IMG/VR virus record: IMGVR_UViG_3300032038_000053
Location: 13,788-77,787 of that record
Length of the DNA: 64,000 bases
Reading direction: 5' to 3' (one strand)
Source: a virus
Lineage: Duplodnaviria > Caudoviricetes
The notes beneath the pieces are model-generated. The model saw only the letters and a program-made list of their open reading frames with translations, made no database searches and had not been told where the DNA came from. Position numbers and translations under genes: made by a program. Positions 1 through 64,000 of the stretch are shown one piece after another (within the stretch, counting starts at the first letter, position 1; every line of letters starts with the position of its first letter).

Positions 1-665
1 TCACGTTCTTCGAATGTTTTTAAATCAAACTTGTAATCCCCATCACCAGTTTGAAATATAATGGTCAAATCCATTCGTTTCAATTTGTTAGGAGGATTCA
101 ATGCATATGTTGCCATTAATGCATTAATCAAATCCGTTCGAAATGTTTCCATGGATGGATTTTTGTATATGGGATAACGACGAGTATTGATCCATAATAC
201 TTTCTTTTTTGAGAAATTGTGTTTTGCTGTAATGATACTCATGATGCGATAAATCGTATCTTGAATGATTTGTGGGGATGCATACTTTAAATTCTGATTA
301 ATCTTCTTCAACAATTCTGTGAATGGAATATAAATGTTATCCGAAATCTTTGCTGGATATGGACTCTGTACTGGTATGATAGGTGGTTGTATCTTTTGCG
401 CATTTAGATAACTAATTTTCTTATTATAATCATTTTGTGACAAGATATATCGAATTGGTTTTCCACATAATGTGTCGACAAATCGATATGGGATTAATAT
501 CTTCTTATAATTGATCTTTGGTTGTGGAAAGTTTTTAATCATTTCCAAATCATATTCGAACGAATCGCTCACCAAAAAAATACTTACATCATGACTTTCG
601 GATGGTAAACGAAAACGTTCTTTCGTTGCCAAATAACTTGGGCGGGCATTAAAATCAACTGCCAT
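1..665 (-). CDS. hypothetical protein, truncated at window edge (MAVDFNARPSY...)
   Basis: ATG at 665 with upstream GGAG; frame read by hand is open to position 1; absent from ORF track because it has no stop in the window. Confidence 0.75.
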   Translation of the reverse strand, partial: MAVDFNARPSYLATKERFRLPSESHDVSIFLVSDSFEYDLEMIKNFPQPKINYKKILIPYRFVDTLCGKPIRYILSQNDYNKKISYLNAQKIQPPIIPVQSPYPAKISDNIYIPFTELLKKINQNLKYASPQIIQDTIYRIMSIITAKHNFSKKKVLWINTRRYPIYKNPSMETFRTDLINALMATYALNPPNKLKRMDLTIIFQTGDGDYKFDLKTFEER

Positions 666-722
666 AATTTATCACTCCAAACTTAATAAACTAAATGTAA
701 CGAATGAAAGGGAGGTGTTGTT

Positions 723-899
723 ATGAAAACAACATATTATGATACGTGTCCAAAGTGTGGTTGCACATTAGATCCTGGCGAGAGATGTGAAGACTGCTTT
801 CCTAAAGAAAAGGTTGTACTGAAAAACACACTGGATTACAAAACTGTCATGGAACGAATTGCAAGAAAGGAAGCTAAGTCACATGCTAAAACAAATTAA
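723..899 (+). CDS. small zinc-ribbon protein, 58 aa (CPKCGCTLDPGERCEDC)
   Basis: SD GGAGGTG upstream; two CxxC pairs; below ORF-track length cutoff. Confidence 0.75.
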   Translation: MKTTYYDTCPKCGCTLDPGERCEDCFPKEKVVLKNTLDYKTVMERIARKEAKSHAKTN

Positions 900-1167
900 T
901 GAATCGATAAAACCGATCTCGTATGAACCAGCAATGAGATTTGTCACAATGGAAGATATATTGGGTGATCAACTGGAGCACAATCATGTTGTGTATAATC
1001 CCATGTTGCCGAAAGAACGTCGTGAACATGTTCTCAAAATTGCCACAGAATTTCATTTCAAACACAAAACATTGACCGACGAAGACACAGATTTGTTGAC
1101 CACTTTTGATGTTACCGAATTATCAGAATTCATCAAAATGTACAAAAAAATTTTAAACATTGCGTGA
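883..1167 (+). CDS. hypothetical protein
   Basis: ORF track 859..1167; ATG at 883 overlapping previous gene is the likelier start; followed by hairpin. Confidence 0.65.
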   Translation: MLKQINESIKPISYEPAMRFVTMEDILGDQLEHNHVVYNPMLPKERREHVLKIATEFHFKHKTLTDEDTDLLTTFDVTELSEFIKMYKKILNIA

Positions 1168-1174
1168 GTGGAAT

Positions 1175-1195
1175 ATGCCGGGCTTAGCCCGGCAT
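1175..1195. terminator. GC-rich hairpin between convergent genes
   Basis: ATGCCGGGC-TTA-GCCCGGCAT. Confidence 0.7.
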
Positions 1196-1203
1196 TCCAT
1201 ACG

Positions 1204-1797
1204 TTACACTTCTTCGATAAATTCCACACGCAGAATGTGATTTTCCATATTGACCAATCTTGCAATGGTTGTGATAGACACGACGAGTTCTTCTTTATGT
1301 TTCGACATGTCATACTTCACAAGGAACTGTCCGATATTATTCGCAATTGTCGGCTTTAACAGTTTCGACAGCTTTTCACGGACCATCTGGGGGGTAATAC
1401 CGAAATAACTCACAACAAACTCAAACATTTCATTGAAGTGACAACTGTCGGAAGTATCAAATCTCCATGTGTTGATGACGTTCGTCATATCGCCCGTTGT
1501 GAGTTTCATGACACAGATGATGTTGGGCTGGTACTTTCTCACCTGGTCGAGGATCTCTCCCAGCTTTGACTGAGAGATGGTGTTGGTTGACGAGTTCAAC
1601 ATCTTAATCAGCGTAGAGGACAAGGAGCTGACTTTGATGAGTTCGTCGTTGATTGACTTGCAAAGTGCGACCATAATGGCGTCACCGTTCACTTTCTTAG
1701 ACATGTCGATTTTCTCTTGGGTTGAGATTACATGCTTCAGATTGTCGATGGCGTCGGGACACATCAATGCTTTTGCTTCTTCGATGCTTTTATTCAT
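1204..1797 (-). CDS. hypothetical protein (lone accessory gene with own AT-rich upstream region)
   Basis: 197-aa ORF, SD AAGGAGG. Confidence 0.8.
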   Translation of the reverse strand: MNKSIEEAKALMCPDAIDNLKHVISTQEKIDMSKKVNGDAIMVALCKSINDELIKVSSLSSTLIKMLNSSTNTISQSKLGEILDQVRKYQPNIICVMKLTTGDMTNVINTWRFDTSDSCHFNEMFEFVVSYFGITPQMVREKLSKLLKPTIANNIGQFLVKYDMSKHKEELVVSITTIARLVNMENHILRVEFIEEV

Positions 1798-1854
1798 GAT
1801 TGCATCCTCCTTTCGTGTTAAATATATATGTTTTTACAAAATAAAAAATATGAA

Positions 1855-1872
1855 CCCGGGCTTTCGCCCGGG
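1855..1872 (-). terminator. intrinsic terminator after virion gene block
   Basis: CCCGGGC-loop-GCCCGGG followed by T-rich run on - strand. Confidence 0.7.
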
Positions 1873-1888
1873 TATCACATCATTCATT

Positions 1889-2761
1889 TTACCATTTTAA
1901 ATATCGATCAAAGCCATCTTGTTTTGCATATTGATTGAAAACTCGATCCATCTTCACGAGACAGTATTCAATAATTGCACGATTCAATCCTTCTTCAGTT
2001 GTCATTTTTCTATGTTCCTTGACATATGCTTCGGTAACAATATTACCACACATATTCAGAATAACGGATTCGTTTGTCATATCCTGTGATGGTGTTTCGG
2101 AAGATTGATTCTGCTGATTGTCAGTTGTTGTGGGAGTTGTTTCATTGTCTTTCTTCTCCTCTTCTTCAGCCTTCTTCTTTTCTGCCTTTTCTTTTGATTT
2201 CTTATTTAATGATTCATCAAGATCATCAAATACTGGAGCTTCATTACCATTAACAATGACATTCGTAACATCGTTTACAATATCCTTGGAGACTTTATTC
2301 ATGAGATTCTGACGAAACTCATCATAGTTCTCACAATTCTTCAATAATTCTTTTGTCTTTAATTCCGCTTCTTCAATCACATTTGGATTTTTTGTTAAAC
2401 ATACTTCTTGTTCAACCTTGTCACATTGATCATTAATTTCCATAATGATATCACCAATTAACGGGGATTGCAATTTTTGACAACTAGACTTGAGATAATC
2501 ATAACAACTACCACCGTAGTTTGTGTTAATATGTCTCATAATGGATTGATCAATCATGTTATCTAAATCCTTTGTGTCGTCATGCATCATTGCAGAAATC
2601 AAATCTTTTAACACATACATACTCAGCTTCTCACGGAAGCTTACTTTATCAAACTTTTCAGGACCTGGATCATCAGGCATATCGTGTTTGTCAGCAAATG
2701 ACTTATCAGTATTCTTAATAATACTATCTAACAGATCTTTGATATCTGGCATATGTATCAC
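1889..2761 (-). CDS. hypothetical protein, probably virion-associated
   Basis: 290-aa ORF co-oriented with QE-motif proteins; low-complexity linker. Confidence 0.7.
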   Translation of the reverse strand: MIHMPDIKDLLDSIIKNTDKSFADKHDMPDDPGPEKFDKVSFREKLSMYVLKDLISAMMHDDTKDLDNMIDQSIMRHINTNYGGSCYDYLKSSCQKLQSPLIGDIIMEINDQCDKVEQEVCLTKNPNVIEEAELKTKELLKNCENYDEFRQNLMNKVSKDIVNDVTNVIVNGNEAPVFDDLDESLNKKSKEKAEKKKAEEEEKKDNETTPTTTDNQQNQSSETPSQDMTNESVILNMCGNIVTEAYVKEHRKMTTEEGLNRAIIEYCLVKMDRVFNQYAKQDGFDRYLKW

Positions 2762-2766
2762 CTCTA

Positions 2767-4923
2767 TTAATCATTTACAGCATTACCTGATTTCTTGATC
2801 ACTGGCAATGCGGCTTTTGTTGCAGATGTGAAAGCACGAATGGATGATTTTGCATTATCAATATCTTCCTTTACTCCAGAATTCTTGAAATTCAGAATCA
2901 GATTATTAGTTGCATGAATCATCGATGTTAATACTTTCTTACCCTTATCGTCGAATTCGTTTGTCTTGATTGCTCTAGCTAATGTCTTACTGAGCTTCTT
3001 TCCATCTTCATTTACAGATTCAACAATTTGCTTTAATGATTTCTTTTCATCGTTCAAATCACCTAATACTTTACGAAGATCAATTTCTACTTGGGAAGCA
3101 ACGGATGTTGCTGCTTCTAGTGATAGATCATCCCCACCAGTAGGTGTTGTACCAACAGCTCCAGCACCATCATTCAAGAATTCTTTTAGCTGACCAATTG
3201 GCATGGTCTTAACCTTTTCAGTAGCTTGTGCAATCAGATCATCCATTGACATATTATCAATATCGAGATCGCCCATTTCGCCAGTCTTAGAAGATGTGTC
3301 ACCCATATCATCGGTTGGTGTTGTGTCAGGAATATCTGTGGAGATATCATCAAGAGATGCTGCTGGATTACCCATATCTAATTCTGATGGATTATCCATA
3401 CCACCACCAAGATCATCACCACTAGGTGTATCCATATCAGGTGTTGATAAGTCACCACCCATATCACTACCAGGTGTGTTCATATCGGGAGTTGACATAT
3501 CTGTACCATCCATAGCAGAATCAAGATTACTAAATGTATCATCAACATTGTTGTCAAATGTTGGAGTTGTACTCATCAAATCTGGATTTGCTGTATTTGC
3601 TTCAGTTGCACTTGCAACATTATCAGCAATTTGTTGTGAAACATCATTCGTTGTTGCAGTTGACATATCTTCTGGTGCTGGTGCATTTGCATCTGGAGCA
3701 GGAGCAGCCGTTGGATCTGGTGCGGGAGGTGCTGCTGTAGTATCACCACCAGGAGCTGGAGCAGCATTAGGATCAGGAGCAGGAGCTGCTGTTGGATCTG
3801 CACCAGTATTGAAATCAATTGCTTCTTGATAGTAATTTAATGATCTACCACGAATCGGAACAAATGCTTCTTGTATCTTCTTTTCTTCCGATTTCTTGAA
3901 ATCCTTTTTGCAAACAAGATTCATCTTATCGAAATCTTTCTTTTCGACCTTGATGTTCTTGTATTGATGCTCTCCCTTACTATCGGATTCTTCTTTCGAC
4001 ATCTTCTTCTTCAATTCATCAATGTTTTCAATCTTGCCATTCTTTCCTTGACGAACAAGTCTTGTTTGGATTGACCATACAACGTGGTATGGTTTATTCA
4101 TTCCATCCACATCAAACTCAACAGCAACCACATACTTATCCATGACTGTTGGAACAATCACACGAACAGGAGTTGCAAGATCCCATACATCATTATTATA
4201 CAATTCACGACGATAACCATCTCTAATCAGTAGACCACGAAGGGCTTCACCAAGATTTTCAAAAGCATTCAAATTGTTTGCAACATTTAATGCGTGAATC
4301 TGATTTAAACTTAATTCATTTCGATTATTTAATTCAAAGAATACAGGAAGTTTTGCAATGTAATGTTTTGATTCTGGTTTATCCAAATGAAGTGGACCAA
4401 GGTCACACATGATTGTTGCAGGAACACGTTCATCTGTAATATGCATCATATCATTGCCAAACAATCCTTCTTGTACGATATAAGCATGATAATCTTCATA
4501 ACGACGGGTTGCATATTCGAATACACGTGCATCGTATGACTGATTGCTTTCACGATGAAACCGTTTAACTTTCTGCATTCCTTCTTGATAAAAATCTTCA
4601 AATGTTTTTTCTTTTGAATACGCTTCTGTTGCAATTGCTTGAACGTCCATGGGGATATCTACAATTCTTCCAGAAGTAACGTCCATCTCTACAAGATCCA
4701 ATTCAATATCATCTTCAATTGGGATATTGATGACTGGTCGTTCACGGTGTATGTTTTCACCCTCATTAGTTAATTCGTCCATTTCAGCAAATAGATGTGC
4801 GTATTCCAAAATCGCATTATCCAGCTCTTGCTCTTCTGTACTGCCCAATTCTTGTTCTTGAACATGAAACGCTTTTACTTCTTTTTCTTTTTTCGCAATT
4901 TCTTGCCTTAAGAAATTTAGCAT
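2767..4923 (-). CDS. putative head/inner-virion protein with Pro/Ala/Asp-rich linker
   Basis: 718 aa; DPTAAPAP and DMSTPD-like repeats; several xQE motifs. Confidence 0.6.
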   Translation of the reverse strand: MLNFLRQEIAKKEKEVKAFHVQEQELGSTEEQELDNAILEYAHLFAEMDELTNEGENIHRERPVINIPIEDDIELDLVEMDVTSGRIVDIPMDVQAIATEAYSKEKTFEDFYQEGMQKVKRFHRESNQSYDARVFEYATRRYEDYHAYIVQEGLFGNDMMHITDERVPATIMCDLGPLHLDKPESKHYIAKLPVFFELNNRNELSLNQIHALNVANNLNAFENLGEALRGLLIRDGYRRELYNNDVWDLATPVRVIVPTVMDKYVVAVEFDVDGMNKPYHVVWSIQTRLVRQGKNGKIENIDELKKKMSKEESDSKGEHQYKNIKVEKKDFDKMNLVCKKDFKKSEEKKIQEAFVPIRGRSLNYYQEAIDFNTGADPTAAPAPDPNAAPAPGGDTTAAPPAPDPTAAPAPDANAPAPEDMSTATTNDVSQQIADNVASATEANTANPDLMSTTPTFDNNVDDTFSNLDSAMDGTDMSTPDMNTPGSDMGGDLSTPDMDTPSGDDLGGGMDNPSELDMGNPAASLDDISTDIPDTTPTDDMGDTSSKTGEMGDLDIDNMSMDDLIAQATEKVKTMPIGQLKEFLNDGAGAVGTTPTGGDDLSLEAATSVASQVEIDLRKVLGDLNDEKKSLKQIVESVNEDGKKLSKTLARAIKTNEFDDKGKKVLTSMIHATNNLILNFKNSGVKEDIDNAKSSIRAFTSATKAALPVIKKSGNAVND

Positions 4924-5004
4924 GTTAAATCACTCCTTATATTTGTTTTTAAAATATAGATATCGTTTATTTGAGACATCGAAGTAGTATGGTTTCATGT
5001 CTCA

Positions 5005-5151
5005 TTATAAAACAAAGCCGAAGGTTTCCATATACAATTCAGCAACCATTTCGGGTGTTAACTCTACAATACCAATGTCTTCCAATTCCATATCACCCTC
5101 AACTGTGACACCGTTGATTGTAGGAAGATCTTCCAATTGGTTATAATCCAT
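5005..5151 (-). CDS. 48-aa peptide MDYNQLEDLPTINGVTVEGD...
   Basis: SD GAGGTG upstream; resembles the DYNxLxNKPxINGVxLxG motif recalled from phage tail-fibre proteins. Confidence 0.6.
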   Translation of the reverse strand: MDYNQLEDLPTINGVTVEGDMELEDIGIVELTPEMVAELYMETFGFVL

Positions 5152-5165
5152 ACGATCACCTCATT

Positions 5166-7109
5166 ATGAAAGGAGAATGCTTGATGATTGTCATCGAAAA
5201 ATATGAGAAGCAGGTATTTGATGTTTACATGACATCGCACCCCAATGCCGATCCTAATAAGGTTCGTGCATTAATTTCTCAGATGACACAAAAGAATTTT
5301 GTCGACATCCCGTGTGTGATGGACAATAACATTCGTCATGAAACTGAACACACAACTGTCGCAAATGTATTTGATTGGCTTGAACAACGTAAACCAATCA
5401 TATCCAGTAACGGTACCTTCTTCAAACAACATGCTGAATACCTGTCACCAACTGTTTTGTTCTTGGAGACATTAGGTAATGAACGTAGCAGTGAGAAGAA
5501 ATTGATGTATCAATTCCCAAAGGGATCTGCTCCATACGTTATGCATTATACTGGACAAGGTAACATTAAAGTCATTATGAACTCGGATTATGGTGGGTCT
5601 GGAACCCCACTCTCACCCTTCTATTCTATGTATATTCCACCGGCTACAACTGGCAGTGCCAAGAACATGACGACTACCTTAATTTGTTGTCTGGAGCTCT
5701 TATCTGGCAATGAAGATCCATGGGCAAAGTTGAATGGAATCAATGAATTGTATGATCTGATTTATAAGGTTTTAACCACAGATGTGTCCGATCGAAAGTT
5801 AATGGTTCATGATCGATTCTCAACAAAGCAAGTTGTGGAATATCTCATTAAGAAAGTAAACAACCCAACCATCACAGATATTAGATATCTCACACAGTTT
5901 GTAGACGGTTTGAGTGATGACTTAAAATGCAGATTGATGTTGGCGTATAATCTCAGATTTGTGTTAACACAATATCTTTCCGGATATGTTGGAAACATTA
6001 TGAGATATCTTAAAGCACATCGGTTAGATACTAATAACATCACAAAAGAGACCATTCAGTCAAGTGGTTATGGTGTGGAACCTCCGGAAGAAATTAAAGA
6101 AGATTTGGACTTTGTGAAACAGTTCATTCTTGATAATTGTTTGTATCATTATTTGGTAAATGATGCAGAAGTACGTGCAACACAAATGGAAAGATTGTGT
6201 GTATGTGTCACAGATACTGATTCATTAATGGTTCATTTCGCATCGTTCTTGGACGAATTTCAAGCACGTGTTCCATCGTATCGTGATTCCTGTTTGATTG
6301 CATCTGCATTTGGGTTCCGCCTGTTTATTGAAGCAATCATTCCTAAGATGGTAGAAGATATTGCCAATTATCGTGGAATCCAAGATAAGTACTATCGTGA
6401 CAAGTTCATATTCAAGAATGAGTTCGCATTCTTAGCAATGTCATTGTTTGCGAAGAAAATGTATTCCGCATCATGTTTTGTTCAAGAAGGAAATCCACGT
6501 AACATTCATGAGATCCAAGTAACTGGTTTGTCATTTAAGAAACGTGCATCTGCAGAATTCTTAGAACCAATTATGGTAGATTTGTATGACAGGTATGTGT
6601 TAACTCCTGATAAAATTCAGGTGGGAAAATTGTTGGATGAGTATTATGCATTAAGAGAACGATTGATGGAAGTGGTTGATAAAGATGCGTCATATCATCA
6701 GGTCATGGGCATCAAGGCAATCGAATCATATACAAAATCCAAGACACTTCCGAAACAGATGCGTGGAATGATCATATGGAATGCCATGTTCCCTGATGAA
6801 GAAATATTACCAATGGATCGTGTCACAGTTATTCCAGTATCATTCGAATTGATGGAGAAACATCGTAACATTCCATTATTAGCAAAGGTATTGGAATTAT
6901 GTTTAGTAGATAATCCGAAGAAGAAGGATTCGTATATTAGTCTTCCTGAGACGTATAAGGAAATTCCTGATTGGTTACGTCCTGGCATTGATAAAGACTA
7001 TTGTGTTGACAAGTTACTTTCACCATTCAAGCAGTTGCTTGGTTTGTTTGATGTGATGATGACAGATCGAGCTGGTGGAATGTATCCGAGTCGCATGATA
7101 TTCTTATAA
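5166..7109 (+). CDS. family B DNA polymerase, catalytic part of a split phiKZ-type polymerase
   Basis: motif B KVIMNSDYG and motif C VTDTDS; no exonuclease domain or DxxSLYP motif A seen in this ORF. Confidence 0.85.
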   Translation: MKGECLMIVIEKYEKQVFDVYMTSHPNADPNKVRALISQMTQKNFVDIPCVMDNNIRHETEHTTVANVFDWLEQRKPIISSNGTFFKQHAEYLSPTVLFLETLGNERSSEKKLMYQFPKGSAPYVMHYTGQGNIKVIMNSDYGGSGTPLSPFYSMYIPPATTGSAKNMTTTLICCLELLSGNEDPWAKLNGINELYDLIYKVLTTDVSDRKLMVHDRFSTKQVVEYLIKKVNNPTITDIRYLTQFVDGLSDDLKCRLMLAYNLRFVLTQYLSGYVGNIMRYLKAHRLDTNNITKETIQSSGYGVEPPEEIKEDLDFVKQFILDNCLYHYLVNDAEVRATQMERLCVCVTDTDSLMVHFASFLDEFQARVPSYRDSCLIASAFGFRLFIEAIIPKMVEDIANYRGIQDKYYRDKFIFKNEFAFLAMSLFAKKMYSASCFVQEGNPRNIHEIQVTGLSFKKRASAEFLEPIMVDLYDRYVLTPDKIQVGKLLDEYYALRERLMEVVDKDASYHQVMGIKAIESYTKSKTLPKQMRGMIIWNAMFPDEEILPMDRVTVIPVSFELMEKHRNIPLLAKVLELCLVDNPKKKDSYISLPETYKEIPDWLRPGIDKDYCVDKLLSPFKQLLGLFDVMMTDRAGGMYPSRMIFL

Positions 7110-7129
7110 TGATAATTGTATGAAAGGAG

Positions 7130-7681
7130 GTGATGTGTATGACCTGGGAAGAGTTGTATATTTGGATTGAATCGTATGCTGGTGTTAGTTATGATGTGTC
7201 TGATTTGATTCTCGCATTAAGTGGTGATGCGATCTTCTTGAATCCTGTAACATGGAGAAACATGTTGTCAATCTTGTTGGATCGGTTGAATTCCATGATT
7301 GATATCATTAATGAGAATTATCATAATTTACCAGAGGATGCTCCACCGAAAGACACGTTAAAGACAGATATCACATCAATGGTGTTGACCAATATCGTCG
7401 AGATTGTAAACGACATTAAACAGAAGCTTGGTATTGAACCATCCGAGATTCGTCGTTTCGTTGTATTGGAAAAACATGTTGACGCATTGACTGATTTGAT
7501 TCGTGCTTTATCCGAAAATTCATTAGAGAAATTGATGAAAGAAGATTGGTTTGACGAATATGAGAATGACAATAATGAATTCTTAACGATGACATTCAAT
7601 ATCTCGAAGAATGATTTACCGAGCATGCAGTTTTCAATCAATGACATTAGACAGATGCATGAAGATGAGGAATCCGAATAA
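7130..7681 (+). CDS. hypothetical protein
   Basis: 183-aa ORF in replication cluster, SD AAGGAGGTG. Confidence 0.75.
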   Translation: MMCMTWEELYIWIESYAGVSYDVSDLILALSGDAIFLNPVTWRNMLSILLDRLNSMIDIINENYHNLPEDAPPKDTLKTDITSMVLTNIVEIVNDIKQKLGIEPSEIRRFVVLEKHVDALTDLIRALSENSLEKLMKEDWFDEYENDNNEFLTMTFNISKNDLPSMQFSINDIRQMHEDEESE

Positions 7682-7721
7682 TATATAAGGTTCCTGATGA
7701 AACGATTAAATACTATTTTAT

Positions 7722-8327
7722 ATGCCGAAAGGAGAAATTATTATGGCACTTATGAATGGAAATGGTTTTAACAACCAGAACAACAACAACAATGGTGAAC
7801 CGAAGAAGAAGAGCAATTTCCGTGTTGGTAGACTCTATGGTGATGACGGTATTCTTGATGTTTCCACATGGAATTCTGACAAGGGTGGTACGTATACTGT
7901 GCTGAGTATTAAGGCAGCGATTGGTAAGGATCCTTCCACTGGTGCAAATGCTTATGAACAGAAGATGGCTTCCGAACTCCCGAGTGTATTCCTGAATGTT
8001 GAAAACGTTTGTGCATTGATCGAAGCAATGAATCTGTCCAAACCCGAAACTGCGAATCTGTCACTTGATTGTGGCCGTTCCAAGATTACCATTGTTGGAC
8101 AGAATGACAGTGTTAAGATGACAATTGAAAACCAGAAGAATGGTACTCGCAATGTCACATTCAAGGCAATTTCTGTTGGTTCTTTGAAAGTATATTCCTT
8201 CTGGAAAGTACTGAAAGATTATCTGACAATCTGCTACAAGAAGGCTTCTCGTGTGAGACTGAACATGGAAGAATTTGGTTCTGCATTAGCAGGTGAAGAT
8301 CAGTCTGATGACGAAATCCCGTTCTAA
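7722..8327 (+). CDS. putative single-stranded DNA-binding protein
   Basis: acidic C-terminal tail ending DDEIPF, typical of SSBs; replication context. Confidence 0.65.
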   Translation: MPKGEIIMALMNGNGFNNQNNNNNGEPKKKSNFRVGRLYGDDGILDVSTWNSDKGGTYTVLSIKAAIGKDPSTGANAYEQKMASELPSVFLNVENVCALIEAMNLSKPETANLSLDCGRSKITIVGQNDSVKMTIENQKNGTRNVTFKAISVGSLKVYSFWKVLKDYLTICYKKASRVRLNMEEFGSALAGEDQSDDEIPF

Positions 8328-8962
8328 TGATTGATCTGGAAACAATCGGTAAGGCAGGCCTGATTATACAGTACGAAGATGTGATCTCGTTAATGGGATA
8401 CAATATTGCTGAATACTTTAAGCAAAACAAATTGAATGAAAAGTTTGAAAGGATGTCCTACGGGGACATCCTTTTGAGCTATATTAATCGTGAGCATTAT
8501 GATATCGATGAATGGTTTAAAACGGTATTCGATTATCAAATCAATATCAGCAAATTGTTGTCATCTAAAATCATGATGAAACCAAATCTTGTATATGCTT
8601 ATAAGGTATTTCATGAAGCTGCCAAACAAGGAAATTCGAATTTAATGATTTATTCCAATCATTATTCCGATGCGATTGAATCGCTCTTGCCATCTTTCGA
8701 AGTTCCTGCATTAACATATCAACATGATAATCTCGTGGAGTTATTGAACAACCATCGCAACTGCACCTTTATCACAAATAATCCAGATTCTATTGAATTA
8801 TGCAAATCTGTAAAAGCACCATTTGTGTTAACAATCCCGGATGATTTTCAATACATCACAGATATATCATTAGCTGGAATAGATGAGTTACGTAAACAAT
8901 ACAAACTTGTCTTTTTCACAAGTGTGATCTCTGGTGGTATATCCAATGTGATCCACGATTAA
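8327..8962 (+). CDS. hypothetical protein, possible degenerate HAD-like fold
   Basis: 211 aa, coupled to SSB stop; only weak HAD-like pattern. Confidence 0.5.
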   Translation: MIDLETIGKAGLIIQYEDVISLMGYNIAEYFKQNKLNEKFERMSYGDILLSYINREHYDIDEWFKTVFDYQINISKLLSSKIMMKPNLVYAYKVFHEAAKQGNSNLMIYSNHYSDAIESLLPSFEVPALTYQHDNLVELLNNHRNCTFITNNPDSIELCKSVKAPFVLTIPDDFQYITDISLAGIDELRKQYKLVFFTSVISGGISNVIHD

Positions 8963-8975
8963 AATATCGAGAGGA

Positions 8976-10628
8976 GTGCATATTCAAATGAAGAGTAAAC
9001 CCGAAGTAGTCAATAAGTCCCTGTTCTATCTGTATGATCCTGAAGAGACGTACACGTATAATGTGCATCATGGTACGGAGTATCCGTATCATGGTTTTCC
9101 CAAAGGTGCAGATGGACAGGTGTACAAGAAAACAAGATTCATCGAATGGGAACCGATTCCAGAAGATGTGATTATGCGTTATCTTGGACCGCAAATCATT
9201 GTCAATTTTGAAGCATTATTCCCTGGAGATGTAATTGATCCCGCAATTCAAATCTTCCAATTGCGTAGTAAGAGACCCGAGATTCAGAATCTCATCTGTG
9301 AACAGATTAACTTCTTCACAGCGTTGTATGATGATGATAATGATTTGTTGACATCGATGTTGGTTGCGAAGTACAAGACAGATTCTCAGACGTATACCAT
9401 TGCCACATTTGATGAATTCTATAAGGATATTTATGACACATTATTCCCTCCAAGAACTTTGGAAAAGATTGAAAAGATGGTGTCTGAGAATAATGTCGGC
9501 GATAATGTTGTTGGTTTGTTTCCTGTGGACTTTACTCACGATATGTACAAGGTATCATTTATGATTAAGATCATGCACATCTATGTGGAACACTTCATCC
9601 TTTCAACAGGTAATGTTCCCAAGGATCTGTATGAGTTGTTTGCACGTGCATTCACACACATCATGAACAATATCAATCCCAACATGTATATCTTACTCTA
9701 TAACTATGCAAACACAAGAGTCTTACAGACTATTGCATCTAATCAGGCAATCTATGAAATGAGAGCGATTGATGGTGTAACAGCACCGACTACCACACAG
9801 CATCTGATGAGAAAGACATTAATTTGTGATGGTTTGATTAAGCTCACATTTGCATCCGAATGGGATCCCATCCAGAAACGTCCAACGTATTCTTGTGTGG
9901 GATTGATTAAGTCTATTGTCAATCGGTATACCAATAACACTCGTAAAATGCAATTGAGATATTCGTTGATCAATGTTGATGGTGATATCTCACAATTGTT
10001 GGCTGATAATGTTGGTAGTAATGCGCCAATCTCCGTATTGCGCTCTTTCAATCCTGGTGAATACAGTTGCATGTTTAAGGATCTGAATATCATCATTGGT
10101 CAAATCATTTTGGAAATTGATATTGAACCTGTTGATTGGTATTTGGAAAATCTTGTACAAATGAATGATCTTTCAAGAATCTTGGTTGACACCGTGTTGT
10201 ATAATAAGTTTCATTCTTCATTATCGACAAACACATTGACCATGAAGCAGAAGTATATCATTCTGCTGTATGTCCGTCATATGATTATGGATATCTATAC
10301 TTTATCTGAAGAAGATACCATTTCACATCCATTGATTAATATCATCATGGGCAAAGTAACCAATACGTCTACAAAGACATTAACTCCCAAGGATTTAAAT
10401 GGCGTTAAGAAATATGTCAAGTTGAATAATCTGAGAGAGTATCTGTTGTCTGAAAAGAATGTCAATGTGTATGTGGAAAAGATCATTCAGTGTGTGTTAT
10501 CAAACTATACCATTGTCAATCATAATGATCCGTCATTACTGAATACTCCCCTGCTTTATGATTCAGGAAATATGACGGTTGCATTATTGGATATGATTGT
10601 ATCACTCTTTGAAGTGATGAGAACGTAA
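8976..10628 (+). CDS. conserved-type jumbo phage protein; candidate sigma-like promoter-specificity subunit of non-virion RNAP
   Basis: 550 aa, helical, directly upstream of beta'-N; size similar to phiKZ gp68/AR9 gp226. Function is inference only. Confidence 0.35.
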   Translation: MHIQMKSKPEVVNKSLFYLYDPEETYTYNVHHGTEYPYHGFPKGADGQVYKKTRFIEWEPIPEDVIMRYLGPQIIVNFEALFPGDVIDPAIQIFQLRSKRPEIQNLICEQINFFTALYDDDNDLLTSMLVAKYKTDSQTYTIATFDEFYKDIYDTLFPPRTLEKIEKMVSENNVGDNVVGLFPVDFTHDMYKVSFMIKIMHIYVEHFILSTGNVPKDLYELFARAFTHIMNNINPNMYILLYNYANTRVLQTIASNQAIYEMRAIDGVTAPTTTQHLMRKTLICDGLIKLTFASEWDPIQKRPTYSCVGLIKSIVNRYTNNTRKMQLRYSLINVDGDISQLLADNVGSNAPISVLRSFNPGEYSCMFKDLNIIIGQIILEIDIEPVDWYLENLVQMNDLSRILVDTVLYNKFHSSLSTNTLTMKQKYIILLYVRHMIMDIYTLSEEDTISHPLINIIMGKVTNTSTKTLTPKDLNGVKKYVKLNNLREYLLSEKNVNVYVEKIIQCVLSNYTIVNHNDPSLLNTPLLYDSGNMTVALLDMIVSLFEVMRT

Positions 10629-10641
10629 TGGAGGTATTCAA

Positions 10642-12033
10642 ATGATTCTGAAACGTATGAATTTGGAAGAAGAATATCTGTTGGACATGTGTACACATAA
10701 TGGATTTCGTATTGAGAATGAAGATGTGTATTCTCCCACAGATCCGTCATTGTTGGTGAACTCTTCGAAGTTCACCGACTGTGAGTTCCGTTGTGATTGT
10801 GGTGCATTTATCGGCCAAGATATTCTGGGACAGAAGTGTCCGATGTGTGGAACGGAAATCACTTTGCATTCGCTCAATTTCAAGTATACTGGATGGGTAG
10901 ATATCTATCCCCATCGTGTCATTGCTCCTGCATATTATGCATTGTTGAAACGTGCGATTGGACAGAATATGATTAACTTCATTCTTGGAAATTATAAAGC
11001 GGATCACGATGTGAAGTATAATGACAACGATGAAGAGTTCGAGAAGAAACAGAAGACAAAGAAGCGTGGCCGTGTTGCATCAAATGACATCTCTGCAATT
11101 ATCAAGAAGATTCCCAAGAATAAACACATCTACCAGGGAATTGGTCATGATGGGTTTTATGAAAGATTCGAAGAAATCATCACAGCTTGTTATTCCAAAC
11201 CTCATGCAAAAGATATCCAGATGTTATTAGATAATAAAATGGATGTTTTCACATCAAAGATTCCGATTTATTCTACAGCATTCCGTCCCACTAATACAAC
11301 ATCGGAGAGTAAGTTCTATCCGACAATCAATCGTTACTTGTCCAAGATTGTATCTGTCAATTGTCAACTTCCATTTATGACAATGCAGTTGGAAATCATG
11401 CATGCGTTAAATTGTATTCAGAATAACTGGTTAGAAGCAACGGATTATTTAATTGATTCCGAAATGGATAAAAAGACAGGATTCATTCGTTCTGAGATTG
11501 TTGGTGGACCATTCCAATTCTCTTCCAGAGCTGTTATCACATTGGATCCTTCACTGAATATTGATGAAATCGATCTTCCGTATTCTATGTTAATCATCGT
11601 ATATCAGTTTAAGATTGCTCATATGATTGCCACACGTTATAACATGACATTGGAACAGTCTTGTGAATTCATTAAGAGATACACAGATGATCCAAAGGTT
11701 GTTGCTTGTATGGATGAAATCATTGCAGCTGGAGCGTGGGCAATTATCTTAAGAGAACCAACAAACAATCTTGCATCCATTTGCTTGTGTAAGATTCGCC
11801 GTTACAAATTGGATGAGAATGACGATACCATGAGCATTACCATCGAATCATTAGCTGGATTGAATGCAGACTTTGATGGTGATCAGTTGGACATCTTTAT
11901 CATCCCTGATAAGCAGTTGTTAGAATGGTTTATGCCGTTTCATTATAGCTGTATGACTAACTATGTTACTGGTGAATTCGATGTATCCTTGCGTGAATGG
12001 TTTGCTATCTCAATCGGTAGAATGAGTGAATAA
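10642..12033 (+). CDS. RNA polymerase beta' subunit, N-terminal part (split phage multisubunit RNAP)
   Basis: zinc-binding CRCDCG...CPMC, SSRAVI, LREPT and catalytic GLNADFDGDQ. Confidence 0.93.
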   Translation: MILKRMNLEEEYLLDMCTHNGFRIENEDVYSPTDPSLLVNSSKFTDCEFRCDCGAFIGQDILGQKCPMCGTEITLHSLNFKYTGWVDIYPHRVIAPAYYALLKRAIGQNMINFILGNYKADHDVKYNDNDEEFEKKQKTKKRGRVASNDISAIIKKIPKNKHIYQGIGHDGFYERFEEIITACYSKPHAKDIQMLLDNKMDVFTSKIPIYSTAFRPTNTTSESKFYPTINRYLSKIVSVNCQLPFMTMQLEIMHALNCIQNNWLEATDYLIDSEMDKKTGFIRSEIVGGPFQFSSRAVITLDPSLNIDEIDLPYSMLIIVYQFKIAHMIATRYNMTLEQSCEFIKRYTDDPKVVACMDEIIAAGAWAIILREPTNNLASICLCKIRRYKLDENDDTMSITIESLAGLNADFDGDQLDIFIIPDKQLLEWFMPFHYSCMTNYVTGEFDVSLREWFAISIGRMSE

Positions 12034-12038
12034 TGAAT

Positions 12039-12057
12039 TCCCCGGCTTAGCCGGGGA
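12039..12057 (+). terminator. intrinsic terminator
   Basis: CCCCGGC-TTA-GCCGGGG then ATTTTT. Confidence 0.75.
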
Positions 12058-12169
12058 TTTTTCATATTTGTATATTGATATATTTATTGTGTAAGGAGGT
12101 GGTGATATACATGGATGTATATTATGTAATTACCAAAACTAATGAAAAACAATTAAAGGAGGAGATCGT

Positions 12170-14125
12170 ATGATCACAAGAGAAGAACTGGATATGTACA
12201 CGAAGGCATATACAGCAGGAACGCCTATTATTACAGATGAGGAATTTGACAAACTGCTGGAAGAGTATGTATCCAAGAATGGCGAAGAAGCAAGACCGTT
12301 TACACGTAACAAGCAGAGTGCAGCAATCAATGATGTTGTAGGAACATTACCCAAAGTTCACGGTGTCAAAGAACCCATGAGACCCGGACAGAAGACTTAT
12401 GCAGACTGGGTAGATAGTTTATTGAATCATGGCGTATGTGACGATGTTACGGTAATTGTACAGGTCAAGTATGACGGATGCAGCATTGCCTTGGATGTCA
12501 AGACTGGTAGATATTTCACCCGTGGAGATTATGACAATGGCGAAAGCATGGATGTCACGGAGTTGTTTGGCCGTCGTGTATCCATGCATGGAGATGCAAA
12601 TGATTTTGCTGGATTGATGTCCGTTAAGTTTGAAGCAATTATGTCCGAAGAAGCATTCCATGAATTAGGACTTGATCAGAAATATGTGAATGCAAGAGCA
12701 GCCACATCTGCCATCATCATGTCTCGTGATAAGAAATTGGCTCAGTATATCTCCTTACAACCGTTACGTTGTTACTATGCTGATGGTGGCATGACAATCC
12801 CAGAGGAACTGGGACGACTCAGTGTGATCTGTTCCTTGGATGCATTTGATATCATCCAGAATTTCATCGATGAAAAATTAGCAGATGGCGCAAAGGTATT
12901 GGTTTGTAAAGAAGGGCCATATGCAATTACCAATGCGCATTATGCAATTGATGGTGTTGTCGTATCTGTATTGGAAAACGATCATAGTTGTGAATTGATG
13001 AAACCTCACATGGAGATTGCCATTAAGATTCTCAACAATATTAAAGAGACAAAGATTATTGATATTGAATGGCAAATGGGAAAGACTGGTAAGATTACAC
13101 CTGTTGGTATTCTGGAACCTGTAACATTCGATAATGGGGTCACAGTGGATCATGTTAGTTTATCTACATTTGATCGTGTTTATAACTTGGGATTGCATTA
13201 TGGAGATACCGTCAGAGTGATGCATAACATTGTGCCATATCTCTTGGACAGTAAACATGATGGGTGTATGATTATTCCATTACCAACTAGCTGTCCGATT
13301 TGTGGTTCTCCACTCGATACGTCAAATCTCAAAACAGTTCGTTGCACCAATCCCAATTGTAAGAATAATAAACTTGGCGATATCATTCGTTATTGTGAGA
13401 ACATGAAGATGATGGGAATCTCCAAGGGTATCTTGTCGAAGTTATATGATTTGGGTTATGTCAGAACGATTGCTGATCTGTATACGATCAATTATGAAGA
13501 ATTAGCATTAGAACGTGGGTTTGCAACAACATCTGTTCGTGCATTACAAGATTCAATTAGAAAAGCATCCGTTAATGTTCCATTGGAAAGATTCCTGTCT
13601 GCGTTGCCATGCACCAATGTATCAAAGAAGACATGGAGAATGATTTTGGATTCCCGTGTCAATCAGACATTCATGGAGACAGGAGATGGTGAAACAGAAC
13701 AGCATATTTGTGATGCATTAGTCGAAGAATCACCTAACAACTTCTTGAAACTCATTACCGGATTCACATATGGTGTTGGCGATACGACATGGAAAGCAAT
13801 TCACTTTGGGATCCGCACCTATTGGGGTGACATTTCCCGTGCCGCATATAATGTTGCTTTTCAAGTTAATTATCTGACCGATGATGATAGAAATAGTAAT
13901 GGACTCGTGTGCTTCACTGGACATCGTGATCGTGACTTGGCAGCTTTGCTTGCACAGAATGGTTATGACGTAACTGATGATTTGACAAACAGCTGTGTTG
14001 CCCTGGTAATTCCGGATGAAGGATATTTCTCATCTAAGGTGAAGAGAGCAATCAAGAAAGGTATCCCGATTTTGACAATTGATTCTGCAACATCCAATTT
14101 GAATAGTATGCATAAGATTGTGTAA
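12170..14125 (+). CDS. ligA: NAD-dependent DNA ligase
   Basis: KYDG adenylation motif, TRGD, IDGVVV, GKTGKITPV, Cys4 zinc finger, C-terminal BRCT (CFTG). Confidence 0.95.
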   Translation: MITREELDMYTKAYTAGTPIITDEEFDKLLEEYVSKNGEEARPFTRNKQSAAINDVVGTLPKVHGVKEPMRPGQKTYADWVDSLLNHGVCDDVTVIVQVKYDGCSIALDVKTGRYFTRGDYDNGESMDVTELFGRRVSMHGDANDFAGLMSVKFEAIMSEEAFHELGLDQKYVNARAATSAIIMSRDKKLAQYISLQPLRCYYADGGMTIPEELGRLSVICSLDAFDIIQNFIDEKLADGAKVLVCKEGPYAITNAHYAIDGVVVSVLENDHSCELMKPHMEIAIKILNNIKETKIIDIEWQMGKTGKITPVGILEPVTFDNGVTVDHVSLSTFDRVYNLGLHYGDTVRVMHNIVPYLLDSKHDGCMIIPLPTSCPICGSPLDTSNLKTVRCTNPNCKNNKLGDIIRYCENMKMMGISKGILSKLYDLGYVRTIADLYTINYEELALERGFATTSVRALQDSIRKASVNVPLERFLSALPCTNVSKKTWRMILDSRVNQTFMETGDGETEQHICDALVEESPNNFLKLITGFTYGVGDTTWKAIHFGIRTYWGDISRAAYNVAFQVNYLTDDDRNSNGLVCFTGHRDRDLAALLAQNGYDVTDDLTNSCVALVIPDEGYFSSKVKRAIKKGIPILTIDSATSNLNSMHKIV

Positions 14126-14130
14126 TGAAT

Positions 14131-14153
14131 AACCCCCGCATTTCGCGGGGGTT
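14131..14153 (+). terminator. intrinsic terminator
   Basis: AACCCCCGC-ATTTC-GCGGGGGTT then TCTTTTTT. Confidence 0.8.
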
Positions 14154-14204
14154 TCTTTTTTATACCAACTATTATAACACAATCCAATACCAAAATTTGA
14201 AAGG

Positions 14205-14939
14205 ATGATGCATATGGATCAACGTAAAAAAGAAGACAACATGGTGGAACGTTTAAAGCACCCGGATGAACAAGGTAGTTCCAACAAAGCCATTTGCCAG
14301 ATGATCAATCACGCATATCAGAGTAAACATGAAGTGTGGCTTGCAACAGATTGGCATTTGTGGAAACGCAGATCAAAGAACAGACCTTCTTGTGTAAAAC
14401 GTTCTGATTTTAAACAGATCATCAATAATATCTTGAACACGGTTAAACATGATGACTTGTTGATCTACATGGGTGATTTGGTAGATGGAGAATTCTTAAT
14501 CAAAAAAGAATTAAAAGATGTATTATTGGAAATTAGTTGTCCCAAGATTCTCGTACGTGGTAACAATGATTTGTTTCCAGATTCATTCTACAAAGAATGT
14601 GGATTTTCGCATGTTGTTGATTCTTTTGTTTGGAATGATATTCTGTTTACACATATGCCTGTGAAGAATGATCACAAATTGAATATTCATGGACATCTTC
14701 ATGGATGTCGTAATTATTGGATACCGTACGTCAATCAGATTGATGTTGGTGCTTATGGCGGGAGAAAAAACCCAATCAAATTAGATGAGTTAATGGTGGA
14801 GCAACAGGAATATGCAAAGACAATCAAAGAATCTCCTGAACATTTCAATGAGATGGAATTGATGGAATATGATATGTCATTGTATATGCGTGTGATGGAA
14901 GAAGGATCTGATTTTGTTCATGATCCATGGTATGATTGA
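14205..14939 (+). CDS. calcineurin-like metallophosphoesterase
   Basis: DWH, GDLVD, GNND, THMP, HGHLH motifs. Confidence 0.85.
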   Translation: MMHMDQRKKEDNMVERLKHPDEQGSSNKAICQMINHAYQSKHEVWLATDWHLWKRRSKNRPSCVKRSDFKQIINNILNTVKHDDLLIYMGDLVDGEFLIKKELKDVLLEISCPKILVRGNNDLFPDSFYKECGFSHVVDSFVWNDILFTHMPVKNDHKLNIHGHLHGCRNYWIPYVNQIDVGAYGGRKNPIKLDELMVEQQEYAKTIKESPEHFNEMELMEYDMSLYMRVMEEGSDFVHDPWYD

Positions 14940-14954
14940 TTAGGAGGAATTCAT

Positions 14955-15545
14955 ATGAAGCTCATTGATTATTTTATCAAAGAAAAGACGTATGATCATT
15001 TCAACAAGGATAACAAAGTACTGCATGTCGGTGATCAGTATAAAGTCAAATTGATTACAAAAAATGGTGTGGTGTATGAACGCATCTATGTGCTGACAGC
15101 CGTTTACGATACAGAACTTCGTTTTGAGAATCCGTTTTTCAGAACTGAGAAACTGTTAATGTATCTTGAAGATGTGAATAAAGTTGTTCTTTCGAAAATG
15201 AATGGTGAAGAGATCCCATGGGATAATGTGGCATTGATTAAGAATGATGTGAAATATTCAATTGACACATCAAAACTCCGTGAAGGTGGTGTATATCGTT
15301 TATCCGTCAAGGACGATGAACGATTAAAAAATGCAATCATTTGGATTGAAGATATCGATCGCAATAGTTGCTTTCATTTCTTATATCAACGCAAATTTGC
15401 CAATCCTCTTGGAGACTTTGACACATTCAGTTATCGTGATGGATTATATATCGATGAGATTGTCAAGAATCCTGATAATTATGAATTAGAACCTTTGTTT
15501 GAATATACAAATGAAGAGATAGTTAATAAGGAGGAATTATTATGA
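14955..15545 (+). CDS. hypothetical protein, two LxxGxxY beta-domains
   Basis: ORF track; LHVGDQYKV and LREGGVYRL. Confidence 0.7.
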   Translation: MKLIDYFIKEKTYDHFNKDNKVLHVGDQYKVKLITKNGVVYERIYVLTAVYDTELRFENPFFRTEKLLMYLEDVNKVVLSKMNGEEIPWDNVALIKNDVKYSIDTSKLREGGVYRLSVKDDERLKNAIIWIEDIDRNSCFHFLYQRKFANPLGDFDTFSYRDGLYIDEIVKNPDNYELEPLFEYTNEEIVNKEELL

Positions 15546-15811
15546 ATTTTATGTATCCCGTAAAGGAATATGAGTTTGATGTTAATGAACTGGTAATTGG
15601 TAACGCATACCAGATCAAAGAGATGAACGGGTCTAATCTTATGATTAAGAATGGCGTCCTCGTACGTAAATCTCCAAAGCAACTTGTGTTTGCATCTACA
15701 CGTATGATTCAGGGTAATTATGAAATTTATAAATTGGAAATTGAACCAAAAGAAGGTACAATAATTGATGAGCTGAAGACATTACCAGAATTCATGTCAA
15801 TTAAAAAATAA
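15542..15811 (+). CDS. small hypothetical protein (LxxGxxY family)
   Basis: overlapping stop/start with upstream gene. Confidence 0.7.
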   Translation: MNFMYPVKEYEFDVNELVIGNAYQIKEMNGSNLMIKNGVLVRKSPKQLVFASTRMIQGNYEIYKLEIEPKEGTIIDELKTLPEFMSIKK

Positions 15812-15819
15812 AAAAGGAG

Positions 15820-16095
15820 ATGATAATCATGAATGAATTCACAAAGCAAGTTATGGTGACAAAATTTAATATTGATGCATTGCATATTGGACATGCGTAT
15901 TATGTCGAAGCAAAGGTAGAAAATTGGCCATCTGCAGAGGATCGTCGTTTATATGGAATATTGCTTAAACGAACCGAAGATTCCATTCTTTTTGCCACAA
16001 ATAAAGTATGTTATGATTCAGACGACGGTAGACTTGAAAGTTTCAAACCAAATGAGATCATAAGATTGGTAGAATTGAAGGTTGATGAAGAATGA
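15820..16095 (+). CDS. small hypothetical protein (LxxGxxY family)
   Basis: SD AAGGAG; LHIGHAYYV. Confidence 0.7.
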   Translation: MIIMNEFTKQVMVTKFNIDALHIGHAYYVEAKVENWPSAEDRRLYGILLKRTEDSILFATNKVCYDSDDGRLESFKPNEIIRLVELKVDEE

Positions 16096-17144
16096 TATTC
16101 TTTTTAGCAGATATCCATTTGGGAGTGAAACTTCCACAAGAAGACTTTATGAATTCATTGGATCAAATGTTTACCATCATTCGTAATAGTAAAGAACCAT
16201 GCGATTTGATCATTGTTGCTGGTGATTTGTTTGATCATAATTTGAACATTGATGAGTCTATTTTCGCCGTACAATTCTTAGTGAAGTTGGTATTGAATGA
16301 TTGTGGAAAAGGGGATATGAAACATATCCCCGTTCACTTCATTGAAGGGACATTTTCTCATGATCGTAAACAAATGAAAATCTTTATGCCATTACTGGAG
16401 AATCTGCCATGCTCCGTGTTCTACACGGATACATGGTGTAAAGTGGAATTACCAAATGGGATGAAGGCATTGTATCTCCCACAAGAATATGGTAATGTGG
16501 ACTACTCTGATGCATTCAATGAACATTATGATTTGATTGTGGGGCATGGACCTATCTCATCTCAGAACAAACAAGTAGTCACATCTCATGGTACAGAAAT
16601 CATGCATTCGGTGGAAATGTTGGGTGAGCATTCTGACTTGTGTGTATTTGGTCACTATCATGAATACACTGATTTTGGGAATGGTGTATATTATGCAGGA
16701 TCCATGTTGCGGTTTCGATATCATGAAGATACTCTAAAAGTATTCTTTATGTGCGATAAAGACTTTAAAGTCACAACTGCCAAGAATCCATTTGCAAAAG
16801 AATTTAAAACCATTGAGATTCACAATCCTGAAGAATTACGTGATGAATTATCCAAGCAAATCGATTCTCCACATCGATTTGTCATCAGCACCACAAATGA
16901 TCAAGAGTTGGAAGCATATCATGCGATTATGAACACCACAAAACAAAATCAGTTTGTGAAGTTTAAGATTGAACGAACGGAAGAAGTTGTGGAAGAAGAT
17001 AAGTTGGATGTTATCCAGCATTCTAATGTGGTTGAACCAATCGAGGGTTTGTTACAATTTATCAACGAGAAATACAATGTGGATGTGACGAAAGAGGTGA
17101 GAGAATATGAAGACAAAATCAAACAAGAAACCACCAAAAAATGA
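16092..17144 (+). CDS. sbcD: SbcD/Mre11-like nuclease
   Basis: DIHLG, GDLFD, GTFSHD, GHYH, YAGS motifs. Confidence 0.88.
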   Translation: MIFFLADIHLGVKLPQEDFMNSLDQMFTIIRNSKEPCDLIIVAGDLFDHNLNIDESIFAVQFLVKLVLNDCGKGDMKHIPVHFIEGTFSHDRKQMKIFMPLLENLPCSVFYTDTWCKVELPNGMKALYLPQEYGNVDYSDAFNEHYDLIVGHGPISSQNKQVVTSHGTEIMHSVEMLGEHSDLCVFGHYHEYTDFGNGVYYAGSMLRFRYHEDTLKVFFMCDKDFKVTTAKNPFAKEFKTIEIHNPEELRDELSKQIDSPHRFVISTTNDQELEAYHAIMNTTKQNQFVKFKIERTEEVVEEDKLDVIQHSNVVEPIEGLLQFINEKYNVDVTKEVREYEDKIKQETTKK

Positions 17145-17298
17145 TTGGAATTGGAATAATTTCATCATCATTCTCATTTACCTTATTTTGACAATCTATT
17201 TTGGTAGCAAGTTATTTAATCATGGGACAATCGTTGTTGGTTGTCCCGCACCGTCCGATAGTACTCGAGAAATTTATGTAAGGGAGATATCACAATGA
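17107..17298 (+). CDS. small membrane protein
   Basis: hydrophobic stretch FIIILIYLILTIYF. Confidence 0.5.
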   Translation: MKTKSNKKPPKNDWNWNNFIIILIYLILTIYFGSKLFNHGTIVVGCPAPSDSTREIYVREISQ

Positions 17299-17519
17299 AA
17301 GATCAACCAATTCAATTTGTCATCGGATATTTCAATATTGGAGATACATATTCCGTGACAAGTAATTATGAAAGCAAATTCGTTGGAAAAGTAATCGATC
17401 TGGATGATAACATTTCACCAAAGATCGTGACATTTGAAACCGTTTATGGTGCATTAAAGATCACCGCAGAAATGGCTGTAACACAGAATTATCGTTTTGA
17501 AAAACTGAAAGGAGAATGA
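17295..17519 (+). CDS. small hypothetical protein (LxxGxxY-like family)
   Basis: FNIGDTYSV; coupled start. Confidence 0.65.
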   Translation: MKDQPIQFVIGYFNIGDTYSVTSNYESKFVGKVIDLDDNISPKIVTFETVYGALKITAEMAVTQNYRFEKLKGE

Positions 17520-17522
17520 ACA

Positions 17523-17810
17523 ATGAAGAATGAACCGATTGTGCTTAGAACAGAGCAATGGAATCACAAGAAGCTTGTTGTCGGGAAAGCATACTTGCTG
17601 TATGATAAGGACAACATGGTTGGTCAACATGTGATGTTGCGCAAGATTCACAATGGGCCACATCCTTCATTAGAATTCATTTACCCCGTATGGGATGATA
17701 AAGTAAAAGTGAAATCCATTTTCATTGGTTCTAGTGAGGATCAGCTGAACATGTTTTTGATTTCCCCACTTGAAGAAAATATTGATGAGGAATCTATTTA
17801 TAATGCTTAA
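17523..17810 (+). CDS. small hypothetical protein (LxxGxxY family)
   Basis: LVVGKAYLL; SD AAGGAG. Confidence 0.65.
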   Translation: MKNEPIVLRTEQWNHKKLVVGKAYLLYDKDNMVGQHVMLRKIHNGPHPSLEFIYPVWDDKVKVKSIFIGSSEDQLNMFLISPLEENIDEESIYNA

Positions 17811-17826
17811 TCAGGAGAGATGATTT

Positions 17827-17949
17827 ATGAAGAAGATTACATTAAGAAAAGTTGTATTAGTATTGGCACTTGCATTGACTGGTTTGTCCATTTCTACAGA
17901 TGTCTATCGTGTCAACAAAATGGTGGAGGAGTTGTTTGAAGATGAATGA
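17827..17949 (+). CDS. 40-aa membrane peptide MKKITLRKVVLVLALALTG...
   Basis: read by hand; SD AGGAG; signal/TM-like N-terminus. Confidence 0.55.
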   Translation: MKKITLRKVVLVLALALTGLSISTDVYRVNKMVEELFEDE

Positions 17950-18115
17950 GATTAAAATGAATCCGTTGTGTTGTGACAATCTTCGTCCTGTGTGGCTGAA
18001 GTATGCTGCTGATTTGATCAACGGTATGTACGATAATGAATTAGATGAAATGTTTGAAGAAGGAGCAACCAATGAGGAAGAGATCGGAAGTAAGGAAGAA
18101 CCACCCGTTGCCTGA
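17942..18115 (+). CDS. small acidic hypothetical protein
   Basis: part of ORF-track 17900..18115; SD GGAGG before 17942. Confidence 0.5.
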   Translation: MNEIKMNPLCCDNLRPVWLKYAADLINGMYDNELDEMFEEGATNEEEIGSKEEPPVA

Positions 18116-18410
18116 TACATATCAGAAACATGAAACATTGATTATGATTTGTTCGATTACAGTATTATTAGTGACAACATTTTGTGTCTTATCAACAGAA
18201 TTATTGTTTAATAAAATGATGAAGATTCAAGAAGACCCATTGAAAATTCAAACTGTTGATATGTCGAGTGGTCATGCAGTTGTTGTCACATATTATACGA
18301 ATCATGTCGAATTGTATGATGGTCAGATTTCATTTGTTGATCGTGATGGGAAGGAGATCACACTTCCCACCGCAATCATCACAGTGAATCAAATCAATGG
18401 AGGGAAGTAA
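18045..18410 (+). CDS. membrane-anchored hypothetical protein
   Basis: single TM segment; true start may be downstream. Confidence 0.55.
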   Translation: MKCLKKEQPMRKRSEVRKNHPLPDTYQKHETLIMICSITVLLVTTFCVLSTELLFNKMMKIQEDPLKIQTVDMSSGHAVVVTYYTNHVELYDGQISFVDRDGKEITLPTAIITVNQINGGK

Positions 18411-18411
18411 G

Positions 18412-19749
18412 ATGGCAGTAAAGAAAGCAAGTGTGTTAATGGAAGAAAACAAGGACAAATCCATGATGGAGATTCTGTCGATGGGTGGTTCTTCCGAAGT
18501 ATTTAAGAAGAATGATTTGATTGATTATTCGTATCCAACCGGTATCTCGGTGATTGATTATTCTTTGGGATATGAGGTGAATGTCAAAGATGAAACTGGT
18601 AAATTGATTAGAAAGCGTCAGTGTATTGGTTTACAAGCCGGGTCATTTAATGTCATTACAGGTGCAACTCAATCGTTCAAGACAACAATCGGAATGCAGA
18701 TGTGTGCGAATATTGCATATGCGAATGATGGGAACGTGGTACATTTGGATGCTGAAAACAGATTGGTTGTACAGCGTTTAAAGAATCTCACCAAGTTACC
18801 GGATTCGTGGTTTGATGGTGAACATCCTCGTTATGCACTGCGAGGTGGTGCAATTGGTTATGATACGTTACAATCATTTGTCACAGAGATCTATGAGAAC
18901 AAGATCAAGTTCAAACAATTGTTACTTCGTGATACTGGTGAAGTGGATGATCATAACAGACCTATTTGGTTGATGCCTCCGACTGTGATCTTCTTAGATT
19001 CCTTGTCTGATGTAATTGGAAAAGAATACGATATCCAAAACTCCAAGGAATGGGAGAAACAAAAAGAGATGCGTAATAATGCAGATGGTATGCGTAATGC
19101 GAAAACCTTAAAAGGTGTTATTTGTGATATCTTACCAATGTTAAAAGAAGCAAACATCATTTTCATCACAATTGCTCATGAGAATGCGAATGTATCTGGG
19201 ACAATCGCTCCACCAAAGAAGCAGTTTCAGTATGGCGATCATGCAACAAAGATAAGTGGCGGTAGAACTGTGGAATATAATGCATCATCCGTTATGGGTT
19301 TCACAGGTGAATCTTCTGCAGACTCTCGTTATGAAGAATCGACAGACGGATTTGTTGGTAATACGATTCTTTATGAGCCAATTAAGTTGTCAACGAATCA
19401 GAGTGGTAACAAACGTAGTGGATTGGGATTCCGTATTGTTGTTGATAAGACACAGAATGGCTGTGACAATCTCCGTACACTTGTATTGTTCTTGAATGAT
19501 CGTGGGCGTTTGAAGGGTAACAAAGCAGGATTCAAGGTATTGGATGAGCAGGGTCAAGAAGTGAGTGGTAAGTTCACATGGAAACATATCTATGAAGACT
19601 TCCAGCAAGACCCAGCAACATACAAAATCTTCTTACTCACAGCAAAAAAAGAACTCGATAAATTGGTTTCTCCTGCATTGGATGTTGCTGGTAAAATCAA
19701 ACCGTTTAATATGAATGGAATCTTAGCTGAATTAGATGCATTAAATTAA
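18412..19749 (+). CDS. uvsX: UvsX/RecA-like recombinase
   Basis: Walker A GATQSFKTT (UvsX-type), Walker B VIFLDSL, GG in L2 region. Confidence 0.85.
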   Translation: MAVKKASVLMEENKDKSMMEILSMGGSSEVFKKNDLIDYSYPTGISVIDYSLGYEVNVKDETGKLIRKRQCIGLQAGSFNVITGATQSFKTTIGMQMCANIAYANDGNVVHLDAENRLVVQRLKNLTKLPDSWFDGEHPRYALRGGAIGYDTLQSFVTEIYENKIKFKQLLLRDTGEVDDHNRPIWLMPPTVIFLDSLSDVIGKEYDIQNSKEWEKQKEMRNNADGMRNAKTLKGVICDILPMLKEANIIFITIAHENANVSGTIAPPKKQFQYGDHATKISGGRTVEYNASSVMGFTGESSADSRYEESTDGFVGNTILYEPIKLSTNQSGNKRSGLGFRIVVDKTQNGCDNLRTLVLFLNDRGRLKGNKAGFKVLDEQGQEVSGKFTWKHIYEDFQQDPATYKIFLLTAKKELDKLVSPALDVAGKIKPFNMNGILAELDALN

Positions 19750-19758
19750 CAAAAAAGA

Positions 19759-19779
19759 ATCCCCGGCTAAGCCGGGGAT
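19759..19779. terminator. hairpin between convergent genes
   Basis: ATCCCCGGC-TAA-GCCGGGGAT. Confidence 0.75.
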
Positions 19780-19789
19780 ATCATATAAA

Positions 19790-20743
19790 TTACTTGTACA
19801 GATATTCCTTGAGGAATGCGTCCAGTGCTTTTTTGGCTTTCTTTTTCTGTAATGGATAAAGTGTTTGTTCATAATTTGTTTTAGGACGAATGTCATTCGT
19901 AACCCAGATATACACATCACCGATCGTCTGCATTTCTGCATGATAATACAATACCTGATATAACTTTTTCTCGAGATTAAGATGGTCAGTGCGCCATTCC
20001 ATCACAAGTGGTTCATCCGGGATATCCACCATCAGCTCTACCTCATGATGGAATTTCTCAGGCATTTCAGCATATTCAGTATGATAATACGAGCAATTTA
20101 CAATATAACAGATAGCTTCACGCATTGCCTTTTCACGACTTGTAAATTTTGTGAATTCCCAATTTGCACTAAACAGTGTTCTGTGAATCGAAAGAATGCT
20201 AGATACCTTTGCAAGCCGGGTAGTATCGAATACAACTTCATCGTTCTTGAACATTTCATGGATTGATTCAATGTCAATGCCGGGGTCTGCCTGTTTCATA
20301 ACATATAACATTTCATCAATATATGTCATAATATACGGATTCCCGTTTTCATGAAATCCATTGTGAATACCTAAAAATGCGGCGAGATTATACGGATAAG
20401 AGTATTCACACATTCTAATCAACGGTTCAATGAGTTTCTTACAACCAGACTGACGAAGTTTACGAAATGCTTGTCGTTCAATCTGTTGTACTCGTGAACT
20501 ACAAACGGTTTTACGTCCATCCCAGTATTCGTCTTTTCTTTCAACGAAGTTCGAAATTTTTGTATAGGTCTTATGCTCTTTATAATGTTCAAGTAAAATT
20601 GTTGTTTCACGTTCTTCTAATGTTGGTAACATGCGATTCTCAATTACATCGATAAAGAACTGCGGAGGAATCTTTAAAACTTCATCATCCAATTCTCCAA
20701 GCATGCCCATCATAAAATTATACGGGTAATCTTTTGTTGTCAT
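19790..20743 (-). CDS. sigma70 region-4-like HTH protein with possible C-terminal RNAP alpha-CTD-like domain
   Basis: LEERETTILLEHY...TYTKI...SRVQQIERQAFRKLR; C-terminal TDHLNLEKKLYQVLYYHAEMQTIGDV. Confidence 0.65.
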   Translation of the reverse strand: MTTKDYPYNFMMGMLGELDDEVLKIPPQFFIDVIENRMLPTLEERETTILLEHYKEHKTYTKISNFVERKDEYWDGRKTVCSSRVQQIERQAFRKLRQSGCKKLIEPLIRMCEYSYPYNLAAFLGIHNGFHENGNPYIMTYIDEMLYVMKQADPGIDIESIHEMFKNDEVVFDTTRLAKVSSILSIHRTLFSANWEFTKFTSREKAMREAICYIVNCSYYHTEYAEMPEKFHHEVELMVDIPDEPLVMEWRTDHLNLEKKLYQVLYYHAEMQTIGDVYIWVTNDIRPKTNYEQTLYPLQKKKAKKALDAFLKEYLYK

Positions 20744-20757
20744 TTTACATTTCTCCT

Positions 20758-21018
20758 TTACATAATAATAGAGCGGTTCATAATTTCATCCCTCATTCTA
20801 TCGTACTCGGGATGCCGCTTATCCAAAATCCATCCATTACAGAATGGAATTTTGAATGGTTTCATTGGTTCGTCGAGCTCCGTGATAGTTCTGTCTTGAC
20901 GAGGACCTTCACTGTCCGGAGCATCGGCGGGCCAACTAATCTTTGTTTCATAAGCCATCATTTTCACCTCCTTTATGATGGATTTAAATAAGTCAATCAT
21001 AAACATCAATCCTTTCAA
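20758..21018 (-). CDS. hypothetical protein
   Basis: ORF track; start uncertain. Confidence 0.55.
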   Translation of the reverse strand: MKGLMFMIDLFKSIIKEVKMMAYETKISWPADAPDSEGPRQDRTITELDEPMKPFKIPFCNGWILDKRHPEYDRMRDEIMNRSIIM

Positions 21019-21046
21019 TCCCGCCCCATTGGGGCGGGAAGATTGT

Positions 21047-21427
21047 TTAAACCATTGCTAATTTTTTATGTTCATCTACTGATACTGAGAGTAATTCCGG
21101 ATTCGCAACCTGATACTTGACAATGGCCCAGAAAGTTCTGTTTAAAGCTTCCTGATACTGGGAGCGACCATACTGTTCAGATACAGACTTCATATACTCA
21201 TAGTCAACCAAGGCTTCGATATACAATCCACTAATATTGTTATTGGTGAGATTCATAGAAATGTCTGCGACATGCACATGTTTGCCGGAATCCTTCCAAT
21301 ACTTGTCTAACAACACGCCACGATTTGCGACGTTAACATATTCAACGGTCTGAATCAAGCTCGGAAGCTCAACCATTTTTGTTTTGTCCTTGCGATAGAA
21401 CACAAGATTCTTAATTTGGATATTCAT
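21047..21427 (-). CDS. hypothetical protein
   Basis: 126 aa, SD AAGGAG. Confidence 0.7.
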   Translation of the reverse strand: MNIQIKNLVFYRKDKTKMVELPSLIQTVEYVNVANRGVLLDKYWKDSGKHVHVADISMNLTNNNISGLYIEALVDYEYMKSVSEQYGRSQYQEALNRTFWAIVKYQVANPELLSVSVDEHKKLAMV

Positions 21428-21452
21428 ACTTTTTCTCCTTTATTACAAATTT

Positions 21453-21809
21453 TTACATTAATTTTTTTGCATGCAACGGAACACCCTGGTGAATTTCTGG
21501 CTTATTATTTAACGAACGGGTTTCAATCAAAATAACCATATCCCAGAACAATTCATCCAATACACCCAACAATGAAATTGCATCACCACTCGTCAGGTCA
21601 TTCAGTGCTTCTTCATTAGCCATTGCTCTGATATCTGCAGTTTTACCGTTACGGAAACCGATTGTCAAATCCAACACAAATTTGTCATTATCATTCCCAA
21701 GAATCGATACATCAACAAAATTGAGTGGAACATCATGTAATCTACTTCGGAGAATGGTTTTGGTATTCTCTTCTGTAGACTCAACAGGAATAATGAAGTG
21801 ATTTTTCAT
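21453..21809 (-). CDS. hypothetical protein
   Basis: start MKNHF at 21809 with SD AAGGAG, downstream of hairpin. Confidence 0.7.
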   Translation of the reverse strand: MKNHFIIPVESTEENTKTILRSRLHDVPLNFVDVSILGNDNDKFVLDLTIGFRNGKTADIRAMANEEALNDLTSGDAISLLGVLDELFWDMVILIETRSLNNKPEIHQGVPLHAKKLM

Positions 21810-21858
21810 ACGTAAACTCCTTTCAAGGAGGGGGTGCAATTGCACCCCCCTTATTTCC

Positions 21859-23010
21859 TTACACTTCAATCGGTTCAGTATCGGCAGCACCAACTGTGAC
21901 TTTCTTTGTACCACCATTGTTAGCAACCTCTACATACAATTCACGCTCAACAATGTTGGCCAATTCTTCTTGTTTCATAACAAGCAAACGGTCGGGACCA
22001 CGCCAATGACCATTGACGAATTTGCCAGTAGAAGGACGAATATAACCAGGGCACCACCACAGAGTTTTGTGACGCTGATACTTTCCACCGATTGTACGGT
22101 AAACGTTCTTGCGAATCGTCTTGTAAGTTTCAGCATCGACGTAACGACGACGGATGTTGTCCTTCTTCTTGTTGGGTCTGCATGTATGATTGTGAACTTC
22201 ACGCTCAACAGGCTCCCATCCCTCGACAAAGATTGTCTTGGTAATCGGGTGCAGCATAGCTAATTCGCATCCATACCACATTGCTAAGTACTGTGTGAGA
22301 ATCATTTCCAATCCACTGGGAGACATGAGTCTACCGCCCTTCAACACACCACGGACAGCAATTACCTGATTGAATGAAACATATTTCAGATTCTCAATTC
22401 TTTTCTCAGTTTCATTTTCCTGGCAAGCATCGAGTGTCAATTCAATGACTACCTCGAAATCCATTCCCTCAAAACGGATTTTAGCTGTACCGATGACAAC
22501 ATGCCCTTCATAACCGGAATTACGGAAGTTCTCAATCAGTTCTACATAATTCGGACGAATGTGTACCGTGCAGTCTTTTGTGAGAATTCCATCCTTGGTC
22601 ATAATCTGAGAACCAAGACGCATGTCCATAATCGGGATGGTTTTAGCCCAGATGATGTCTGTTGGAATTGAAATATTTGGGGATTCTGTCAACGCCTCAT
22701 AGCCCCACATTCTACCAAGTTCATCGATACCCTTCTTGTCTAGGTATATGATATCGGTAGGGCGAGCAGATGCTTCGTCGAAGAGTCGCTTTGTTGTCTT
22801 GCGGTTATGAATGTGAATCTTCTCCACATCATCACCATAAAGAAACTGTTTGAGTCCGCCGGTCTCCTCTAAATGCTGAAAGTGTGCAGCAATCATTGTC
22901 AGCTCATCATCGCCAACTTCGCTACCACCAGCAGTTGTTGTGTACTTGCGCAGTTCTTCCTTAATTTGCTGCACACGTAATGCTTTTCGGATGTCATTGA
23001 CATTTGCCAT
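21859..23010 (-). CDS. hypothetical protein with C-terminal basic W/GHWR motif
   Basis: 383 aa, SD AAGGAGGT; LWWCPGYIR...VNGHWRGP. Confidence 0.75.
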   Translation of the reverse strand: MANVNDIRKALRVQQIKEELRKYTTTAGGSEVGDDELTMIAAHFQHLEETGGLKQFLYGDDVEKIHIHNRKTTKRLFDEASARPTDIIYLDKKGIDELGRMWGYEALTESPNISIPTDIIWAKTIPIMDMRLGSQIMTKDGILTKDCTVHIRPNYVELIENFRNSGYEGHVVIGTAKIRFEGMDFEVVIELTLDACQENETEKRIENLKYVSFNQVIAVRGVLKGGRLMSPSGLEMILTQYLAMWYGCELAMLHPITKTIFVEGWEPVEREVHNHTCRPNKKKDNIRRRYVDAETYKTIRKNVYRTIGGKYQRHKTLWWCPGYIRPSTGKFVNGHWRGPDRLLVMKQEELANIVERELYVEVANNGGTKKVTVGAADTEPIEV

Positions 23011-23075
23011 ATTTGTTTACCTCCTTAAAGTAAAAGGGTAGTTTTATGTCGTGCCCAGGACATTTGTCGTATGAT

Positions 23076-24854
23076 TTACTTATTTGAAGAGCTCAGCTTC
23101 AGTGGTACATCAACAGTTGACACTGTGATGTTAGTAGCTGTTCTCTTGTCAGTATTGGGAATCGGTGCATCAACGATATGACGAAGTACGCCATTATCAC
23201 CCTTCTCCGTATGCATGTGAACAGAGTAGTCCACAATATGACGGAATCCAAGAGCTTTTGACGATTCATCCTCATGAGAGATTACCAGCATTGTGCATCC
23301 ACGGGTCTCTCTGTCGATGACATCAATAACCTTTTCCTCGGTACAATACTCATCATCACGCAACCAACGGGTACGCTTGTCCAGTGCACTTGTTACCTCA
23401 TCCAGCATGATAATATCAGATGTGTTACGAACAGGATTCACAACACCTTTCTGGTAATTGCGGATATGGATAAAGAGTCTCATCAGACTGATACGAGATG
23501 CTTCGCCACCAGATGGATGAACACCTTCACCTAAGATGATAGTATCCAATCCATCAGGAAGAGCACGCAACCAGTCACCCATGCCGATGTCATCAAGCAA
23601 TTGTTCAATCACCGTATCCGGCACGTATTTATTACCCAACGTAATGTTGTTACGAAGGGTATCATACAAAAGTTCTGTCTTCTGGTGGATATAAAACACT
23701 CTAACATCCGGGGGTGTAGAGCCTTCCATTTCTCCAGCAAAGAACTTGAACAATGTTGATTTACCAACCCCTGAAGCAGCTTCGATTCTGTATCTCTTAC
23801 CACGTTTGATTTCCAATTCAGGAATCAGATAAGGATTCTTAATCTCCGTATCAGAAGCATAATGGAATCCAATATTCTTGAGAACCAATCTCTCAGGCAT
23901 AACTGGCTTTTCTTGGTATTCGACATCGTCACCTTTCAGCTTGTTGATGACTTCGTTACAACCATCAATTTCAGACTGATTAGCAACATAGTCAGTGATG
24001 AGTCCAACCATGTTGTTGATTGTCCATTCATTGAATGCGATGAAGAGTGCTAACGATGTATCATTATTAGCAAATGCGACATACAATGCCAACACACAAG
24101 GCACATTGATGAGGAAGTTGAAGAATCCCTCATACAAATTCTGTGCCGGATTGTTGCATGCAGGTGCGCATTCATATTGAACCTCTTCCTGAGTGGACAT
24201 CGCATAATCGTCAGCACCCATATATTTAAGCATTTTTACTGCTTCAAAATTGGATACTGTCACCTGATGCATATGACCTTTGAGCTCAGCCTTCACGGTG
24301 TCGCATTTCAGAAGCTTATTGCCATTCAGATAGCCAACAATGCAAAATACCATGATGACAACCATTGCAATTGCCGTTGCCGGAGAGAGTTTGAAGATTT
24401 CCCAGACAACAATAGCAAACGGAATCAGCGCCTGAAGTGTTGCCAAGATAGTTGCTGCCTGTCCGGACTTGAGGCCAGCAATTTCAGAAGTTGTATTCAT
24501 AATACTTCCAACACCAACTTCGGTAATGTCGGAGATTTTGGACTTGAGCGCCTTCTGGAAAATCTTCAGGTACCAGCTGTCGCATACATTAAGCTTGAAA
24601 GCTTTCAGAATGTAACGATAAAGAATGGATACAGCAGGAATGGCGATATTTAACAGGATAATCGAACGCATGATATTGTCGTTCATTCCATCACCAATTT
24701 CCTTGTACACAGAACTCTGATGCTTCGTGAGAATACCTAGGACAACCGCCAATCCAATATTCATCAATGCCAGTACCACCTGTGGAATCTTATGCATGAT
24801 GATATGGGAAATTTTCCACTGTGCAGATTCCGTAAACTTGTTTTTCTTTTTCAT
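23076..24854 (-). CDS. ABC transporter, fused transmembrane + ATPase domains
   Basis: several TM helices; Walker A ASGVGKST, Q-loop YIHQ, signature PSGGE, Walker B IMLDE..SALD, H-loop ISH; start MKKKNK with SD AAGGAGG. Confidence 0.9.
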   Translation of the reverse strand: MKKKNKFTESAQWKISHIIMHKIPQVVLALMNIGLAVVLGILTKHQSSVYKEIGDGMNDNIMRSIILLNIAIPAVSILYRYILKAFKLNVCDSWYLKIFQKALKSKISDITEVGVGSIMNTTSEIAGLKSGQAATILATLQALIPFAIVVWEIFKLSPATAIAMVVIMVFCIVGYLNGNKLLKCDTVKAELKGHMHQVTVSNFEAVKMLKYMGADDYAMSTQEEVQYECAPACNNPAQNLYEGFFNFLINVPCVLALYVAFANNDTSLALFIAFNEWTINNMVGLITDYVANQSEIDGCNEVINKLKGDDVEYQEKPVMPERLVLKNIGFHYASDTEIKNPYLIPELEIKRGKRYRIEAASGVGKSTLFKFFAGEMEGSTPPDVRVFYIHQKTELLYDTLRNNITLGNKYVPDTVIEQLLDDIGMGDWLRALPDGLDTIILGEGVHPSGGEASRISLMRLFIHIRNYQKGVVNPVRNTSDIIMLDEVTSALDKRTRWLRDDEYCTEEKVIDVIDRETRGCTMLVISHEDESSKALGFRHIVDYSVHMHTEKGDNGVLRHIVDAPIPNTDKRTATNITVSTVDVPLKLSSSNK

Positions 24855-24926
24855 CGTATTTCCTCCTTTGATTCGATGAAAGTGCGGGCCCTTGTGACAG
24901 AAGGGCCCTGGGTTGATATTCATACA

Positions 24927-25289
24927 TTAACCGCATACTGCGTATACGGTCTTACCGTCGAGCTCCCACTCAACGACGATTGTCAGAATTCCGAAGCTGT
25001 CCGAATCACCTACACGTACTGAGAAACCGTGCTCATGGAGATATTTGACATTTTCGAATTCCAGGAATAAGCCATCTGATGACAACAGATTTGCGGCATC
25101 ATCAGCTACTTCGTGCACCTGCGGAAGTCCACAGTAATCACCCTCTTCATCAGGTTTTGTGTGAAAATCAGCAATTGTGAACTCTTGCAGTTTCTGAACA
25201 AATTCTTCGATTGTCATAGCATTCACCTCCTTTCGATGACAAGCGCGATGCTTCCGGGGGCCGAAGCCCCCGTTCGCATCTTTGTTCAA
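24927..25289 (-). CDS. hypothetical protein (likely start at internal MTIEEF)
   Basis: SD AAGGAGGTG precedes MTIEEF. Confidence 0.65.
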   Translation of the reverse strand: MNKDANGGFGPRKHRACHRKEVNAMTIEEFVQKLQEFTIADFHTKPDEEGDYCGLPQVHEVADDAANLLSSDGLFLEFENVKYLHEHGFSVRVGDSDSFGILTIVVEWELDGKTVYAVCG

Positions 25290-25618
25290 ATCATGTCTTT
25301 CACCATTGTACCATTCTTGCGAATCGCCTGTTCTAACAGATTCATCGCCTCATGATGATGGTAAACATCATGCCAATTGCGGAAGAACGACAAATCGAAC
25401 TCCCCGTGGCAGAACCATTGGCCAGTGGCATTCTTATCCTCTTTGAGAATGAAGTCACCCTCATATGTAGGAGTAGTCAACCACTGGTACTTCCCATCTT
25501 TTCTGATAACAACTGCATTCTCATCATCAGCACTTGTCAATGCCATGTTGACATCAACAGCACTTCCGATAAGCGGCATGCTCAAATCAGAAGACAGGTC
25601 TGTGATTTTGATCTTCAT
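25286..25618 (-). CDS. hypothetical protein
   Basis: 110 aa, SD AAGGAGGTG. Confidence 0.75.
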   Translation of the reverse strand: MKIKITDLSSDLSMPLIGSAVDVNMALTSADDENAVVIRKDGKYQWLTTPTYEGDFILKEDKNATGQWFCHGEFDLSFFRNWHDVYHHHEAMNLLEQAIRKNGTMVKDMI

Positions 25619-25666
25619 AAAATCACCTCCTTTATTTGAAGATCACAAATAGACTTTCATCTATTG

Positions 25667-25687
25667 TCATATTAATAGTACATATAT
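25667..25687 (-). promoter_or_regulatory. putative phage early promoter (identical copy at 28116..28136)
   Basis: 21-nt exact repeat ATATATGTACTATTAATATGA (- strand) upstream of a gene cluster. Confidence 0.6.
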
Positions 25688-25775
25688 CAAAGTTAAAAAT
25701 AATAGAAATGACAAAGGAGGCCCAGAGGCCTCCAAAGTCAAGTGTAAAAAAAGAATTGGAAGTAAAGATGACCGA

Positions 25776-25848
25776 TTGTGGAGAAGAGATTCGAACTCTT
25801 GCATGCATGCTCCAAGGGCATGTGTCTTCACCGCTTGACTACTCCACA
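25776..25848 (-). tRNA. tRNA-Gln(TTG), atypical C33
   Basis: 7-bp acceptor, Gln-type D loop, stem CATGC/GCATG with loop CCTTGGA, T loop TTCGAAT. Confidence 0.8.
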
Positions 25849-25859
25849 TTTTATATTGA

Positions 25860-25929
25860 TGGGCCTACAGAATCGAACTCTGATAACTCGGTTATGAGCC
25901 GAGGGGTCTAACCATTGATCTATAGGCCC
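25860..25929 (-). tRNA. tRNA with CAT anticodon (Ile2/Met type), T arm 2 nt short
   Basis: acceptor GGGCCTA/TAGGCCC, anticodon arm CTCGG-CTCATAA-CCGAG. Confidence 0.75.
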
Positions 25930-25984
25930 ATGGGCTAACATAGAAAAATTACAACGAAGGTGATACTCTATTGTTCATAGAGTA

Positions 25985-26220
25985 TCGACCGTCGAGGGAT
26001 GCTTCGTCCTCCGCAAACCGTCTGTCATTTCACGTCCGGCTGATCAAGCTACACGTTCAACGTGAATACACAGTGCATCTGACCTATCCTAATTCGTAGA
26101 CTATTCAACTTCTACCGGATACACGACACTTGGAGCTACCGCGTGTTGGAATTCAGCCTCCTCATTGCTCGAGCTCACATGCCTATTCATGTGGTATTTT
26201 TATGATTCAGCTTCGGTCGA
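25985..26220 (-). ncRNA. candidate structured ncRNA of unknown family
   Basis: GC-richer spacer between tRNAs closed by TCGACCG/CGGTCGA, with several nested helices; strand inferred from neighbours. Confidence 0.55.
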
Positions 26221-26250
26221 AAAAAATATCTTACCACCAATTCAGGTGGT

Positions 26251-26336
26251 TGGTGCCGGATACAAGATTTGAACTTGCATGCTACAATAGCGCTCCGTCT
26301 TAAGCGGAGTGTGTCTGCCAATTTCACCAATCCGGC
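26251..26336 (-). tRNA. tRNA-Leu(TAA)
   Basis: cloverleaf with long variable arm, loop CTTAAGA, encoded CCA. Confidence 0.93.
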
Positions 26337-26406
26337 ATATGTGGAGATTGGGGGTCTCCACATCGCGAAAAGGATTAACGCCCGAAAGCATGTTGTTAAT
26401 CCCGAG

Positions 26407-26491
26407 CGCTGAGGGTGGGATTCGGACCCACGGGCCGTTAGGCACAGAAGATTTCAAGTCTACGCTCTTATGACCACTTGAGCACCTCAGC
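26407..26491 (-). tRNA. tRNA-Ser(TGA)
   Basis: acceptor GCTGAGG/CCTCAGC, loop CTTGAAA, long variable arm, G discriminator. Confidence 0.88.
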
Positions 26492-26533
26492 AAATGTATC
26501 TATTAGTATATAAAATAAATTAAGAAAATAAAA

Positions 26534-26563
26534 AAATAACCGGAGATTTCTCTCCGGTTATTT
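26534..26563 (-). terminator. terminator ending the Cas7-like/array transcript
   Basis: AAATAACCGGAGA-GAAA-TCTCCGGTTATTT then T run on - strand. Confidence 0.8.
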
Positions 26564-26570
26564 CGGTTAA

Positions 26571-27364
26571 ATACGTGACGTAACTGAACTTAACCATGCT
26601 ATACCAATGCATCACTGTACATACCATGCTATGCCATAACTGTACCTCACGAAGCTCAGCTATACCTTCACATTACAGTATCAGGCTTTGCTAAACTCAG
26701 CTGTACCAGTACCATACATCACCCATCATAACTCAACCAAGCTTAACCATTGCTCAACCATACTTGACTGCGCATCACCATGACACCACTCAACCAAACT
26801 CAGCTTTACCTTTGCCAAACACAGCATGACTAAACTCAATAATGCAGTACATTACCAATACAATACACACTTCACATTACGTTACCATATACTACTTTAC
26901 TAAGCCATTGCTTTACGATACTTCGATTTCCGATGCTATACCATTACTGAACTAAGCCTGACTTCACGGTGCATCATCTCACATCGCCATGCCATTACCC
27001 TACGTTACTAAACTACACCAAGCATTACTATGCCATTGCGATACACTACCCAGCTTTACCTTTGCTAAACACAGCATGACTAAACTACATAATGCAGTAC
27101 CGTTACCAATACCATACCATGCTTCACACTACTTTACCAAACCATTGCTTTACCACATACTACTTTACTAAGCCATTGCGGCACCAAACATAGCATTACT
27201 ATACCATTGCAATACATGACTAAACCAAACTAGACCTTTCACCACGTTACCTTGCCTTGACATAACTCAACCTAACTTTACCTTGACTTAGCCTTGCTTC
27301 ACTTTGCATTACACTACAAAACCAATACTATGCCAAACTACACTAGCAGAGCTACGCCATACCA
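26571..27364 (-). repeat. non-coding array of ~150 degenerate pentamers NGY-NN; candidate guide-RNA array
   Basis: - strand parses as GGT AT GGC GT AGC TC ... AGT TA CGT CA CGT AT; begins right after the RAMP stop codon, ends at terminator. Confidence 0.9.
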
Positions 27365-28009
27365 TCACTTGATGTGCTTGGAATAGTTACCACCAATCAC
27401 AGCATCGTCATTTTCTTCGTCGAGGAGTTCCCAAACGAATTTTCCTTTACCGGAGTTTCTCCATTGACCTGTGCCATGATAGTAACCATAATCCAACCAT
27501 TCTTCAATGAGTTTCTCGTCGGAATCAACCATCAGATGAATAGTGAATGTTGAATTGCTCATAGCAGGAATTGTTTCAGAGCAAGCAAGCGAGACACGCT
27601 CTCCCTGAGGTGTCTGCGCACGGAGTGGTCTCTGGCAGAGTGTAATCTCGCCACTCGGTTCAATAACACACTGACGTTCATTGATGAAGATGAGTCCATC
27701 AATCTGCTTCTTGAATGCCTTGACCTTGGAAGTAGCAGTGCCAGGAATCTTACGCATAAACGAAGCAGTTTCCTTGAAATAACCCTTCCACTGATAGTCG
27801 TAGAGGAACGGCTTTCCATCTTCAGTGCGAGGGAATACCGTTGTGCCCTTTTCGAGGGTTTCGTCAATACCAACAGCAGCGATTTCATCTTCGATTGTTG
27901 CTGCGTCTTCGGACTTTGATGCGATGAAATCCTTATAGATTTCCTTGGAGTTAGGAGCAGTACCGAGGAGCTCCTCAATAAATGTTACACGGATTTTCAT
28001 GTCTTTCAT
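27365..28009 (-). CDS. stand-alone Cas7-like RAMP protein
   Basis: N-terminal strand ending ELLGTAP, KGYFKE helix, internal thumb-like hairpin RPLRAQTPQGERVSLA.SE, C-terminal Gly-rich loop GTGQWRNSGKGKF. Confidence 0.8.
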   Translation of the reverse strand: MKDMKIRVTFIEELLGTAPNSKEIYKDFIASKSEDAATIEDEIAAVGIDETLEKGTTVFPRTEDGKPFLYDYQWKGYFKETASFMRKIPGTATSKVKAFKKQIDGLIFINERQCVIEPSGEITLCQRPLRAQTPQGERVSLACSETIPAMSNSTFTIHLMVDSDEKLIEEWLDYGYYHGTGQWRNSGKGKFVWELLDEENDDAVIGGNYSKHIK

Positions 28010-28115
28010 AATTAATCTTTCCTTTCTTAATTGGGCTATGATTCGGATATTCGGACTATATTAAACAGGGATAGTGAATTGTATTTCCCTGGAACTAAAT
28101 ATGATATTTGTGATA

Positions 28116-28136
28116 TCATATTAATAGTACATATAT
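28116..28136 (-). promoter_or_regulatory. putative phage early promoter upstream of the Cas7-like gene
   Basis: identical 21-mer to 25667..25687. Confidence 0.6.
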
Positions 28137-28176
28137 GAAAAATATAAAAATACAAATTTTGTATGGTAACCGGAAA

Positions 28177-28827
28177 TTACAGTTTGAAACGATCTTCCAA
28201 AGATTCACGTTGACAGTACTCAATCACATATGGTATTAAATCAACATGTGTTTCACAATAATGATCAATAAAATAATCGATATACGAAACAGGTATCTGC
28301 TTGATACAATCGAATTTGTTTTGTTCTACAGATTCTTTGATTAACGGGATAATTACCTTTTCAATATAAAGAGTTGTACGTGAACTCTCCGGATCAAAAT
28401 GTTCAAACCAATCTAATGTACACTCTGGAATCTCACCACGTTCCACAAACCATTTGATCAAATGCTCCCGCATGGGATCTTCCAGTCTTCCATATTGCAA
28501 AAACACTTGTGTGGTCACGACAATATCATACAATTCACGTGGTGTAATAAAATCCGATGTTTCAATTCCATGAAACTCAAATTCAAATCTCTTTTTCCAT
28601 TTCGGGAGATGCATTAATTGATCTTCTAAATCAATCATCATGTGAATCAGTGAGAAATAAATATCACCACTAGGAGTATGTTGATATGTCCCATCATTAC
28701 TAATACAGGTTTTCATTGAAACATGATTGATCATTTGTTCATACATTTGTACTTTGTGATTGATCAATCCCATTCCATCGGGTATACATTTACTGGTTTC
28801 CGGACTCAAGAAGTCGTACATAATCAT
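28177..28827 (-). CDS. hypothetical protein
   Basis: 216-aa ORF, SD AAGGAAG. Confidence 0.7.
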   Translation of the reverse strand: MIMYDFLSPETSKCIPDGMGLINHKVQMYEQMINHVSMKTCISNDGTYQHTPSGDIYFSLIHMMIDLEDQLMHLPKWKKRFEFEFHGIETSDFITPRELYDIVVTTQVFLQYGRLEDPMREHLIKWFVERGEIPECTLDWFEHFDPESSRTTLYIEKVIIPLIKESVEQNKFDCIKQIPVSYIDYFIDHYCETHVDLIPYVIEYCQRESLEDRFKL

Positions 28828-28954
28828 TTCTTCCTTTCGTTTAAAAGTAATTTAACGTGATGAAACAATAAAGAATTAAATTTGATTGGGGCCAATGGCC
28901 CCAATCACAATTCAGTATAGGAAGTAATGTACCATATGAGCAGTTAGGTACAAT

Positions 28955-29039
28955 TGGTGCTGCTTGTGAGACTTGAACTCACACGTCTTTCGACACAAGA
29001 TCCTAAATCTTGCACGTCTGCCTATTCCGTCAAAGCAGC
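28955..29039 (-). tRNA. tRNA-Leu(TAG)
   Basis: loop TTTAGGA, long variable arm, encoded CCA. Confidence 0.93.
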
Positions 29040-29116
29040 TTCATCCCGGATGGTAGTCAAGCATCCGGGTTATTACGAAAGGAAGGCTCATCTACAATGG
29101 CAGGTCATCGTAGATA

Positions 29117-29192
29117 TGGCGCCCACTGATGGACTTGAACCATCGACGCATCGGTTAACAGCCGATTGCTCTACCGTCTGAGCTAAGCGGGC
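29117..29192 (-). tRNA. tRNA-Asn(GTT)
   Basis: canonical cloverleaf, loop CTGTTAA, encoded CCA. Confidence 0.95.
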
Positions 29193-29305
29193 AAAAAGAC
29201 GGTGGTATGTTTTCATACCACCGGACAGAACAAACTAATTTTACTTTAAAGGAGTCTAAAAGCTAAGAAAAATTTAAAAAGGAAATCTTATTATGAATAA
29301 AGCTT

Positions 29306-29441
29306 TTCTGAGAATATTGGCAACTGGAATACCAATTTAATGATTTTAGATGCCAAACTGGTAAAAGCATCATGCATCAGACGTTGAATGGAGCGATGCT
29401 ATGTATGTGAAAAAGAAGTAGCCAGTTGCTCTGCATCAGAA
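29306..29441 (-). ncRNA. Y RNA (Yrl)-like element, copy E
   Basis: TTCTGA-TGCAG-AGCAACTGG-CTACTTC ... CCAGTTGC-CAATATTC-TCAGAA. Confidence 0.7.
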
Positions 29442-29500
29442 ATTATAAAAACATATTCTAGTTCGAGAGGGTTTGAATATGCGTTTATCGTATTTAATAG

Positions 29501-30103
29501 TTACCAAGTAAATGCGTAACCAAGACCGTTCTTGAGATCAGAACGAAGGGGATCTGCAAATGTTGCCTTGTTTTCCAGACCGTTTACAGTAACAATTGCA
29601 AACTTCTGTGTTGGTTCAGCTGTTACAGGTGTTACTTTTGCAGCAAAGATGTAATTAGTACCCTTCACTACCTGAGTACCTAACAGAGCAAACGGCTCAA
29701 CCTTAGAACCAACAAAGCCTTCGAAAGTCTTATCGAATACAGTCTTTGCATCTTCGGAGATTTCAGTCTTGACATCAACAACTGTTCCACCAAGACCAGT
29801 ACCACCTTCAACAACTCTTTCGATATTGACAATTGCAAAGTCGTTGCCCTTTTCATTGAGAATTACCAGAACAACATTCTTGGTATCTCTACCAGTGATA
29901 ACAACTTGTTCTGCGAGAATGGCATGATTTGTACCATTCACAACCTGAGAACCAAGATAAGCAATTGGTGTATACTGAGCACCAAGCAGCTCACCAAGCT
30001 TTTCAGTAAATGCGGAAGAAACTGTAGCAACCTTCTGTGGCATTGAGCCTGTTGTCATATCGACAATCTCGACATTCCATGTACCTACTGACATATGAAT
30101 CAT
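29501..30103 (-). CDS. tandem cystatin-like (QxVxG) two-domain protein
   Basis: internal duplication: LGSQVVNGTNHAILA and LGTQVVKGTNYIFAA. Confidence 0.6.
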   Translation of the reverse strand: MIHMSVGTWNVEIVDMTTGSMPQKVATVSSAFTEKLGELLGAQYTPIAYLGSQVVNGTNHAILAEQVVITGRDTKNVVLVILNEKGNDFAIVNIERVVEGGTGLGGTVVDVKTEISEDAKTVFDKTFEGFVGSKVEPFALLGTQVVKGTNYIFAAKVTPVTAEPTQKFAIVTVNGLENKATFADPLRSDLKNGLGYAFTW

Positions 30104-30129
30104 CTCCTAAAATAAATAAATTTAATAAA

Positions 30130-30209
30130 GTCTGAGAATAATACAATTGGCGTTAGATGTAACCGAATAAATGTTTCTGTTAGAAGTATCCAATTGTGCT
30201 GCATCAGAC
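30130..30209 (-). ncRNA. Y RNA (Yrl)-like element, copy D (minimal)
   Basis: GTCTGA-TGCAG-CACAATTGG-ATACTTC ... CCAATTGT-ATTATTC-TCAGAC. Confidence 0.7.
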
Positions 30210-30221
30210 ATCTATTTTGAA

Positions 30222-30305
30222 TTCGAGCATTTTGATATCGGTTTGGCTATAGATAGTGTTGGCAACATATAAATCTTTTGAAGTAACCGATAATCCTGCT
30301 TCGAA
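30222..30305 (-). ncRNA. Y RNA (Yrl)-like element, copy C
   Basis: TTCGA-AGCAG-GATTATCGGTTACTTC ... AACCGATATC-AAAATGC-TCGAA. Confidence 0.65.
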
Positions 30306-30571
30306 ATTCATTTTAAATTAACTGAGATGGCCGTATCTCATTCTAGGAGGTCAACCTGATGGACTATGATTATGCGTGTAAGAATATAAATCATCCAACC
30401 ATCTCAGTTTGTGGTAGCTGTTTTTTCCTGTCTTTAACGCCCTCTTCGATAAACAGCCAAAACGTCATGCGCCCGTCTTTTCAACTTGCTGGCCACCAAG
30501 CGATAGGCCGAACCCACATCCTATCCCGTACCCCTCGCAGCTTCCTTCTAATGATACTTTCTCGCATCACA

Positions 30572-32245
30572 TTATTGTGATGCTTCTATATTATCCCATT
30601 GCTTAATGTATTCGTTTGCAAATGAGATTTCTTTGCCAGTCCAACCAGTCATGATTGCACAACGATAAGCCATGATTGGCATTACAGTATTGTCATAACC
30701 AGCTGTCTGAATACAAAATACATTCAGCTTTGGATTAATCTTTTTACGATATGTTTGGATTAACTTGTATACATCGATGTGCTGTCTACCGGTAAAACGT
30801 GGTCCACATCCATATCCCATCTTTGAATATGCAGCAATATCGGAATGTTCACCATACAATCCACCAGTACCAGCTTGCATATCGGAATAAATAAAGAGAT
30901 TGTCAATGTGTTCTTTGTTCTTAATAGCACGCCATAAGTATTTCCAAATACCACCTTCGGTTGCTCCGCCAACATCATCACATTGACCCTTATCAATCTT
31001 ATGAGCCTGACTCAGAACACCCTTTCTCTTTGAGATTGGATATGCAATATACCGATCACCAAACTTAACAGCATCCCCTTCATCAGAACAAGCGCATGCC
31101 AATACAGCTGACAGATTGTCAATATTGGCAACACGAACAATTCCATATTCCGATACAAATCTACCCCAAGCAGATCCACTATTATCAGACAGAGCAACTG
31201 TTCTACCACTCAGATGTGGAAAGTTATCAACGGCAATATCAATGCATTCTTCCAAAGCATCTAAAATCATTTGTTTGTGATTGATCACATCTGTACATTC
31301 ATCAATCGCTGTATAAGCGGATGAATAACGGAACGGGAATTGTTTACCATCTGGAACTCCATCTTTCAGTTTCTGTAAGATACGTTTACAAGTATCCATA
31401 TCACTGATTTCTTTGAAGATGTTACGGAGGTTTCTCAATAATGCCATATGACCAATATCAATTGTGTGAAGAATATCAGCCCATGTTGCACCATCGGATC
31501 TCAACTGTTCCCATGTCTTTTGTTCATTAACCACGTTAACAGTACCAGTCTTCATCAGCTCGTTAATGACTGTTGAATTGGCATGGCATAAACGAACAGT
31601 ATTGATCATGCCGATTTCGAAGTTTTTATATTTGTTAATCTGAACAGGTGATAATGCCTCCAAACGATCTGCCATAGAACGTTTCAAAATAGAAGGCATT
31701 TGATTCTTCTTACCATCATTCAGCCATAAATAATAAGCAGCTTGCATTGCTGGTTCATCAGGTCTTTTCATTACCTTATATTCTAACTGTCTGAACAAAC
31801 CAGGATGTGTTTTGTTGAATTCAGCACGTTTTGGATGAAGTGCTGCACGAACCATGATGACCTGAGGATTCAATCTCATGTAATAAGTATTGCGTAAATG
31901 AACTGCCAAACGAATTGTCGCTTCATAATCATAATCCAGCGCTTTGTCAATCACATCGGTGAAGAATTCAGTTGCTGTCTTTTTATTGTATTCCGGGAAT
32001 AATGCATCAGTAATCAGATCATCAATCAAATATACGGAATCATGTGAATAATGAAATCCACCACTACTACAATAGAATCCGCCACTACGATAATACTGTG
32101 CTTCTCCAAAGATGGAAGAAGCTGCAACAAGCTGTAATGTCTGAATGGGATTTAATTTGTAACTAATTCCATTCATAAAGTTTGTTGTAGCACCAAGGGA
32201 TTCTTCTTTTTTCTGATTAGAGACTGCTCTTGAAATCTTACTCAT
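30572..32245 (-). CDS. rsr: Ro60/TROVE-domain RNA-binding protein with vWA domain
   Basis: HEAT-like TROVE region (LRNTYYMRLNP, HMALLRNLRN, KQFPFRY) and MIDAS SDNSGS; C-terminal IQTAGY. Confidence 0.92.
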   Translation of the reverse strand: MSKISRAVSNQKKEESLGATTNFMNGISYKLNPIQTLQLVAASSIFGEAQYYRSGGFYCSSGGFHYSHDSVYLIDDLITDALFPEYNKKTATEFFTDVIDKALDYDYEATIRLAVHLRNTYYMRLNPQVIMVRAALHPKRAEFNKTHPGLFRQLEYKVMKRPDEPAMQAAYYLWLNDGKKNQMPSILKRSMADRLEALSPVQINKYKNFEIGMINTVRLCHANSTVINELMKTGTVNVVNEQKTWEQLRSDGATWADILHTIDIGHMALLRNLRNIFKEISDMDTCKRILQKLKDGVPDGKQFPFRYSSAYTAIDECTDVINHKQMILDALEECIDIAVDNFPHLSGRTVALSDNSGSAWGRFVSEYGIVRVANIDNLSAVLACACSDEGDAVKFGDRYIAYPISKRKGVLSQAHKIDKGQCDDVGGATEGGIWKYLWRAIKNKEHIDNLFIYSDMQAGTGGLYGEHSDIAAYSKMGYGCGPRFTGRQHIDVYKLIQTYRKKINPKLNVFCIQTAGYDNTVMPIMAYRCAIMTGWTGKEISFANEYIKQWDNIEASQ

Positions 32246-32280
32246 ATGGATATTCCTCCTACATAAATAAATTTATAAAA

Positions 32281-32441
32281 AATTCCGAGAATATTAGAAA
32301 GAGTTTTTATGGGCACTAGAGGCCATCTAGTTTTCGTGGCTAAGTTTTACATGTATATGCCACGTTTACATGGAGCTTTCGGCTCAGAGAAGAGTAAATC
32401 CTATTATCTTCTGAAGTAACTCTTTTCTCTGCTTCGGAATT
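32281..32441 (-). ncRNA. Y RNA (Yrl)-like element, copy B
   Basis: AATTCCGA-AGCAG-AGAAAAGAGTTACTTC ... AACTCTTTCT-AATATTC-TCGGAATT, enclosing four hairpins. Confidence 0.72.
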
Positions 32442-32448
32442 ACTGGAT

Positions 32449-32559
32449 ATGTGTGAGAATGTTGGACCTGTTTCTTGTAGGACTCGAACCCACATAGTTA
32501 CCTAAACACAGTAATGATTAACCATAAATCGAAGTAACAGAGTCCTCTGCTTCACACAT
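32449..32559 (-). ncRNA. Y RNA (Yrl)-like element, copy A, with tRNA-like cloverleaf
   Basis: same terminal motif enclosing D arm GATT-TATGGT-AATC, anticodon-like arm TTACT-GTGTTTA-GGTAA and T arm GTGGG-TTCGAGT-CCTAC. Confidence 0.78.
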
Positions 32560-32597
32560 TGGTCGAAGTGACAGGGCTTGAACCTGCGGCCTCTCGT
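32560..32597 (-). pseudogene. 3' half of interrupted tRNA-Pro (variable loop, T arm, acceptor strand, ACCA)
   Basis: ACGAG-AGGCC-GCAGG-TTCAAGC-CCTGT-CACTTCG-ACCA; acceptor strand pairs with 5' half at 33555..33590. Confidence 0.8.
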
Positions 32598-32617
32598 TTT
32601 GAATATTGTTAAATTTA

Positions 32618-32692
32618 TCGGGATAACCCGGATCGAACGGGCACGATGTCCAAATCCCAAATTTGGCGGCCTACCAGTTGGCCCATATCCCG
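32618..32692 (-). tRNA. tRNA-Pro(TGG), intact
   Basis: CGGGATA/TATCCCG acceptor, CCAAA-TTTGGGA-TTTGG anticodon arm, no encoded CCA. Confidence 0.9.
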
Positions 32693-32693
32693 T

Positions 32694-33506
32694 TCAATTT
32701 TCTTCATAAAACTTCCAGTGAAATCCACCAGATGTTTCACATCTATTGTGACAACATTCACCGATATTTGTTCTATCGGCTCCTGTAAATTCAGCTGCTT
32801 GTTTTATTAAATTATAGATAACACCTGTCTCAACACAAATTACAGGTTTTCTGGTTTTAGCAGTTCGCATTCCAAAACTGTTATTGTCTAATAAAGAAAT
32901 CCATTCCAAATTCTTAAGATGATTATGCTCCTTTATCTCATCAATATGATTGATTCCCAGAATTTTCATATCATCTATTGGATTAAATGTTTCCATAACA
33001 ACTCTGTGTATGCTAACATTCTTCTCGAACCCAAAATCACATAGTTGAACACGAGAATACCCTTTCTTACTCAAAGCGGGTTTTAATATTATATTATTCC
33101 TTAGAGATCTAATACGACCATGATCTGATACCTGATAATTTTCGAAATCTTTTATAGGTCTCCATTCTTCAATATCTTCAACCCATCTCAAATTATCATA
33201 ATTAGAGTTTCTGGTGTCACCATCAATATGTTCAATTTTAGCAAAATGATCAACTAATTCTTCAGGTGGAGTAACAAATGCTCTACCAACTAATTCATCT
33301 ATTGGAAAATATCTTATATTGAATTCTGGAAATATTGAGTTTCTGGAACGTAATAAAAGTGCTATGAAATCATATCCGTTTGATGAATGATACGATGCAC
33401 AAACAGGTTCATCGTCAATATTAGATTCTGTTCGAATTCTACCGTAATTTGATATAAGAAATCCATCAGCAATTTCTGGATGCTGTAATTTTCTCCAAAC
33501 TTCCAT
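32694..33506 (-). CDS. HNH homing endonuclease (tandem NUMOD4-HNH units plus C-terminal NUMOD1-like HTH)
   Basis: EVWR..ISNYGRIR..EHIDGDTRNSNYDNLRW; EEWRPI..VSDHGRIR..NHIDEIKEHNHLKNLEW; KPVICVETG. Confidence 0.9.
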   Translation of the reverse strand: MEVWRKLQHPEIADGFLISNYGRIRTESNIDDEPVCASYHSSNGYDFIALLLRSRNSIFPEFNIRYFPIDELVGRAFVTPPEELVDHFAKIEHIDGDTRNSNYDNLRWVEDIEEWRPIKDFENYQVSDHGRIRSLRNNIILKPALSKKGYSRVQLCDFGFEKNVSIHRVVMETFNPIDDMKILGINHIDEIKEHNHLKNLEWISLLDNNSFGMRTAKTRKPVICVETGVIYNLIKQAAEFTGADRTNIGECCHNRCETSGGFHWKFYEEN

Positions 33507-33554
33507 TTATATTCACCACCTTTTTGAGATGATATATTATTATTTAAACAAGAT

Positions 33555-33590
33555 CCAAATCAAGCACTCTCCCAGCTGAGCTACACCTCG
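33555..33590 (-). pseudogene. 5' half of interrupted tRNA-Pro(TGG)
   Basis: CGAGGTG-TA-GCTC-AGCTGGGA-GAGT-G-CTTGA-TT-TGG. Confidence 0.8.
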
Positions 33591-33682
33591 AAACAAAACA
33601 TGCTTCATCACATTGCTTTGTAATTATTAGTAATATATGATGTAAAAATAAAAAATAGATGGGGGCAATTGCCCCCACCAAA

Positions 33683-33949
33683 TTACTTATTACCCCATGA
33701 GTTCGGATGCTGGAAGCCAAACGAAGAATTTGCATAAAACTGTGCATTCGGATCATTACCAATTTTCAACAGATGTTCATCACACTTCCATATTGTCGGA
33801 TAAATGTAATGGGTGTTGAACGGAACTGCACCACGTAACATGTCTTCCAGAATTGTCGATAAGTCGTTAGTAGATTCATAAAAGTGAGCCGGGGTAGCTT
33901 TCTCACCATAAATGCTATCAACGCTGTCGGTGTCAGAATAAAGATACAT
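33683..33949 (-). CDS. 88-aa protein with PolB-like motifs
   Basis: SD AAGGAAGTG, own AT-rich upstream region and downstream hairpin; YSDTDS and YANSSFG. Confidence 0.65.
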   Translation of the reverse strand: MYLYSDTDSVDSIYGEKATPAHFYESTNDLSTILEDMLRGAVPFNTHYIYPTIWKCDEHLLKIGNDPNAQFYANSSFGFQHPNSWGNK

Positions 33950-34025
33950 AAAATCACTTCCTTTGTAATGTTGATTTGAATCACGGTTGATTCTTCATTA
34001 CGTATAAATGATATATGTATCAAGA

Positions 34026-35888
34026 TTAATTATTTAATGCCTTTTCCAATAACTTATTAACTGTCGCAAAATCATCCGCACAAATCTTAGATAATTTTTG
34101 GAATCCCTTTACTGCAGCTTGCATATATTGTGTTGCAGTCTCATATACCTTTGGATTCGTTCTCCATACAGATCTATCATCTGCTTCCAAACCAGCCAAT
34201 TCATCAGCAACATATCTAGTGACTTGTAATGCTGGAGTAAGTGTTTTTGCAATTTTATCAAGAATATATAGGTAATTTGTTAAAGGCGGTTTTACTTGAA
34301 CACCATCTGCAGGGAAACCATCAAAATCATTAGAATGAAAATCATTATTCAAATACTGCTGGTCCTCTTGATAACTTGTAAAAAAGACTTTCATAATACC
34401 AGCTTGGTTTTGATCAGTAATTGCAACTTTCGTTTTGATCGGATCTAATGATGTTGCATATTTATATGCCGTAACAGCTGGTGGTTTACCGGAATACTTT
34501 GGTGTATTCACTTGGAATAATCTTTTAATTTGCATTACTTGCGATGCATAATTTGCACGAAGTTTAGATAAACCAACCGCTTCTTGAATTAATGCCCAAC
34601 AGCAATTTGCATAATATAATAATGGATCAACATCCATATTATTTGTACGATCATCCCACATATACAACATGACACCATCAGCAAATAAATCACGTAACTT
34701 ATGGCGTCTTAACCATTCCAATGCTTTTACAAATCGATGGTTTCCTTTTTCGATGAATGTTTTAATTCCGTTAATAATTTTTCCAAACAATTTAAAGATT
34801 CCACCAATTAGAGTAACCAAAATTTTGAATGGAGACATTTGCTTGTTGTATTGCTGGTTAACGGTTACTGAGATATCTTCTTGATAGAACGATGGTTCTT
34901 CCAACATCAAGATCTGATTAGACAAACGGTAATCATTTGTATACTTTGCTTGTTCCATGACAAGTCTTAATGTTTCCGCATGAATAAATGCACGTTCCAT
35001 TTCTTGATATGCCTCTTGTACATCTTCAACAGCATTTTCAATTGCTGCATCATTTGCTTCCTTCGATGCAGAATGCAAATTAAATTTATCAACAGCCGTT
35101 GTCATTGCAGAACCTTCATCCATTCCATAAGAAATCAGTTCTTCATATTCTTTACGAATATCAGGATCACGGGGAACATATTTTTCACCAGTGATCTCTG
35201 CTTTTGCAAACAGCAATTGTTCTAGATGATATCTTTCTTCATCACCAATATCAGAATACAATCTCTGAAGAATGTCAATCTTAGAAGTCTTAGCAGCTTC
35301 CATATAATCAGACAATGCCTTTGCTTCATCTGCAACAAACTCCATGATTCTTGTAATTTCTTTTGGATCATATTGATTGTTTGGTAAATCATCACCACCA
35401 TGTTGACCAAATGTTTTAATTGGATCATCATCTGGTGTATCATCTGTATTATCAATCTCCAGAAGTTCTACATCATAACCGTCATCTGATTCATCATCTA
35501 ACGTGGGAAGATCTTCATCCGTATCATTAGATGGCTCTTCTTGTAATTGTGGTTCTTCCGTATCAACCAACATTGTATCATCATCTTCATCGTCAAGTGT
35601 CGGTAAATCATCATCATCAATTTCTTCTTGTGGTTGTGAATCATCCATCCCATCAGTCATATCATCTTCATCATCTAATGTTGGAAGGTCTTCATCATCC
35701 ATATCTTCTTCCATTTCTTCAGCTTCCTGATAATAATCCTGTGATGAATAAAAGAAGTTGTCCAATCCACGACCACCTGCCATTCTCAATTGATGGTCAC
35801 GTTGTCTTTTGATCTCACGTTCACGTTTACGTTCAATCTCCACACGTCTGTTAAAATCTTCAATTGATCTCATTTGTATCATCTCCAT
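34026..35888 (-). CDS. putative virion (inner head) protein, acidic N-terminal region
   Basis: 620 aa; DEDLPTLDDE repeats; YYQE/FYQE motifs. Confidence 0.65.
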   Translation of the reverse strand: MEMIQMRSIEDFNRRVEIERKREREIKRQRDHQLRMAGGRGLDNFFYSSQDYYQEAEEMEEDMDDEDLPTLDDEDDMTDGMDDSQPQEEIDDDDLPTLDDEDDDTMLVDTEEPQLQEEPSNDTDEDLPTLDDESDDGYDVELLEIDNTDDTPDDDPIKTFGQHGGDDLPNNQYDPKEITRIMEFVADEAKALSDYMEAAKTSKIDILQRLYSDIGDEERYHLEQLLFAKAEITGEKYVPRDPDIRKEYEELISYGMDEGSAMTTAVDKFNLHSASKEANDAAIENAVEDVQEAYQEMERAFIHAETLRLVMEQAKYTNDYRLSNQILMLEEPSFYQEDISVTVNQQYNKQMSPFKILVTLIGGIFKLFGKIINGIKTFIEKGNHRFVKALEWLRRHKLRDLFADGVMLYMWDDRTNNMDVDPLLYYANCCWALIQEAVGLSKLRANYASQVMQIKRLFQVNTPKYSGKPPAVTAYKYATSLDPIKTKVAITDQNQAGIMKVFFTSYQEDQQYLNNDFHSNDFDGFPADGVQVKPPLTNYLYILDKIAKTLTPALQVTRYVADELAGLEADDRSVWRTNPKVYETATQYMQAAVKGFQKLSKICADDFATVNKLLEKALNN

Positions 35889-38800
35889 TGTTTAATTTCA
35901 TAAAGTACATTTTATCAGTTGCCTCAGAAACAACCCATCCATGCTTTAGATACATCTGTAAAGCACGATCATTGTCTCTGTTGACAGTTAAATGATCTGC
36001 ATGGAATTCGTCCACAGCAATCTGTAATAAGTCAGTACCAAATCCCTTGGTTTGATATTCTGTAGAAACTTCCAATGCAGTAATCCATCTTTCACCATTT
36101 GCTTTCTTCTCAATCGCAACATATCCAACAACAACATCTGAATTGTCAATATAAATAGCACCATGTGTATCCTTTGTAACTCTCACATGTTGTAATCCAA
36201 CTTTGAATGAACCTTGCGGTGCATATTGTTTCACAGATTTTGGTGTTAATGGAATATACTTATAATCCGCTTTTAGTTTATTATGGTGATTTTCCATATA
36301 TGATTCCTGAACAAAGCCATTCAATTTTGATTCCATTTCTTTGGGTGTTAAATCAAAGAATGTTTCTGGTTCTAATAAACCACTTTCATCAATGAATGAG
36401 ATACCTTGCTCGTTGAACAAATGATCCTTAAATGACATTAATGCATAGATTTCGAATGGTGTATCCGGATCAAAGTTATCCAATTGAGCATACAGCTTTT
36501 CACCATCTTCATTCAAATATTGTTTTTCGTGCATGAAATTGAAAAACGTAATCATCATTTCATTACGATGTCCAATACGGATTTCATCCTTAATTGCTTT
36601 CCCATTCTTGTAAATATTATCAATCATTCCAAGATATGTATCTCCATCCACAGGTTCCATGTTTGTTACATCAATCAAATCTTGATTCATGGATTCTTTT
36701 TGTTCATCTGTCAATGTAATATTGAAACTGTTGATGAGATGTTGAACTGCATCTTCCATATCTCTAACTAAGAATACACCATTCTTGTCGGGGGTTAATG
36801 ATGTTTCAATCAATACAACAGAATCTGCATCATTTGGAACAATGGTGAATTGATGCCAAAATGTAATGGGGATCTCCGGTGTTTCTTCATTCTGAATATT
36901 CACATTCAAGAAGAATACTTGATATGGCAAATCCTTTTGTTTCAATAAGTTACCAACATAGAATGCATGTTCAAAGCAACAACCAAGTTTGGATTCTTCA
37001 ATAGATTGGATTGATTGAGAATGATAATCCACAATCATCTTCCAAGAATCTTTAAATGGTGAAGCAGTGATTCGTTCTCCATCTTCATTCAAACATCCAT
37101 ATTTGATTTGTAATGCTTGTTGATAAACTTCTCCGGTCATTTGTTTTAATTCATTAACAGATACTGCTGATTCTTGGTATGATCTGTTCTGATACTTTTG
37201 ATCACGAGCCATTCCATCACAGAAGTATTGACCATGCTGACTCATCCAATCCATGCATTCTTCTTTTGTTGCACCATATTTTGGATGTCCTTTATATTGA
37301 AATACGGAATACTTGAATTGATGATAATGTTTCTTAACCGTTTTTAGACGGAACATTGTTCTGGTCAAACGATCAAACTCCATTTCCAATGCACGTTTCA
37401 ATGTTAATTTTGATTCGGTTTCTGAACCATCGACATCTTTTTTGATAACTGTCAATTCAGCAGCTAATAACTCGGAAGTATTATCACCAAATGCATCAAA
37501 TCCAAAATGGATTAAAGCATATTGATCCAGATCAGGTAAAGGAACAATTGTCAATGTATGAGTGATCGTTGGTTTTGTTTCAGTAATAATGTAGAATTGC
37601 TTGAAATCAATGCTGCGTTGTTCACAATAGTCACGGACATATTCGTTATAATCTAATGACAAACCACCCTTATACTTTTCAAACTCTTGTGGAGATAAGA
37701 AGTGATAATGTTTTTCAATCTTCTTTTCAGATTGCTCTTTCACTTTTCCATGGCTATTTGGAATACCAACCTTGTAGTTATGAATTTTATCATATAACGT
37801 TTGTAATTGTTTCCATGTTGGATGATCAAATAATTCATTATGTTTATCATGTGGGATGTCTTCTTTAAACTTGATATCGGTAAATGCTTCTTGTGTAATA
37901 TCATCATCGTCATCCAATGATTCATAATGATCTAATTCAATGATGTCTTTCGGATTGAAAATAACCGTTGCAGTTTTCGCAAATACGATATCCATTGGAT
38001 CAAATAATCCATCATATCCTTGTTTATTTAATTCTGAAACAATACGGCTATCTGGTTTAAGAAAACTAAAATGCTTAATATCATCGAATTCAAATTCTGA
38101 TTTATGATATACCTTTTCAAGAATATCAAGAACTGCATCAGCGCCTGCAATCTTTAACTCTTTTTTTAGTTTATATACAGCAATCTTTGCAGATGATTTG
38201 TTATCGACAATTCCGTGTTTTGGATCTGTATATTTCAAAGCATCTGCTCTTGTTAATGTAACATACTTTCGTTTTGTACCAATTGATTCTTTTCGATTCG
38301 TAATTCGATACAACAACGAACCAGCTTTTACTGTTTTATCTTTTACTTCTGGATATTCTTTTATAATCATATCCCAATCTTTAGAATCTACTGTTAGTGT
38401 TTTATCTGGACCAGCTGGAATGTCAATTTCACGATCATCAGAGCATTGAATCATTGTCGCTTCCTGTACAGATTCATCCAAGTATGGTTTTAAAACATCC
38501 CATTGTTCCCACGCCATATTCAATTCTTTTGCACGTTTAACAATATTCCTAGCCAATTCTTCTTTGTATTCTTCTGGAGCTTTACTAAAGAAACGAACTG
38601 CTTGTAACACGTGTGTCTCATCTGTTAATGGATATTTACGTAATGATGGAATTCCATATTGTTTATCCTTTAATTGTTTACGTTGTTCAGTGGATAACTT
38701 TCCTTCCATAAACAATTCATCATCAATAACTTCGACAGAAGAATCCATCATCATTTTGAATAACTTGTTACGAACTTTATCAACACCAGTTGAACGAATA

Positions 38801-40260
38801 CGATCACCAAAATGTTTTGTGGAATCTAATTCTTGTGCTTCATATTCATACACAACTAACATCTTATCAACAATTCTACGAACTCCATCACGGCTCCAAC
38901 CACGACCTGCAACTTCGATAATGTTGTGACGTATTTCCAGAATCAAAGAATCAATTCTGTCACGATGTTTGGATTGATGTTCTTGTTTTCTTGCAAATCC
39001 CAGACGAGATGTCTTTCGTGCTTGTTCAGGTTCTGTGTAATCTTCTTCAATTACATCATAAATCTCCGCTAAGATATTGAATGATCTGATCAATTTATTG
39101 ACACACTCACTCTTTGTCATATGCCTTGTTTCTCTCTTTAGATAAAACAAGTTTTCATATAATGATTGAAGTTTCTTGAATGTTGCTTTATCATCGAACG
39201 TTGTGTCATGTGGAGAATAACGATATCCACTTCCTGATGAAGTTGGACGAATAAATCCACCTTCTTGGACAATATTGTCAAAATCATTATTGAAATAAAA
39301 TGAATCTGTTGTTACTTCTGGTGGAGGAGCCTGTGATTGTTGTTGTTGAGTCTGTTGTGGTTGTTGTTGTGGATTTTGATTATTCTGATTATTTCCATTA
39401 TTCGCCGATACACCAGAAAGGATATCCTTAAATGCATTAATAATGATAGATGTCGTCATATTGAGACTCTTCAATCCCTCAGTGATTGCTGCAACATACC
39501 ATTTGAATTCCTGAGAGCCCTTATCTTCATCAGATAATGATGACTTCTGTTGATTAATAAAATTATTCGTTCCCTGCAGTTTCTCTAATAATTTTGTCTG
39601 ATATTTCATAATTGTACTAATCATATTTTTGACTTCATTTGTTGGATGCTCTTTACGAGGAGAAGTCTTAATCGCATTTTCTATATCATTTTTTGTGTCA
39701 GAATTATTATAATCTTTTTCTAATTCTTTAAAATCGGAGTATATTACTTGATATTCCTTTACCTTTGTTTTATCAAATTTTTGATAAATATTCACATCAC
39801 TCTTCAGCAATTGCTCAAATGTATTAAATACCGCAGTTTGAGCGTGTCGTTCTTTTGATGTAAAATTATCATAAGCCTCTTCTAAAACATCCCACCAATA
39901 ATCTTTCATTGATACAGCTGGTGTATTGATATTTTCTATTTGCTTATATAAGTCTTGAATTTTTCCATTTTGTATTTTTGCTTGAATTTGTCTCATGAGT
40001 CTGGAAAAGAATTGAACAACTCGATCAAACATTTTAACACCATTATTATTGTCTTTAGCATTCACGTCGGTTGTTTGTGATGAAGTATCAGAATTAGCCT
40101 CATTGTTATTTGCATCACCAATATCATTTTTTGCACCAGATGCATCTGACATTTCAGATTGTTGTAATGATTCATTTTCCATATAGAAGTAAAATAGATC
40201 ATCGTCCAATTCTTGAAACATTTCTGCAATTAGCTCGTCATGTTCTTCTAATGATAGCAT
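35860..40260 (-). CDS. large multidomain (polyvalent-type) virion protein with C-terminal GNAT acetyltransferase
   Basis: 1466 aa; GNAT ALEVSTEYQTKGFGTDLL...NDRALQMYLKHGW; two papain/transglutaminase-like units; possible ART-like unit; QE-delimited modules. Confidence 0.7.
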   Translation of the reverse strand: MLSLEEHDELIAEMFQELDDDLFYFYMENESLQQSEMSDASGAKNDIGDANNNEANSDTSSQTTDVNAKDNNNGVKMFDRVVQFFSRLMRQIQAKIQNGKIQDLYKQIENINTPAVSMKDYWWDVLEEAYDNFTSKERHAQTAVFNTFEQLLKSDVNIYQKFDKTKVKEYQVIYSDFKELEKDYNNSDTKNDIENAIKTSPRKEHPTNEVKNMISTIMKYQTKLLEKLQGTNNFINQQKSSLSDEDKGSQEFKWYVAAITEGLKSLNMTTSIIINAFKDILSGVSANNGNNQNNQNPQQQPQQTQQQQSQAPPPEVTTDSFYFNNDFDNIVQEGGFIRPTSSGSGYRYSPHDTTFDDKATFKKLQSLYENLFYLKRETRHMTKSECVNKLIRSFNILAEIYDVIEEDYTEPEQARKTSRLGFARKQEHQSKHRDRIDSLILEIRHNIIEVAGRGWSRDGVRRIVDKMLVVYEYEAQELDSTKHFGDRIRSTGVDKVRNKLFKMMMDSSVEVIDDELFMEGKLSTEQRKQLKDKQYGIPSLRKYPLTDETHVLQAVRFFSKAPEEYKEELARNIVKRAKELNMAWEQWDVLKPYLDESVQEATMIQCSDDREIDIPAGPDKTLTVDSKDWDMIIKEYPEVKDKTVKAGSLLYRITNRKESIGTKRKYVTLTRADALKYTDPKHGIVDNKSSAKIAVYKLKKELKIAGADAVLDILEKVYHKSEFEFDDIKHFSFLKPDSRIVSELNKQGYDGLFDPMDIVFAKTATVIFNPKDIIELDHYESLDDDDDITQEAFTDIKFKEDIPHDKHNELFDHPTWKQLQTLYDKIHNYKVGIPNSHGKVKEQSEKKIEKHYHFLSPQEFEKYKGGLSLDYNEYVRDYCEQRSIDFKQFYIITETKPTITHTLTIVPLPDLDQYALIHFGFDAFGDNTSELLAAELTVIKKDVDGSETESKLTLKRALEMEFDRLTRTMFRLKTVKKHYHQFKYSVFQYKGHPKYGATKEECMDWMSQHGQYFCDGMARDQKYQNRSYQESAVSVNELKQMTGEVYQQALQIKYGCLNEDGERITASPFKDSWKMIVDYHSQSIQSIEESKLGCCFEHAFYVGNLLKQKDLPYQVFFLNVNIQNEETPEIPITFWHQFTIVPNDADSVVLIETSLTPDKNGVFLVRDMEDAVQHLINSFNITLTDEQKESMNQDLIDVTNMEPVDGDTYLGMIDNIYKNGKAIKDEIRIGHRNEMMITFFNFMHEKQYLNEDGEKLYAQLDNFDPDTPFEIYALMSFKDHLFNEQGISFIDESGLLEPETFFDLTPKEMESKLNGFVQESYMENHHNKLKADYKYIPLTPKSVKQYAPQGSFKVGLQHVRVTKDTHGAIYIDNSDVVVGYVAIEKKANGERWITALEVSTEYQTKGFGTDLLQIAVDEFHADHLTVNRDNDRALQMYLKHGWVVSEATDKMYFMKLNNGDDTNEIN

Positions 40261-40356
40261 GTTATCACCTCTGAATAGTTAAGTCATACATTTAGAAAAT
40301 TAAATTAGGAAGTGCGGGGCCAATGCCCCGCATATTTCCCATATGTTTCGCATTAA

Positions 40357-40617
40357 TTAAAACCAACGACCAATCTTTGGTGTTGTAGCTTCCTTCTCCT
40401 GCTTGTAGCCCAGAGCAAGATCAGAGTCTTCGATGTCAATATCAAAAGTCTCAGTCTTCAGCTTACCGTTACCACCAGAAATGATGGATTCAGGATTGAA
40501 AGAATTAAACTTGGAATCGAACAGATCCTTGTAGGAAGAGGATGCAGCGTCATAGCTTTCTTGATAGGTTGCACCATTATCGATGTCGAAACCGTATGCA
40601 AAATCGTTTTCAAACAT
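40357..40617 (-). CDS. small hypothetical virion-region protein
   Basis: 86 aa, SD AAGGAG, TYQES motif. Confidence 0.7.
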   Translation of the reverse strand: MFENDFAYGFDIDNGATYQESYDAASSSYKDLFDSKFNSFNPESIISGGNGKLKTETFDIDIEDSDLALGYKQEKEATTPKIGRWF

Positions 40618-40631
40618 ACTCGTATTCTCCT

Positions 40632-42023
40632 TTACTGTGTATTTGTACCAATCGCATCATCGCGTTTGTCGTACAGAACTTTTAGCATATCGTTAATGTA
40701 TAACTGATTGATCGATATCAGCATTCGATATGTTGAGACATAACTAACTGTCGTAAACACAATCTTTCTATGTTGCCAATCGATATAATATCCATCATCA
40801 ATCAAAGTATGATTTTCTCGTAATTTGATAGAGATGAAGATACGTGGATCAATATTGTTCCTTAGATGATAATCCAATAACTGTTCCAAAGTAATCCCTA
40901 ATACGGAATGGAAATCAATCTCACGTTCATTCCAATCCAATTTGATAATTGGTTTAGAATGGATTTTCCATCCATATGGCAATGGAAAATCTTTTTCGTT
41001 AAAGGTATCCGAAAAGATCGGTATCGAGACTGAATAAGGCTTTGGTTCCATCCGTCGGAATGGGCCCGGATTTGGAACAGATAAATCGAACAATCCGATT
41101 GTGTTAAATTCACATCGTAATGTGAATGTAATTGGACAGTCATTTTCTACCATATTTGATTTTGTAACCTGGGTGTAGTTAAGATCAGAAATTCGACACA
41201 ACAACGTTGTCATGTAATAAGCATAGAAAGCATCTTGATGTCTACCGGATGAAAATCGATAAGAGATTGGAAAATAAGAATTCATATTCAAATAATCCAA
41301 AAATCGAGCCACACTTTCGTGTTCATCTTTCACAGACAATCCAGCATACCGTGCAGTTTCTTCTAAGAAGCCATCTGGTATCGCTAACTCTAAAGCAGTT
41401 TCAATATCAAAGTAATGATTGCCATCTGTTGGTATCTTGTTGATTAGATAAGATGCCCATCTCAATTGCTCCATAGAACTTTGAAAGCTCAACACGAAAT
41501 CAAAGTTGACAACAACACGATTGATCTTACCACGCCATTCAATTCCTTTCTGATTGTCGAAAAACATTCTCTCCATCTCAGACCGATTCCGGAATCTATT
41601 AGACGTAGATTGCCAATTGGTTAAGCCAAATGATCCAGCTGCTAAACGTTCGTCAAGTCCAGATAATGAAATTCGTGGATTCACAATGCACATTGGATAT
41701 GGCATTGAACGAATTTGTTTTGGTGTATGTCGTAATTGTCGATGTGCAATCTTTGTCGAAGGCATCACCGTTGCAAACGTTTTATTTGGAAATTGATCTA
41801 CCATGAATTGCAAAATAATACCAGTTACATTTCCAATCGTATGCACCATGTCTGTACCACTTTCACATGCTAATGAAATTTCACATTGATGTCCATTACG
41901 TTCTTTTGCATAACCATTGTATTGGTAATGCATCCCAGGTCGATAAATCGTTTGATCTTGTTTACCCTCACTGAAATCGTTCCGATTTTGATCATTAAAT
42001 CGGGTATCATGATATTCACTCAT
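40632..42023 (-). CDS. putative virion structural protein
   Basis: 463-aa beta-rich ORF overlapping the baseplate-like gene. Confidence 0.55.
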   Translation of the reverse strand: MSEYHDTRFNDQNRNDFSEGKQDQTIYRPGMHYQYNGYAKERNGHQCEISLACESGTDMVHTIGNVTGIILQFMVDQFPNKTFATVMPSTKIAHRQLRHTPKQIRSMPYPMCIVNPRISLSGLDERLAAGSFGLTNWQSTSNRFRNRSEMERMFFDNQKGIEWRGKINRVVVNFDFVLSFQSSMEQLRWASYLINKIPTDGNHYFDIETALELAIPDGFLEETARYAGLSVKDEHESVARFLDYLNMNSYFPISYRFSSGRHQDAFYAYYMTTLLCRISDLNYTQVTKSNMVENDCPITFTLRCEFNTIGLFDLSVPNPGPFRRMEPKPYSVSIPIFSDTFNEKDFPLPYGWKIHSKPIIKLDWNEREIDFHSVLGITLEQLLDYHLRNNIDPRIFISIKLRENHTLIDDGYYIDWQHRKIVFTTVSYVSTYRMLISINQLYINDMLKVLYDKRDDAIGTNTQ

Positions 42024-42471
42024 GTGTGTAAATACCAGCGTGTTCCATACGTGAAATCAGAATTGCCATTAGTTTTGAGAAATAATTAATATCGTAATAT
42101 TTAATGTAATCAAATTTGAATTCCATAATGGATGGACAACGATTGAGAATCATAATAGGTCTCCACATATTGGTGACACCATATTTGTCATATGCATACA
42201 ATTTTGGATTACATTGATATTTCTCAGAATCAAATTTTTCAATCTGATACATCTTTCCAGTATTATTGTAAGATTCAATCATATGAAAGAATTCTAATGG
42301 TACATAGTTTAGAACCACTTCCCAGTTTGTTGGTGGAAGATAAGCTCCAAGATAAGCTTCTGTTTGCGGAACACGTAATGTTGTTGAATTTGAGATATTC
42401 CCTAACGTGTATAAATCGGCATTAATATATTCCAGCAGTGAGGATATGGACGTTTTTTCATCCGAAGTCAT
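42016..42471 (-). CDS. T4 gp53-like (LysM-type) baseplate wedge protein
   Basis: YQCNPKLYAYDKYGVTNMWRPIMILN resembles the gp53 pattern Y..RPD.lAyd.YG...lW..I...N. Confidence 0.55.
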   Translation of the reverse strand: MTSDEKTSISSLLEYINADLYTLGNISNSTTLRVPQTEAYLGAYLPPTNWEVVLNYVPLEFFHMIESYNNTGKMYQIEKFDSEKYQCNPKLYAYDKYGVTNMWRPIMILNRCPSIMEFKFDYIKYYDINYFSKLMAILISRMEHAGIYTHE

Positions 42472-42488
42472 GGAAACACCTCCTCTAG

Positions 42489-42755
42489 TTATATTCGTAC
42501 ATACATATTGAAAATGTCATTATCATCAGATACCAGTGTTGCGTCTAAACCACCTGCTGGAACAACACATTCACCTTTCAGCACAACATAAAATGACTCA
42601 GTCAAATTAAATTGTTTTGATGTAAAATCAATTGATGAAAAGATTGGTGATGTGATTGAAACAACATCACCATCATGAAATGTTCCAACAGAAATGATAT
42701 GACATTTTGATGTATGTGGAATTTCATATCGTACTGGACTGTGTTGCAGTAACAT
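42489..42755 (-). CDS. hypothetical protein
   Basis: 88 aa, coupled to upstream gene. Confidence 0.6.
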   Translation of the reverse strand: MLLQHSPVRYEIPHTSKCHIISVGTFHDGDVVSITSPIFSSIDFTSKQFNLTESFYVVLKGECVVPAGGLDATLVSDDNDIFNMYVRI

Positions 42756-43732
42756 TATGCATACTGCTTCTTCTGAGGAAGCGGTGCAGAACCTCTATTG
42801 AGAGCTTCGCCAATTGCATAACCAGAGTCATTAAGAGTCTTTGTTAGAGTATTGGTGGAACCAATGATTCTCTTAGCTGCACGACTCATTTCAGACATAG
42901 CCTGTCTAGAACGATTACCATTACCAGCTGCCTGTGCTGCATAAACTGCACCAGTACTCTTTACAGAGTCGCTATTCAGGCCTTCGGTTACACTCTCACA
43001 GAATGTCTTGAGTGTATAAGCTGTCTTGATATAATCAGCGATATCGCTTTCGGTCACATAGTCGCTAGTTCTAATTGGTGTATCCATTGCTGCAGTTGCA
43101 TATTCTAGTGCAATGATAAACTTATTTAGATCACCACCAACATACTCTGATTCTGATGTTGAGACATATTCCTTTACGACGTAATCTACATTACCCTTTA
43201 GACCAAATGCAGGAAGACAATCCTGAATGGACTTCATAAAGATACCAGCCTTTGTTCTAAGAGATGTACCATCCTTAAAACCACGACCAATATACACACC
43301 ATCATTGTCAGCCTTCTGTGCAATTCTGTGTGCTGTTGCAGATGCAAATTCATCTAGATCGCTATCGCGAAGATTTGTAGGAACACCAGTAATCTTAGCA
43401 GCACCACAAATTGCTTGCCAGCTCTTATCAGCAGCTGTACCAAGCTTAGATGTGGTCTGTTGAATTAGATTAAGGAATCCCTTGGAGGATCGATTAAATG
43501 CCTCCTGTACGCATTCCAGACCTTCATTAACATCTGTAGGAAGACCTGCTTCAGTGGCTGCTTCTTGCACATAAGCCAGTTCATTAGCATCAAGATCCAT
43601 GATCTCAACAGCTGCTTCATAAATTTTATTAGAAACTTCGATCTGACCAAGTGCTTCTTGAATGTAAGCATCTTGAATACATGCGTCGCCAGTAGCATAG
43701 TCTAACATCAAATCTGTAAACTTCATAATCAT
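42755..43732 (-). CDS. putative virion head protein
   Basis: 325 aa; YIQE, YVQE, CVQE motifs in N-terminal region. Confidence 0.65.
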   Translation of the reverse strand: MIMKFTDLMLDYATGDACIQDAYIQEALGQIEVSNKIYEAAVEIMDLDANELAYVQEAATEAGLPTDVNEGLECVQEAFNRSSKGFLNLIQQTTSKLGTAADKSWQAICGAAKITGVPTNLRDSDLDEFASATAHRIAQKADNDGVYIGRGFKDGTSLRTKAGIFMKSIQDCLPAFGLKGNVDYVVKEYVSTSESEYVGGDLNKFIIALEYATAAMDTPIRTSDYVTESDIADYIKTAYTLKTFCESVTEGLNSDSVKSTGAVYAAQAAGNGNRSRQAMSEMSRAAKRIIGSTNTLTKTLNDSGYAIGEALNRGSAPLPQKKQYA

Positions 43733-43834
43733 TAATTCCTTTCATGAATGGATTTTCACAGCAAGTTTATTTGAGGAAGAGCCCCCTGATCCTCAATAAC
43801 CCGTGTAAATTAACATTGAGTTGACACTAATATA

Positions 43835-46129
43835 TTATTCGCCAATATTGTCCTTTGATTCATATGATGAGTTATTAAATTGCTCCCAGCAATGTTCTAA
43901 TTCTTGATAAATCTGTTTATGAGAATAATCTTTGCACTTGTTATAGAATTGCTTCATAAACTTATTTCCAAGATCTGTTAATTCATCAGAATTTAATACA
44001 GAATTTTCATCAAGCTCTTTCATCTCACGTTTTCCATCAGGTGTTAACAAACCATGTTTACTTAAGAATTTATAAACTTCTTTCATTCGTTTGATTGCTT
44101 CTTTTTCGGATTCACCGTTATTAACATGCCATTCGATTGCATCATACTTTTCAAATTGCTGATCGGAGAAGTAATTCTTTCTTGCAAATGTAATGGTTTT
44201 GATGGTGTTATCGCTATTAACCTTGACAGAGACAGACATAATCTTGGATACTAATTCACCGTTTGTTTCAGTAATATCTAATGCTTTCTTACTAATGTTA
44301 TCTACCTTACCAGGGAATACAATCGATCGATCTAACTCTACTTCAATATCTTTCACAATTGTAACAGATACACATTTACCATTTTCATATTGAACAGTAA
44401 ATTTTCCATAATCATCAACATCGGTTTTACCACGTTTAGGTGATCCATATTTATCTTCCAACTTTTTTTGAACTTTGGATTGTGTATCACCAAACTTGAT
44501 ATCTCCAACTTTTTCGCATGGCTTTACTTCAATTTTCAAATCCTGTTCACTAATATATCTTTTTTCTCTGGATTTTTCTCCATCACCTTGATTATATGAT
44601 TCATCCATCTCTTGATAATATTCTTTCAATTCGCCAGTTGTTGGATCAATGTAATATTCTTCTTCATATCCAAAATGATCATGATCTTCAGCAACAACAT
44701 CTGGTTCTACCTCAATTGGATCTAATGATGTGGAAATTGTTGACACTGATGATGATCCATGTTCATAACGATTAATCAATTCATTTGCACGTACTTTGTA
44801 TGCATTAATCAATTCAGTTTTCAATGAACGCTTTTGAACTCCCTGATCAACCAACAATCTATATTTTGGATCTCCTTCATCTTTTGCAATCATTAATGCA
44901 ACAACTGCTGTTGCAATATTCATTACTGTATCATCCGTATATTTCATACCGTTAATTTGTACACCGTTCTTTTCTGCTAATTTTTGTAATTCTTGTTGTT
45001 TACGAAGCTTCATCATGAGTTCTCCGACTTTTGCAAATATCTCATCATCCATAGATGGTTTTGATGCGGGTATCTCAGCTTTGATGATTGTAACATCTTC
45101 CATGATTGTTGTATCACCATCATCAATATCTTCATTAAATGAATTAAAGAACCATAATTTTTTTGCAATATCACGAGCATGACGAATGACAACGTGTTGT
45201 GATCTTTCAGATTCACTAATCATGTCTTGTTGTAAACGATTCATCAACTTAACTGTTTTCTTGATCAAAAAACTATTCTTCTTTTTGGAATGCTTTAATT
45301 CTTTGATATTCTGCTCAATTTGAGTAATATCATCTTCAACGATTCTTTGCATTCCTTTGTAAGAACGATTTTCATGCGATGAATGCATCACCTCATCTTC
45401 ATCTTGTTTTTCGAAAAAATCATGACGCATGTTTTTCAAATCACCAAAGATACTTTCTAATTCTTCAACGACTTGTTCTTTATCCATACGATGCATCAAT
45501 TCTTTATATAGATGCTCCAAATCTTTTGCAGAATCAGCAATAGCACTATAGTACTTATTCTCTGCATCAGACGTTTTCTTGTATTCTTCTAGTTTCTTAC
45601 TTGCTTGAATACGAGTTGCTGATTCTCCGTATACAGTATCTTTGTGATTATTTACACCAGGAGGATCACCAACAGATTCACCTTCGAAATCTACATCGTC
45701 ATCGTCATCATCATCTTCTTCTTTTTCATCTTCTTTTTCATCTGATTCATCTTCATCGTCGTCATCCGATTCTTCATCATCAGAATCATCATCTTTATCC
45801 TTTTCCTTATCCTTGTCTTTTTTCTTTTTGGATTTCTTTTTCTTTTTATCATCATCTTCATCGTCATCATCTTTGTCGGATTCTTTATCCAACTCTTTCT
45901 CTTCGTCTTCATAATCTTCATCATCCACATCTACATCAACGTCTTCTATCTCAGTATCAGGACGATCATCGTCATCATATTTATCATCATACTTTTCTTT
46001 TATTTCATCATCATCTTTTGCTTCTTGATAAAATAAAGAACCATTATAACGATTTGGTCTCTTCTTTTTCTTGCTATTTTCTTTTTCTAGCAATTCCAAA
46101 GTATCTCCGAAATCAATCATTACCGACAC
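43835..46129 (-). CDS. putative virion protein with long D/E/K low-complexity tract
   Basis: 764 aa; FYQE, YYQE motifs. Confidence 0.7.
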   Translation of the reverse strand: MSVMIDFGDTLELLEKENSKKKKRPNRYNGSLFYQEAKDDDEIKEKYDDKYDDDDRPDTEIEDVDVDVDDEDYEDEEKELDKESDKDDDDEDDDKKKKKSKKKKDKDKEKDKDDDSDDEESDDDDEDESDEKEDEKEEDDDDDDDVDFEGESVGDPPGVNNHKDTVYGESATRIQASKKLEEYKKTSDAENKYYSAIADSAKDLEHLYKELMHRMDKEQVVEELESIFGDLKNMRHDFFEKQDEDEVMHSSHENRSYKGMQRIVEDDITQIEQNIKELKHSKKKNSFLIKKTVKLMNRLQQDMISESERSQHVVIRHARDIAKKLWFFNSFNEDIDDGDTTIMEDVTIIKAEIPASKPSMDDEIFAKVGELMMKLRKQQELQKLAEKNGVQINGMKYTDDTVMNIATAVVALMIAKDEGDPKYRLLVDQGVQKRSLKTELINAYKVRANELINRYEHGSSSVSTISTSLDPIEVEPDVVAEDHDHFGYEEEYYIDPTTGELKEYYQEMDESYNQGDGEKSREKRYISEQDLKIEVKPCEKVGDIKFGDTQSKVQKKLEDKYGSPKRGKTDVDDYGKFTVQYENGKCVSVTIVKDIEVELDRSIVFPGKVDNISKKALDITETNGELVSKIMSVSVKVNSDNTIKTITFARKNYFSDQQFEKYDAIEWHVNNGESEKEAIKRMKEVYKFLSKHGLLTPDGKREMKELDENSVLNSDELTDLGNKFMKQFYNKCKDYSHKQIYQELEHCWEQFNNSSYESKDNIGE

Positions 46130-46141
46130 CTCCCTAAAAAA

Positions 46142-48181
46142 TTAAGCGGAAATTAAATCTCTAGCAGCAGTAGCAACATTATGAACTGCATTAGCTGTGT
46201 TTCTAATATCTGTAGCATTACCAGCAGTTTCACCAAGACCTCTATGTTGATTCTCTAGATTACTGATTGCTTGTTGTTCAGCTGCAGCATCATTTTGTGC
46301 TTTTGCTTGTTTATATTGATCAACATCCCGCTGATATTGTTGTGCAACATCTTCTCGATTGGTTCCCCATAATGCAGCACGCTCATCAAATTCTGCCAAT
46401 AATTTCTGTTGTAATTCTGGAGAATGACGATATTCAAATTCTAACTCACGACGTTCCTGTTGCATTCTGGCTTCTGTTAAACCTGAAGCAAAAATATCAG
46501 CAATCTTTTTAACCCCTCTTCCGAGTAATCTAGTTAACTTATCAATTGCTTGGACACCCGAAGAAATCAATCCACAAACCTTATTTGCTTTTGTAGTCAT
46601 ACCCAATAACAGTTTTACATACCCTTGTGAATTCTTTAATTGTTCAGAATATTGTGATCGTTGTGTTACTTGTTCACCTTGATCGCCATATGCTTCTTCA
46701 ATTTTGGCATTCATGGTTCTATTGATCCATTGCCCAAATGGTGAATTCTTATCATCAATCGTTTTTTGCAGTCTGAATACTTGCTTCTGTAATGTTGTTA
46801 ATGAATTCTTGATACCAACTTTTTGAACAGCTGACTGGACAAATTGCGTCATTCCTTTACCACCGGATTTGTTTAATAATGTATCTAGAGCTGCCAATTG
46901 TTCATCAATTGCTTGTCCTTCTTTCATAGCATTCTGCAAATCACCAACTGCAACAACAATTTGAATTCCTTTATTGTTGATATTCATTTGATTCTTAACT
47001 GGATTTAATTTATCGACGTATCTTTGAATATTCAATGCTGCAACATCAACGGCAGATTCAATGGATGATTTAATTGTCAATTTCATATCATAATACATCG
47101 TCTCAATAAATTCAACCAAGTTTTTTGCATTTCTAATCCATGAAATAATGCCAAAAGGAATTTTCAATGTTTGTGCAACTTTATCGAGCAATTGAGTAGC
47201 ATCACCAGAAGCAGTTGCAATTGTTTGCAATACCTGCTGTATTGTTGAAGCATCAACATTCCCTGATTTACTGGCAATGCTTGCTAATTTATCGCCAGCC
47301 GCATTTGTAGATTGTGCAACATTATTCACAACATTTTGTGCATTAGTGAGCATGGTATTCGTATTGTATTGAGCAGATGTAGCTTTATTTTCACCTTGCT
47401 GCATTAATGATGATACAGTTTTTCCCGCAAACTTATCTGCAGCCATTTTATCAATTGCCAATTGATCAACATCTTCTTGAATCAAAGCATATTCTGTAAC
47501 TTGCGTATTTTCTGCAGGAGTCTGCGTTGCTTCTGCTGATGGAGTAGCAGTAGTTGCAGGAGTCTGTGTTGCCTCTTCTGGTGGAGTATTTGAGTTATTT
47601 TCGATTTCAGAAGCAGCTTGTAACATATTTGCAACTAATGATGCAGCTTGTTCATCAGTCATTCCATCTAATGCTTCTTTAACGCCGGGAGTTTCACGTA
47701 ATGTTTTATGGAAAGATTCAACACGTTGTGCTTCTACATCACCCAATAATTTATTCATCATATTTGCAATAAATTGAGCAACGGCTCTAATTGCTCGAGG
47801 AAGTAATTCTAATATTTTTCGAATTGCGCTTTTACTTTCCTCCGCTGTTTTAGCTTGTGCTTGTGGATTATTTGCATTCGCAACTGGTGCTGGATTTTCT
47901 CCATTTGAAGAAGTTTGATTTGTAGGATTCGCATTAGGTACATTTGCGTTAGGTACATTTGCATTAGGTACAGCGGATTGTTGTTGCTCTACAGGCTTTG
48001 ATGAATTTGGATCATTTGAAACTTCTTGTTCGAAAACAATTTGTTGTCCATGAAGATTCATATAGTATTCCATGTCTAACCGTTTATCATATAATCCAAG
48101 TAATGAAAAAATGGAACTTAGTTCTTGTTCCAATACAATATCATCAATGTTATCAAGTTTTTCCAAGATATTTATTTTCAT
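46142..48181 (-). CDS. putative virion helical/coiled-coil protein
   Basis: 679 aa; Q/N/A-rich; NANVP repeats. Confidence 0.7.
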   Translation of the reverse strand: MKINILEKLDNIDDIVLEQELSSIFSLLGLYDKRLDMEYYMNLHGQQIVFEQEVSNDPNSSKPVEQQQSAVPNANVPNANVPNANPTNQTSSNGENPAPVANANNPQAQAKTAEESKSAIRKILELLPRAIRAVAQFIANMMNKLLGDVEAQRVESFHKTLRETPGVKEALDGMTDEQAASLVANMLQAASEIENNSNTPPEEATQTPATTATPSAEATQTPAENTQVTEYALIQEDVDQLAIDKMAADKFAGKTVSSLMQQGENKATSAQYNTNTMLTNAQNVVNNVAQSTNAAGDKLASIASKSGNVDASTIQQVLQTIATASGDATQLLDKVAQTLKIPFGIISWIRNAKNLVEFIETMYYDMKLTIKSSIESAVDVAALNIQRYVDKLNPVKNQMNINNKGIQIVVAVGDLQNAMKEGQAIDEQLAALDTLLNKSGGKGMTQFVQSAVQKVGIKNSLTTLQKQVFRLQKTIDDKNSPFGQWINRTMNAKIEEAYGDQGEQVTQRSQYSEQLKNSQGYVKLLLGMTTKANKVCGLISSGVQAIDKLTRLLGRGVKKIADIFASGLTEARMQQERRELEFEYRHSPELQQKLLAEFDERAALWGTNREDVAQQYQRDVDQYKQAKAQNDAAAEQQAISNLENQHRGLGETAGNATDIRNTANAVHNVATAARDLISA

Positions 48182-48249
48182 AAATATAACTCCTTTCTTA
48201 TAAAAAATTTAACATTTCGTCTGCCCGGGATATCCCGGGCAGCAATACA

Positions 48250-48552
48250 TTAAAACGGTTCCATGAATGGGAAATTAGAGAACAAATCTTTTTGGAATTC
48301 TTGTAATGTCATTTGCGTATAATTCGGAATCACAATTGATGGATCATTAAACAGTTTATCGTATTCACGATTCACAATCTTTGTTCCAATATCCAACAAG
48401 ATATCCAAATTGCGGTTTACATCTGAATCGTCAATTTTAATCAGTCGACGATATGTGTTGACAAACCCAACCAATTGATGTCCGAAATGTTGCAACTCCA
48501 ATTCTTCAATTCCTTCGATCTCTTGATCTTCATTATTAGAATATAAAATCAT
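48250..48552 (-). CDS. hypothetical protein
   Basis: 100-aa ORF followed by GC hairpin near 48222..48243. Confidence 0.55.
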   Translation of the reverse strand: MILYSNNEDQEIEGIEELELQHFGHQLVGFVNTYRRLIKIDDSDVNRNLDILLDIGTKIVNREYDKLFNDPSIVIPNYTQMTLQEFQKDLFSNFPFMEPF

Positions 48553-49078
48553 GATAACACCTCACTTTCTTCGAAACAATTCGACAATGTCATATCAAAT
48601 ATATACATACGAAGGAGAGATTATTATGTTTGACATTAATGAAAATATTGATAACATCATCAAAATGATTGATAACAGAGCTTCGAATTGCTATATTGTA
48701 CCGCTGTATGTAAATATCAATCGTCACAAATATGCGTTATGGGAATTGGAAGATATTAATGAATTCTCAAATCAATCATTCAAAGTCGGATTTGGTACAT
48801 CAATTGGTGTGTTTGTTAAGAAACCATTTCCAACAGAAAAACTGTTTGATTTCGACATCATATCCACACCAAAAAGATTCAATGATGATTATGCAACAGA
48901 TGTTCAGTATTACATCTTTGAAGCGGATCAATTGACATTAACCAATCATGATGAATTGGATCAACAAGTTACATATTATACAACAAAGCTTGCACAAATG
49001 ATTTCCGCATCCGTCAACGCAAAGCGTGAAGAAATGCGTAAGCAGTTGGTTCAATCCATCATGAATGATGATGAATGA
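48551..49078 (+). CDS. hypothetical protein (start probably downstream)
   Basis: ORF track; SD AAGGAGAG before internal MFDINE. Confidence 0.6.
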   Translation: MITPHFLRNNSTMSYQIYTYEGEIIMFDINENIDNIIKMIDNRASNCYIVPLYVNINRHKYALWELEDINEFSNQSFKVGFGTSIGVFVKKPFPTEKLFDFDIISTPKRFNDDYATDVQYYIFEADQLTLTNHDELDQQVTYYTTKLAQMISASVNAKREEMRKQLVQSIMNDDE

Positions 49079-49161
49079 AAAAAAGTTTTTTTGTACATGT
49101 ATATCATAATATTGACGGGGTGAAGTTATACAAGTATAAACAATAAGGAGGTAATGAGCAT

Positions 49162-50112
49162 ATGAGTAATCAATTAATGGAGTTTAAAGAGTCTTTGATC
49201 AATAGTGGGTTATTTAAAAGAACGCCGTCGAATCCCTCACAGTACAGATGCCAAACTTGCCCATTCTGTGGCGATACAAGAGGTAAGATGTATGTGAGTA
49301 TTAATTTAAGCAATGATGATCCCGTCTTATATCATTGCTTTATCTGTAATGCTTCTGGAGTGATGAATAAAGAATTCTTGGAGTATTTTGATTTAGGTGA
49401 TTCGATTATGATCCCCAAACAGTCGTATCGTAAGAAATTGGATGTGTCACAAGTATCCACAATTGTCAACCAGGTTAGTTGTAATGAACAAGATGATTTG
49501 ACAAATGTATCCAGTTACATTCAATCTCGTGTTGATGTAATCCCCACATTACAGGAGTTACAAACATTCCAATATGTCGGGAATCCATTCCAGTATACCA
49601 AAGAATATTTAGAACCAGAAATCCAATCTGATTATTATTTGAAACGAAGAGCATGGTTTAAGTTGACAAACGGGAATATGATTGGTCGTACGTATAATGA
49701 CTCAGACAAGATGAGATGGCTCCGGTATCATACAAAAAATTGCACCGGAAAGGGTTTGTACACAATGAAAGAACCATTGGATTTGTATCGACCAATCAAC
49801 ATTCTCATTGCTGAGGGAGTCATGGATGTAATCGGTTTGTATTATCACAATCCAATTCCAAATTCTTTCCACATCGCCGTGTTAGGCAAAGAATATCAAC
49901 AAGGAATCCAACATGTATTGAATATGGGAATCTTTGGTTCTTCCATTCACATCAAAATCTTTAAAGATGCAGATGTTGATTTGAATCGTATTCGTATTCA
50001 TTCCAATTTGGTTAAGTTATTCAAATCCATTGAGATTTATCAGAATGCAATTGATCATGATTATGGTGTATCTTCCGATCATGTTGAGATTGTCAAATTA
50101 AGCAAGTTGTAA
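49162..50112 (+). CDS. DNA primase (zinc finger + TOPRIM)
   Basis: CPFCGD...HCFIC zinc finger; IAEGVMDVIG and FKDAD TOPRIM motifs. Confidence 0.85.
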   Translation: MSNQLMEFKESLINSGLFKRTPSNPSQYRCQTCPFCGDTRGKMYVSINLSNDDPVLYHCFICNASGVMNKEFLEYFDLGDSIMIPKQSYRKKLDVSQVSTIVNQVSCNEQDDLTNVSSYIQSRVDVIPTLQELQTFQYVGNPFQYTKEYLEPEIQSDYYLKRRAWFKLTNGNMIGRTYNDSDKMRWLRYHTKNCTGKGLYTMKEPLDLYRPINILIAEGVMDVIGLYYHNPIPNSFHIAVLGKEYQQGIQHVLNMGIFGSSIHIKIFKDADVDLNRIRIHSNLVKLFKSIEIYQNAIDHDYGVSSDHVEIVKLSKL

Positions 50113-50439
50113 TTTGAGTAGAATCATGAACTAGTTTAGTTAGGATTATTGTGGGGGCATATGCCCCCACATCATCCCAGCTTAGTTCATTTGATACTAC
50201 ACATTGTATATGTATAATATTATATTTGAAAGACTCATCCCATTTGAGATAAGCCATTTCATCAAACATATAGGGTTTTCCATCGCGCTTTTTTATTAAC
50301 ATAATTCTATATAGTACTTGTATATTTAATTATTATTACTCTATGTATACAATGTATACATAGTATATATAGAATATAACCCTACCGGGTTATATTCCCG
50401 TCAATAGTTATGTTATTCTTATTTTTATTTTATATTATT

Positions 50440-53400
50440 CTAGATAATATCCCATGTTTTAGTTTCTCCATTAAATGCACGAAGACGAACACCATGGTCT
50501 GGAGTATCTTCAAGAATAATTGTTCTTGCTGACTCATCCCAATTGTTTGATGGATTTACCAAAGCAGCACTTGACTTCACTTCATTCGTATGGATTGCTT
50601 GTAATTGTATTGGGATATGTTTTGTTATATTTCCATTTCTGTCAATTTGTGTGAATTCGAAACCATGTACACGAGGGAACACACAAGTCCAGTTTCCAAT
50701 TGGAATTGTACTATTCAAAACATTTTGTTTTTCTTTACCACGTTCATGTATTTTCCAGAATCCATATTTGTCAAAGAATGGTTGTGCATAGATTGGTGAA
50801 GAAGGTGTACTCGTTTTTGCTCCGGGTAAACATGGTGAATGTCCATATATTGTATAATCTAATAAACCATCGGATGTGAACAATGATACTTTACGATTGG
50901 TATTTCCAATGTAAATATCGATGTCATCCCATGACATTCGTTTTCTTTCAATATAAAACCCACGACGTTCCGTATCAATATGATAGATTTCACGATATTC
51001 ATATAATGGATTAAAAATCCACAACATCGGTCCCACGTCAGGAACATCCCAAACGATTGTTGTTTGGATATTGGAATTCACATTTTTTTGCAATTTCAAA
51101 CCATTTTCTGGGAGAAGCGTCATACTTCCATCGAGATAATTTTCTTGTACAATGTTATTGAAACTACGTTTCACAACACCCGCGTAGAATTTCAGATTTG
51201 TATCACTTGCTGGGTCAACCCATTTAATCAACAAATAACTATCTGCTTCTAATACATCTTGGCGTTTTAATTCTTTGAAAATTGCTTCTTCTGTTTTTGC
51301 TGTTGCTGTATACTCGTATAATCCATTACAACGTAACTTACACAAATCCACTCTTGTTAATGAATTATCAATTACTCCTCCTGCATTAGAAGAAGGAATG
51401 TCAATATCTACTGGAGTTTTTTCTTCATCGATAATGTTGACAAAATACGGAGTTGCTAACATATCAATCATAACCAATGCTTCGTTATCCTGTAATTGAC
51501 AACATGACATTTCTGTTCTACGTGGAATGATACTTGCCATGAAAGAATCTGTTGGAGTTTGGTAATTATTATCTTTATCTAGCATTTCAAATGATGCTAA
51601 CTTAATATGTTGCTGCCATTGACTAAGTGACGTGTTGTATGTATACATATACAGTCCATCCGTTAATTTTACCAAAGCATACAAATCATCAAAAATATCT
51701 CCATACTTCATCAAGTATTTATCGGAAAAATTTCTAATGCATAATGTGCATTTGAATCCACGGCCATTTCCTTTCACTGGAGATGTACCATAAGATTCTG
51801 TTACACCAACAATATCCGAGTTCATATCGAAGTTTGATAAATTGATATTCGGATATGTTTTATCTTCCGAATCACCAGCTTTTACCGGAGATACTGAGAA
51901 TTCTGTAATACCACCATCTGCATCAACAGCAATAACATTGTATTGGAATCCAAATCCACCAACATAAATAATGCCATAATCTCCCTCGTGATAATACTTA
52001 CCCTTTTCGATGATCGTTCCAGCATATACATCATTTGGATCAACACGAGGATTCAAATTTTCACGTACTCTGAAATTGTTTTTATAATACAAATCAACAT
52101 TATTCAAGTCCGTTAAACTTGTGAAAACATAATCATTATCACTAGTCGGAACAGTTCCCGTTTTACGATCATGGATTGGACGAACCCATCTGGATTCTAA
52201 TGTATTATACAGCCGATCTTTGTCATAGTCTGTGTAATTTACATCTGTTCTAACATACTTTGGATCAACAACGGATGTTGGGGCTACACTGGAGATGCCA
52301 GTTAACTGTACAATCGATGTTGGAATATCACATATTCTTGCAGCTGTTCTTGCTGGCTTTGGAAATGCGGATGTTTCATTATTCTCATAAATTGCATCAT
52401 CATTTGATAAGATATACACACGTCCAACATTATTGATTTCGCGAATCACATCGATTTGGAAACGGAATGATGTGTATGCATTTAAACGGTATGCACCACC
52501 ATTTGCTCCTTCATCTGCAGCTGAAGCAACAGTGAAAGTCCATGATGATTCATTCTCTGGATCTATGACACAACGTTCACCCCAATCCAACAAATTCAAT
52601 CCGTATATTTGGCGATTCTCATCAACTTGGATTCCTGATTCTACATAACCACGACAAATCAATCTGCCTGTTGCATCGTCATAATATGACACAATTGGTT
52701 GTTCGGCTAATGATCTCCAACCTTCCCAGTTTAGTATGCGAATTCCCAATGCTGGTAAATATTGTTGATCATGATTATTCCGATAATCAATCAATGTTGT
52801 TTTTGCTTCCAAGAAAATGGCATAAATCATTTGCTCATAATCTTCTTGCGGAACAACGGTTGTTTCATACGACCCATCATGATTGTCTTGTGTAACAACG
52901 CCGAAGTCGTAACAATCATTTTCATTAAATTCCAATTCTGGATAATCTGAATTATCATACTTCAAATGAATCGCTTCTGGATCTCCGAAGATGAAACGAT
53001 ATGAGGGATTCTCGATATTGAATGTATAAGCTCCTTCATCATTCTTTTTCAAAGAACGATACTTAACACCTGAGATGCGATTCTCATTGATTGTTCGAAC
53101 ACGTGCCAATTTTTCAGCATCTGTTAATCCAGATTCAAATACGCCACCACGACCAGCATATCTCCATAAATAATATTTGTAATCGTGTTTGCAATAATGG
53201 GTGTCACCAACCATTGTCAACACATCTTCATATCCTTCTTCTACTGATGATGTACCGTCCAAGAATGCTTGTGCAATTACTTCATAGCTTATGGTCAAGC
53301 TTTCCACGGCGGAATAGAAATCGGAGATGGGAATACCAGCATTTGCATTTTCAGGCCATGTTTGAACAGCCGTTTTATAACGATAAATGAAATCATATTT

Positions 53401-54873
53401 TTTGGAATGATCCGGATATTGTCCCAAATCAAATAATAAAGCAGCAGTTTGTTTTGATTCTGGCATGGATTGCATGTATGCTGGGGTGTTATGCAGTGCA
53501 TAAATCGCCATGTGCTCGGGAATATTATCAGAAGTCATGTTTGTCATGTACTCTGGTAATCCATCCCATAAGTTGAGATCATATGGATATTTCTGATACA
53601 TGTCAGAGTAAGGATTACCAGATGCAATACGAACACCGGCAACACCTGTGTCTGTGGTATAATTTTCATCTGTTCTGATCGACTCATCAAATTCAATTCT
53701 GATGAGTGGAATTAATGGATTTTGGTTTTCTTCTAATGAATTACTTGCGAATGCTGATGCTTTAATCTTCATGATGGTGTTGCTTACACCTGAATGGTAT
53801 TCGTATTCCCATGCATCATTTGGATTATTAATATACAGCTTTGTATTATTTCCATTCGTATCCAGGTAATATGTTTCATCACCAAATGTAATTTCATTTC
53901 GAATTGGAACTTCTTCATTTGTTCCATATGCGGAAAAGTCTTCTCCAATAATGGGTTTGACGGAGATGTATGTTTCTGCTGGATCAGCATTATCATCAGG
54001 AAGTGCTTGTGCGGAATCAACACATACGTATACAGCTCCCTTGTACAATGTGTCATTTCCTTCACTAGCAATTGCAAAGAGTTGATAATTGTTTGCAGAA
54101 CTTCTTGGATTTCCCATCACATAAGCACGTGGACCATATGCGATTAATTCTCCACAAGTAAACCAGAATGCGGGATATCCAATTAATTGATTATCGGTAA
54201 TTCCAAATGTATGATATTGATTATCACCATCATATTCCAATGGTAATGTTTGTAATGATTCTGTTAATGGATAATAAAACACAGGTTCTGTTGCAGTTGT
54301 TCCAAAGTTAATTCTAACTTCATCACCATATTCTCCATCATCGTTTAATAATGCAATATATGCACGCTTGGTTCTGATCCAACGATATCCAAATACATCA
54401 GAAGATTGTGTTGACCCTGCGAATGGTAATACAACTCTTTCACAATCTTTGAACACGAGTCGATAGTGCTTATGATTTGACTCTGTTGTATCAATGATCG
54501 TTGTTCCATCTGTACTGATGTATTCCGTAATATCTGTTGCTGCAAAATAATTGGTTGACTTGATACGAGCAAATGCAAATCCAGGAACTGCACAATTGTA
54601 TGGAAATGCGGATGGATTAATTTCGAATATATTTGCAAATGTTTCTGGGAATTGAATATCCTTCAACATGGTATATTTAATACCCTGCTTTTCTGTTTCA
54701 ATCCAAATGTCAGAACCCATATTATCCAAGCGACCAAGATATTGGTCGCCTGTGACTGGGTCGATTAATTGTTTCTTTTTATCTGTTTTCATTAACCAAT
54801 GTCGACGTTCTTGTTCTGTGATTATTTTCAAACTATTATAACCAAGAAACCAATTTAGTTTTCTTGCACTCAT
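50440..54873 (-). CDS. large tail/baseplate-type structural protein, paralog of 54879..59687
   Basis: 1477 aa; shared block GRVY.LSND...ARICDIPT...VAPT.V.D..YVRT. Confidence 0.6.
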   Translation of the reverse strand: MSARKLNWFLGYNSLKIITEQERRHWLMKTDKKKQLIDPVTGDQYLGRLDNMGSDIWIETEKQGIKYTMLKDIQFPETFANIFEINPSAFPYNCAVPGFAFARIKSTNYFAATDITEYISTDGTTIIDTTESNHKHYRLVFKDCERVVLPFAGSTQSSDVFGYRWIRTKRAYIALLNDDGEYGDEVRINFGTTATEPVFYYPLTESLQTLPLEYDGDNQYHTFGITDNQLIGYPAFWFTCGELIAYGPRAYVMGNPRSSANNYQLFAIASEGNDTLYKGAVYVCVDSAQALPDDNADPAETYISVKPIIGEDFSAYGTNEEVPIRNEITFGDETYYLDTNGNNTKLYINNPNDAWEYEYHSGVSNTIMKIKASAFASNSLEENQNPLIPLIRIEFDESIRTDENYTTDTGVAGVRIASGNPYSDMYQKYPYDLNLWDGLPEYMTNMTSDNIPEHMAIYALHNTPAYMQSMPESKQTAALLFDLGQYPDHSKKYDFIYRYKTAVQTWPENANAGIPISDFYSAVESLTISYEVIAQAFLDGTSSVEEGYEDVLTMVGDTHYCKHDYKYYLWRYAGRGGVFESGLTDAEKLARVRTINENRISGVKYRSLKKNDEGAYTFNIENPSYRFIFGDPEAIHLKYDNSDYPELEFNENDCYDFGVVTQDNHDGSYETTVVPQEDYEQMIYAIFLEAKTTLIDYRNNHDQQYLPALGIRILNWEGWRSLAEQPIVSYYDDATGRLICRGYVESGIQVDENRQIYGLNLLDWGERCVIDPENESSWTFTVASAADEGANGGAYRLNAYTSFRFQIDVIREINNVGRVYILSNDDAIYENNETSAFPKPARTAARICDIPTSIVQLTGISSVAPTSVVDPKYVRTDVNYTDYDKDRLYNTLESRWVRPIHDRKTGTVPTSDNDYVFTSLTDLNNVDLYYKNNFRVRENLNPRVDPNDVYAGTIIEKGKYYHEGDYGIIYVGGFGFQYNVIAVDADGGITEFSVSPVKAGDSEDKTYPNINLSNFDMNSDIVGVTESYGTSPVKGNGRGFKCTLCIRNFSDKYLMKYGDIFDDLYALVKLTDGLYMYTYNTSLSQWQQHIKLASFEMLDKDNNYQTPTDSFMASIIPRRTEMSCCQLQDNEALVMIDMLATPYFVNIIDEEKTPVDIDIPSSNAGGVIDNSLTRVDLCKLRCNGLYEYTATAKTEEAIFKELKRQDVLEADSYLLIKWVDPASDTNLKFYAGVVKRSFNNIVQENYLDGSMTLLPENGLKLQKNVNSNIQTTIVWDVPDVGPMLWIFNPLYEYREIYHIDTERRGFYIERKRMSWDDIDIYIGNTNRKVSLFTSDGLLDYTIYGHSPCLPGAKTSTPSSPIYAQPFFDKYGFWKIHERGKEKQNVLNSTIPIGNWTCVFPRVHGFEFTQIDRNGNITKHIPIQLQAIHTNEVKSSAALVNPSNNWDESARTIILEDTPDHGVRLRAFNGETKTWDII

Positions 54874-54878
54874 GAAAA

Positions 54879-57800
54879 TTACCCCTTTCTAATTACTTTC
54901 ACCCAAGAATTGGTATCCGCGTCGTAAATGTATAATTCATTATCATATAACAAAACGACATTTGTATCAATACACATATGTGAATAAGTGTCATACATGT
55001 GGAAATCATCAAATGTATCAATCATAACATCATCAGGGATTTTAAAGAAATACATCAGTTGTGTTTTAACAGCATCTCGATTCCATTGATAATCAATTGG
55101 ATATCTTTCTACTGACAATGGAATGAGTGCTCCTGTTGGTTGATCACCGATTGGAGTTACAATGTCTTTTGATTTATCATATTTTGCAACAACATCTCCC
55201 GGCTTCTTAAACAATTCTAATGCTGGCTCATCATATACGTTTGGATGATATGGTACGGGATCTGTTGGAGCATATTTCATATCATATCCTGTGAAACGAT
55301 ATACCTTTCCATCAATTGTTACATTGCTTTTATTCAGCACAACACCAGGTGAATCAATAAAATCATAGAATGATATGATATGTGTTCCAGTAATATATAA
55401 CACATCATTGGAGAATTGTTCATATTCCAGATATGATTTTGCAAATGGATTATAAATAAAGACATTTGGTTGTGTCTGAATGTAACCCTTTTGGGATTCC
55501 CCATTATTAATTCCATTATAAATTAAATGCGATGATTTTTGATATCCGACATTAAATGCAGCTTTATGATTCATTGGAAAATATAATGGTGGACGTTCAT
55601 CCATCAGAGTTAACGGTGACATTTCAAAGCGATCCAATTGAATGACATTTGATGAATCACCATCATCAAATTCAAAGTATTGGTTATATGTCACATAATA
55701 CATATCTGGTTCAACATAATTGTGATGTAATGTGTATTCGACAATATGCTCAATAACATCCCTGGACTGTAATTCATCTTCGTCATCATAAAAGAATTGG
55801 TTTTCGATCAATTTTGATGTGTACTTCACATTGAAATTTTTTGACATTGGGAAATCGTCATAACCTTTGATATACATTGGCCATGTCCGAATTTGGTTCA
55901 CCATAATATCTGATAAGGTTCTTGATCGACGACTTCCAAATTCATCATATGTATTATCTTCAATTGGTAATCCTGTGATTTGGTACTTCTTAATCCATCC
56001 TTCACAATATACTTTATTTCCATCTTCGTCGTCATAAGCATACATATGATCTTCGAGAATATAATTGATCCAGTTTTGTTTTGTTTCTCCATTTGACCAA
56101 TTGGAATGTAATCTCGATCTGTAAGAACCTTCTGATTCTGATTCTTCTCTGGACATAAAATCACAGAATGCTTGATATGCCAATTCTTCAATTTCGTTAT
56201 AAGTATCTTCATCAGTCATATCATAGATTCGATCAGAGAATTCCCATAACCAAATATTTCCAAACATATCCGTTGCAAATGTAAATAAGTTTGGTAAGAT
56301 TCCATCTTTCATACGGAACTTACTCTCCCACAATTCTTCATTTAATTCAAACCCTAATACGAGTCCTTCTCCTCTTTTATTGTTTTGAGCAAAATAGATC
56401 GTTGGTTTGATGTCGTTTGTATAACGTGTTTTGAAATTACTAATTGGAATCGTATATGTGTCGGGTTTATCGATAGCTACTGTTGTGATATCACCTGTCA
56501 TGATGCCACCACTCAGACTGCCTGTTGTTGGATCATAAGATCCCCACAATGTAGCATCCAAATCCTGTTCTAATTGTTTCGCTAATGATGTTAATACTTC
56601 AACATTTTTACTTTCAATCACTTCTGATGTGTTATAGTCATACCATTGATTTGTTTCTTTATCGTAATAAGCATAGTTTAATGTGTATGGATCCGCAACA
56701 CCTAATGCCTGATATGTTGCTGCTGGATTATTAATTGATGAAATATGAAATGCTTCACCATTTGGACCAACGCGATCGATAACTCCTCTGAATAATTTAC
56801 CGGCAAAATATGTTTGAATCACCGTTCCTACAGTATATCCTGACCCTTGTTCAATAATGTACCATTCATATCCGCCATCTTCTAAATGAGTATGAAATGC
56901 TTGTAAGAATATTCCAATATCAACCTCAATTGTTGGATCAATATTTTTATATTTCGGATATGCTGTTGATAAATATTGATAAGTCAGCATGTTGTTCATG
57001 TTATGACGAACTTCGTTATTGTATTTCTCGTATGTGTCATATGTGTCTTGTAATTCCTCCAATATATCAGCTGGATCATTCATTGTTTCCCATCTAACAT
57101 ATTTACCATCCGGACCTTTTACCATAATTCCATCATTGACAATTTGATTGATTTTATCACGATCTGCTTTGGTAAAGGATACTTCTGTTCGCACATAATT
57201 TTCATCAATGACAATTGTCGGTGCGACATATTTGATGCCAATCAATTGATCCATCCTTGTTGGAATATCACACATTCTTGCCATCGTTAATGGAGGCTTT
57301 TGCTCTTGTTCTGATAACTTCTTATTGTTTTCATATTCAATTCCATCATTACTCAGATAATACACACGCCCTGTTTCTAAGAATGGATCGAAACCCATCA
57401 TACCCGTTGAAAATGTCCGTTTCCCATGATAAATCAAATTCAACTTATTTAGATACATATACAATTTTGGAGTAATTGCAGATAATCTTGAATACACGAT
57501 TCTTTCCCATAGTGGTAACTTAGACACATCAGAATCAAGGATTCTAATTACATTCTTAAAGCACACACGATACAATGTGGATGCACGGTCATATGTTGTT
57601 TGTGTTGCTAATTTGACAATTGCATTTTCATTAATATCATCAACTCTTGATGCTGCAACACGTTCCATGTATTCTTCTTTGGTATCTTCATCATATTCAC
57701 TGGTCAATCTTCTTGTGTATATTTCATCCGATTCATCTTGATTTTGTGGATGTTCTTTGACAAACAAGATGTACGCATCACGTTCATATTCTTGCTTCAA

Positions 57801-59687
57801 TAACATACTACGATAACATTCAGCATATGTTTTCACCGCATAATCTACATACTCATCTTCAGCGGGAGTTGTTTGGTCTGATAACTCTCTTCCTTTGACG
57901 ACGATGATATCTGATTTTACATTTCTTGGTGATATGATTTCCACATCTGGGTCTGTATAATATGTGCGTAATTCTGTCCACTTGAACTTTGTTGCAGATT
58001 TCATATCACCTAAAATATCATCGTAATCTGTTTGTGGAATACCCGCATCCAAAATCACAGTTGCTGTTTGCTTTGCCATCGCATCATAGGAATCATTCAA
58101 TCTTGGTTTATCACGTAATCCGTACAATTCTACATGTGGACGATGAGTTGTTCTTGGTAACTTATAACTGTAATATTGTGGTAATCCATCATAGTTTCCT
58201 AAATTAAATATCGTACCATTTCTCTTTGATACAGCATTCTCAGAATAATCGGTTGTATAATCAACATGGATACCAATTGCTGAATTGTTGCGTAACCAAT
58301 CCGAGAAGTCATATGTTCTTACGTCTAATGCATCATACTTTCTTACCGGAGGTATGATTCTTAACATGGGACTGATTCCCGTGTAAGAATAACTTAAACT
58401 ATCATACCCTGTTTGGACCCCTTGGTGATGATGTATTAGATTTGTGATGTCATCGATATATCCATAAATTACATTATTCTTATAATTTTCACCATCAAAA
58501 TCAAAATCATCATCTCGTGGTCTTCTAAATGCGATATCATTCATAAAACCATTTCCATCAACTGTCATTCCATTTGGAACAAATGTGACTTTAAAGTTAC
58601 CATGAATATTCACATCATAGGATTCCAAGAACATATCATCTGTGATAATTCCATCGGTACTTTGCTGGTGATATGCAATTAATTGGATTCTTCTGATTTC
58701 GGCATGTAAGTTTTCTGTGCGAACTTGCTCATTTGAAAAAATCGTACCAGCAACAAATGAGTTATGTTTTGCATAGAATCGTAATTGCCAATATACTTTT
58801 TCATTTTCACCCAATTCTGGATGATCCTCATACAATCTTAGATTTCGATGTGTGTTGTTAATGAGATATAAGAAATGATGTCCATTACCATCACTACCTG
58901 GCACAAAAATTGGTAATCCATCAGCATCGTAATTGTTTTCATTTAATGCTAATTCTGGTAATGTTCTCATCTCTTCAAATGTTACCCATAGAAATGGTAA
59001 TTCTTCCATCCATCTTTGGAATGGTAATGTCTGGAACTCTGTATCTGTATAATGATCTTTATCGATTAAATAATACACCAATTCACTTTCATTTGGACGA
59101 AGTTGTGATAAGTTCTGATTATCTGGTGTAAAATTTGTTGTTTGAAACCAATATATCGGAGACCAACCATCTTTGGATGTGATAACCAATGGATATTCAT
59201 TCACTGTTTCTCCATCATCACTTTCAAAACATAATGTAGGTGGAGTGGTTGTTCTCCATGCCCACTGTAGCCAAGCTACTGTTGAAGAATCTTGATTGGA
59301 ACGGATTAATGGATGTTCTTCCATATTCGTAAACTTGATGTAAATCTTTTTGTGATACAATGCATTCTTTCTCAATAAAAACATTAATGCATTTTCTTGA
59401 TCGTAAGAATTAACATTGTCATCATATGTCATTTCAAAGTATGTCTTTAAAATATCACATGGATAAATATCGCCCAGAGGTGGGCGATTCAATCTCATAT
59501 TTCGTGATTCTAATAACATTTCAGAACCCCAGTTTTGTATGTTACCGACATATTTGGTACCATTTCTTGCTTCGGTTCCAAAACTCTTTTTGGTATATCC
59601 ATTAAACAAATTCTTGTCCGTGTGTAATTTCGCACGCATTGTATCTGGTGATACAAATGGATATTTACGAATGATTTCATCACTCAT
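54879..59687 (-). CDS. large tail/baseplate-type structural protein, paralog of 50440..54873
   Basis: 1602 aa; same shared block. Confidence 0.6.
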   Translation of the reverse strand: MSDEIIRKYPFVSPDTMRAKLHTDKNLFNGYTKKSFGTEARNGTKYVGNIQNWGSEMLLESRNMRLNRPPLGDIYPCDILKTYFEMTYDDNVNSYDQENALMFLLRKNALYHKKIYIKFTNMEEHPLIRSNQDSSTVAWLQWAWRTTTPPTLCFESDDGETVNEYPLVITSKDGWSPIYWFQTTNFTPDNQNLSQLRPNESELVYYLIDKDHYTDTEFQTLPFQRWMEELPFLWVTFEEMRTLPELALNENNYDADGLPIFVPGSDGNGHHFLYLINNTHRNLRLYEDHPELGENEKVYWQLRFYAKHNSFVAGTIFSNEQVRTENLHAEIRRIQLIAYHQQSTDGIITDDMFLESYDVNIHGNFKVTFVPNGMTVDGNGFMNDIAFRRPRDDDFDFDGENYKNNVIYGYIDDITNLIHHHQGVQTGYDSLSYSYTGISPMLRIIPPVRKYDALDVRTYDFSDWLRNNSAIGIHVDYTTDYSENAVSKRNGTIFNLGNYDGLPQYYSYKLPRTTHRPHVELYGLRDKPRLNDSYDAMAKQTATVILDAGIPQTDYDDILGDMKSATKFKWTELRTYYTDPDVEIISPRNVKSDIIVVKGRELSDQTTPAEDEYVDYAVKTYAECYRSMLLKQEYERDAYILFVKEHPQNQDESDEIYTRRLTSEYDEDTKEEYMERVAASRVDDINENAIVKLATQTTYDRASTLYRVCFKNVIRILDSDVSKLPLWERIVYSRLSAITPKLYMYLNKLNLIYHGKRTFSTGMMGFDPFLETGRVYYLSNDGIEYENNKKLSEQEQKPPLTMARMCDIPTRMDQLIGIKYVAPTIVIDENYVRTEVSFTKADRDKINQIVNDGIMVKGPDGKYVRWETMNDPADILEELQDTYDTYEKYNNEVRHNMNNMLTYQYLSTAYPKYKNIDPTIEVDIGIFLQAFHTHLEDGGYEWYIIEQGSGYTVGTVIQTYFAGKLFRGVIDRVGPNGEAFHISSINNPAATYQALGVADPYTLNYAYYDKETNQWYDYNTSEVIESKNVEVLTSLAKQLEQDLDATLWGSYDPTTGSLSGGIMTGDITTVAIDKPDTYTIPISNFKTRYTNDIKPTIYFAQNNKRGEGLVLGFELNEELWESKFRMKDGILPNLFTFATDMFGNIWLWEFSDRIYDMTDEDTYNEIEELAYQAFCDFMSREESESEGSYRSRLHSNWSNGETKQNWINYILEDHMYAYDDEDGNKVYCEGWIKKYQITGLPIEDNTYDEFGSRRSRTLSDIMVNQIRTWPMYIKGYDDFPMSKNFNVKYTSKLIENQFFYDDEDELQSRDVIEHIVEYTLHHNYVEPDMYYVTYNQYFEFDDGDSSNVIQLDRFEMSPLTLMDERPPLYFPMNHKAAFNVGYQKSSHLIYNGINNGESQKGYIQTQPNVFIYNPFAKSYLEYEQFSNDVLYITGTHIISFYDFIDSPGVVLNKSNVTIDGKVYRFTGYDMKYAPTDPVPYHPNVYDEPALELFKKPGDVVAKYDKSKDIVTPIGDQPTGALIPLSVERYPIDYQWNRDAVKTQLMYFFKIPDDVMIDTFDDFHMYDTYSHMCIDTNVVLLYDNELYIYDADTNSWVKVIRKG

Positions 59688-59785
59688 GAGTTATCACCTT
59701 CTTAATTTCTTTTTTAAGTAAACATATAATTCACATGACGAAGTACCACACAATACTTCGTACAACCCAGAAAGGAGTAAATCAT

Positions 59786-62538
59786 ATGATCGATTACTGT
59801 ATCAGCAACATGGAAAACCCGTTGGATCACATCACAGTTGACATGGGTGAAGATCGCCCTCTTGTGGATTTTGTGATTAAGGCAATCTCAGGTTTGCAAA
59901 TCATCAACCAGCTTCGTTTGTACACCGTTAAAGATGGTGAAGTCACACCGTTTGTGGCAATCGGAAACTGGAACTGGAATCCCCATCCCTTGTCCGGGGA
60001 TATCCAAACAAAGCGTCGTGAAACCGGTACAAAGTTGAAGACTAAGAATATCTCAGACAATCGTATTGGTGTTCTCGATTTTGACATCTATTTGGAGGCA
60101 CGTGACAAAAATAAGAACATGGTATCGAATATCATTCACAACACTCTGCATATTCCCATCGCAGACAACAAAGGACGTTATTACTTGGATAGCTTGCGTT
60201 ATTCCGAGTATCAGCTTGTGGACAAATTGCTGTATCCTGGTGGAGAGAATTCCTTCATTATTAAATCATTATTGCCGGTTGTGATTTCATATGAAGATGC
60301 AATGTGTACTTCGATGAATGGAATGATTGTATCTTCCAAGGTCGGGATGGTTAAGATCTTCACAACAATGGAACCGATCTTGTCATGCTTCATGCATGTT
60401 CCATCGGTGCTGTCTTACCTCGAGGTATTTCCGATTCTCCAGTTCACAGGAAGAATCTTGCCAGATCAGGATGATTATGAATACTTCAAACCCATGGATG
60501 ATGTGGATGGTGTTTACATCAAAGCATACAAGAAGGGTTTGCAGAAATTTGAATATGTTCGTAATATCTTGGTAATGGCGATGCAATTGATTCAGAGATA
60601 TCATCCGGATACAATTGAACAAGTTCGTGACCCTAAGTGGTGGGTTTATCAGTTATCCTATTATGACGGTCAGGTGGAACATCGTGGTGCTTGTCATCAA
60701 ATGCATGTTGCCCGTATGCTGGATACTATCTCTGCACAGGTATTGCCGATTCCCGAAGTAGATAAGCGCATCATGATTTCGTTATTAAAGTATATTCTCC
60801 AAACAGAGTTTGATGACATGAACTTCTTCTCATTTGAGAATAAACGTTTACGTCGTAATGAAGTAATCTCCACAATCATTACAGCGATGGTGTCTGATAA
60901 GTTGAAACAGATGTTCCGTTTTGGTGCATTGGCACAAATGTCAGATATCGAAGGGTACTTCAAATTCTCACCCGATTCGATCCTCAAGAAGATGTATGAT
61001 TTGGGAACTGTTCATTCAATTGACTTCGCAAATGATTTGGATTATCCACACCTCCTGTCATATACCAGGAAAGGTCAATTGGTGGCCTGATATCTCATAT
61101 ATGCGGAAAAGCGAGCCGCCGGAAAAGTGTTCGATCTGTCGAAAGACTGATGCCTAAAGTTTTCACTACCAAACTATTGTGGTGACATAATAGTGGCAAT
61201 TCGTAATGGAAAAGGTATGGTAAAAATGTGAAAGATATATGGTCAACCCGCAGGCAAGCAACTAATTAAATCATCTCTGATAAATATATCATTCGTGTGG
61301 AGGTGATGAATCATGTCAAAATCTAAAAATATTAAAGGCATGGTATCAAAGACAATTTTCATTAACGGTGAACCTACAGTCTACACAATTAATGTGATGG
61401 GGCAGGTTTACAGTAGCCACACGAAACAGTATTTAAAGCCGTTCAAGAATCCAAGTGGATATCTCCTCGTAGATATTCATCATAACAAGGAATCCTACTA
61501 CAGACAAGTGCATCGTCTTGTTGCAGAAGCATTCATTCCTAATCCGAAGCATCTTCCGACCGTAAATCATATTGATGGTAATAAGGAGAATAATGATGTT
61601 ACAAATTTGGAATGGATGAGCATCAAGGACAATGTTCGTCATGCGTGGAAAACCGGACTTGTAAAACCTAGATATGGAACTGACAATCCAGCAAACAAAT
61701 ATACAGAAGAACAAATCCATACGGTATGTCAGCATCTTGAGTGTCCGATTCTCCATAATTATGAAATTGCAAAAATTTGTTGTGTCGATGTAACTACAAT
61801 CAGGGATATCAAGTTCCGTGGTAAATGGAAGCAGATCGCTGATCTGTATAATATTAACCGTAGAAAAGGCGGATTGCAATTTTATAGAAAAGATATTGAA
61901 CGACTCATTCTGGAAGAGCATATGGATGACAATAACATCTTAATTGAATTAGAACTTCCGGAAACCGCACGTATCCACATTAGATATATCAGAGCACAAT
62001 TAGCTGCAGCCTCAACGACTAACCCGGAAGGGTGTACACCCACAAGCTGATGGTGGGTGGAAACGAGATACAGATGAATGTCGGGAGATATGCATCTGAA
62101 GATATAGTCTGGACATCTGGGGAAATCCCAGAGCAGTTCTTCAAGGCCCATGAAGAACGGCATGGAGTTGCGACCCATGTGAACACATCGCCTAATAGCT
62201 TGGGCAGGGTGGATCGTCATAAGATTGGTTTTATCCACAAGCAAATGAATCCATCCATGATCGGCAAAGTCGACTTTATTGAATCATCTAAGGATGTTGG
62301 ACAATCTGGAACAATCTCACCGTATGCAGACATCTCTGTGTTCTCAGATGTAAATGTCAACAAGTATCCGAACATCAAGTTTGATTTGTACAAGTTTATC
62401 GAAAAGGAGTTCCCGACAAGAGCTGTGGTATTCGAGGCAAATAACATTGAGGAGTACAATGAGATTTTGGACAACATTGTTATGTCCGTTTATATGGATA
62501 TCGATTATCACATTCCCAATGGAAAGGCAGCATCATGA
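59786..62538 (+). CDS. RNA polymerase beta subunit N-terminal part, join(59786..61075,62191..62538), ~545 aa
   Basis: splicing gives ...SYTRKG|PNSLGR...MNPSMIGKVDFIESSKDVGQSG (beta-type HxSxxGR.C/D region); earlier DNKGRYYLDS..YSEYQL. Confidence 0.82.
61076..62190 (+). mobile_element. group I intron (IA-like) carrying an HNH endonuclease
   Basis: 5' exon ends in U, intron ends in G; P1 AGGU/GCCU with U.G; Q-like AACCCGCAGGC, R CCTCAACGACTA, S AAGATATAGTC (P7 GACTA/TAGTC). Confidence 0.9.
61313..62050 (+). CDS. intron-encoded HNH homing endonuclease
   Basis: VHRLVAEAFIPNP...VNHIDGNKENNDVTNLEW. Confidence 0.92.
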   Translation: MSKSKNIKGMVSKTIFINGEPTVYTINVMGQVYSSHTKQYLKPFKNPSGYLLVDIHHNKESYYRQVHRLVAEAFIPNPKHLPTVNHIDGNKENNDVTNLEWMSIKDNVRHAWKTGLVKPRYGTDNPANKYTEEQIHTVCQHLECPILHNYEIAKICCVDVTTIRDIKFRGKWKQIADLYNINRRKGGLQFYRKDIERLILEEHMDDNNILIELELPETARIHIRYIRAQLAAASTTNPEGCTPTS

Positions 62539-63071
62539 ATAAAATTAATCACACACTGTATCATGGGAACATCAACAAGAACATCAAAGTTGTTTATCAG
62601 TATCAAAAGAGATCCGAAGAACGATTTCAAACCATTAAAGAATATAAAGGTGCATTATATATTGAACCAGGATTTTCATTAACGATCGGGGAGCCATATG
62701 GCTCCCCCAATCGTATGTTTATCACTTCCAATGATTATCCACATTTCGTTATCTTGTTGCACAAAACAATCAAACTGGTACAACAGCATTTGTTAGAATT
62801 GTTCCCTAATATGAACCAAGAAGAATATCAGATTGACTCATTGGTATTAGAAAGATTTATCACTGAGAAAGCCATGCATATTAATGGTATGACAATGACA
62901 CCATGCGTATGGGTGAATGACAGCCAGAGTTGTTTTCCAGCAATCAGTGTCGTTACTTTGCATGGGTCATGTAAAATCCCATTGGAAGATTGTATGGGTA
63001 TTGACCAAGTATTGAGCACATTTGATCCTAATATGTTTGGATTGATGATGCTGAATATGATGGGATATTAA
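62535..63071 (+). CDS. hypothetical protein
   Basis: 178 aa, ATGA overlap with RNAP exon 2. Confidence 0.75.
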   Translation: MNKINHTLYHGNINKNIKVVYQYQKRSEERFQTIKEYKGALYIEPGFSLTIGEPYGSPNRMFITSNDYPHFVILLHKTIKLVQQHLLELFPNMNQEEYQIDSLVLERFITEKAMHINGMTMTPCVWVNDSQSCFPAISVVTLHGSCKIPLEDCMGIDQVLSTFDPNMFGLMMLNMMGY

Positions 63072-63078
63072 TATGGAT

Positions 63079-63096
63079 GCCGGGCAAAAGCCCGGC
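63079..63096 (+). terminator. intrinsic terminator
   Basis: GCCGGGC-AAAA-GCCCGGC then TTCTATTTTTT. Confidence 0.75.
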
Positions 63097-63256
63097 TTCT
63101 ATTTTTTCAAATTTCTGTATATATATAATTTATATGAACAGAGAGAATGAAATACTTCCATCTGTATTAATATTAGACATCCTCGATCATGTCATAAGAA
63201 CCTGTGAACGCATATATCAGGTCTCGATCTTGGATAGTCTTAAAGGAGGTAATCTT

Positions 63257-63637
63257 ATGACACAGGTATACGTAAAATTTGAAGGAACAACCGCAACAAT
63301 GGTAGCTCGCAGCTATCACGGTGATGCACAGGCTCTTGAGTTCAATGTCAATGGTAACTTCTATATCACCATTTTCGAATTGGTGATGAAGTATCAGAAT
63401 GCTGAAACTATCGGCCATGCTATCCGTAATCTCGGTGCTGCTGGTGGTTACAGCCATGACTTCCGTCAGGGCATGCGCCAGTTCTGCCGCATTGCGACCG
63501 GCCGTCATCATTTCCATCATATCGGTTGCCTTGACGATTATGATATCGGAAAGACAGCAGTTGGAGTTGTAAAGACGGTTGAGGAGCATCTTGAGAAAAC
63601 ATATGGCAAGCGCCATGTGTATCATTGCGGCTTCTAA
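63257..63637 (+). CDS. hypothetical protein (MTQVYVKFEG...)
   Basis: SD AAGGAGGT; C-terminal part of ORF-track 63077..63637. Confidence 0.7.
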   Translation: MTQVYVKFEGTTATMVARSYHGDAQALEFNVNGNFYITIFELVMKYQNAETIGHAIRNLGAAGGYSHDFRQGMRQFCRIATGRHHFHHIGCLDDYDIGKTAVGVVKTVEEHLEKTYGKRHVYHCGF

Positions 63638-63758
63638 TTCGAATGTATGAACAGACCTGAGTATGTCTATAAACTACTCAAACATTATGACAGGCGGTAT
63701 GAGGGAGATTGGCGAATTGCTTCTCCCTCGCCTGTCTTATATTTTTTTTCTTTTTTTG

Positions 63759-64000
63759 TTAGAATTGTGAGATACGTGAATACTTGTTCACGAGAGTTGT
63801 AAAATCATTTGCAATTGAATTACCAAGATGATAGAATCCATCGCCAACAAATGATCCAGCCAATGCCAACTTTGTTGCCATTCTTGCACCAGGGTTGTAT
63901 CGATACTTATCAACACCACAACATTGTCCGATGTAATCAAACATTGTATTGTTATTCAAAAAGAATGCCGGTTTATCCATTGGAGTTGTCACCAAGCAAT
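63759..64000 (-). CDS. C-terminal fragment of a protein starting beyond the window
   Basis: frame open to the window edge; stop at 63759. Confidence 0.55.
   Translation of the reverse strand, partial: CLVTTPMDKPAFFLNNNTMFDYIGQCCGVDKYRYNPGARMATKLALAGSFVGDGFYHLGNSIANDFTTLVNKYSRISQF

What the first reader, a model, noticed from the sequence alone, without database searches (positions are those of the whole stretch)
26534..28136. Stand-alone Cas7-like RAMP gene with a downstream pentamer-coded RNA array: candidate non-CRISPR RNA-guided system
Seen: promoter-like 21-mer, then a 214-aa protein with RAMP hallmarks (Gly-rich loop GTGQWRNSGKGKF, thumb-like hairpin). Its stop codon is followed with no gap by ~790 nt of NGY-NN pentamers and a strong terminator. 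No cas1/2/3/5/6 gene and no repeat-spacer array is visible in the window. Established: Cas7 subunits polymerise on RNA with a fixed per-subunit footprint. Inference: each pentamer is one subunit footprint; the conserved (N)GY is gripped by the protein and the variable bases are displayed, so they spell a gapped target. From memory this resembles the recently reported phage VIPR systems (Cas7-ancestral protein plus GGY/NN RNA); I cannot verify that here. In this array only GY is fixed and the first base varies (mostly A, also T/G, rarely C), so it may be a divergent variant.
Basis: partly seen in the sequence, partly recalled or inferred. Interest (0 to 1): 0.95.

Follow-up and report, generated by a model that had tools for sequence, protein, structure and literature searches.

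The report
Phage VIPR guide-RNA system, GY-NNN array
A large uncultured phage carries a small Cas7-like protein gene joined to about 155 five-base guide units, which makes it a member of the VIPR RNA-guided DNA-silencing systems described in 2026 preprints: a real system, but a known kind.

Summary

- **Protein:** The 214-aa protein (27365-28009, minus strand) has no Pfam or PHROG match. It models as a one-domain Cas7/Csm3-type RAMP (Z 11.3; Foldseek E 1e-6). Its family profile aligns end to end with the clade of the solved SUSP1 Vipr protein (hhalign E 7.8e-5, probability 62%).
- **Array:** From its stop codon to a 14-bp terminator lies one array (26570-27362). It has 130 pentamers G-Y-N-N-N and 22 hexamers of consensus GYAATG, which shift the register by +1 about every 7 units. 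This gives roughly 22-25 guide-sized runs.
- **Family:** 79 of 80 viral loci that encode a homolog have a 5-nt-periodic array within 1 kb, with the same hexamer punctuation. No conserved accessory gene, cas gene or CRISPR array was found.
- **Prior reports:** The preprints already describe YNNNG repeats, "staggered" arrays and WGT/NN motifs, so this is a new member of a known kind.
- **Targets:** These remain open. One 10-unit guide spells codon positions 1-2 of an SbcD/Mre11-like gene in other large phages, but at a rate no better than controls.
- **Earlier notes:** This scan has already noted VIPR systems on other DNA (174 notes in at least 133 genomes).

The parts
28116..28136 (-). Promoter-like 21-mer ATATATGTACTATTAATATGA, about 107 nt upstream of the vipr start codon
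   Evidence: Two exact copies in the window (28116-28136 and 25667-25687), both upstream of minus-strand genes; 0.01 expected by chance. Promoter function is inferred.
28098..28122 (.). Perfect palindrome (10-nt arms, 5-nt spacer) overlapping the 3' end of the 21-mer; possibly an operator or a 5' hairpin
   Evidence: function not tested
27365..28009 (-). vipr gene: 214-aa single-RRM RAMP (Cas7-like). It has a helical bundle (about 22-46), helix-1 (71-85), a thumb hairpin (123-147) and a G-loop (175-190, GTGQWRNSGKGKF).
   Evidence: No Pfam or PHROG match. The family has 5,863 clusters at 90% identity and 1,704 at 50%.
26570..27362 (-). vrRNA array: about 155 units (130 pentamers GYNNN, 22 hexamers GYAATG, 3 tetramers), forming roughly 22-25 runs of 3-10 units. 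It is C-poor (10% C).
   Evidence: No Rfam family or ribozyme inside it.
26942..26992 (-). A 10-unit guide whose positions 3-4 spell, with one base skipped per unit, 10 codons (IEDD/ETEHFSK) of an SbcD/Mre11-like gene in other large phages
   Evidence: Not above background. A lead only.
26757..26850 (.). Internal duplication of array units; partner copy at 27007-27100 (76% identity over 94 nt), crossing hexamer boundaries
26533..26564 (-). Intrinsic terminator (14-bp stem, 4-nt loop, T run) that closes the vipr-array transcription unit; tRNA-Ser follows at 26406-26491

Best explanation
This is a phage-encoded VIPR (Viral Interference Programmable Repeat) system that consists only of a vipr gene and a co-transcribed guide array.

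**Proposed mechanism** (inferred from the SUSP1 and P. fulva work, not shown here):
- A promoter near 28116-28136 drives one transcript, running through vipr and the roughly 790-nt array to the terminator.
- Vipr protomers bind the RNA one per 5-nt unit. Each holds the fixed G-Y in the G-loop/thumb pocket and displays the bases that follow.
- The +1 junctions (GYAAUG followed by GY) divide the RNA into about 22-25 guides of about 6-8 units (31-41 nt).
- Each guide reads double-stranded DNA of a competing phage or other mobile element through a gapped code. This is probably two read bases plus one skipped base per unit, aligned to codons.
- Binding silences transcription.

**Fit to the relaxed motif:** the G1-reading residues of SUSP1 Vipr (H17, D177) correspond here to a gap/T17 and to Q182. 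The G2/Y3 contacts W178 and R179 are kept as invariant W183 and near-invariant R184. This matches GGY relaxing to NGY.
For: **Fold**
- Every top structural match is a Cas7-type RAMP: Csm3 Z 11.3 (rmsd 3.3 over 159 residues), Cmr4, and type VII Cas7 at Foldseek E about 2e-6.
- The sequence profile hits the G-loop region of Csm4 and Cas7, E 7e-5.

**Homology to a validated Vipr**
- The SUSP1 gene L005:28474-29061 is PDB 36pp, 'SUSP1 Vipr protein'.
- Family profile against family profile gives E 7.8e-5 and probability 62%, with 184 collinear columns over both full lengths.
- Pairwise, the G-loop block gives E 0.002.
- Domain positions in my model lie within about 5 residues of the residues the cryo-EM preprint assigns to the bundle, helix-1, thumb and G-loop.

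**Array**
- The array lies on the gene's strand, abuts the stop codon and ends in a terminator.

**Family-wide linkage**
- 79 of 80 IMG/VR loci have a period-5 array within 1 kb of the gene, against 1 of 80 further away. That one exception is a second array.
- Hexamers far outnumber tetramers in relatives (43:2, 24:0, 20:0, 17:0), with a modal run of 7 units.

**Context**
- The source is a viral record with many tRNA genes, no Cas1 and no CRISPR array.

**Literature**
- The preprints report YNNNG repeats and staggered arrays, WGT/NN motifs, and six-unit guides that work on wobble-aligned targets.
Against: - The homology to SUSP1 Vipr is only moderate (hhalign probability 62%). I could not place the protein in the published seven-type tree.
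- No vap accessory gene was found. The upstream 216-aa gene has no homolog in the 80 related loci and no family match.
- No 3' tail, pseudoknot or ribozyme follows the guides, so guide maturation is unexplained.
- No decoding rule gave more matches than permuted guides.
- In exact scans of the viral collection, one real guide of four gave a hit. So did one of three non-hypothesis patterns.
Confidence: 0.85

Rival explanations
1. It is the same protein-plus-array RNP but with a different reading logic from published type II VIPR. All three variable bases of a unit might be read (a contiguous or 4-nt-period target), or RNA rather than DNA might be the natural target, as for type III Cas7 backbones.
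For: Three positions per unit are variable, with similar information content (0.28, 0.21, 0.18 bits). They also change at similar rates between related arrays (0.146, 0.144, 0.163). The closest structural matches are RNA-targeting Csm3/Cmr4. The cryo-EM preprint shows Vipr can pair with RNA targets.
Against: In the only exact hits found, the third variable base agrees with the target in just 1-2 of 10 units, which is chance level. The contiguous and 4-nt-period rules gave no excess over controls; the contiguous rule also gave none in the family-wide test. Published systems with relaxed repeats are still treated as DNA-targeting VIPR.
Confidence: 0.1
2. The protein is a Cas7 mimic used against host CRISPR (a decoy or anti-CRISPR), and the array RNA is a sponge for a host RNA-binding factor, not a set of guides.
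For: Phages do carry Cas-like decoys. One homolog locus sits next to AcrVA2-like genes.
Against: Strict protein-array linkage in 79 of 80 loci, hypervariable bases between fixed G(Y) anchors and the conserved +1 punctuation fit a guide library, not a sponge of identical sites. The validated relatives act as guides.
Confidence: 0.03
3. The 5-nt periodicity is a DNA-level feature (a curvature, packaging or replication element), or a decaying repeat with no RNA function.
Against: The motif is strand-specific, on the gene's sense strand. The array is bounded by the stop codon and a terminator. The anchor G is conserved between related arrays (4.7% change) while the variable positions change at about 15%. 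The same design recurs in the related viral loci examined.
Confidence: 0.02

Closest known systems
Type II VIPR of Escherichia phage SUSP1 and a Pseudomonas fulva prophage (bioRxiv 10.64898/2026.04.26.720920, 10.64898/2026.04.26.720927 and 10.64898/2026.10.15.759431; PDB 36pp)
   Same: A roughly 200-aa single-RRM RAMP with bundle, thumb and a G-loop of the form G-x-G-x-W-R...G-[RK]-F. It is phage-encoded and has no cas genes. The adjacent RNA is built of 5-nt units with a fixed G-containing anchor and variable bases. The protein profiles align end to end.
   Different: - The anchor is G-Y with three variable bases, not GGY/NN.
- The G1-reading H17/D177 are not conserved here (gap/T17 and Q182).
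- There is one continuous array of about 155 units, not about four vrRNAs of roughly 100 nt.
- Guides are about 7 units, not 9-16.
- There is no 3' tail or pseudoknot, and no vap1-like gene.
VIPR systems with relaxed repeats (YNNNG, NNNGG, NNNNG) and 'staggered' vrRNA arrays (discovery preprint, methods and figs S17-S18), and non-canonical WGT/NN or TGH/NN clusters (bioRxiv 10.64898/2026.10.21.760802)
   Same: YNNNG read in register is GY-NNN. WGT/NN matches the A/T-rich base before G-T here. 'Staggered' arrays, in which successive vrRNAs come from 1-nt overlapping positions, fit the +1 hexamer junctions.
   Different: I could read only the text and figure legends, not the figures or data tables. 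Identity with those clades, and the type number, are therefore unverified. The junction consensus GYAAUG followed by GY-A-W-A does not appear in the text I could read.
Class 1 CRISPR backbone subunits (Csm3/Cmr4, type VII Cas7)
   Same: The best structural matches; RRM core, thumb and G-loop; polymerise on guide RNA with a fixed footprint.
   Different: The footprint is 5 nt, not 6. There is no CRISPR repeat-spacer array, no Cas5/Cas6/large subunit, and no adaptation genes.

Membership tests
VIPR | Minimal single-RRM RAMP protein with G-loop, thumb and helical bundle | tested here: met
   AlphaFold2 model with pLDDT 80. Csm3 Z 11.3; Foldseek E 1e-6 to Cas7-type RAMPs only.
VIPR | Sequence homology to an experimentally validated Vipr protein | tested here: met
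   hhalign of the 50-sequence family profile against the 30-sequence SUSP1-clade profile gives E 7.8e-5 and 184 collinear columns, but probability is only 62%. SUSP1 Vipr identity was confirmed by PDB 36pp. Support is moderate, not strong.
VIPR | Adjacent non-coding tandem 5-nt repeats with a fixed motif alternating with hypervariable bases, on the gene's strand | tested here: met
VIPR | Canonical GGY/NN repeat | tested here: not met
   The repeat is G(95%)-Y(98%)-NNN, and the base before G is only 22% G. The preprints accept relaxed consensus repeats such as YNNNG and WGT/NN, so this does not exclude membership.
VIPR | Protein and array co-occur across homologs | tested here: met
   79 of 80 viral loci have a period-5 array within 1 kb, against 1 of 80 elsewhere.
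VIPR | Not associated with cas genes or CRISPR arrays; viral or proviral context | tested here: met
VIPR | vap accessory gene next to vipr (typical, not universal) | tested here: not met
   No neighbour gene is conserved across the 80 loci, and the upstream 216-aa gene is an orphan.
VIPR type II | Each vrRNA ends in an invariant structured 3' tail (pseudoknot) | tested here: not met
   The array is continuous, with only +1 hexamer junctions and one terminal terminator, and has no Rfam match. It is therefore not type II.
VIPR | vrRNA is transcribed and co-purifies with Vipr | not testable with these tools
VIPR | Guides match natural targets by the two-read, one-skip rule more often than controls | tested here: inconclusive
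   One of four long guides gave exact, wobble-aligned hits (SbcD-like gene). One of three non-hypothesis patterns also gave a hit. Local tests showed no excess.
CRISPR-Cas class 1 | Repeat-spacer array plus Cas5/Cas6/large subunit and adaptation genes | tested here: not met
   No Cas1 or Pfam RAMP match in the 77.8-kb record, and no CRISPR-like repeat in the window. The record is only about 29% of the genome.

The most novel reading that the evidence does not exclude
This very abundant clade of phage Vipr proteins may use a guide format that no experiment has yet characterised. Short guides of about 7 units would be written head to tail in kilobase transcripts. They would be delimited only by a +1 junction (GYAAUG followed by GY, which recreates a canonical GGY at the start of each guide), with no tails, ribozymes or accessory protein. 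If so, filament assembly or register, not a dedicated RNA handle, defines each guide, and one transcript would arm a phage with dozens of guides aimed at conserved catalytic motifs of rival phages, such as the SbcD/Mre11-like nuclease.
Probability: 0.25. Interest if true: 0.6.

Novelty: new member of a known kind. Interest (0 to 1): 0.4.

Why it matters
VIPR was described only in 2026, and the experiments cover a few type II systems with GGY/NN guides.

- **Abundance:** This locus belongs to a much larger metagenomic clade. At 90% identity it has 5,863 protein clusters, against 529 for the SUSP1 clade in the same database.
- **Format:** The clade writes guides differently, with a GY anchor, three variable bases and +1 punctuation, in arrays of 100-300 units.
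- **What this locus offers:** It is a compact natural example (one promoter, one gene, one array, one terminator) for testing three things: how relaxed-motif Vipr proteins hold their RNA, how guides are delimited without tails, and which bases are read.
- **For annotation:** A gene with no Pfam or PHROG match, together with about 0.8 kb of apparently non-coding DNA in large phages, can now be named.

Tried and rejected
1. **Protein family and phage searches.** Pfam and PHROGs gave nothing for the protein. Megablast of the locus against GenBank phages gave nothing. tblastn found only 4 unannotated gut-phage records.
2. **RNA families.** Rfam at gathering and at E <= 1 showed no ribozyme or known RNA in the array.
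3. **Accessory gene.** No neighbour is conserved among the 80 loci. The upstream orphan gave nothing usable in the Atlas.
4. **Triplets as codons.** Reading the three variable bases as codons gave stop-free frames no more often than other frames. Rejected as uninformative.
5. **Cross- and self-targeting.** I tested this phage record against its nearest relative (the 155-kb record G001) under six rules. No excess over shuffled guides.
6. **Convergence on the SbcD-carrying phages.** Only the one 10-unit guide matched (20/20); Fisher combined p was 0.96 and 0.99.
7. **Family-wide test.** 93 guides of 8 or more units, 1.2 Mb of related phage DNA, five rules. No excess.
8. **Exact scans of the viral collection.**
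   - Real guides: 3 hits from one gene family, then 0, 0 and 0.
   - Permuted controls: 0 and 0.
   - Alternative register: 1 hit, not wobble-aligned.
   - The hit pattern also matches unrelated acidic motifs in bacterial genome and metagenome contigs. I therefore treat the SbcD match as a lead, not a finding.
9. **Substitution rates between related arrays.** They separate the anchor G (0.047) and Y (0.108) from the variable positions. They do not separate the third variable base from the other two.
11. **Structure libraries.** The solved SUSP1 Vipr structure did not appear among the listed fold-library matches, so I made no direct structure-to-structure comparison with a Vipr.

Full report
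**1. What is in the sequence**

On the minus strand the layout is as follows:
- A 21-mer at 28116-28136.
- A perfect 10-nt-arm palindrome at 28098-28122.
- A ribosome-binding site and a 214-aa ORF at 27365-28009.
- A G/T/A-rich, C-poor tract that begins at the stop codon.
- A hairpin terminator at 26533-26564, with a 14-bp stem and a T run.
- tRNA-Ser at 26406-26491.

The 21-mer has exactly one other copy in the window, at 25667-25687. That copy also lies upstream of a minus-strand gene. Shuffles expect 0.01 copies. It behaves like a phage promoter element, but promoter function is inferred.

**2. The array is real and unique**

- Base identity at lag 5 is 0.46, against about 0.22 at lags 1-4.
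- A chaining score for units that start with G-Y gives 109.5 for 26570-27362. The highest score in 20 shuffles of 20 kb was 5.
- No other array exists in the window or in the whole 77.8-kb record.
- Dynamic-programming segmentation gives 130 pentamers, 22 hexamers and 3 tetramers.
- In the pentamers, position 1 is G in 95% and position 2 is C/T in 98%. Positions 3-5 carry 0.28, 0.21 and 0.18 bits.
- The hexamers are a different kind of unit. Their consensus is G-Y-A-A-T-G at about 1 bit per inner position, and the first unit after them is also less variable (G-Y-A-W-A).
- Each hexamer shifts the register by +1. It also puts a G before the next G-Y, so every run starts with a canonical GGY.
- The 25 runs closed by a register slip are 1-10 units long, most of them 5-8.
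- A 94-nt block is duplicated at 76% identity (26757-26850 and 27007-27100), so the array has grown by duplication and divergence.
- Rfam finds no ribozyme or known RNA family inside it.

**3. The protein**

- It has no Pfam or PHROG match.
- The family is very large: 5,863 clusters at 90% identity and 1,704 at 50%. Its conserved blocks include CQRPLRA and G-x-GQWRNSG-x-G.
- The AlphaFold2 model (pLDDT 80, pTM 0.76) has, in order:
  - an N-terminal strand;
  - two helices at 22-46;
  - a long helix at 71-85;
  - a beta-hairpin at 123-147 with a disordered tip;
  - a helix at 162-173;
  - a Gly-rich loop at 175-190.
- Foldseek returns only CRISPR RAMPs, led by Csm3 and type VII Cas7 at E 1-3e-6.
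- An aligner that does not rely on Foldseek gives Z 11.3 for Csm3 and Z 11.2 for Cmr4-like chains. Cas7 of types I, III, IV and VII fill the list.
- The family profile also hits the G-loop region of Csm4 and Cas7 by sequence (E 7e-5).

**4. Link to VIPR**

The library holds four 2026 preprints. They report the following:
- **Discovery paper:** Vipr is a minimal phage RAMP. vrRNAs are made of 5-nt repeats (GGY/NN). The target DNA is read two bases on, one skipped. There are seven types, some with relaxed repeats (NNNGG, YNNNG, NNNNG). Some have 'staggered arrays' whose vrRNAs come from positions overlapping by 1 nt.
- **Cryo-EM paper:** there is one protomer per repeat. H17 and D177 read G1. 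R138 and W178 hold G2. R179 and helix-1 residues form the pyrimidine pocket. The bundle holds the skipped target base.
- **Third preprint:** it reports non-canonical motifs such as WGT/NN next to Vipr-like folds.
- **Fourth preprint:** a six-unit guide works on a wobble-aligned catalytic motif.

I then tested the link directly:
- I fetched phage SUSP1 and found its GGY arrays and the 195-aa gene between them. That gene is PDB 36pp, 'SUSP1 Vipr protein'.
- A profile of 50 members of the window's family against a profile of 30 SUSP1-clade members gives E 7.8e-5 and probability 62%. The alignment is collinear over 184 columns.
- The shared C-terminal block alone gives E 0.002.
- In that alignment W178 and R179 correspond to invariant W183 and near-invariant R184. 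D177 corresponds to near-invariant Q182, and H17 falls in a gap next to T17.
- That is the pattern expected if G2 and Y3 are still held but G1 is no longer read, which matches the GY-only anchor. This last step is my inference.

**5. Family-wide linkage**

- In 80 IMG/VR loci that encode homologs, 79 have a period-5 array within 1 kb of the gene: 71 downstream and 11 upstream. Only 1 of 80 has one further away, and that is a second, 294-unit array in the nearest relative.
- The anchor differs by clade: G-Y here, G-C-(A) or G alone elsewhere.
- The +1 hexamer punctuation, with a modal run of 7 units, is common to all five relative arrays segmented.
- No neighbouring gene is conserved across the loci, so no vap is evident. 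The upstream 216-aa gene is an orphan of unknown fold.
- The record has no Cas1 or Pfam RAMP match, and the window has no CRISPR-like repeat.

**6. Targets**

- **Local tests.** I decoded runs as guides under several rules. This phage and its nearest relative do not target each other or themselves. A family-wide test with 93 guides against 1.2 Mb of related phage DNA showed no excess over permuted guides.
- **The one hit.** Exact scans of the viral collection were capped. The 10-unit guide at 26942-26992, read as positions 3-4 plus one skipped base, matched three contigs.
  - All three matches lie in frame in an SbcD/Mre11-like metallophosphatase gene next to an SbcC-like gene.
  - The motif is IEDD/ETEHFSK, just before the GHIH motif.
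  - It occurs in two lineages only about 57-59% identical in protein.
  - The skipped bases fall on wobble positions, and the guide's third variable base agrees in only 1-2 of 10 units.
- **Why I do not accept it as a finding.**
  - Three other long guides gave nothing.
  - Two permuted controls gave nothing.
  - An alternative-register pattern gave one non-wobble hit.
  - The hit pattern also matches unrelated acidic motifs in bacterial genome and metagenome contigs.
  - The other guides do not converge on those phages.
  - The match is therefore a lead compatible with chance. My rough estimate is 0.1-0.3.
- **Substitution rates.** Between related arrays the rates by position are 0.047, 0.108, 0.146, 0.144 and 0.163. 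This confirms the anchor but does not show whether the third variable base is read.

**7. Verdict**

The locus is a VIPR system of a relaxed-anchor, punctuated-array clade. It is not type II, and I could not assign its type. The kind is already published, and this scan has noted it many times on other DNA, so the finding is a new member of a known kind. Three points remain open and would be worth an experiment: how guides are delimited at the +1 junctions, which bases are read, and what the guides target.

Noticed in passing
window 30572-32245 (minus): A 557-aa protein with a TROVE (Ro60-type) domain; it matches PHROG 850, 'RNA-binding protein', at E 6e-41. It lies among tRNA genes about 2.5 kb upstream of the VIPR locus.
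   Followed up: no
window 25776-32692 (minus): Seven tRNA genes (Gln, Met, Leu-taa, Ser, Leu-tag, Asn, Pro) flank the VIPR locus. Rfam adds a borderline tRNA-like match at 32469-32538 (30 bits, cut-off 29) that ARAGORN does not call.
   Followed up: no
window 25667-25687 and 28116-28136 (minus): The same exact 21-mer precedes two otherwise unrelated minus-strand genes. It is probably a phage promoter element shared by a small regulon.
   Followed up: partly
L007 1870-3390 and 4658-5111 (G001:C1:94849-96369 and 93128-93581): The nearest relative is a 155.7-kb phage with terminal repeats and a Vipr 72% identical. It has two arrays flanking the gene, one of 294 units and one of 88 units.
   Followed up: partly
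L002 50-9236: A homolog recorded in a Ruminococcus MAG (206 aa, 62% identical) sits in a prophage-like region with two AcrVA2-like genes upstream and a Cas12f1/TnpB-like gene downstream.
   Followed up: no
proteins P0127 (458 aa) and P0142 (432 aa): Two representatives of the family are double length and match the query in two stretches. They may be tandem-fused Vipr proteins.
   Followed up: no
window 23076-24923 (minus): A 615-aa protein with an ABC-type ATPase domain (PHROG 2392, E 9e-35) lies downstream of the tRNA cluster.
   Followed up: no

What the first reader, a model, noticed from the sequence alone, without database searches (positions are those of the whole stretch)
29306..32559. 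Phage Ro60 gene flanked by five covarying Y-RNA-like elements
Seen: five elements (29306-29441, 30130-30209, 30222-30305, 32281-32441, 32449-32559) share on the - strand stem-GA(A/T)GCAG-stem-TACTTC ... stem-AT(T/G)CTC-stem. Stem sequences differ between copies but stay complementary, while interiors differ completely (80-160 nt total). Established: Ro60/Rsr binds the terminal stem of Y RNAs, which tether it to effectors such as PNPase, and rsr-Y RNA loci are linked to RNA damage repair (rtcBA in Salmonella). Inference: one Ro60 scaffold with five interchangeable RNA adaptors, possibly protecting or replacing RNA cut by host anticodon nucleases.
Basis: partly seen in the sequence, partly recalled or inferred. 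Interest (0 to 1): 0.85.

Follow-up and report, generated by a model that had tools for sequence, protein, structure and literature searches.

The report
Phage Ro60 gene with five Y RNAs
A phage gene for the RNA-binding ring protein Ro60 is flanked by five small RNA genes that share one conserved docking frame around very different middles; they belong to a large, so far unmodelled branch of bacterial and phage Y RNAs that occurs in arrays of up to nine copies.

Summary
Five minus-strand elements (29305-29442, 30129-30210, 30220-30307, 32282-32440, 32450-32558) flank a true Ro60 homologue (30572-32245).

- **Shared frame:** outer stem ending GA/UC, an internal loop (5' WGCAG, 3' ..AUUC), an 8-bp inner stem, then UUACUUC. 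The interiors are unrelated.
- **Family evidence:** a covariance model built here finds only these five in the window. It finds over 200 more copies in about 100 homologous Ro60 loci from Bacillota genomes and large phages, including Bacillus phage G.
- **Linkage:** every match is on the Ro60 strand and most lie within 1 kb. Whole-genome scans hit only beside Ro60.
- **Covariation:** all 15 modelled pairs covary (95% paired against 58% shuffled).
- **Known relatives:** E5 holds an unpermuted, tRNA-Asn-like cloverleaf. In relatives the same frame encloses YrlA-type permuted tRNA mimics that score below Rfam's threshold.

These are therefore divergent Y RNAs, a new variant of a known kind. Binding to Ro60 and adaptor function are inferred. 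I found no support for the proposed link to RNA repair or anticodon nucleases. Other readers in this scan noted the same locus and the E5 cloverleaf on this same genome.

The parts
32450..32558 (-). Y-like RNA E5: conserved frame enclosing an unpermuted tRNA-like cloverleaf (anticodon-loop GUU, Asn-like). The acceptor helix GUUACUU/AAGAAAC stacks on the inner stem.
   Evidence: R2 50.7 bits, E 6e-9. Rfam tRNA 30.0 bits at 32469-32538. ARAGORN calls Asn(gtt) only at a relaxed threshold. The orthologue in L002 scores 51 bits as tRNA.
32282..32440 (-). Y-like RNA E4: frame with 5' UCCGAAGCAG and a 109-nt multi-hairpin interior. It ends about 35 nt before the Ro60 start codon.
   Evidence: R2 59.3 bits, E 7e-11. 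Fold z -3.7. It was not in the seed of model R1 yet R1 found it at E 4e-6.
30572..32245 (-). Ro60/TROVE protein gene (557 aa): HEAT-repeat ring plus vWA domain with MIDAS motif DNSGS.
   Evidence: Pfam TROVE 30.9 bits against a cut-off of 23. PHROG 850 'RNA-binding protein' 6e-41. Profile hit to the phiLo Ro60 structure 9KOP, 2.5e-12. The 12 best Foldseek hits are all Ro60 structures.
30306..30571 (-). Conserved G+C-richer intergenic stretch between the Ro60 stop codon and E3. It is a candidate separate structured RNA, not a member of the Y-like family.
   Evidence: About 95-97% identical to L002/L003, where the Ro60 gene is 89% identical at DNA level. No R2 match. One compensatory pair in a two-sequence fold. 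Not found in more distant loci.
30220..30307 (-). Y-like RNA E3: frame with 5' UUCGAAGCAG and 3' AUGCUC, and a short interior.
   Evidence: R2 57.7 bits, E 1.5e-10. Fold.
30129..30210 (-). Y-like RNA E2: frame with 5' CUGAUGCAG and a 32-nt interior. It is 96% identical in L002.
   Evidence: R2 64.9 bits, E 4e-12. Fold z -3.0. BLAST against L002.
29501..30103 (-). ORF of 200 aa lying inside the Y RNA array. It is an internal tandem duplication and each half carries QVVxGTN. Function unknown.
   Evidence: No Pfam, NCBIfam or PHROG hit. Halves align at 3e-9, and a homologue sits inside the Y array of L118. A weak cystatin lead comes from the atlas, score 0.88.
29305..29442 (-). Y-like RNA E1: frame with 5' CUGAUGCAG and an 87-nt two-hairpin interior.
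   Evidence: R2 51.6 bits, E 4e-9. Fold z -2.5. It was not in the seed of R1 yet R1 found it at E 3e-6.
29200..29223 (-). Intrinsic-terminator-like hairpin plus U run that closes the unit after E1.
   Evidence: Its partner upstream is at 33658-33679 (minus strand), so E5 to E1 lie in one terminator-bounded stretch of about 4.4 kb.
32618..32692 (-). tRNA-Pro(UGG) gene just upstream of E5 on the same strand. The Y RNAs sit within a run of tRNA genes.
   Evidence: tRNA-Asn (29117-29192) and tRNA-Leu (28955-29039) follow E1.

Best explanation
The five elements are genes for Y RNAs, the small non-coding RNA partners of Ro60. They belong to a divergent branch found in Bacillota and their large phages that Rfam does not capture. 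Each RNA pairs its 5' and 3' ends into a rigid frame. The frame is an outer stem closed by G-A/U-C, a 5-6/7-nt internal loop with near-invariant WGCAG and AUUC, an 8-bp inner helix of free but complementary sequence, and then near-invariant UUACUUC. I infer that this frame is the docking site for the Ro60 encoded between the elements. The two invariant single-stranded blocks, held a fixed 9 nt apart, would be read by one protein surface. I infer that the variable interiors are effector modules, as in known Y RNAs that tether Ro60 to PNPase. E5 presents a whole tRNA-shaped module. In relatives other copies present YrlA-type permuted tRNA mimics or unrelated hairpins. The RNAs lie with Ro60 and tRNA genes in one terminator-bounded unit and are probably cut out of a common precursor. 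Shown here: the sequences, the covarying structure, the exclusive strand-specific linkage to Ro60 genes, and the Ro60 fold of the protein. Inferred: expression as discrete RNAs, Ro60 binding, and adaptor function.
For: - **Folds and models:** all five share the architecture. Models R1 and R2 detect all five, including E1 and E4, which were absent from the R1 seed.
- **Strand and position:** matches number 66/66, 163/163 and 162/162 on the Ro60 strand in 148 homologous loci, mostly under 1 kb from the gene.
- **Whole-genome scans:** two 6-Mb Bacillota genomes, a Ruminococcus MAG, a 170-kb phage and Bacillus phage G give hits only beside Ro60.
- **Covariation:** 94.9% of cells are paired against 57.9% shuffled and at most 48% with slid partners. 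All 15 pairs change on both sides.
- **Rigid geometry:** 9 nt separate GCAG from UUACUUC in 116/146 copies, and the 3' loop is 7 nt in 133/146. The invariant blocks are predicted mostly unpaired.
- **Bridge to known Y RNAs:** in phage G and in L092, L095 and L106 the same frame encloses a T arm, closed acceptor stem and D arm that hit Rfam YrlA at 33-37 bits. The phiLo paper (PMC12135203) cites Chen 2014 as having found Y RNA-like ncRNAs in Bacillus phage G.
- **Motif:** the 5' motif resembles GNCGAAN0-1G and GGUCCGA (PMC4201824): UCCGAAG in E4 and UUCGAAG in E3.
- **Protein:** it is a Ro60.
Against: There are no expression, processing or binding data. The window's elements do not match Rfam Y_RNA or YrlA even at E 10. 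The canonical CGAA motif is present in only two of the five; E1 and E2 have CUGAU and E5 has UGAA. The covariation counts come from an alignment fitted to the model, and E-values from the shortened calibration are rough. Adjacency of 6-35 nt to the Ro60 coding sequence is also compatible with cis-acting leader or trailer elements.
Confidence: 0.78

Rival explanations
1. The elements are cis-regulatory parts of the Ro60 transcript. They would be leader and trailer structures to which Ro60 binds to autoregulate its own mRNA, or which stabilise it, rather than free trans-acting Y RNAs.
For: They lie on the same strand and very close to the gene. E4 ends about 35 nt before the ATG, and many relatives start 6-20 nt after the stop codon. 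They sit in one terminator-bounded unit. The E1 interior has a 15-nt perfect antisense match to the Ro60 mRNA at 31257-31271.
Against: Arrays reach 9 copies on either side of the gene, and some copies lie 1-3 kb away, separated by tRNA genes or ORFs. Interiors include complete tRNA mimics. In M. smegmatis Y RNAs are processed from a precursor upstream of rsr (PMC4201824). Antisense matches to the locus's own Ro60 mRNA are not enriched family-wide (mean 8.11 nt against 8.06 nt in controls).
Confidence: 0.08
2. They are by-products of tRNA arrays: decayed tRNA genes or leader-trailer processing stems for RNase P/Z, with no relation to Ro60.
For: They are interleaved with tRNA genes in phage loci. 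Of 146 interiors, 41 have a T-arm hairpin and 11-18 are called tRNA by ARAGORN.
Against: Most interiors are not tRNA-like. The invariant blocks lie outside the tRNA-like part. The elements also occur next to chromosomal Ro60 genes in loci where no tRNA gene was detected (L010, L049), with only Ro60-adjacent hits genome-wide in Ruminococcus and Bacillus sp.. No copy occurs in the other tRNA cluster of this window at 25776-26491.
Confidence: 0.04
3. The Ro60-Y RNPs counter host anticodon nucleases. The tRNA-shaped Y RNAs would act as decoys or as templates for repairing or replacing cut tRNAs.
For: E5 and many relatives carry full cloverleaves with intact anticodon-like loops. The locus lies in a phage tRNA island. 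Ro60 loci sit with rtcBA in Salmonella (PMC7790460). Iyer et al. 2021 (PMC7824862) class phage TROVE proteins with RNA-repair systems.
Against: No RtcB is present in this record or in two complete related phages, and there is no RNA ligase near Ro60. The anticodons of the mimics are scattered over at least 12 identities with no bias to known nuclease targets. Four of the five RNAs in the window are not tRNA-like. The same family sits in bacterial chromosomes.
Confidence: 0.1

Closest known systems
YrlA / YrlB Y RNAs of Salmonella, Mycobacterium smegmatis and mycobacteriophages (Chen et al. 2014, PMC4201824; Rfam RF02553)
   Same: They are encoded within a few kb of Ro60 on the same strand, with two or more per locus. 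The 5' and 3' ends form the Ro60-binding stem, which carries a CGAA(N)G-type motif on the 5' strand. The Rfam consensus reads GGCGAAUGC where this family reads YGAWGCAG. A conserved YUAY lies just distal to that stem, here UUAC. At least one member per locus is tRNA-like. In relatives (phage G, L092, L095, L106) the frame encloses a genuine YrlA-type T arm, acceptor stem-loop and D arm core.
   Different: No window element reaches even E 10 with RF02553, and relatives reach 33-37 bits against a threshold of 69. The invariant blocks GCAG, UUACUUC and AUUCUC are specific to this branch. Arrays hold 5-9 copies rather than 2. E5 is an unpermuted cloverleaf whose acceptor helix runs into the Ro stem, whereas YrlA is permuted, with the anticodon stem running into the Ro stem and the acceptor stem closed by a loop.
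Deinococcus radiodurans Yrn1/Yrn2
   Same: These are Ro60 (Rsr)-bound RNAs encoded upstream of rsr. Yrn1 has tRNA-like features in the unpermuted order, with an 'anticodon arm' between the D-like and T elements (PMC4201824), as E5 does. Yrn1 tethers Rsr to PNPase, which is the model for the adaptor mechanism proposed here.
   Different: Yrn1 lacks a full D arm and has a 6-nt 'anticodon' loop. E5 and its relatives pass tRNA detectors at 30-59 bits. I detected no sequence similarity.
Thermus phage phiLo Ro60 with Yrl1/Yrl2 (PMC12135203; PDB 9KOP, 9L5Y)
   Same: It is the closest solved structure to this protein (Foldseek E 1e-15, TM 0.59/0.69; profile E 2.5e-12). It is a phage-encoded Ro60 with Y-like RNAs beside the gene, a stem / internal loop / stem design and a CGAA motif. 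Binding to Ro60 and to host PNPase was shown in vitro.
   Different: It has two RNAs, both upstream. Sequence identity of the proteins is about 20%. No tRNA-like modules are reported, and the frame motifs of the present family are not described there.
Metazoan Y RNAs (hY1, hY3, hY4, hY5)
   Same: They have a terminal stem from the 5'/3' ends, the Ro60 site at a stem/loop junction, and variable loops that recruit other proteins, with several paralogues per genome. From my memory of the hY1 sequence, not tested here, the 5'-strand UCCGAAG of E4 equals hY1 positions 7-13.
   Different: The Ro60 site is a bulged helix rather than a 5-6/7-nt internal loop. They are Pol III genes and have no tRNA-like module.

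Membership tests
Y RNA (Ro60-associated ncRNA, operational definition of Chen et al. 2014) | Encoded within about 4 kb of a Ro60 gene and on the same strand, also when whole genomes are searched | tested here: met
   Window: all five lie within 1.2 kb on the minus strand. Family: every match in 148 loci is on the Ro60 strand. Whole-genome scans hit only beside Ro60.
Y RNA (Ro60-associated ncRNA, operational definition of Chen et al. 2014) | 5' and 3' ends pair into a stem interrupted by a bulge or internal loop, supported by covariation | tested here: met
   Folds. All 15 pairs covary, with 94.9% paired against 57.9% shuffled. The alignment was fitted to the model.
Y RNA (Ro60-associated ncRNA, operational definition of Chen et al. 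2014) | Conserved 5'-strand motif GNCGAAN0-1G (bacteria) or GGUCCGA (vertebrates) | tested here: inconclusive
   E4 has UCCGAAG, E3 UUCGAAG, E1 and E2 CUGAUG, and E5 GUGAAG. The family consensus is YGAWGCAG: GA about 96%, W = A/U 50:50, and the C before GA only 34%. It is related but not identical.
Y RNA (Ro60-associated ncRNA, operational definition of Chen et al. 2014) | Physically bound by Ro60 and accumulating as a discrete small RNA | not testable with these tools
   Needs RIP/EMSA and Northern or RNA-seq.
YrlA (Rfam RF02553) | Score at or above the gathering threshold (69 bits) | tested here: not met
   No match at E <= 10 in 29000-32900 or in the whole record. Relatives reach 33-37 bits.
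YrlA (Rfam RF02553) | Permuted tRNA-like core: T arm, closed acceptor stem-loop, D arm | tested here: not met
   None of E1-E5 has it, and E5 has the unpermuted order D, anticodon, T. It is present inside the same frame in phage G (L139:1280-1435) and in L092.
tRNA (for the interior of E5) | Cloverleaf scoring above Rfam's tRNA threshold | tested here: met
   30.0 bits against 29. The L002 orthologue scores 51.2 bits and ARAGORN calls it tRNA-Asn.
tRNA (for the interior of E5) | Free acceptor end (discriminator, CCA or a processable trailer) and a canonical anticodon loop | tested here: not met
   The acceptor helix continues without a break into the inner stem of the frame. There is no CCA. 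Position 37 is U and the acceptor stem has an A-A mismatch. ARAGORN at its default threshold does not call it. All mimics share the same acceptor 5' strand, GUUACUU, whatever their anticodon.
Ro60 / TROVE protein (for ORF 30572-32245) | TROVE domain above Pfam's threshold and full-length fold similarity to solved Ro60 rings | tested here: met
   Pfam 30.9 against 23 bits. The 12 best Foldseek hits are all Ro60: 9KOP 1e-15, 2NVO 5.5e-11, 1YVP 2.8e-10. The model has only moderate confidence (pLDDT 67).
Ro60 / TROVE protein (for ORF 30572-32245) | C-terminal vWA domain with MIDAS motif DxSxS | tested here: met
   D354-N-S-G-S358 is invariant in 12 homologues and aligns to DVSGS of phiLo Ro60. vWA domains follow the Ro60 entries in the fold search.

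The most novel reading that the evidence does not exclude
The constant Ro60-docking frame works as a cassette holder. Phages and Bacillota would diversify the interiors quickly (98 of 146 interiors have no detectable relative, and interiors diverge between phages whose Ro60 genes are 89% identical). This would build libraries of 5-9 RNA baits, including whole tRNA cloverleaves with many different anticodons. The baits would point one Ro60 ring, and whatever nuclease it recruits, at different RNA-binding enzymes or defence nucleases. It would be a modular RNA-decoy or adaptor system in the arms race over tRNA.
Probability: 0.15. Interest if true: 0.85.

Novelty: new variant of a known kind. Interest (0 to 1): 0.62.

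Why it matters
Y RNAs are the obligate partners of Ro60, a conserved RNA-quality-control protein and a major human autoantigen. Their bacterial and phage diversity is known mainly from one covariance model (YrlA) and a handful of tested species.

The window leads to a large branch that this model misses, in rumen and gut Clostridia, Bacillus, Synergistaceae and many 130-500-kb phages. The branch has three useful properties:
- a sharply defined protein-docking frame;
- arrays far larger than the 2-4 known so far;
- both permuted and unpermuted tRNA mimics held in the same frame.

This gives a ready covariance model for annotation. For example, five unannotated copies sit in the 1,060-nt gap upstream of gp540 in Bacillus phage G. 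It also gives a culturable system, phage G on Priestia megaterium, in which to ask what phage Ro60 RNPs do. Finally, it offers a natural experiment on how Y RNA effector modules evolve while the Ro60 site stays fixed.

Tried and rejected
- **Rfam:** at gathering and at E <= 10 it gives only tRNA hits, with no Y_RNA or YrlA in the window.
- **Alignment and scanning:** a whole-length MAFFT alignment of the five was unusable in the interiors and at the 3' end of E3. My first two hand-written stem scanners missed many copies because of bulges, so I used covariance models instead.
- **Single-protein search:** a search of viral contigs with the Ro60 protein alone found nothing. A profile of 12 homologues was needed.
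- **A sixth Y RNA at 30306-30571:** rejected. R2 gives no match, although the stretch is highly conserved in close relatives.
- **Extra pattern hit at 10250-10266 and R2 hit at 43916-43960 (E 0.015):** treated as chance.
- **Interiors as antisense guides:** the only match of 12 nt or more worth noting is the 15-mer from E1 against the Ro60 mRNA. Family-wide there is no enrichment against the locus's own Ro60 mRNA.
- **UUACUUC paired to a conserved 3' partner or to the 5' GAAG:** there is no conserved partner, W8 is A or U without covariation, and the motif is mostly predicted unpaired.
- **RtcB or RNA ligase linkage:** not found.
- **Supplement of Chen et al. 2014:** not held, so I could not check which phage G coordinates they listed.
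Full report
**What is in the window**

On the minus strand a 557-aa ORF (30572-32245) is flanked by five short non-coding elements. E5 (32450-32558) and E4 (32282-32440) lie upstream. E3 (30220-30307), E2 (30129-30210) and E1 (29305-29442) lie downstream.

A 200-aa ORF (29501-30103) lies between E2 and E1. A 266-nt G+C-richer gap (30306-30571) lies between the stop codon and E3. tRNA-Pro precedes E5, and tRNA-Asn and tRNA-Leu follow E1. Terminator-like hairpins at 33658-33679 and 29200-29223 bound the stretch.

**The protein**

The protein is a Ro60 homologue.
- It passes Pfam TROVE at 30.9 bits against a cut-off of 23.
- It hits PHROG 850 'RNA-binding protein' at 6e-41.
- As a 12-sequence profile it hits the Thermus phage phiLo Ro60 structure at 2.5e-12, with the MIDAS motif DNSGS aligned to DVSGS.
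- Its AlphaFold model has moderate confidence (pLDDT 67). The model finds only Ro60 structures as its first 12 Foldseek hits, over the full length: 9KOP, 9L5Y, 2NVO, 1YVP and human Ro60. vWA domains follow.

Each element folds alone into the same outline:
- an outer stem of 5-8 bp that ends G-A/U-C;
- an internal loop with (A/U)GCAG on the 5' side and about 7 nt ending AU(U/G)C on the 3' side;
- an inner stem of 8-9 bp;
- then UACUUC and a variable interior of about 30-110 nt.

The stems differ in sequence between copies but remain complementary. The pattern GCAG-N7-13-TACTTC occurs 6 times against 0.26 expected. The sixth occurrence has no matching structure.

**Comparative evidence**

The Ro60 protein has thousands of metagenomic relatives. 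The same pattern was present, in several copies, in every homologous locus I first fetched.

I built covariance model R1 from seven well-aligned copies, with only the two stems as structure. It recovered E1 and E4, which were not in the seed.

In 80 loci from bacterial assemblies and 68 from viral contigs it gave 66 and 163 matches. All were on the Ro60 strand and most lay within 1 kb of the gene. The bacterial assemblies include Ruminococcus, Oscillospiraceae, Lachnospiraceae, Acetatifactor muris DSM 23669, Bacillus sp. Brlt_9, Synergistaceae and a spirochaete MAG. Some 'bacterial' contigs may be binned phages.

Model R2, rebuilt from 146 matches, behaves as follows.
- It scores the window's five at E 4e-12 to 6e-9 and finds nothing else in the window or the 77.8-kb record.
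- It gives 162 same-strand matches in 56 loci, 55 viral contigs plus L005.
- In whole-genome scans it hits only beside Ro60. These covered two 6-Mb genomes, a 2.7-Mb MAG, a complete 170-kb phage and the 497.5-kb Bacillus phage G.

Arrays reach 9 copies (L137) and 7 copies (L092 and phage G). The five copies in this window are typical of phage loci.

**Structure and consensus**

On the 146-member alignment 94.9% of cells are paired, against 57.9% after shuffling and at most 48% with slid partners. All 15 pairs show changes on both sides, with 3-6 pair types each. The alignment is fitted to the model, so these counts lean towards it, but the margin is very large.

The consensus is NNNNYGA-W-GCAG-N-[8 bp]-G-UUACUUC ... 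C-[8 bp]-RWUAUUC-UC-RNNNN. G9, C10, U32, C34 and C37 are invariant.

The geometry is rigid:
- 9 nt between GCAG and UUACUUC in 116 of 146 copies;
- a 7-nt 3' loop in 133 of 146;
- an 8-nt 3' strand of the inner stem in 135 of 146.

The invariant blocks are predicted mostly unpaired, and UUACUUC has no conserved partner. A fixed helix between two invariant single-stranded blocks is what a single protein-docking site would look like. This is inference.

**Interiors**

Of 146 interiors, 98 have no detectable relative among the others. Between this phage and L002 (Ro60 gene 89% identical at DNA level) E2 is 96% identical and E5 87%. E3 is 72% identical, and the interiors of E1 and E4 are unalignable.

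41 of the 146 interiors carry a T-arm hairpin, and ARAGORN-18 of them tRNAs with at least 12 different anticodons.

In E5 the order is D arm, anticodon arm (loop GUGUUUA), T arm. The acceptor helix GUUACUU/AAGAAAC stacks on the inner stem. Rfam tRNA gives it 30 bits, and its L002 orthologue 51 bits. All such mimics use the constant GUUACUU as the acceptor 5' strand. They lack a free end, so they are mimics rather than working tRNAs.

**Link to known Y RNAs**

Rfam holds YrlA (RF02553), but it gives no match in the window at E <= 10.

In Bacillus phage G, element L139:1280-1435 has the full frame: UACCUGA-AGCGG, then an 8-bp inner stem, then UUACUUC, closing with AAUAAUC-UCAGGUA. This frame encloses a T arm, a closed acceptor stem-loop and a D arm, which hit YrlA at 36 bits, E 1e-6 locally. 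The same occurs in L092, L095 and L106.

Chen et al. 2014 (PMC4201824) define bacterial Y RNAs by proximity and strand relative to Ro60, a GNCGAAN0-1G motif near the 5' end and a tRNA-like domain. They report 254 bacteria and 22 phages. The phiLo paper (PMC12135203) cites them for Bacillus phage G.

The Rfam YrlA consensus 5' strand reads GGCGAAUGC, followed later by CUA. This compares with YGAWGCAG and UUAC here.

The family is therefore a divergent branch of bacterial Y RNAs, in which one docking frame carries several kinds of interior:
- YrlA-type permuted tRNA mimics;
- unpermuted mimics, the topology that Chen et al. drew for D. radiodurans Yrn1;
- many unrelated hairpin modules, analogous to YrlB and Yrn2.

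**Mechanism and its limits**

By analogy with D. radiodurans, Salmonella and phiLo, the RNAs probably dock on Ro60 through the frame. Their interiors would then recruit or gate other factors, such as PNPase or tRNA-binding enzymes. Nothing here shows expression or binding.

The RNA-repair and anticodon-nuclease idea finds no support. RtcB is absent from this record and from two complete related phages, and the only RNA ligase hit in phage G is about 300 kb away. The anticodons of the mimics show no pattern.

A guide-RNA reading of the interiors is not supported family-wide. E1 does carry a 15-nt perfect antisense match to the Ro60 mRNA, which I treat as a curiosity.

**Novelty**

Ro60 with adjacent Y RNAs in bacteria and phages is known. 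Four things appear new; I found no description of them in the searched literature or in Rfam 15:
- the defined frame of this branch;
- its wide range in rumen and gut Bacillota and their large phages;
- arrays of 5-9 copies;
- complete unpermuted cloverleaves held inside the Ro stem.

I class the finding as a new variant of a known kind.

Noticed in passing
window 30306-30571 (minus strand): This 266-nt intergenic stretch is richer in G+C than its surroundings. It is about 95-97% identical to L002/L003, where the flanking Ro60 gene is only 89% identical. It contains long predicted helices and one compensatory C-G to U-A change. It is not a member of the Y-like family and was not found in more distant loci, so it is a candidate further structured RNA.
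   Followed up: partly
window 29501-30103 (minus strand): A 200-aa ORF sits inside the Y RNA array. It is a tandem duplication (halves align at 3e-9) and each half carries QVVxGTN, which recalls the cystatin QxVxG loop. It has no Pfam, PHROG or NCBIfam hit, and the atlas gives a weak cystatin lead (0.88). A 70%-identical homologue again sits between Y RNAs in L118.
   Followed up: partly
window 29364-29378 (E1 interior) versus 31257-31271 (Ro60 coding region): The E1 RNA contains a 15-nt stretch perfectly complementary to the Ro60 mRNA. It is the single outlier among 131 element/own-Ro60 comparisons, where the next longest is 11 nt and the control maximum is 14 of 1048. It could be chance or a lineage-specific autoregulatory contact.
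   Followed up: partly
window 32560-32617 (minus strand): Directly upstream of E5 lies what reads as the 3' half of a tRNA: a T arm and an acceptor 3' strand ending ACCA. An HNH/NUMOD4 endonuclease ORF (32694-33506) lies nearby. Another note of this scan (e1-5848026) reads this as a tRNA-Pro split by a homing cassette.
   Followed up: no
window 32246-32280 and 30104-30128 (minus strand): The leaders of the Ro60 ORF and of the 200-aa ORF share a near-identical AT-rich block (AAATTTATTTAT, then G/T, then a GGAG ribosome-binding site). In both cases it follows a Y element directly. It may be a shared translation-initiation or processing signal.
   Followed up: no
L158 (Bacillus phage G, JN638751.1) 3757-4434, 2280-2435 and 9862-9926: Seven members of the family lie around gp540 (the TROVE protein). 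Five are packed into the unannotated 1,060-nt gap upstream of the gene. None is annotated in the GenBank record.
   Followed up: yes
L162 (Bacteroides phage crAss001) 5292-6001; L160 (phage csAssE-Sib) 3317-3447: Weak R2 matches (31.5 bits, E 7e-5, and three weaker) lie in the unannotated 900-nt gap downstream of the crAss001 TROVE protein Gp96. In csAssE-Sib a weak match brackets the annotated tRNA-Tyr upstream of its Ro sixty-related protein. The frame may extend in diverged form to crAss-like phages.
   Followed up: partly
L095 1381-2024, L099 1-476, L092 2668-2950, L139 8147-8458: Related phage loci carry other large structured RNAs near the Ro60/Y array: ROOL RNA (284 and 220 bits), a sub-threshold group I intron match and a tmRNA. 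These phages concentrate RNA genes in one island.
   Followed up: no
L007 2558-3289 (Ruminococcus MAG): A metallo-beta-lactamase-fold protein (PF00753) is encoded divergently from the chromosomal Ro60/Y RNA locus. This fold includes RNases Z and J. I did not check whether the pairing recurs.
   Followed up: no

Follow-up and report, generated by a model that had tools for sequence, protein, structure and literature searches.

The locus described here raises the question of why an HNH nuclease gene and an intact tRNA-Pro gene should lie between what appear to be the two ends of another tRNA-Pro gene. It was found in a 64-kb stretch of viral DNA (hereafter the window), and all the features described below are on the minus strand. 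The carrier is a giant gut/rumen phage.

A resident tRNA-Pro gene is split into two non-functional halves. The 5' half (33590-33555), of the type called class A below, is 36 nt long and covers positions 1-36 of a tRNA-Pro(UGG), with acceptor strand CGAGGTG, D arm GCTC/GAGT, anticodon stem strand CTTGA and loop TTTGG; reading ATC as positions 38-40 would extend it to about 33551. The 3' half (32597-32560) is 38 nt long and covers positions 39-76 including CCA, with ACGAG, AGGCC, T arm GCAGG/CCTGT and acceptor strand CACTTCG, followed by ACCA. The halves are 957 nt apart, and their acceptor strands pair at all seven positions, one of them G-U. The initial annotation had reported a tRNA-Pro gene split in this way, with a 5' half ending at anticodon TGG and a 3' half ending in ACCA, and its coordinates, strand, gap and acceptor pairing all proved correct.

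When the halves are joined as 36+40, 37+39 or 38+38 nt, ARAGORN recognizes a 76-nt tRNA-Pro(TGG). A 157-kb IMG/VR phage has an intact tRNA-Pro(TGG) (L095:2898-2973, minus strand) to which the joined sequence is identical at 67 of 76 positions, each half being about 90% identical to the corresponding part of that gene, and the 3' half matches the tRNA-Pro(GGG) of Phage Phass-1 at 35 of 36 positions. The joined tRNA has A at position 37 instead of the usual G, and only four of the five positions of ACGAG, the 3' strand of its anticodon stem, pair with CTTGA. Compared with the intact look-alike, the sequence beside the joint is scrambled and reads TCAA[AACGA]GAGGCC. Because the 39-43 strand is affected, the break can be placed only between positions 35 and 40. 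A scan of both strands of the window for split 5'/3' tRNA pairs returned this pair only.

As the DNA comes from metagenome assembly (source assemblies ERZ27256903 and ERZ27256908) and has many tRNA-like Y-RNA elements in the vicinity, a chance resemblance of tRNA-like fragments or an assembly chimera might be suspected. We regard this as extremely improbable: besides the high identity of each half to a real tRNA-Pro and the uniqueness of the pair in 64 kb, the same 270-aa protein is found on a second, independently assembled contig (1198 bp; protein match), the split pair also occurs on a 267-kb ENA contig (L006), along with the intact tRNA-Pro and an identical gene order, and the layout recurs in unrelated samples.

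The insert between the halves consists of an HNH gene, an intact tRNA-Pro(UGG) gene and spacers of 48 and 20 nt, and of nothing else. Its left end (33554-33507) is the 48-nt A+T-rich leader, which bears a ribosome-binding site, GGTGGTGAA, and a stretch, TGTTTAAATAATA, in common with L010, the locus of the closest HNH homologue. The HNH homing-endonuclease gene (33506-32694) encodes 270 aa and ends with TGA. One nucleotide past this stop lies the intact replacement tRNA-Pro(UGG), of class B (32692-32618; ARAGORN Pro(tgg); Rfam tRNA 52.2 bits), and the 20-nt right-end spacer (32617-32598), absent in L010, completes the insert. A sigma-70-like promoter candidate across the left joint (33563-33536) was discarded, as shuffled sequences did equally well as its 9/12 matches.

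Could the insert be an intron? A group I ribozyme core (P3-P9) takes about 200 nt or more. The part of the insert outside the ORF and the tRNA amounts to 48 + 20 nt, no group I intron was matched by Rfam at E<=1 in 24000-36000, and for every joint that gives a valid tRNA the insert ends in A, the terminal G of group I introns being absent. A group I intron was rejected on these three grounds. The initial annotation had likewise found no room for such a core and only an HNH gene and a divergent tRNA-Pro(TGG) between the halves, which agrees with the content described above.

A second, intron-like possibility comes from the ends of the insert. The right-end spacer shows extensive complementarity to the left joint (the anticodon loop and the beginning of the leader), and the two could form a helix of about 20 bp extending the anticodon stem. 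In a transcript of the whole unit, the complementary ends and the acceptor stem might then keep the halves in place while RNase P and RNase Z free the nested tRNA, and some nuclease-plus-ligase pathway might rejoin the halves into a second working tRNA-Pro, which may also be the case for the 'enigmatic' tRNA introns of Lak megaphages. The halves retain full cloverleaf potential, and the same kind of junction helix is predicted at L088, a locus with a more distant HNH homologue, where 1 of 200 shuffles was as good. In addition, Lak megaphage tRNAs have been reported with introns, one of them with a possible tRNA (bioRxiv 10.1101/356790). Several observations speak against this functional unit, which we consider unlikely. 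Apart from the lack of group I features, the helix is marginal at the present locus (cofold -30.0 versus -26.4 +/- 2.1 in shuffles, 11 of 200 shuffles being as good), and it has 1-nt internal loops rather than a bulge-helix-bulge (3-nt bulges 4 bp apart). L010 has neither the spacer nor a 3' half, and no 3' partner was found within 6.8 kb at a second homologous locus, L007; moreover, A at position 37 and the scrambled 39-43 strand do not favor a restored tRNA. Domains of RtcB, tRNA-splicing endonuclease (tRNA_int_endo) or RNA ligase (RNA_ligase) were not detected in the 77.8 kb searched, which is weak evidence since these represent only 29% of the genome. A bulge-helix-bulge intron or repair ligation was rejected on the cofold and, more weakly, on the lack of splicing or ligase domains in these 77.8 kb. 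In its full form, a live split tRNA-Pro would be a transcript of about 1 kb folding like a tRNA with a giant insert in the anticodon arm, from which the nested tRNA would be excised by RNase P and RNase Z while the halves were trimmed and ligated. We hold this to be very unlikely; if true, a bacteriophage would have a protein-assisted form of tRNA splicing, which would also process the tRNA introns of huge phages that lack an explanation so far.

The ORF in the insert is a bona fide HNH/NUMOD4 protein, I-HmuI-like as judged from its sequence and predicted fold. An N-terminal NUMOD4-like/HNH_3 module precedes a NUMOD4+HNH module of the I-HmuI type, and the protein closes with a helical DNA-binding part at the C-terminus. 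Pfam detects NUMOD4 (1.4e-17; residues 113-155, upstream of the HNH motif) and HNH_3 (7.3e-8). I-HmuI (PDB 1U3E) is the sole significant relative, by sequence (4.7e-9) as well as by fold (6.5e-11; predicted model with pLDDT 86), and residues 114-208 align to residues 2-96 of 1U3E. H187 and N208, which we take to be the positions of the catalytic His and the metal-binding Asn of I-HmuI, are invariant in nine homologues. I-HmuI, from Bacillus phage SPO1, is encoded within a self-splicing group I intron of the DNA polymerase gene and nicks one strand. The two proteins share the NUMOD4 sheet, the HNH motif with conserved catalytic His and Asn, and the helical C-terminal end, whereas the present one has the extra N-terminal module and lacks a surrounding intron.

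If the HNH gene and its tRNA form an insertion, a relative might show the locus without them. The Ro60 gene located downstream (32245-30572; Pfam TROVE 2.1e-7; 3790 homologues) was used as query and led to an HNH-free relative, L012, with a Ro60 88% identical in amino acids (1513/1674 nt). At the same locus, L012 bears one unbroken tRNA-Pro(UGG), located at L012:3088-3162, and no HNH gene. Upstream, a terminator-like hairpin with a T run (33679-33658; 9-bp stem with 7 G-C pairs) closes an 88-aa gene, and the tRNA/Y-RNA/Ro60 unit starts from there. The adjacent flank (33642-33600), possibly the promoter region of the unit, is common to both phages and identical from CATCATATATT to GAAGCAT; over 33650-33600, 48 of 51 nt match L012:3006-3056. 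Downstream, a first Y-RNA-like element with a tRNA-like fold (32559-32449; Rfam tRNA 30 bits at 32469-32538) begins directly after the CCA here and after the intact tRNA-Pro in L012, and this flank is identical at 109 of 128 positions. The HNH gene is thus sporadic at a locus with conserved flanks. Since the gene between these flanks is unbroken in L012, the halves represent the ends of a single resident gene, into which the HNH-tRNA block was inserted.

A search for relatives with an uninterrupted allele had been proposed in the initial annotation; L012 provides an unbroken gene, though its tRNA differs from the broken class-A allele (41/75 identity). An uninterrupted copy of the broken allele itself was found in no close relative, only in unrelated phages. 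No close relative was found in the GenBank phage set, nor in IMG/VR by Ro60 peptides or the 5' half. Two loci, L128 and L129, were rejected as empty sites because they are too distant (Ro60 59%) and bear tRNA-Met, tRNA-Phe and Y-RNA-like elements instead.

The layout itself recurs. The three closest HNH homologues, L010 (80% amino acid identity), L011 (63%) and L007-9 (62%), all show the order tRNA 5' fragment, HNH gene, intact tRNA-Pro(UGG). The 5' fragments end with TG at anticodon positions 34-35, and the intact tRNA-Pro(TGG) lies at an offset of 0 (L010), -24 (L011) and +18 nt (L007-9) from the HNH stop. This is the tRNA-after-stop arrangement that the initial annotation had suggested searching for, and the break in the fragment falls at the matching anticodon position. 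Upstream of the 5' fragment, the present phage, L010 and L007 have different flanks. The 3' half is missing in all three closest relatives; at L007, a relaxed search over 6.8 kb gave no match preceded by a T arm. Therefore the spreading form is probably 5' fragment-HNH-tRNA, and the 3' half kept here is an exception. A 43% homologue, L088, and an intact tRNA-Met(CAT) lie inside a tRNA-Met(CAT) gene whose halves are separated after position 35, which brings the break at the same anticodon position to five loci and two tRNA species. Among the more distant homologues (24-47%) in IMG/VR and JGI metagenome loci, no split tRNA was found. Further split-pair candidates came up at L017, L089, L090, L093 and L095. 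The L089 candidate was rejected because it is on the strand opposite to the tRNA genes of that locus, and the other four, in tRNA-dense loci, were taken by analogy as the same kind of false positive.

These relatives bring up another explanation, namely that an ordinary free-standing HNH gene landed among tandem tRNA-Pro genes, the halves being unrelated recombination or deletion scars and the intact tRNA a neighbor rather than cargo. Pro(TGG) lies beside Pro(GGG) in Phass-1 and in four IMG/VR contigs, the relatives have a 5' fragment only, and other members of the HNH family adjoin tRNA genes without halves (L096, L100, L103, L121) or sit among protein genes. For the three closest relatives, an HNH landing in the first of two tandem tRNA-Pro genes fits equally well. 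For the present locus we find it improbable: the intact tRNA is nested in the broken one, an order that tandem genes and one deletion cannot give, the L012 locus has one tRNA-Pro and not two, and the break recurs at one anticodon position in the five loci. The cassette tRNA also seems to track the HNH gene between this phage and L010, which share 91% identity in the 5' part of the cassette tRNA and 80% in HNH nucleotides, against 61% in the 5' fragments. By contrast with this close match, the tRNAs of L007 and L011 are far more divergent than their HNH genes.

The replacement gene has the features of a bacterial tRNA-Pro, which are the cloverleaf with C1-G72, A73, G35, G36 and G37. It folds into a cloverleaf with C1-G72 and A73, and has the loop TTTGGGA with G37 and a 7-nt variable loop; CCA is not encoded. 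An encoded CCA was dismissed as a marker of foreign origin, the tRNAs of the window being mixed in this respect. The replacement is the sole intact tRNA-Pro within the 77.8 kb examined, and compensatory changes in the acceptor and T stems relative to its L010 counterpart indicate that the spare tRNA is functional. The sequences fall into two classes. Class A includes the 5' fragments here and in L007 and L011, with 73-90% identity to intact phage tRNA-Pro, the L010 fragment being more diverged (61-67%). Class B comprises the tRNAs after HNH here and in L010 and L007, which are 70-91% identical among themselves and 41-63% identical to the 5' fragments; the tRNA after HNH in L011 is class-A-like.

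Taken together, these features are probably best explained by a mobile homing-endonuclease cassette that sits in the anticodon loop of the resident, canonical class-A tRNA-Pro(UGG) and supplies a replacement for the gene it has broken. The interpretation in the initial annotation, a selfish homing cassette that makes up for its destroyed tRNA target with a cleavage-resistant tRNA, is thus supported, and the two computational checks suggested there both favored it. The cassette would be composed of a free-standing I-HmuI-like HNH gene and a divergent class-B tRNA-Pro(UGG). In a mixed infection, the HNH protein would nick or cut the unbroken class-A tRNA-Pro gene of a relative at or close to its anticodon loop, with the cassette-bearing genome serving as repair template, so that the HNH gene would be copied in along with its tRNA. 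The class-B tRNA would escape recutting because its stems differ. Its resistance would need to rest on the stems, as the anticodon-loop core TTTGGG is common to all intact tRNA-Pro(UGG) compared, of class A and class B. From the break positions alone we infer both this cleavage specificity and this resistance. The cost of insertion would be small because tRNA-Pro function is kept. In most relatives the 3' half would be removed during repair, leaving 5' fragment-HNH-tRNA, while in this genome an imprecise right joint, just past the cassette tRNA, would have let the 3' half survive. Simple homing does not predict the complementarity of the right spacer to the left joint.

Some known systems resemble parts of this arrangement. 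In bacteria, the anticodon loops of tRNA genes can house group I introns, some of which encode a homing endonuclease, as in the cyanobacterial tRNA-fMet intron with I-Ssp6803I. Such introns share with the present locus a homing-endonuclease gene in a tRNA anticodon loop, but they restore the tRNA by RNA self-splicing, while here there is no ribozyme core and a second gene restores the function at the DNA level. Free-standing endonuclease genes are also known to split genes, as in nrdA of Aeromonas phage Aeh1 by mobE and the T4 topoisomerase genes 39/60. In both cases a homing-endonuclease gene lies inside a gene without an intron and leaves two pieces, as it does here. Genes fractured with split inteins have been described as well (PMC2677866). 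The protein pieces of nrdA and 39/60 reassemble and stay functional, unlike a tRNA cut in the anticodon loop, which cannot reassemble, and a spare is therefore carried. T4 SegB is a free-standing GIY-YIG homing endonuclease in a tRNA gene cluster, which recognizes a tRNA-gene T-arm motif and carries neighboring tRNA genes into phages without it (PMC2330249, PMC13096335). SegB is likewise a phage homing endonuclease among tRNA genes, but it comes from a different nuclease family, and its gene is placed between tRNA genes that are intact, with no broken target flanking it. The present protein is of the HNH/NUMOD4 type, its presumed target is broken in the anticodon loop, and the function lost with the destroyed gene is duplicated by the tRNA that seems to travel with the nuclease gene; the latter lies between halves of one tRNA gene rather than in a SegB/MobE-type intergenic position between intact genes. 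No published description of this type of cassette was found in the literature. The closest that publications come to it is the account of tRNA 'introns' in Lak megaphages, with a possible tRNA inside one of them (bioRxiv 10.1101/356790). There too, a huge gut phage has one tRNA nested in the gene of another, and the arrangement is present in some genomes and absent from others. The Lak inserts were read as introns and no nuclease gene was reported for them, whereas an HNH gene is present here. By analogy, they could be remnants left after loss of the nuclease gene, and the cassette would give the tRNA published as lying within a tRNA intron in huge gut phages an origin that can be tested.

To our knowledge, homing-endonuclease genes persist inside essential conserved sequences by two routes, within a self-splicing intron or within an intein. 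The cassette would represent a third route, at the DNA level, in which the gene is broken and a spare is supplied that is presumably immune to the nuclease. This would account for the much greater divergence of tRNA alleles than of their flanks at a single phage locus (here about 41/75 identity in the tRNA versus 85-94% in the flanks), as well as for the odd tRNA fragments in phage tRNA clusters. Both tRNA-Pro and tRNA-Met have been hit by one HNH clade at an identical position of the anticodon, possibly along with other isoacceptors, which points to a retargetable scaffold reading the anticodon region of tRNA genes. Such a scaffold could be of interest to nuclease engineers.

All elements of the locus described here lie on the minus strand. 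A terminator-like hairpin (33679-33658) is followed by a conserved block of 43 nt (33642-33600) and by a tRNA 5' half, which starts at 33590 and comprises the acceptor strand CGAGGTG, U8, the D arm GCTC/GAGT, the stem CTTGA and the loop TTTGG. After an A+T-rich leader of 48 nt with a ribosome-binding site (from 33554) comes an HNH ORF of 270 aa (33506-32694; Pfam NUMOD4, 1.4e-17; HNH_3, 7.3e-8), and a single base separates its TGA stop from an intact tRNA-Pro(TGG) (32692-32618; ARAGORN; Rfam, 52.2 bits). A 20-nt spacer leads to the tRNA 3' half (32597-32560), which carries ACGAG, AGGCC, the T arm GCAGG/CCTGT, the acceptor CACTTCG and ACCA. The next base after ACCA begins an element that resembles a Y RNA and folds like a tRNA (32469-32538 scores 30 bits against the Rfam tRNA model), and the Ro60/TROVE gene occupies 32245-30572. 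This confirms the arrangement described in the initial annotation.

That annotation had also read the halves as one resident tRNA-Pro gene, and this is borne out. Their acceptor strands form 7/7 pairs and, when joined at a total of 76 nt (36+40, 37+39 or 38+38), they are called as tRNA-Pro(TGG) by ARAGORN. The joined sequence is identical at 67/76 positions to the intact tRNA-Pro(TGG) of L095, a 157-kb IMG/VR phage, and at 62-66/76 when compared with tRNA-Pro(GGG) in Phass-like phages, both halves sharing in the identity. When both strands of the 64-kb window were scanned for a 5' acceptor and D arm whose partner is a remote T arm with a complementary acceptor, this pair only was recovered. 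The joint region is disturbed: position 37 is A, not G, and alignment to the intact look-alike gives TCAA[AACGA]GAGGCC for the 3' side of the anticodon stem.

A relative with an uninterrupted allele, as sought in view of the initial annotation, was found in L012, a 12.6-kb Logan contig whose Ro60 is 88% identical at the amino acid level (1513/1674 nucleotides). The gene order is the same (600-aa gene, small gene, gap, Ro60), and no HNH gene is present between the small gene and Ro60. The gap holds a single tRNA-Pro(TGG) (L012:3088-3162) with the same Y-RNA-like element directly after it. The upstream flank matches at 48/51 nt, stopping 9 nt short of the 5' half, and the downstream flank at 109/128 nt, from TTCGACCA onward. 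Since flanks and order match, the halves are the two ends of a slot that holds one tRNA-Pro in L012. Judged by this alignment, the HNH-tRNA block is an insertion relative to L012; the locus is polymorphic for the insertion and the resident gene is split. The L012 tRNA is identical to the joined halves at 41/75 positions, i.e. it is a different allele, and so is not the exact pre-insertion sequence.

In a search with the HNH protein, no more than three clusters exceeded 60% identity, and alignment of their contigs revealed the same design as here in all three, including the intact tRNA-Pro(TGG) at the nuclease stop. In L010 (HNH 80% identical in amino acids) the 5' fragment ends in TTTG and the tRNA starts 0 nt after the stop; in L007-9 (62%) the fragment ends in CCTG and the distance is +18 nt; in L011 (63%) it ends in TTTG and the distance is -24 nt. 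A Y-RNA-like GAAGCAG...TACTTC motif lies downstream of the tRNA at every locus, the present one included. The 3' half after the tRNA is absent in L010, L011 and L007-9: L010 stops 32 nt and L011 48 nt past the tRNA, both leading directly into the Y-RNA motif, and L007 has no 3' partner within 6.8 kb. The upstream context of the 5' fragment varies: it is the terminator with the conserved block in this phage, a tRNA-Leu(CAA) in L007 and sequence unrelated to either in L010.

Two details of these loci deserve mention. The HNH ORF of L011 (L011:58-951) extends 24 nt into tRNA-Pro, with its stop codon in the D loop, so maturation of the tRNA by RNase P would leave the mRNA without a stop codon and could thereby act as a brake on nuclease expression. 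In L007, the sequence that immediately follows the cassette tRNA (L007:2863-2890, GGTGTTTCAAACACCTTAGC..) is similar to the T arm and 3' terminus of the upstream tRNA-Leu(CAA) (L007:1850-1881); this likeness could be a recombination scar or merely a small hairpin.

The tRNA-Pro sequences fall into two classes. Class A, resembling canonical phage tRNA-Pro, contains the 5' fragments of this phage, L007 and L011 (73-90% identity to L095 or Phage Phass-1); the L010 fragment is more diverged (61-67%). Class B contains the tRNAs after the HNH gene here, in L010 and in L007, with the D stem GGCC/GGCT and the D loop AAYTGGTA; identity within this group is 70-91%, against 41-63% to the fragments. The tRNA after the L011 HNH gene resembles class A. 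The cassette tRNAs of this phage and L010 differ in the acceptor and T stems by changes that preserve pairing, a pattern to be expected of a functional tRNA. The intact L012 tRNA has more in common with class B (67% identity to the L007 copy) than with the broken class-A genes; tentatively, it could be a spare remaining after loss of the nuclease gene from a once cassette-bearing locus.

A second split tRNA accompanies an HNH gene of 43% identity at L088:329-1311 (P0007; 1515-bp Logan contig of SRR32996447). The 5' half of a tRNA-Met(CAT) (GGGCCTT...ATCGGCTCA) is followed by an intact tRNA-Met(CAT) (378-453), the HNH gene (482-1273) and lastly the 3' half, ending CTCAG-TTCAAGT-CTGAG-AAGGCCC-A. 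The split-pair scan recovered this pair, which gives tRNA-Met(CAT) when joined (35+42 nt). The break lies after anticodon position 35, as at the tRNA-Pro loci, and the HNH stop TAA forms positions 36-38. The break point is recurrent, and the intact tRNA of the same anticodon is probably cargo. In L124:1301-2295 (P0013), an intact tRNA-Lys(TTT) precedes an HNH gene of 41% identity and a 52-nt remnant with the acceptor GTCCGTT, ACTTTAAT (part of the anticodon loop), a T arm and AACGGAC ACCA; it looks like a tRNA lacking the D arm and 5' anticodon stem. HNH homologues below 50% identity mostly lie among protein genes, or beside tRNA-Gln(TTG) without halves. In four JGI metagenome contigs (L096, L100, L103, L121; HNH 42-47%) about 90 nt separate the gene from a tRNA-Gln(TTG) upstream of it that belongs to a Met/Leu/Lys/Gln tRNA cluster, and no tRNA halves were detected; the L100 frame is seemingly broken (222 + 155 aa).

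The nuclease is a free-standing one of the homing type. Its AlphaFold model (9-sequence alignment, pLDDT 86) gave one significant Foldseek match, I-HmuI (PDB 1U3E, 6.5e-11), and phmmer aligned residues 114-208 with I-HmuI residues 2-96. The conserved H187 and N208 align with the catalytic His and metal-binding Asn of I-HmuI. The first 113 residues hold a second NUMOD4-like segment and a Pfam HNH_3 match (91-109) with invariant H93 and N105. The protein has two tandem NUMOD4-like/HNH modules, the second alone aligning to I-HmuI, and these might cut both DNA strands from one chain.

As far as sequence reaches, these features support the cassette interpretation of the initial annotation, which is probably correct for the tRNA-Pro locus. 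The HNH nuclease would attack class-A tRNA-Pro genes that are still whole, close to the anticodon loop, and repair templated by a cassette-bearing genome would give the recipient the nuclease gene and its tRNA, the class-B stems presumably shielding this spare gene from cutting. Repair would usually use downstream homology (Y RNA/Ro60) and delete the recipient's 3' half, leaving the 5' fragment-HNH-tRNA form of the relatives. In the present phage, by contrast, the joint on the right would have been made just after the cassette tRNA, so that the 3' half was retained.

Most of the 20-nt spacer is reverse-complementary to the left joint (anticodon loop and leader start), and the predicted RNA pairing would prolong the anticodon stem by a helix of about 20 bp. 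This helix leaves some room for a rival, intron-like arrangement, with the halves rejoined at the RNA level, which we consider improbable. The cofold energy is -30.0 vs -26.4 +/- 2.1 with the insert ends shuffled, 11/200 shuffles being as good, and the spacer is wholly absent in L010. The L088 cofold is stronger (1/200), part of it pairing unrelated portions of the sequence. The helix could be a fold-back repair scar or a processing signal.

Full-text literature searches returned no account of a tRNA gene that harbours a homing endonuclease together with a replacement tRNA. The closest parallels are T4 SegB, in a tRNA cluster (PMC2330249; PMC13096335), and the tRNA introns reported for Lak megaphages, one with a possible tRNA inside (10.1101/356790). 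New are tRNA-Pro and tRNA-Met as targets, the close relative with conserved flanks and no HNH gene, the 5'-fragment-only form of the nearest relatives, and a cassette site immediately upstream of a Ro60/Y-RNA module.

The window belongs to an IMG/VR record of 77.8 kb, which by estimate covers 29% of a genome; as the same HNH protein occurs on a 267-kb ENA contig, it is a jumbo phage. Among the candidates scored from ENA, Logan, JGI and NCBI assemblies, 3790 Ro60 homologues were found at E<=1e-3, the sole named source being a Ruminococcus MAG. Contigs of 200-290 kb carry many of the best 120 of these 3790, suggesting that Ro60-bearing jumbo phages form a large clade. Upstream of another phage Ro60 (59% identity), L128:1268-1418 encodes a tRNA-shaped RNA with a long insert in place of the anticodon arm, whose motifs ATTCTC, GATGCGG and TTACTTCG resemble bacterial YrlA. 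Finally, the window carries a second HNH gene (61313-62050, plus strand, 245 aa), an ordinary free-standing one flanked by protein genes; over 53 nt it is 83% identical to the tRNA-associated HNH gene.
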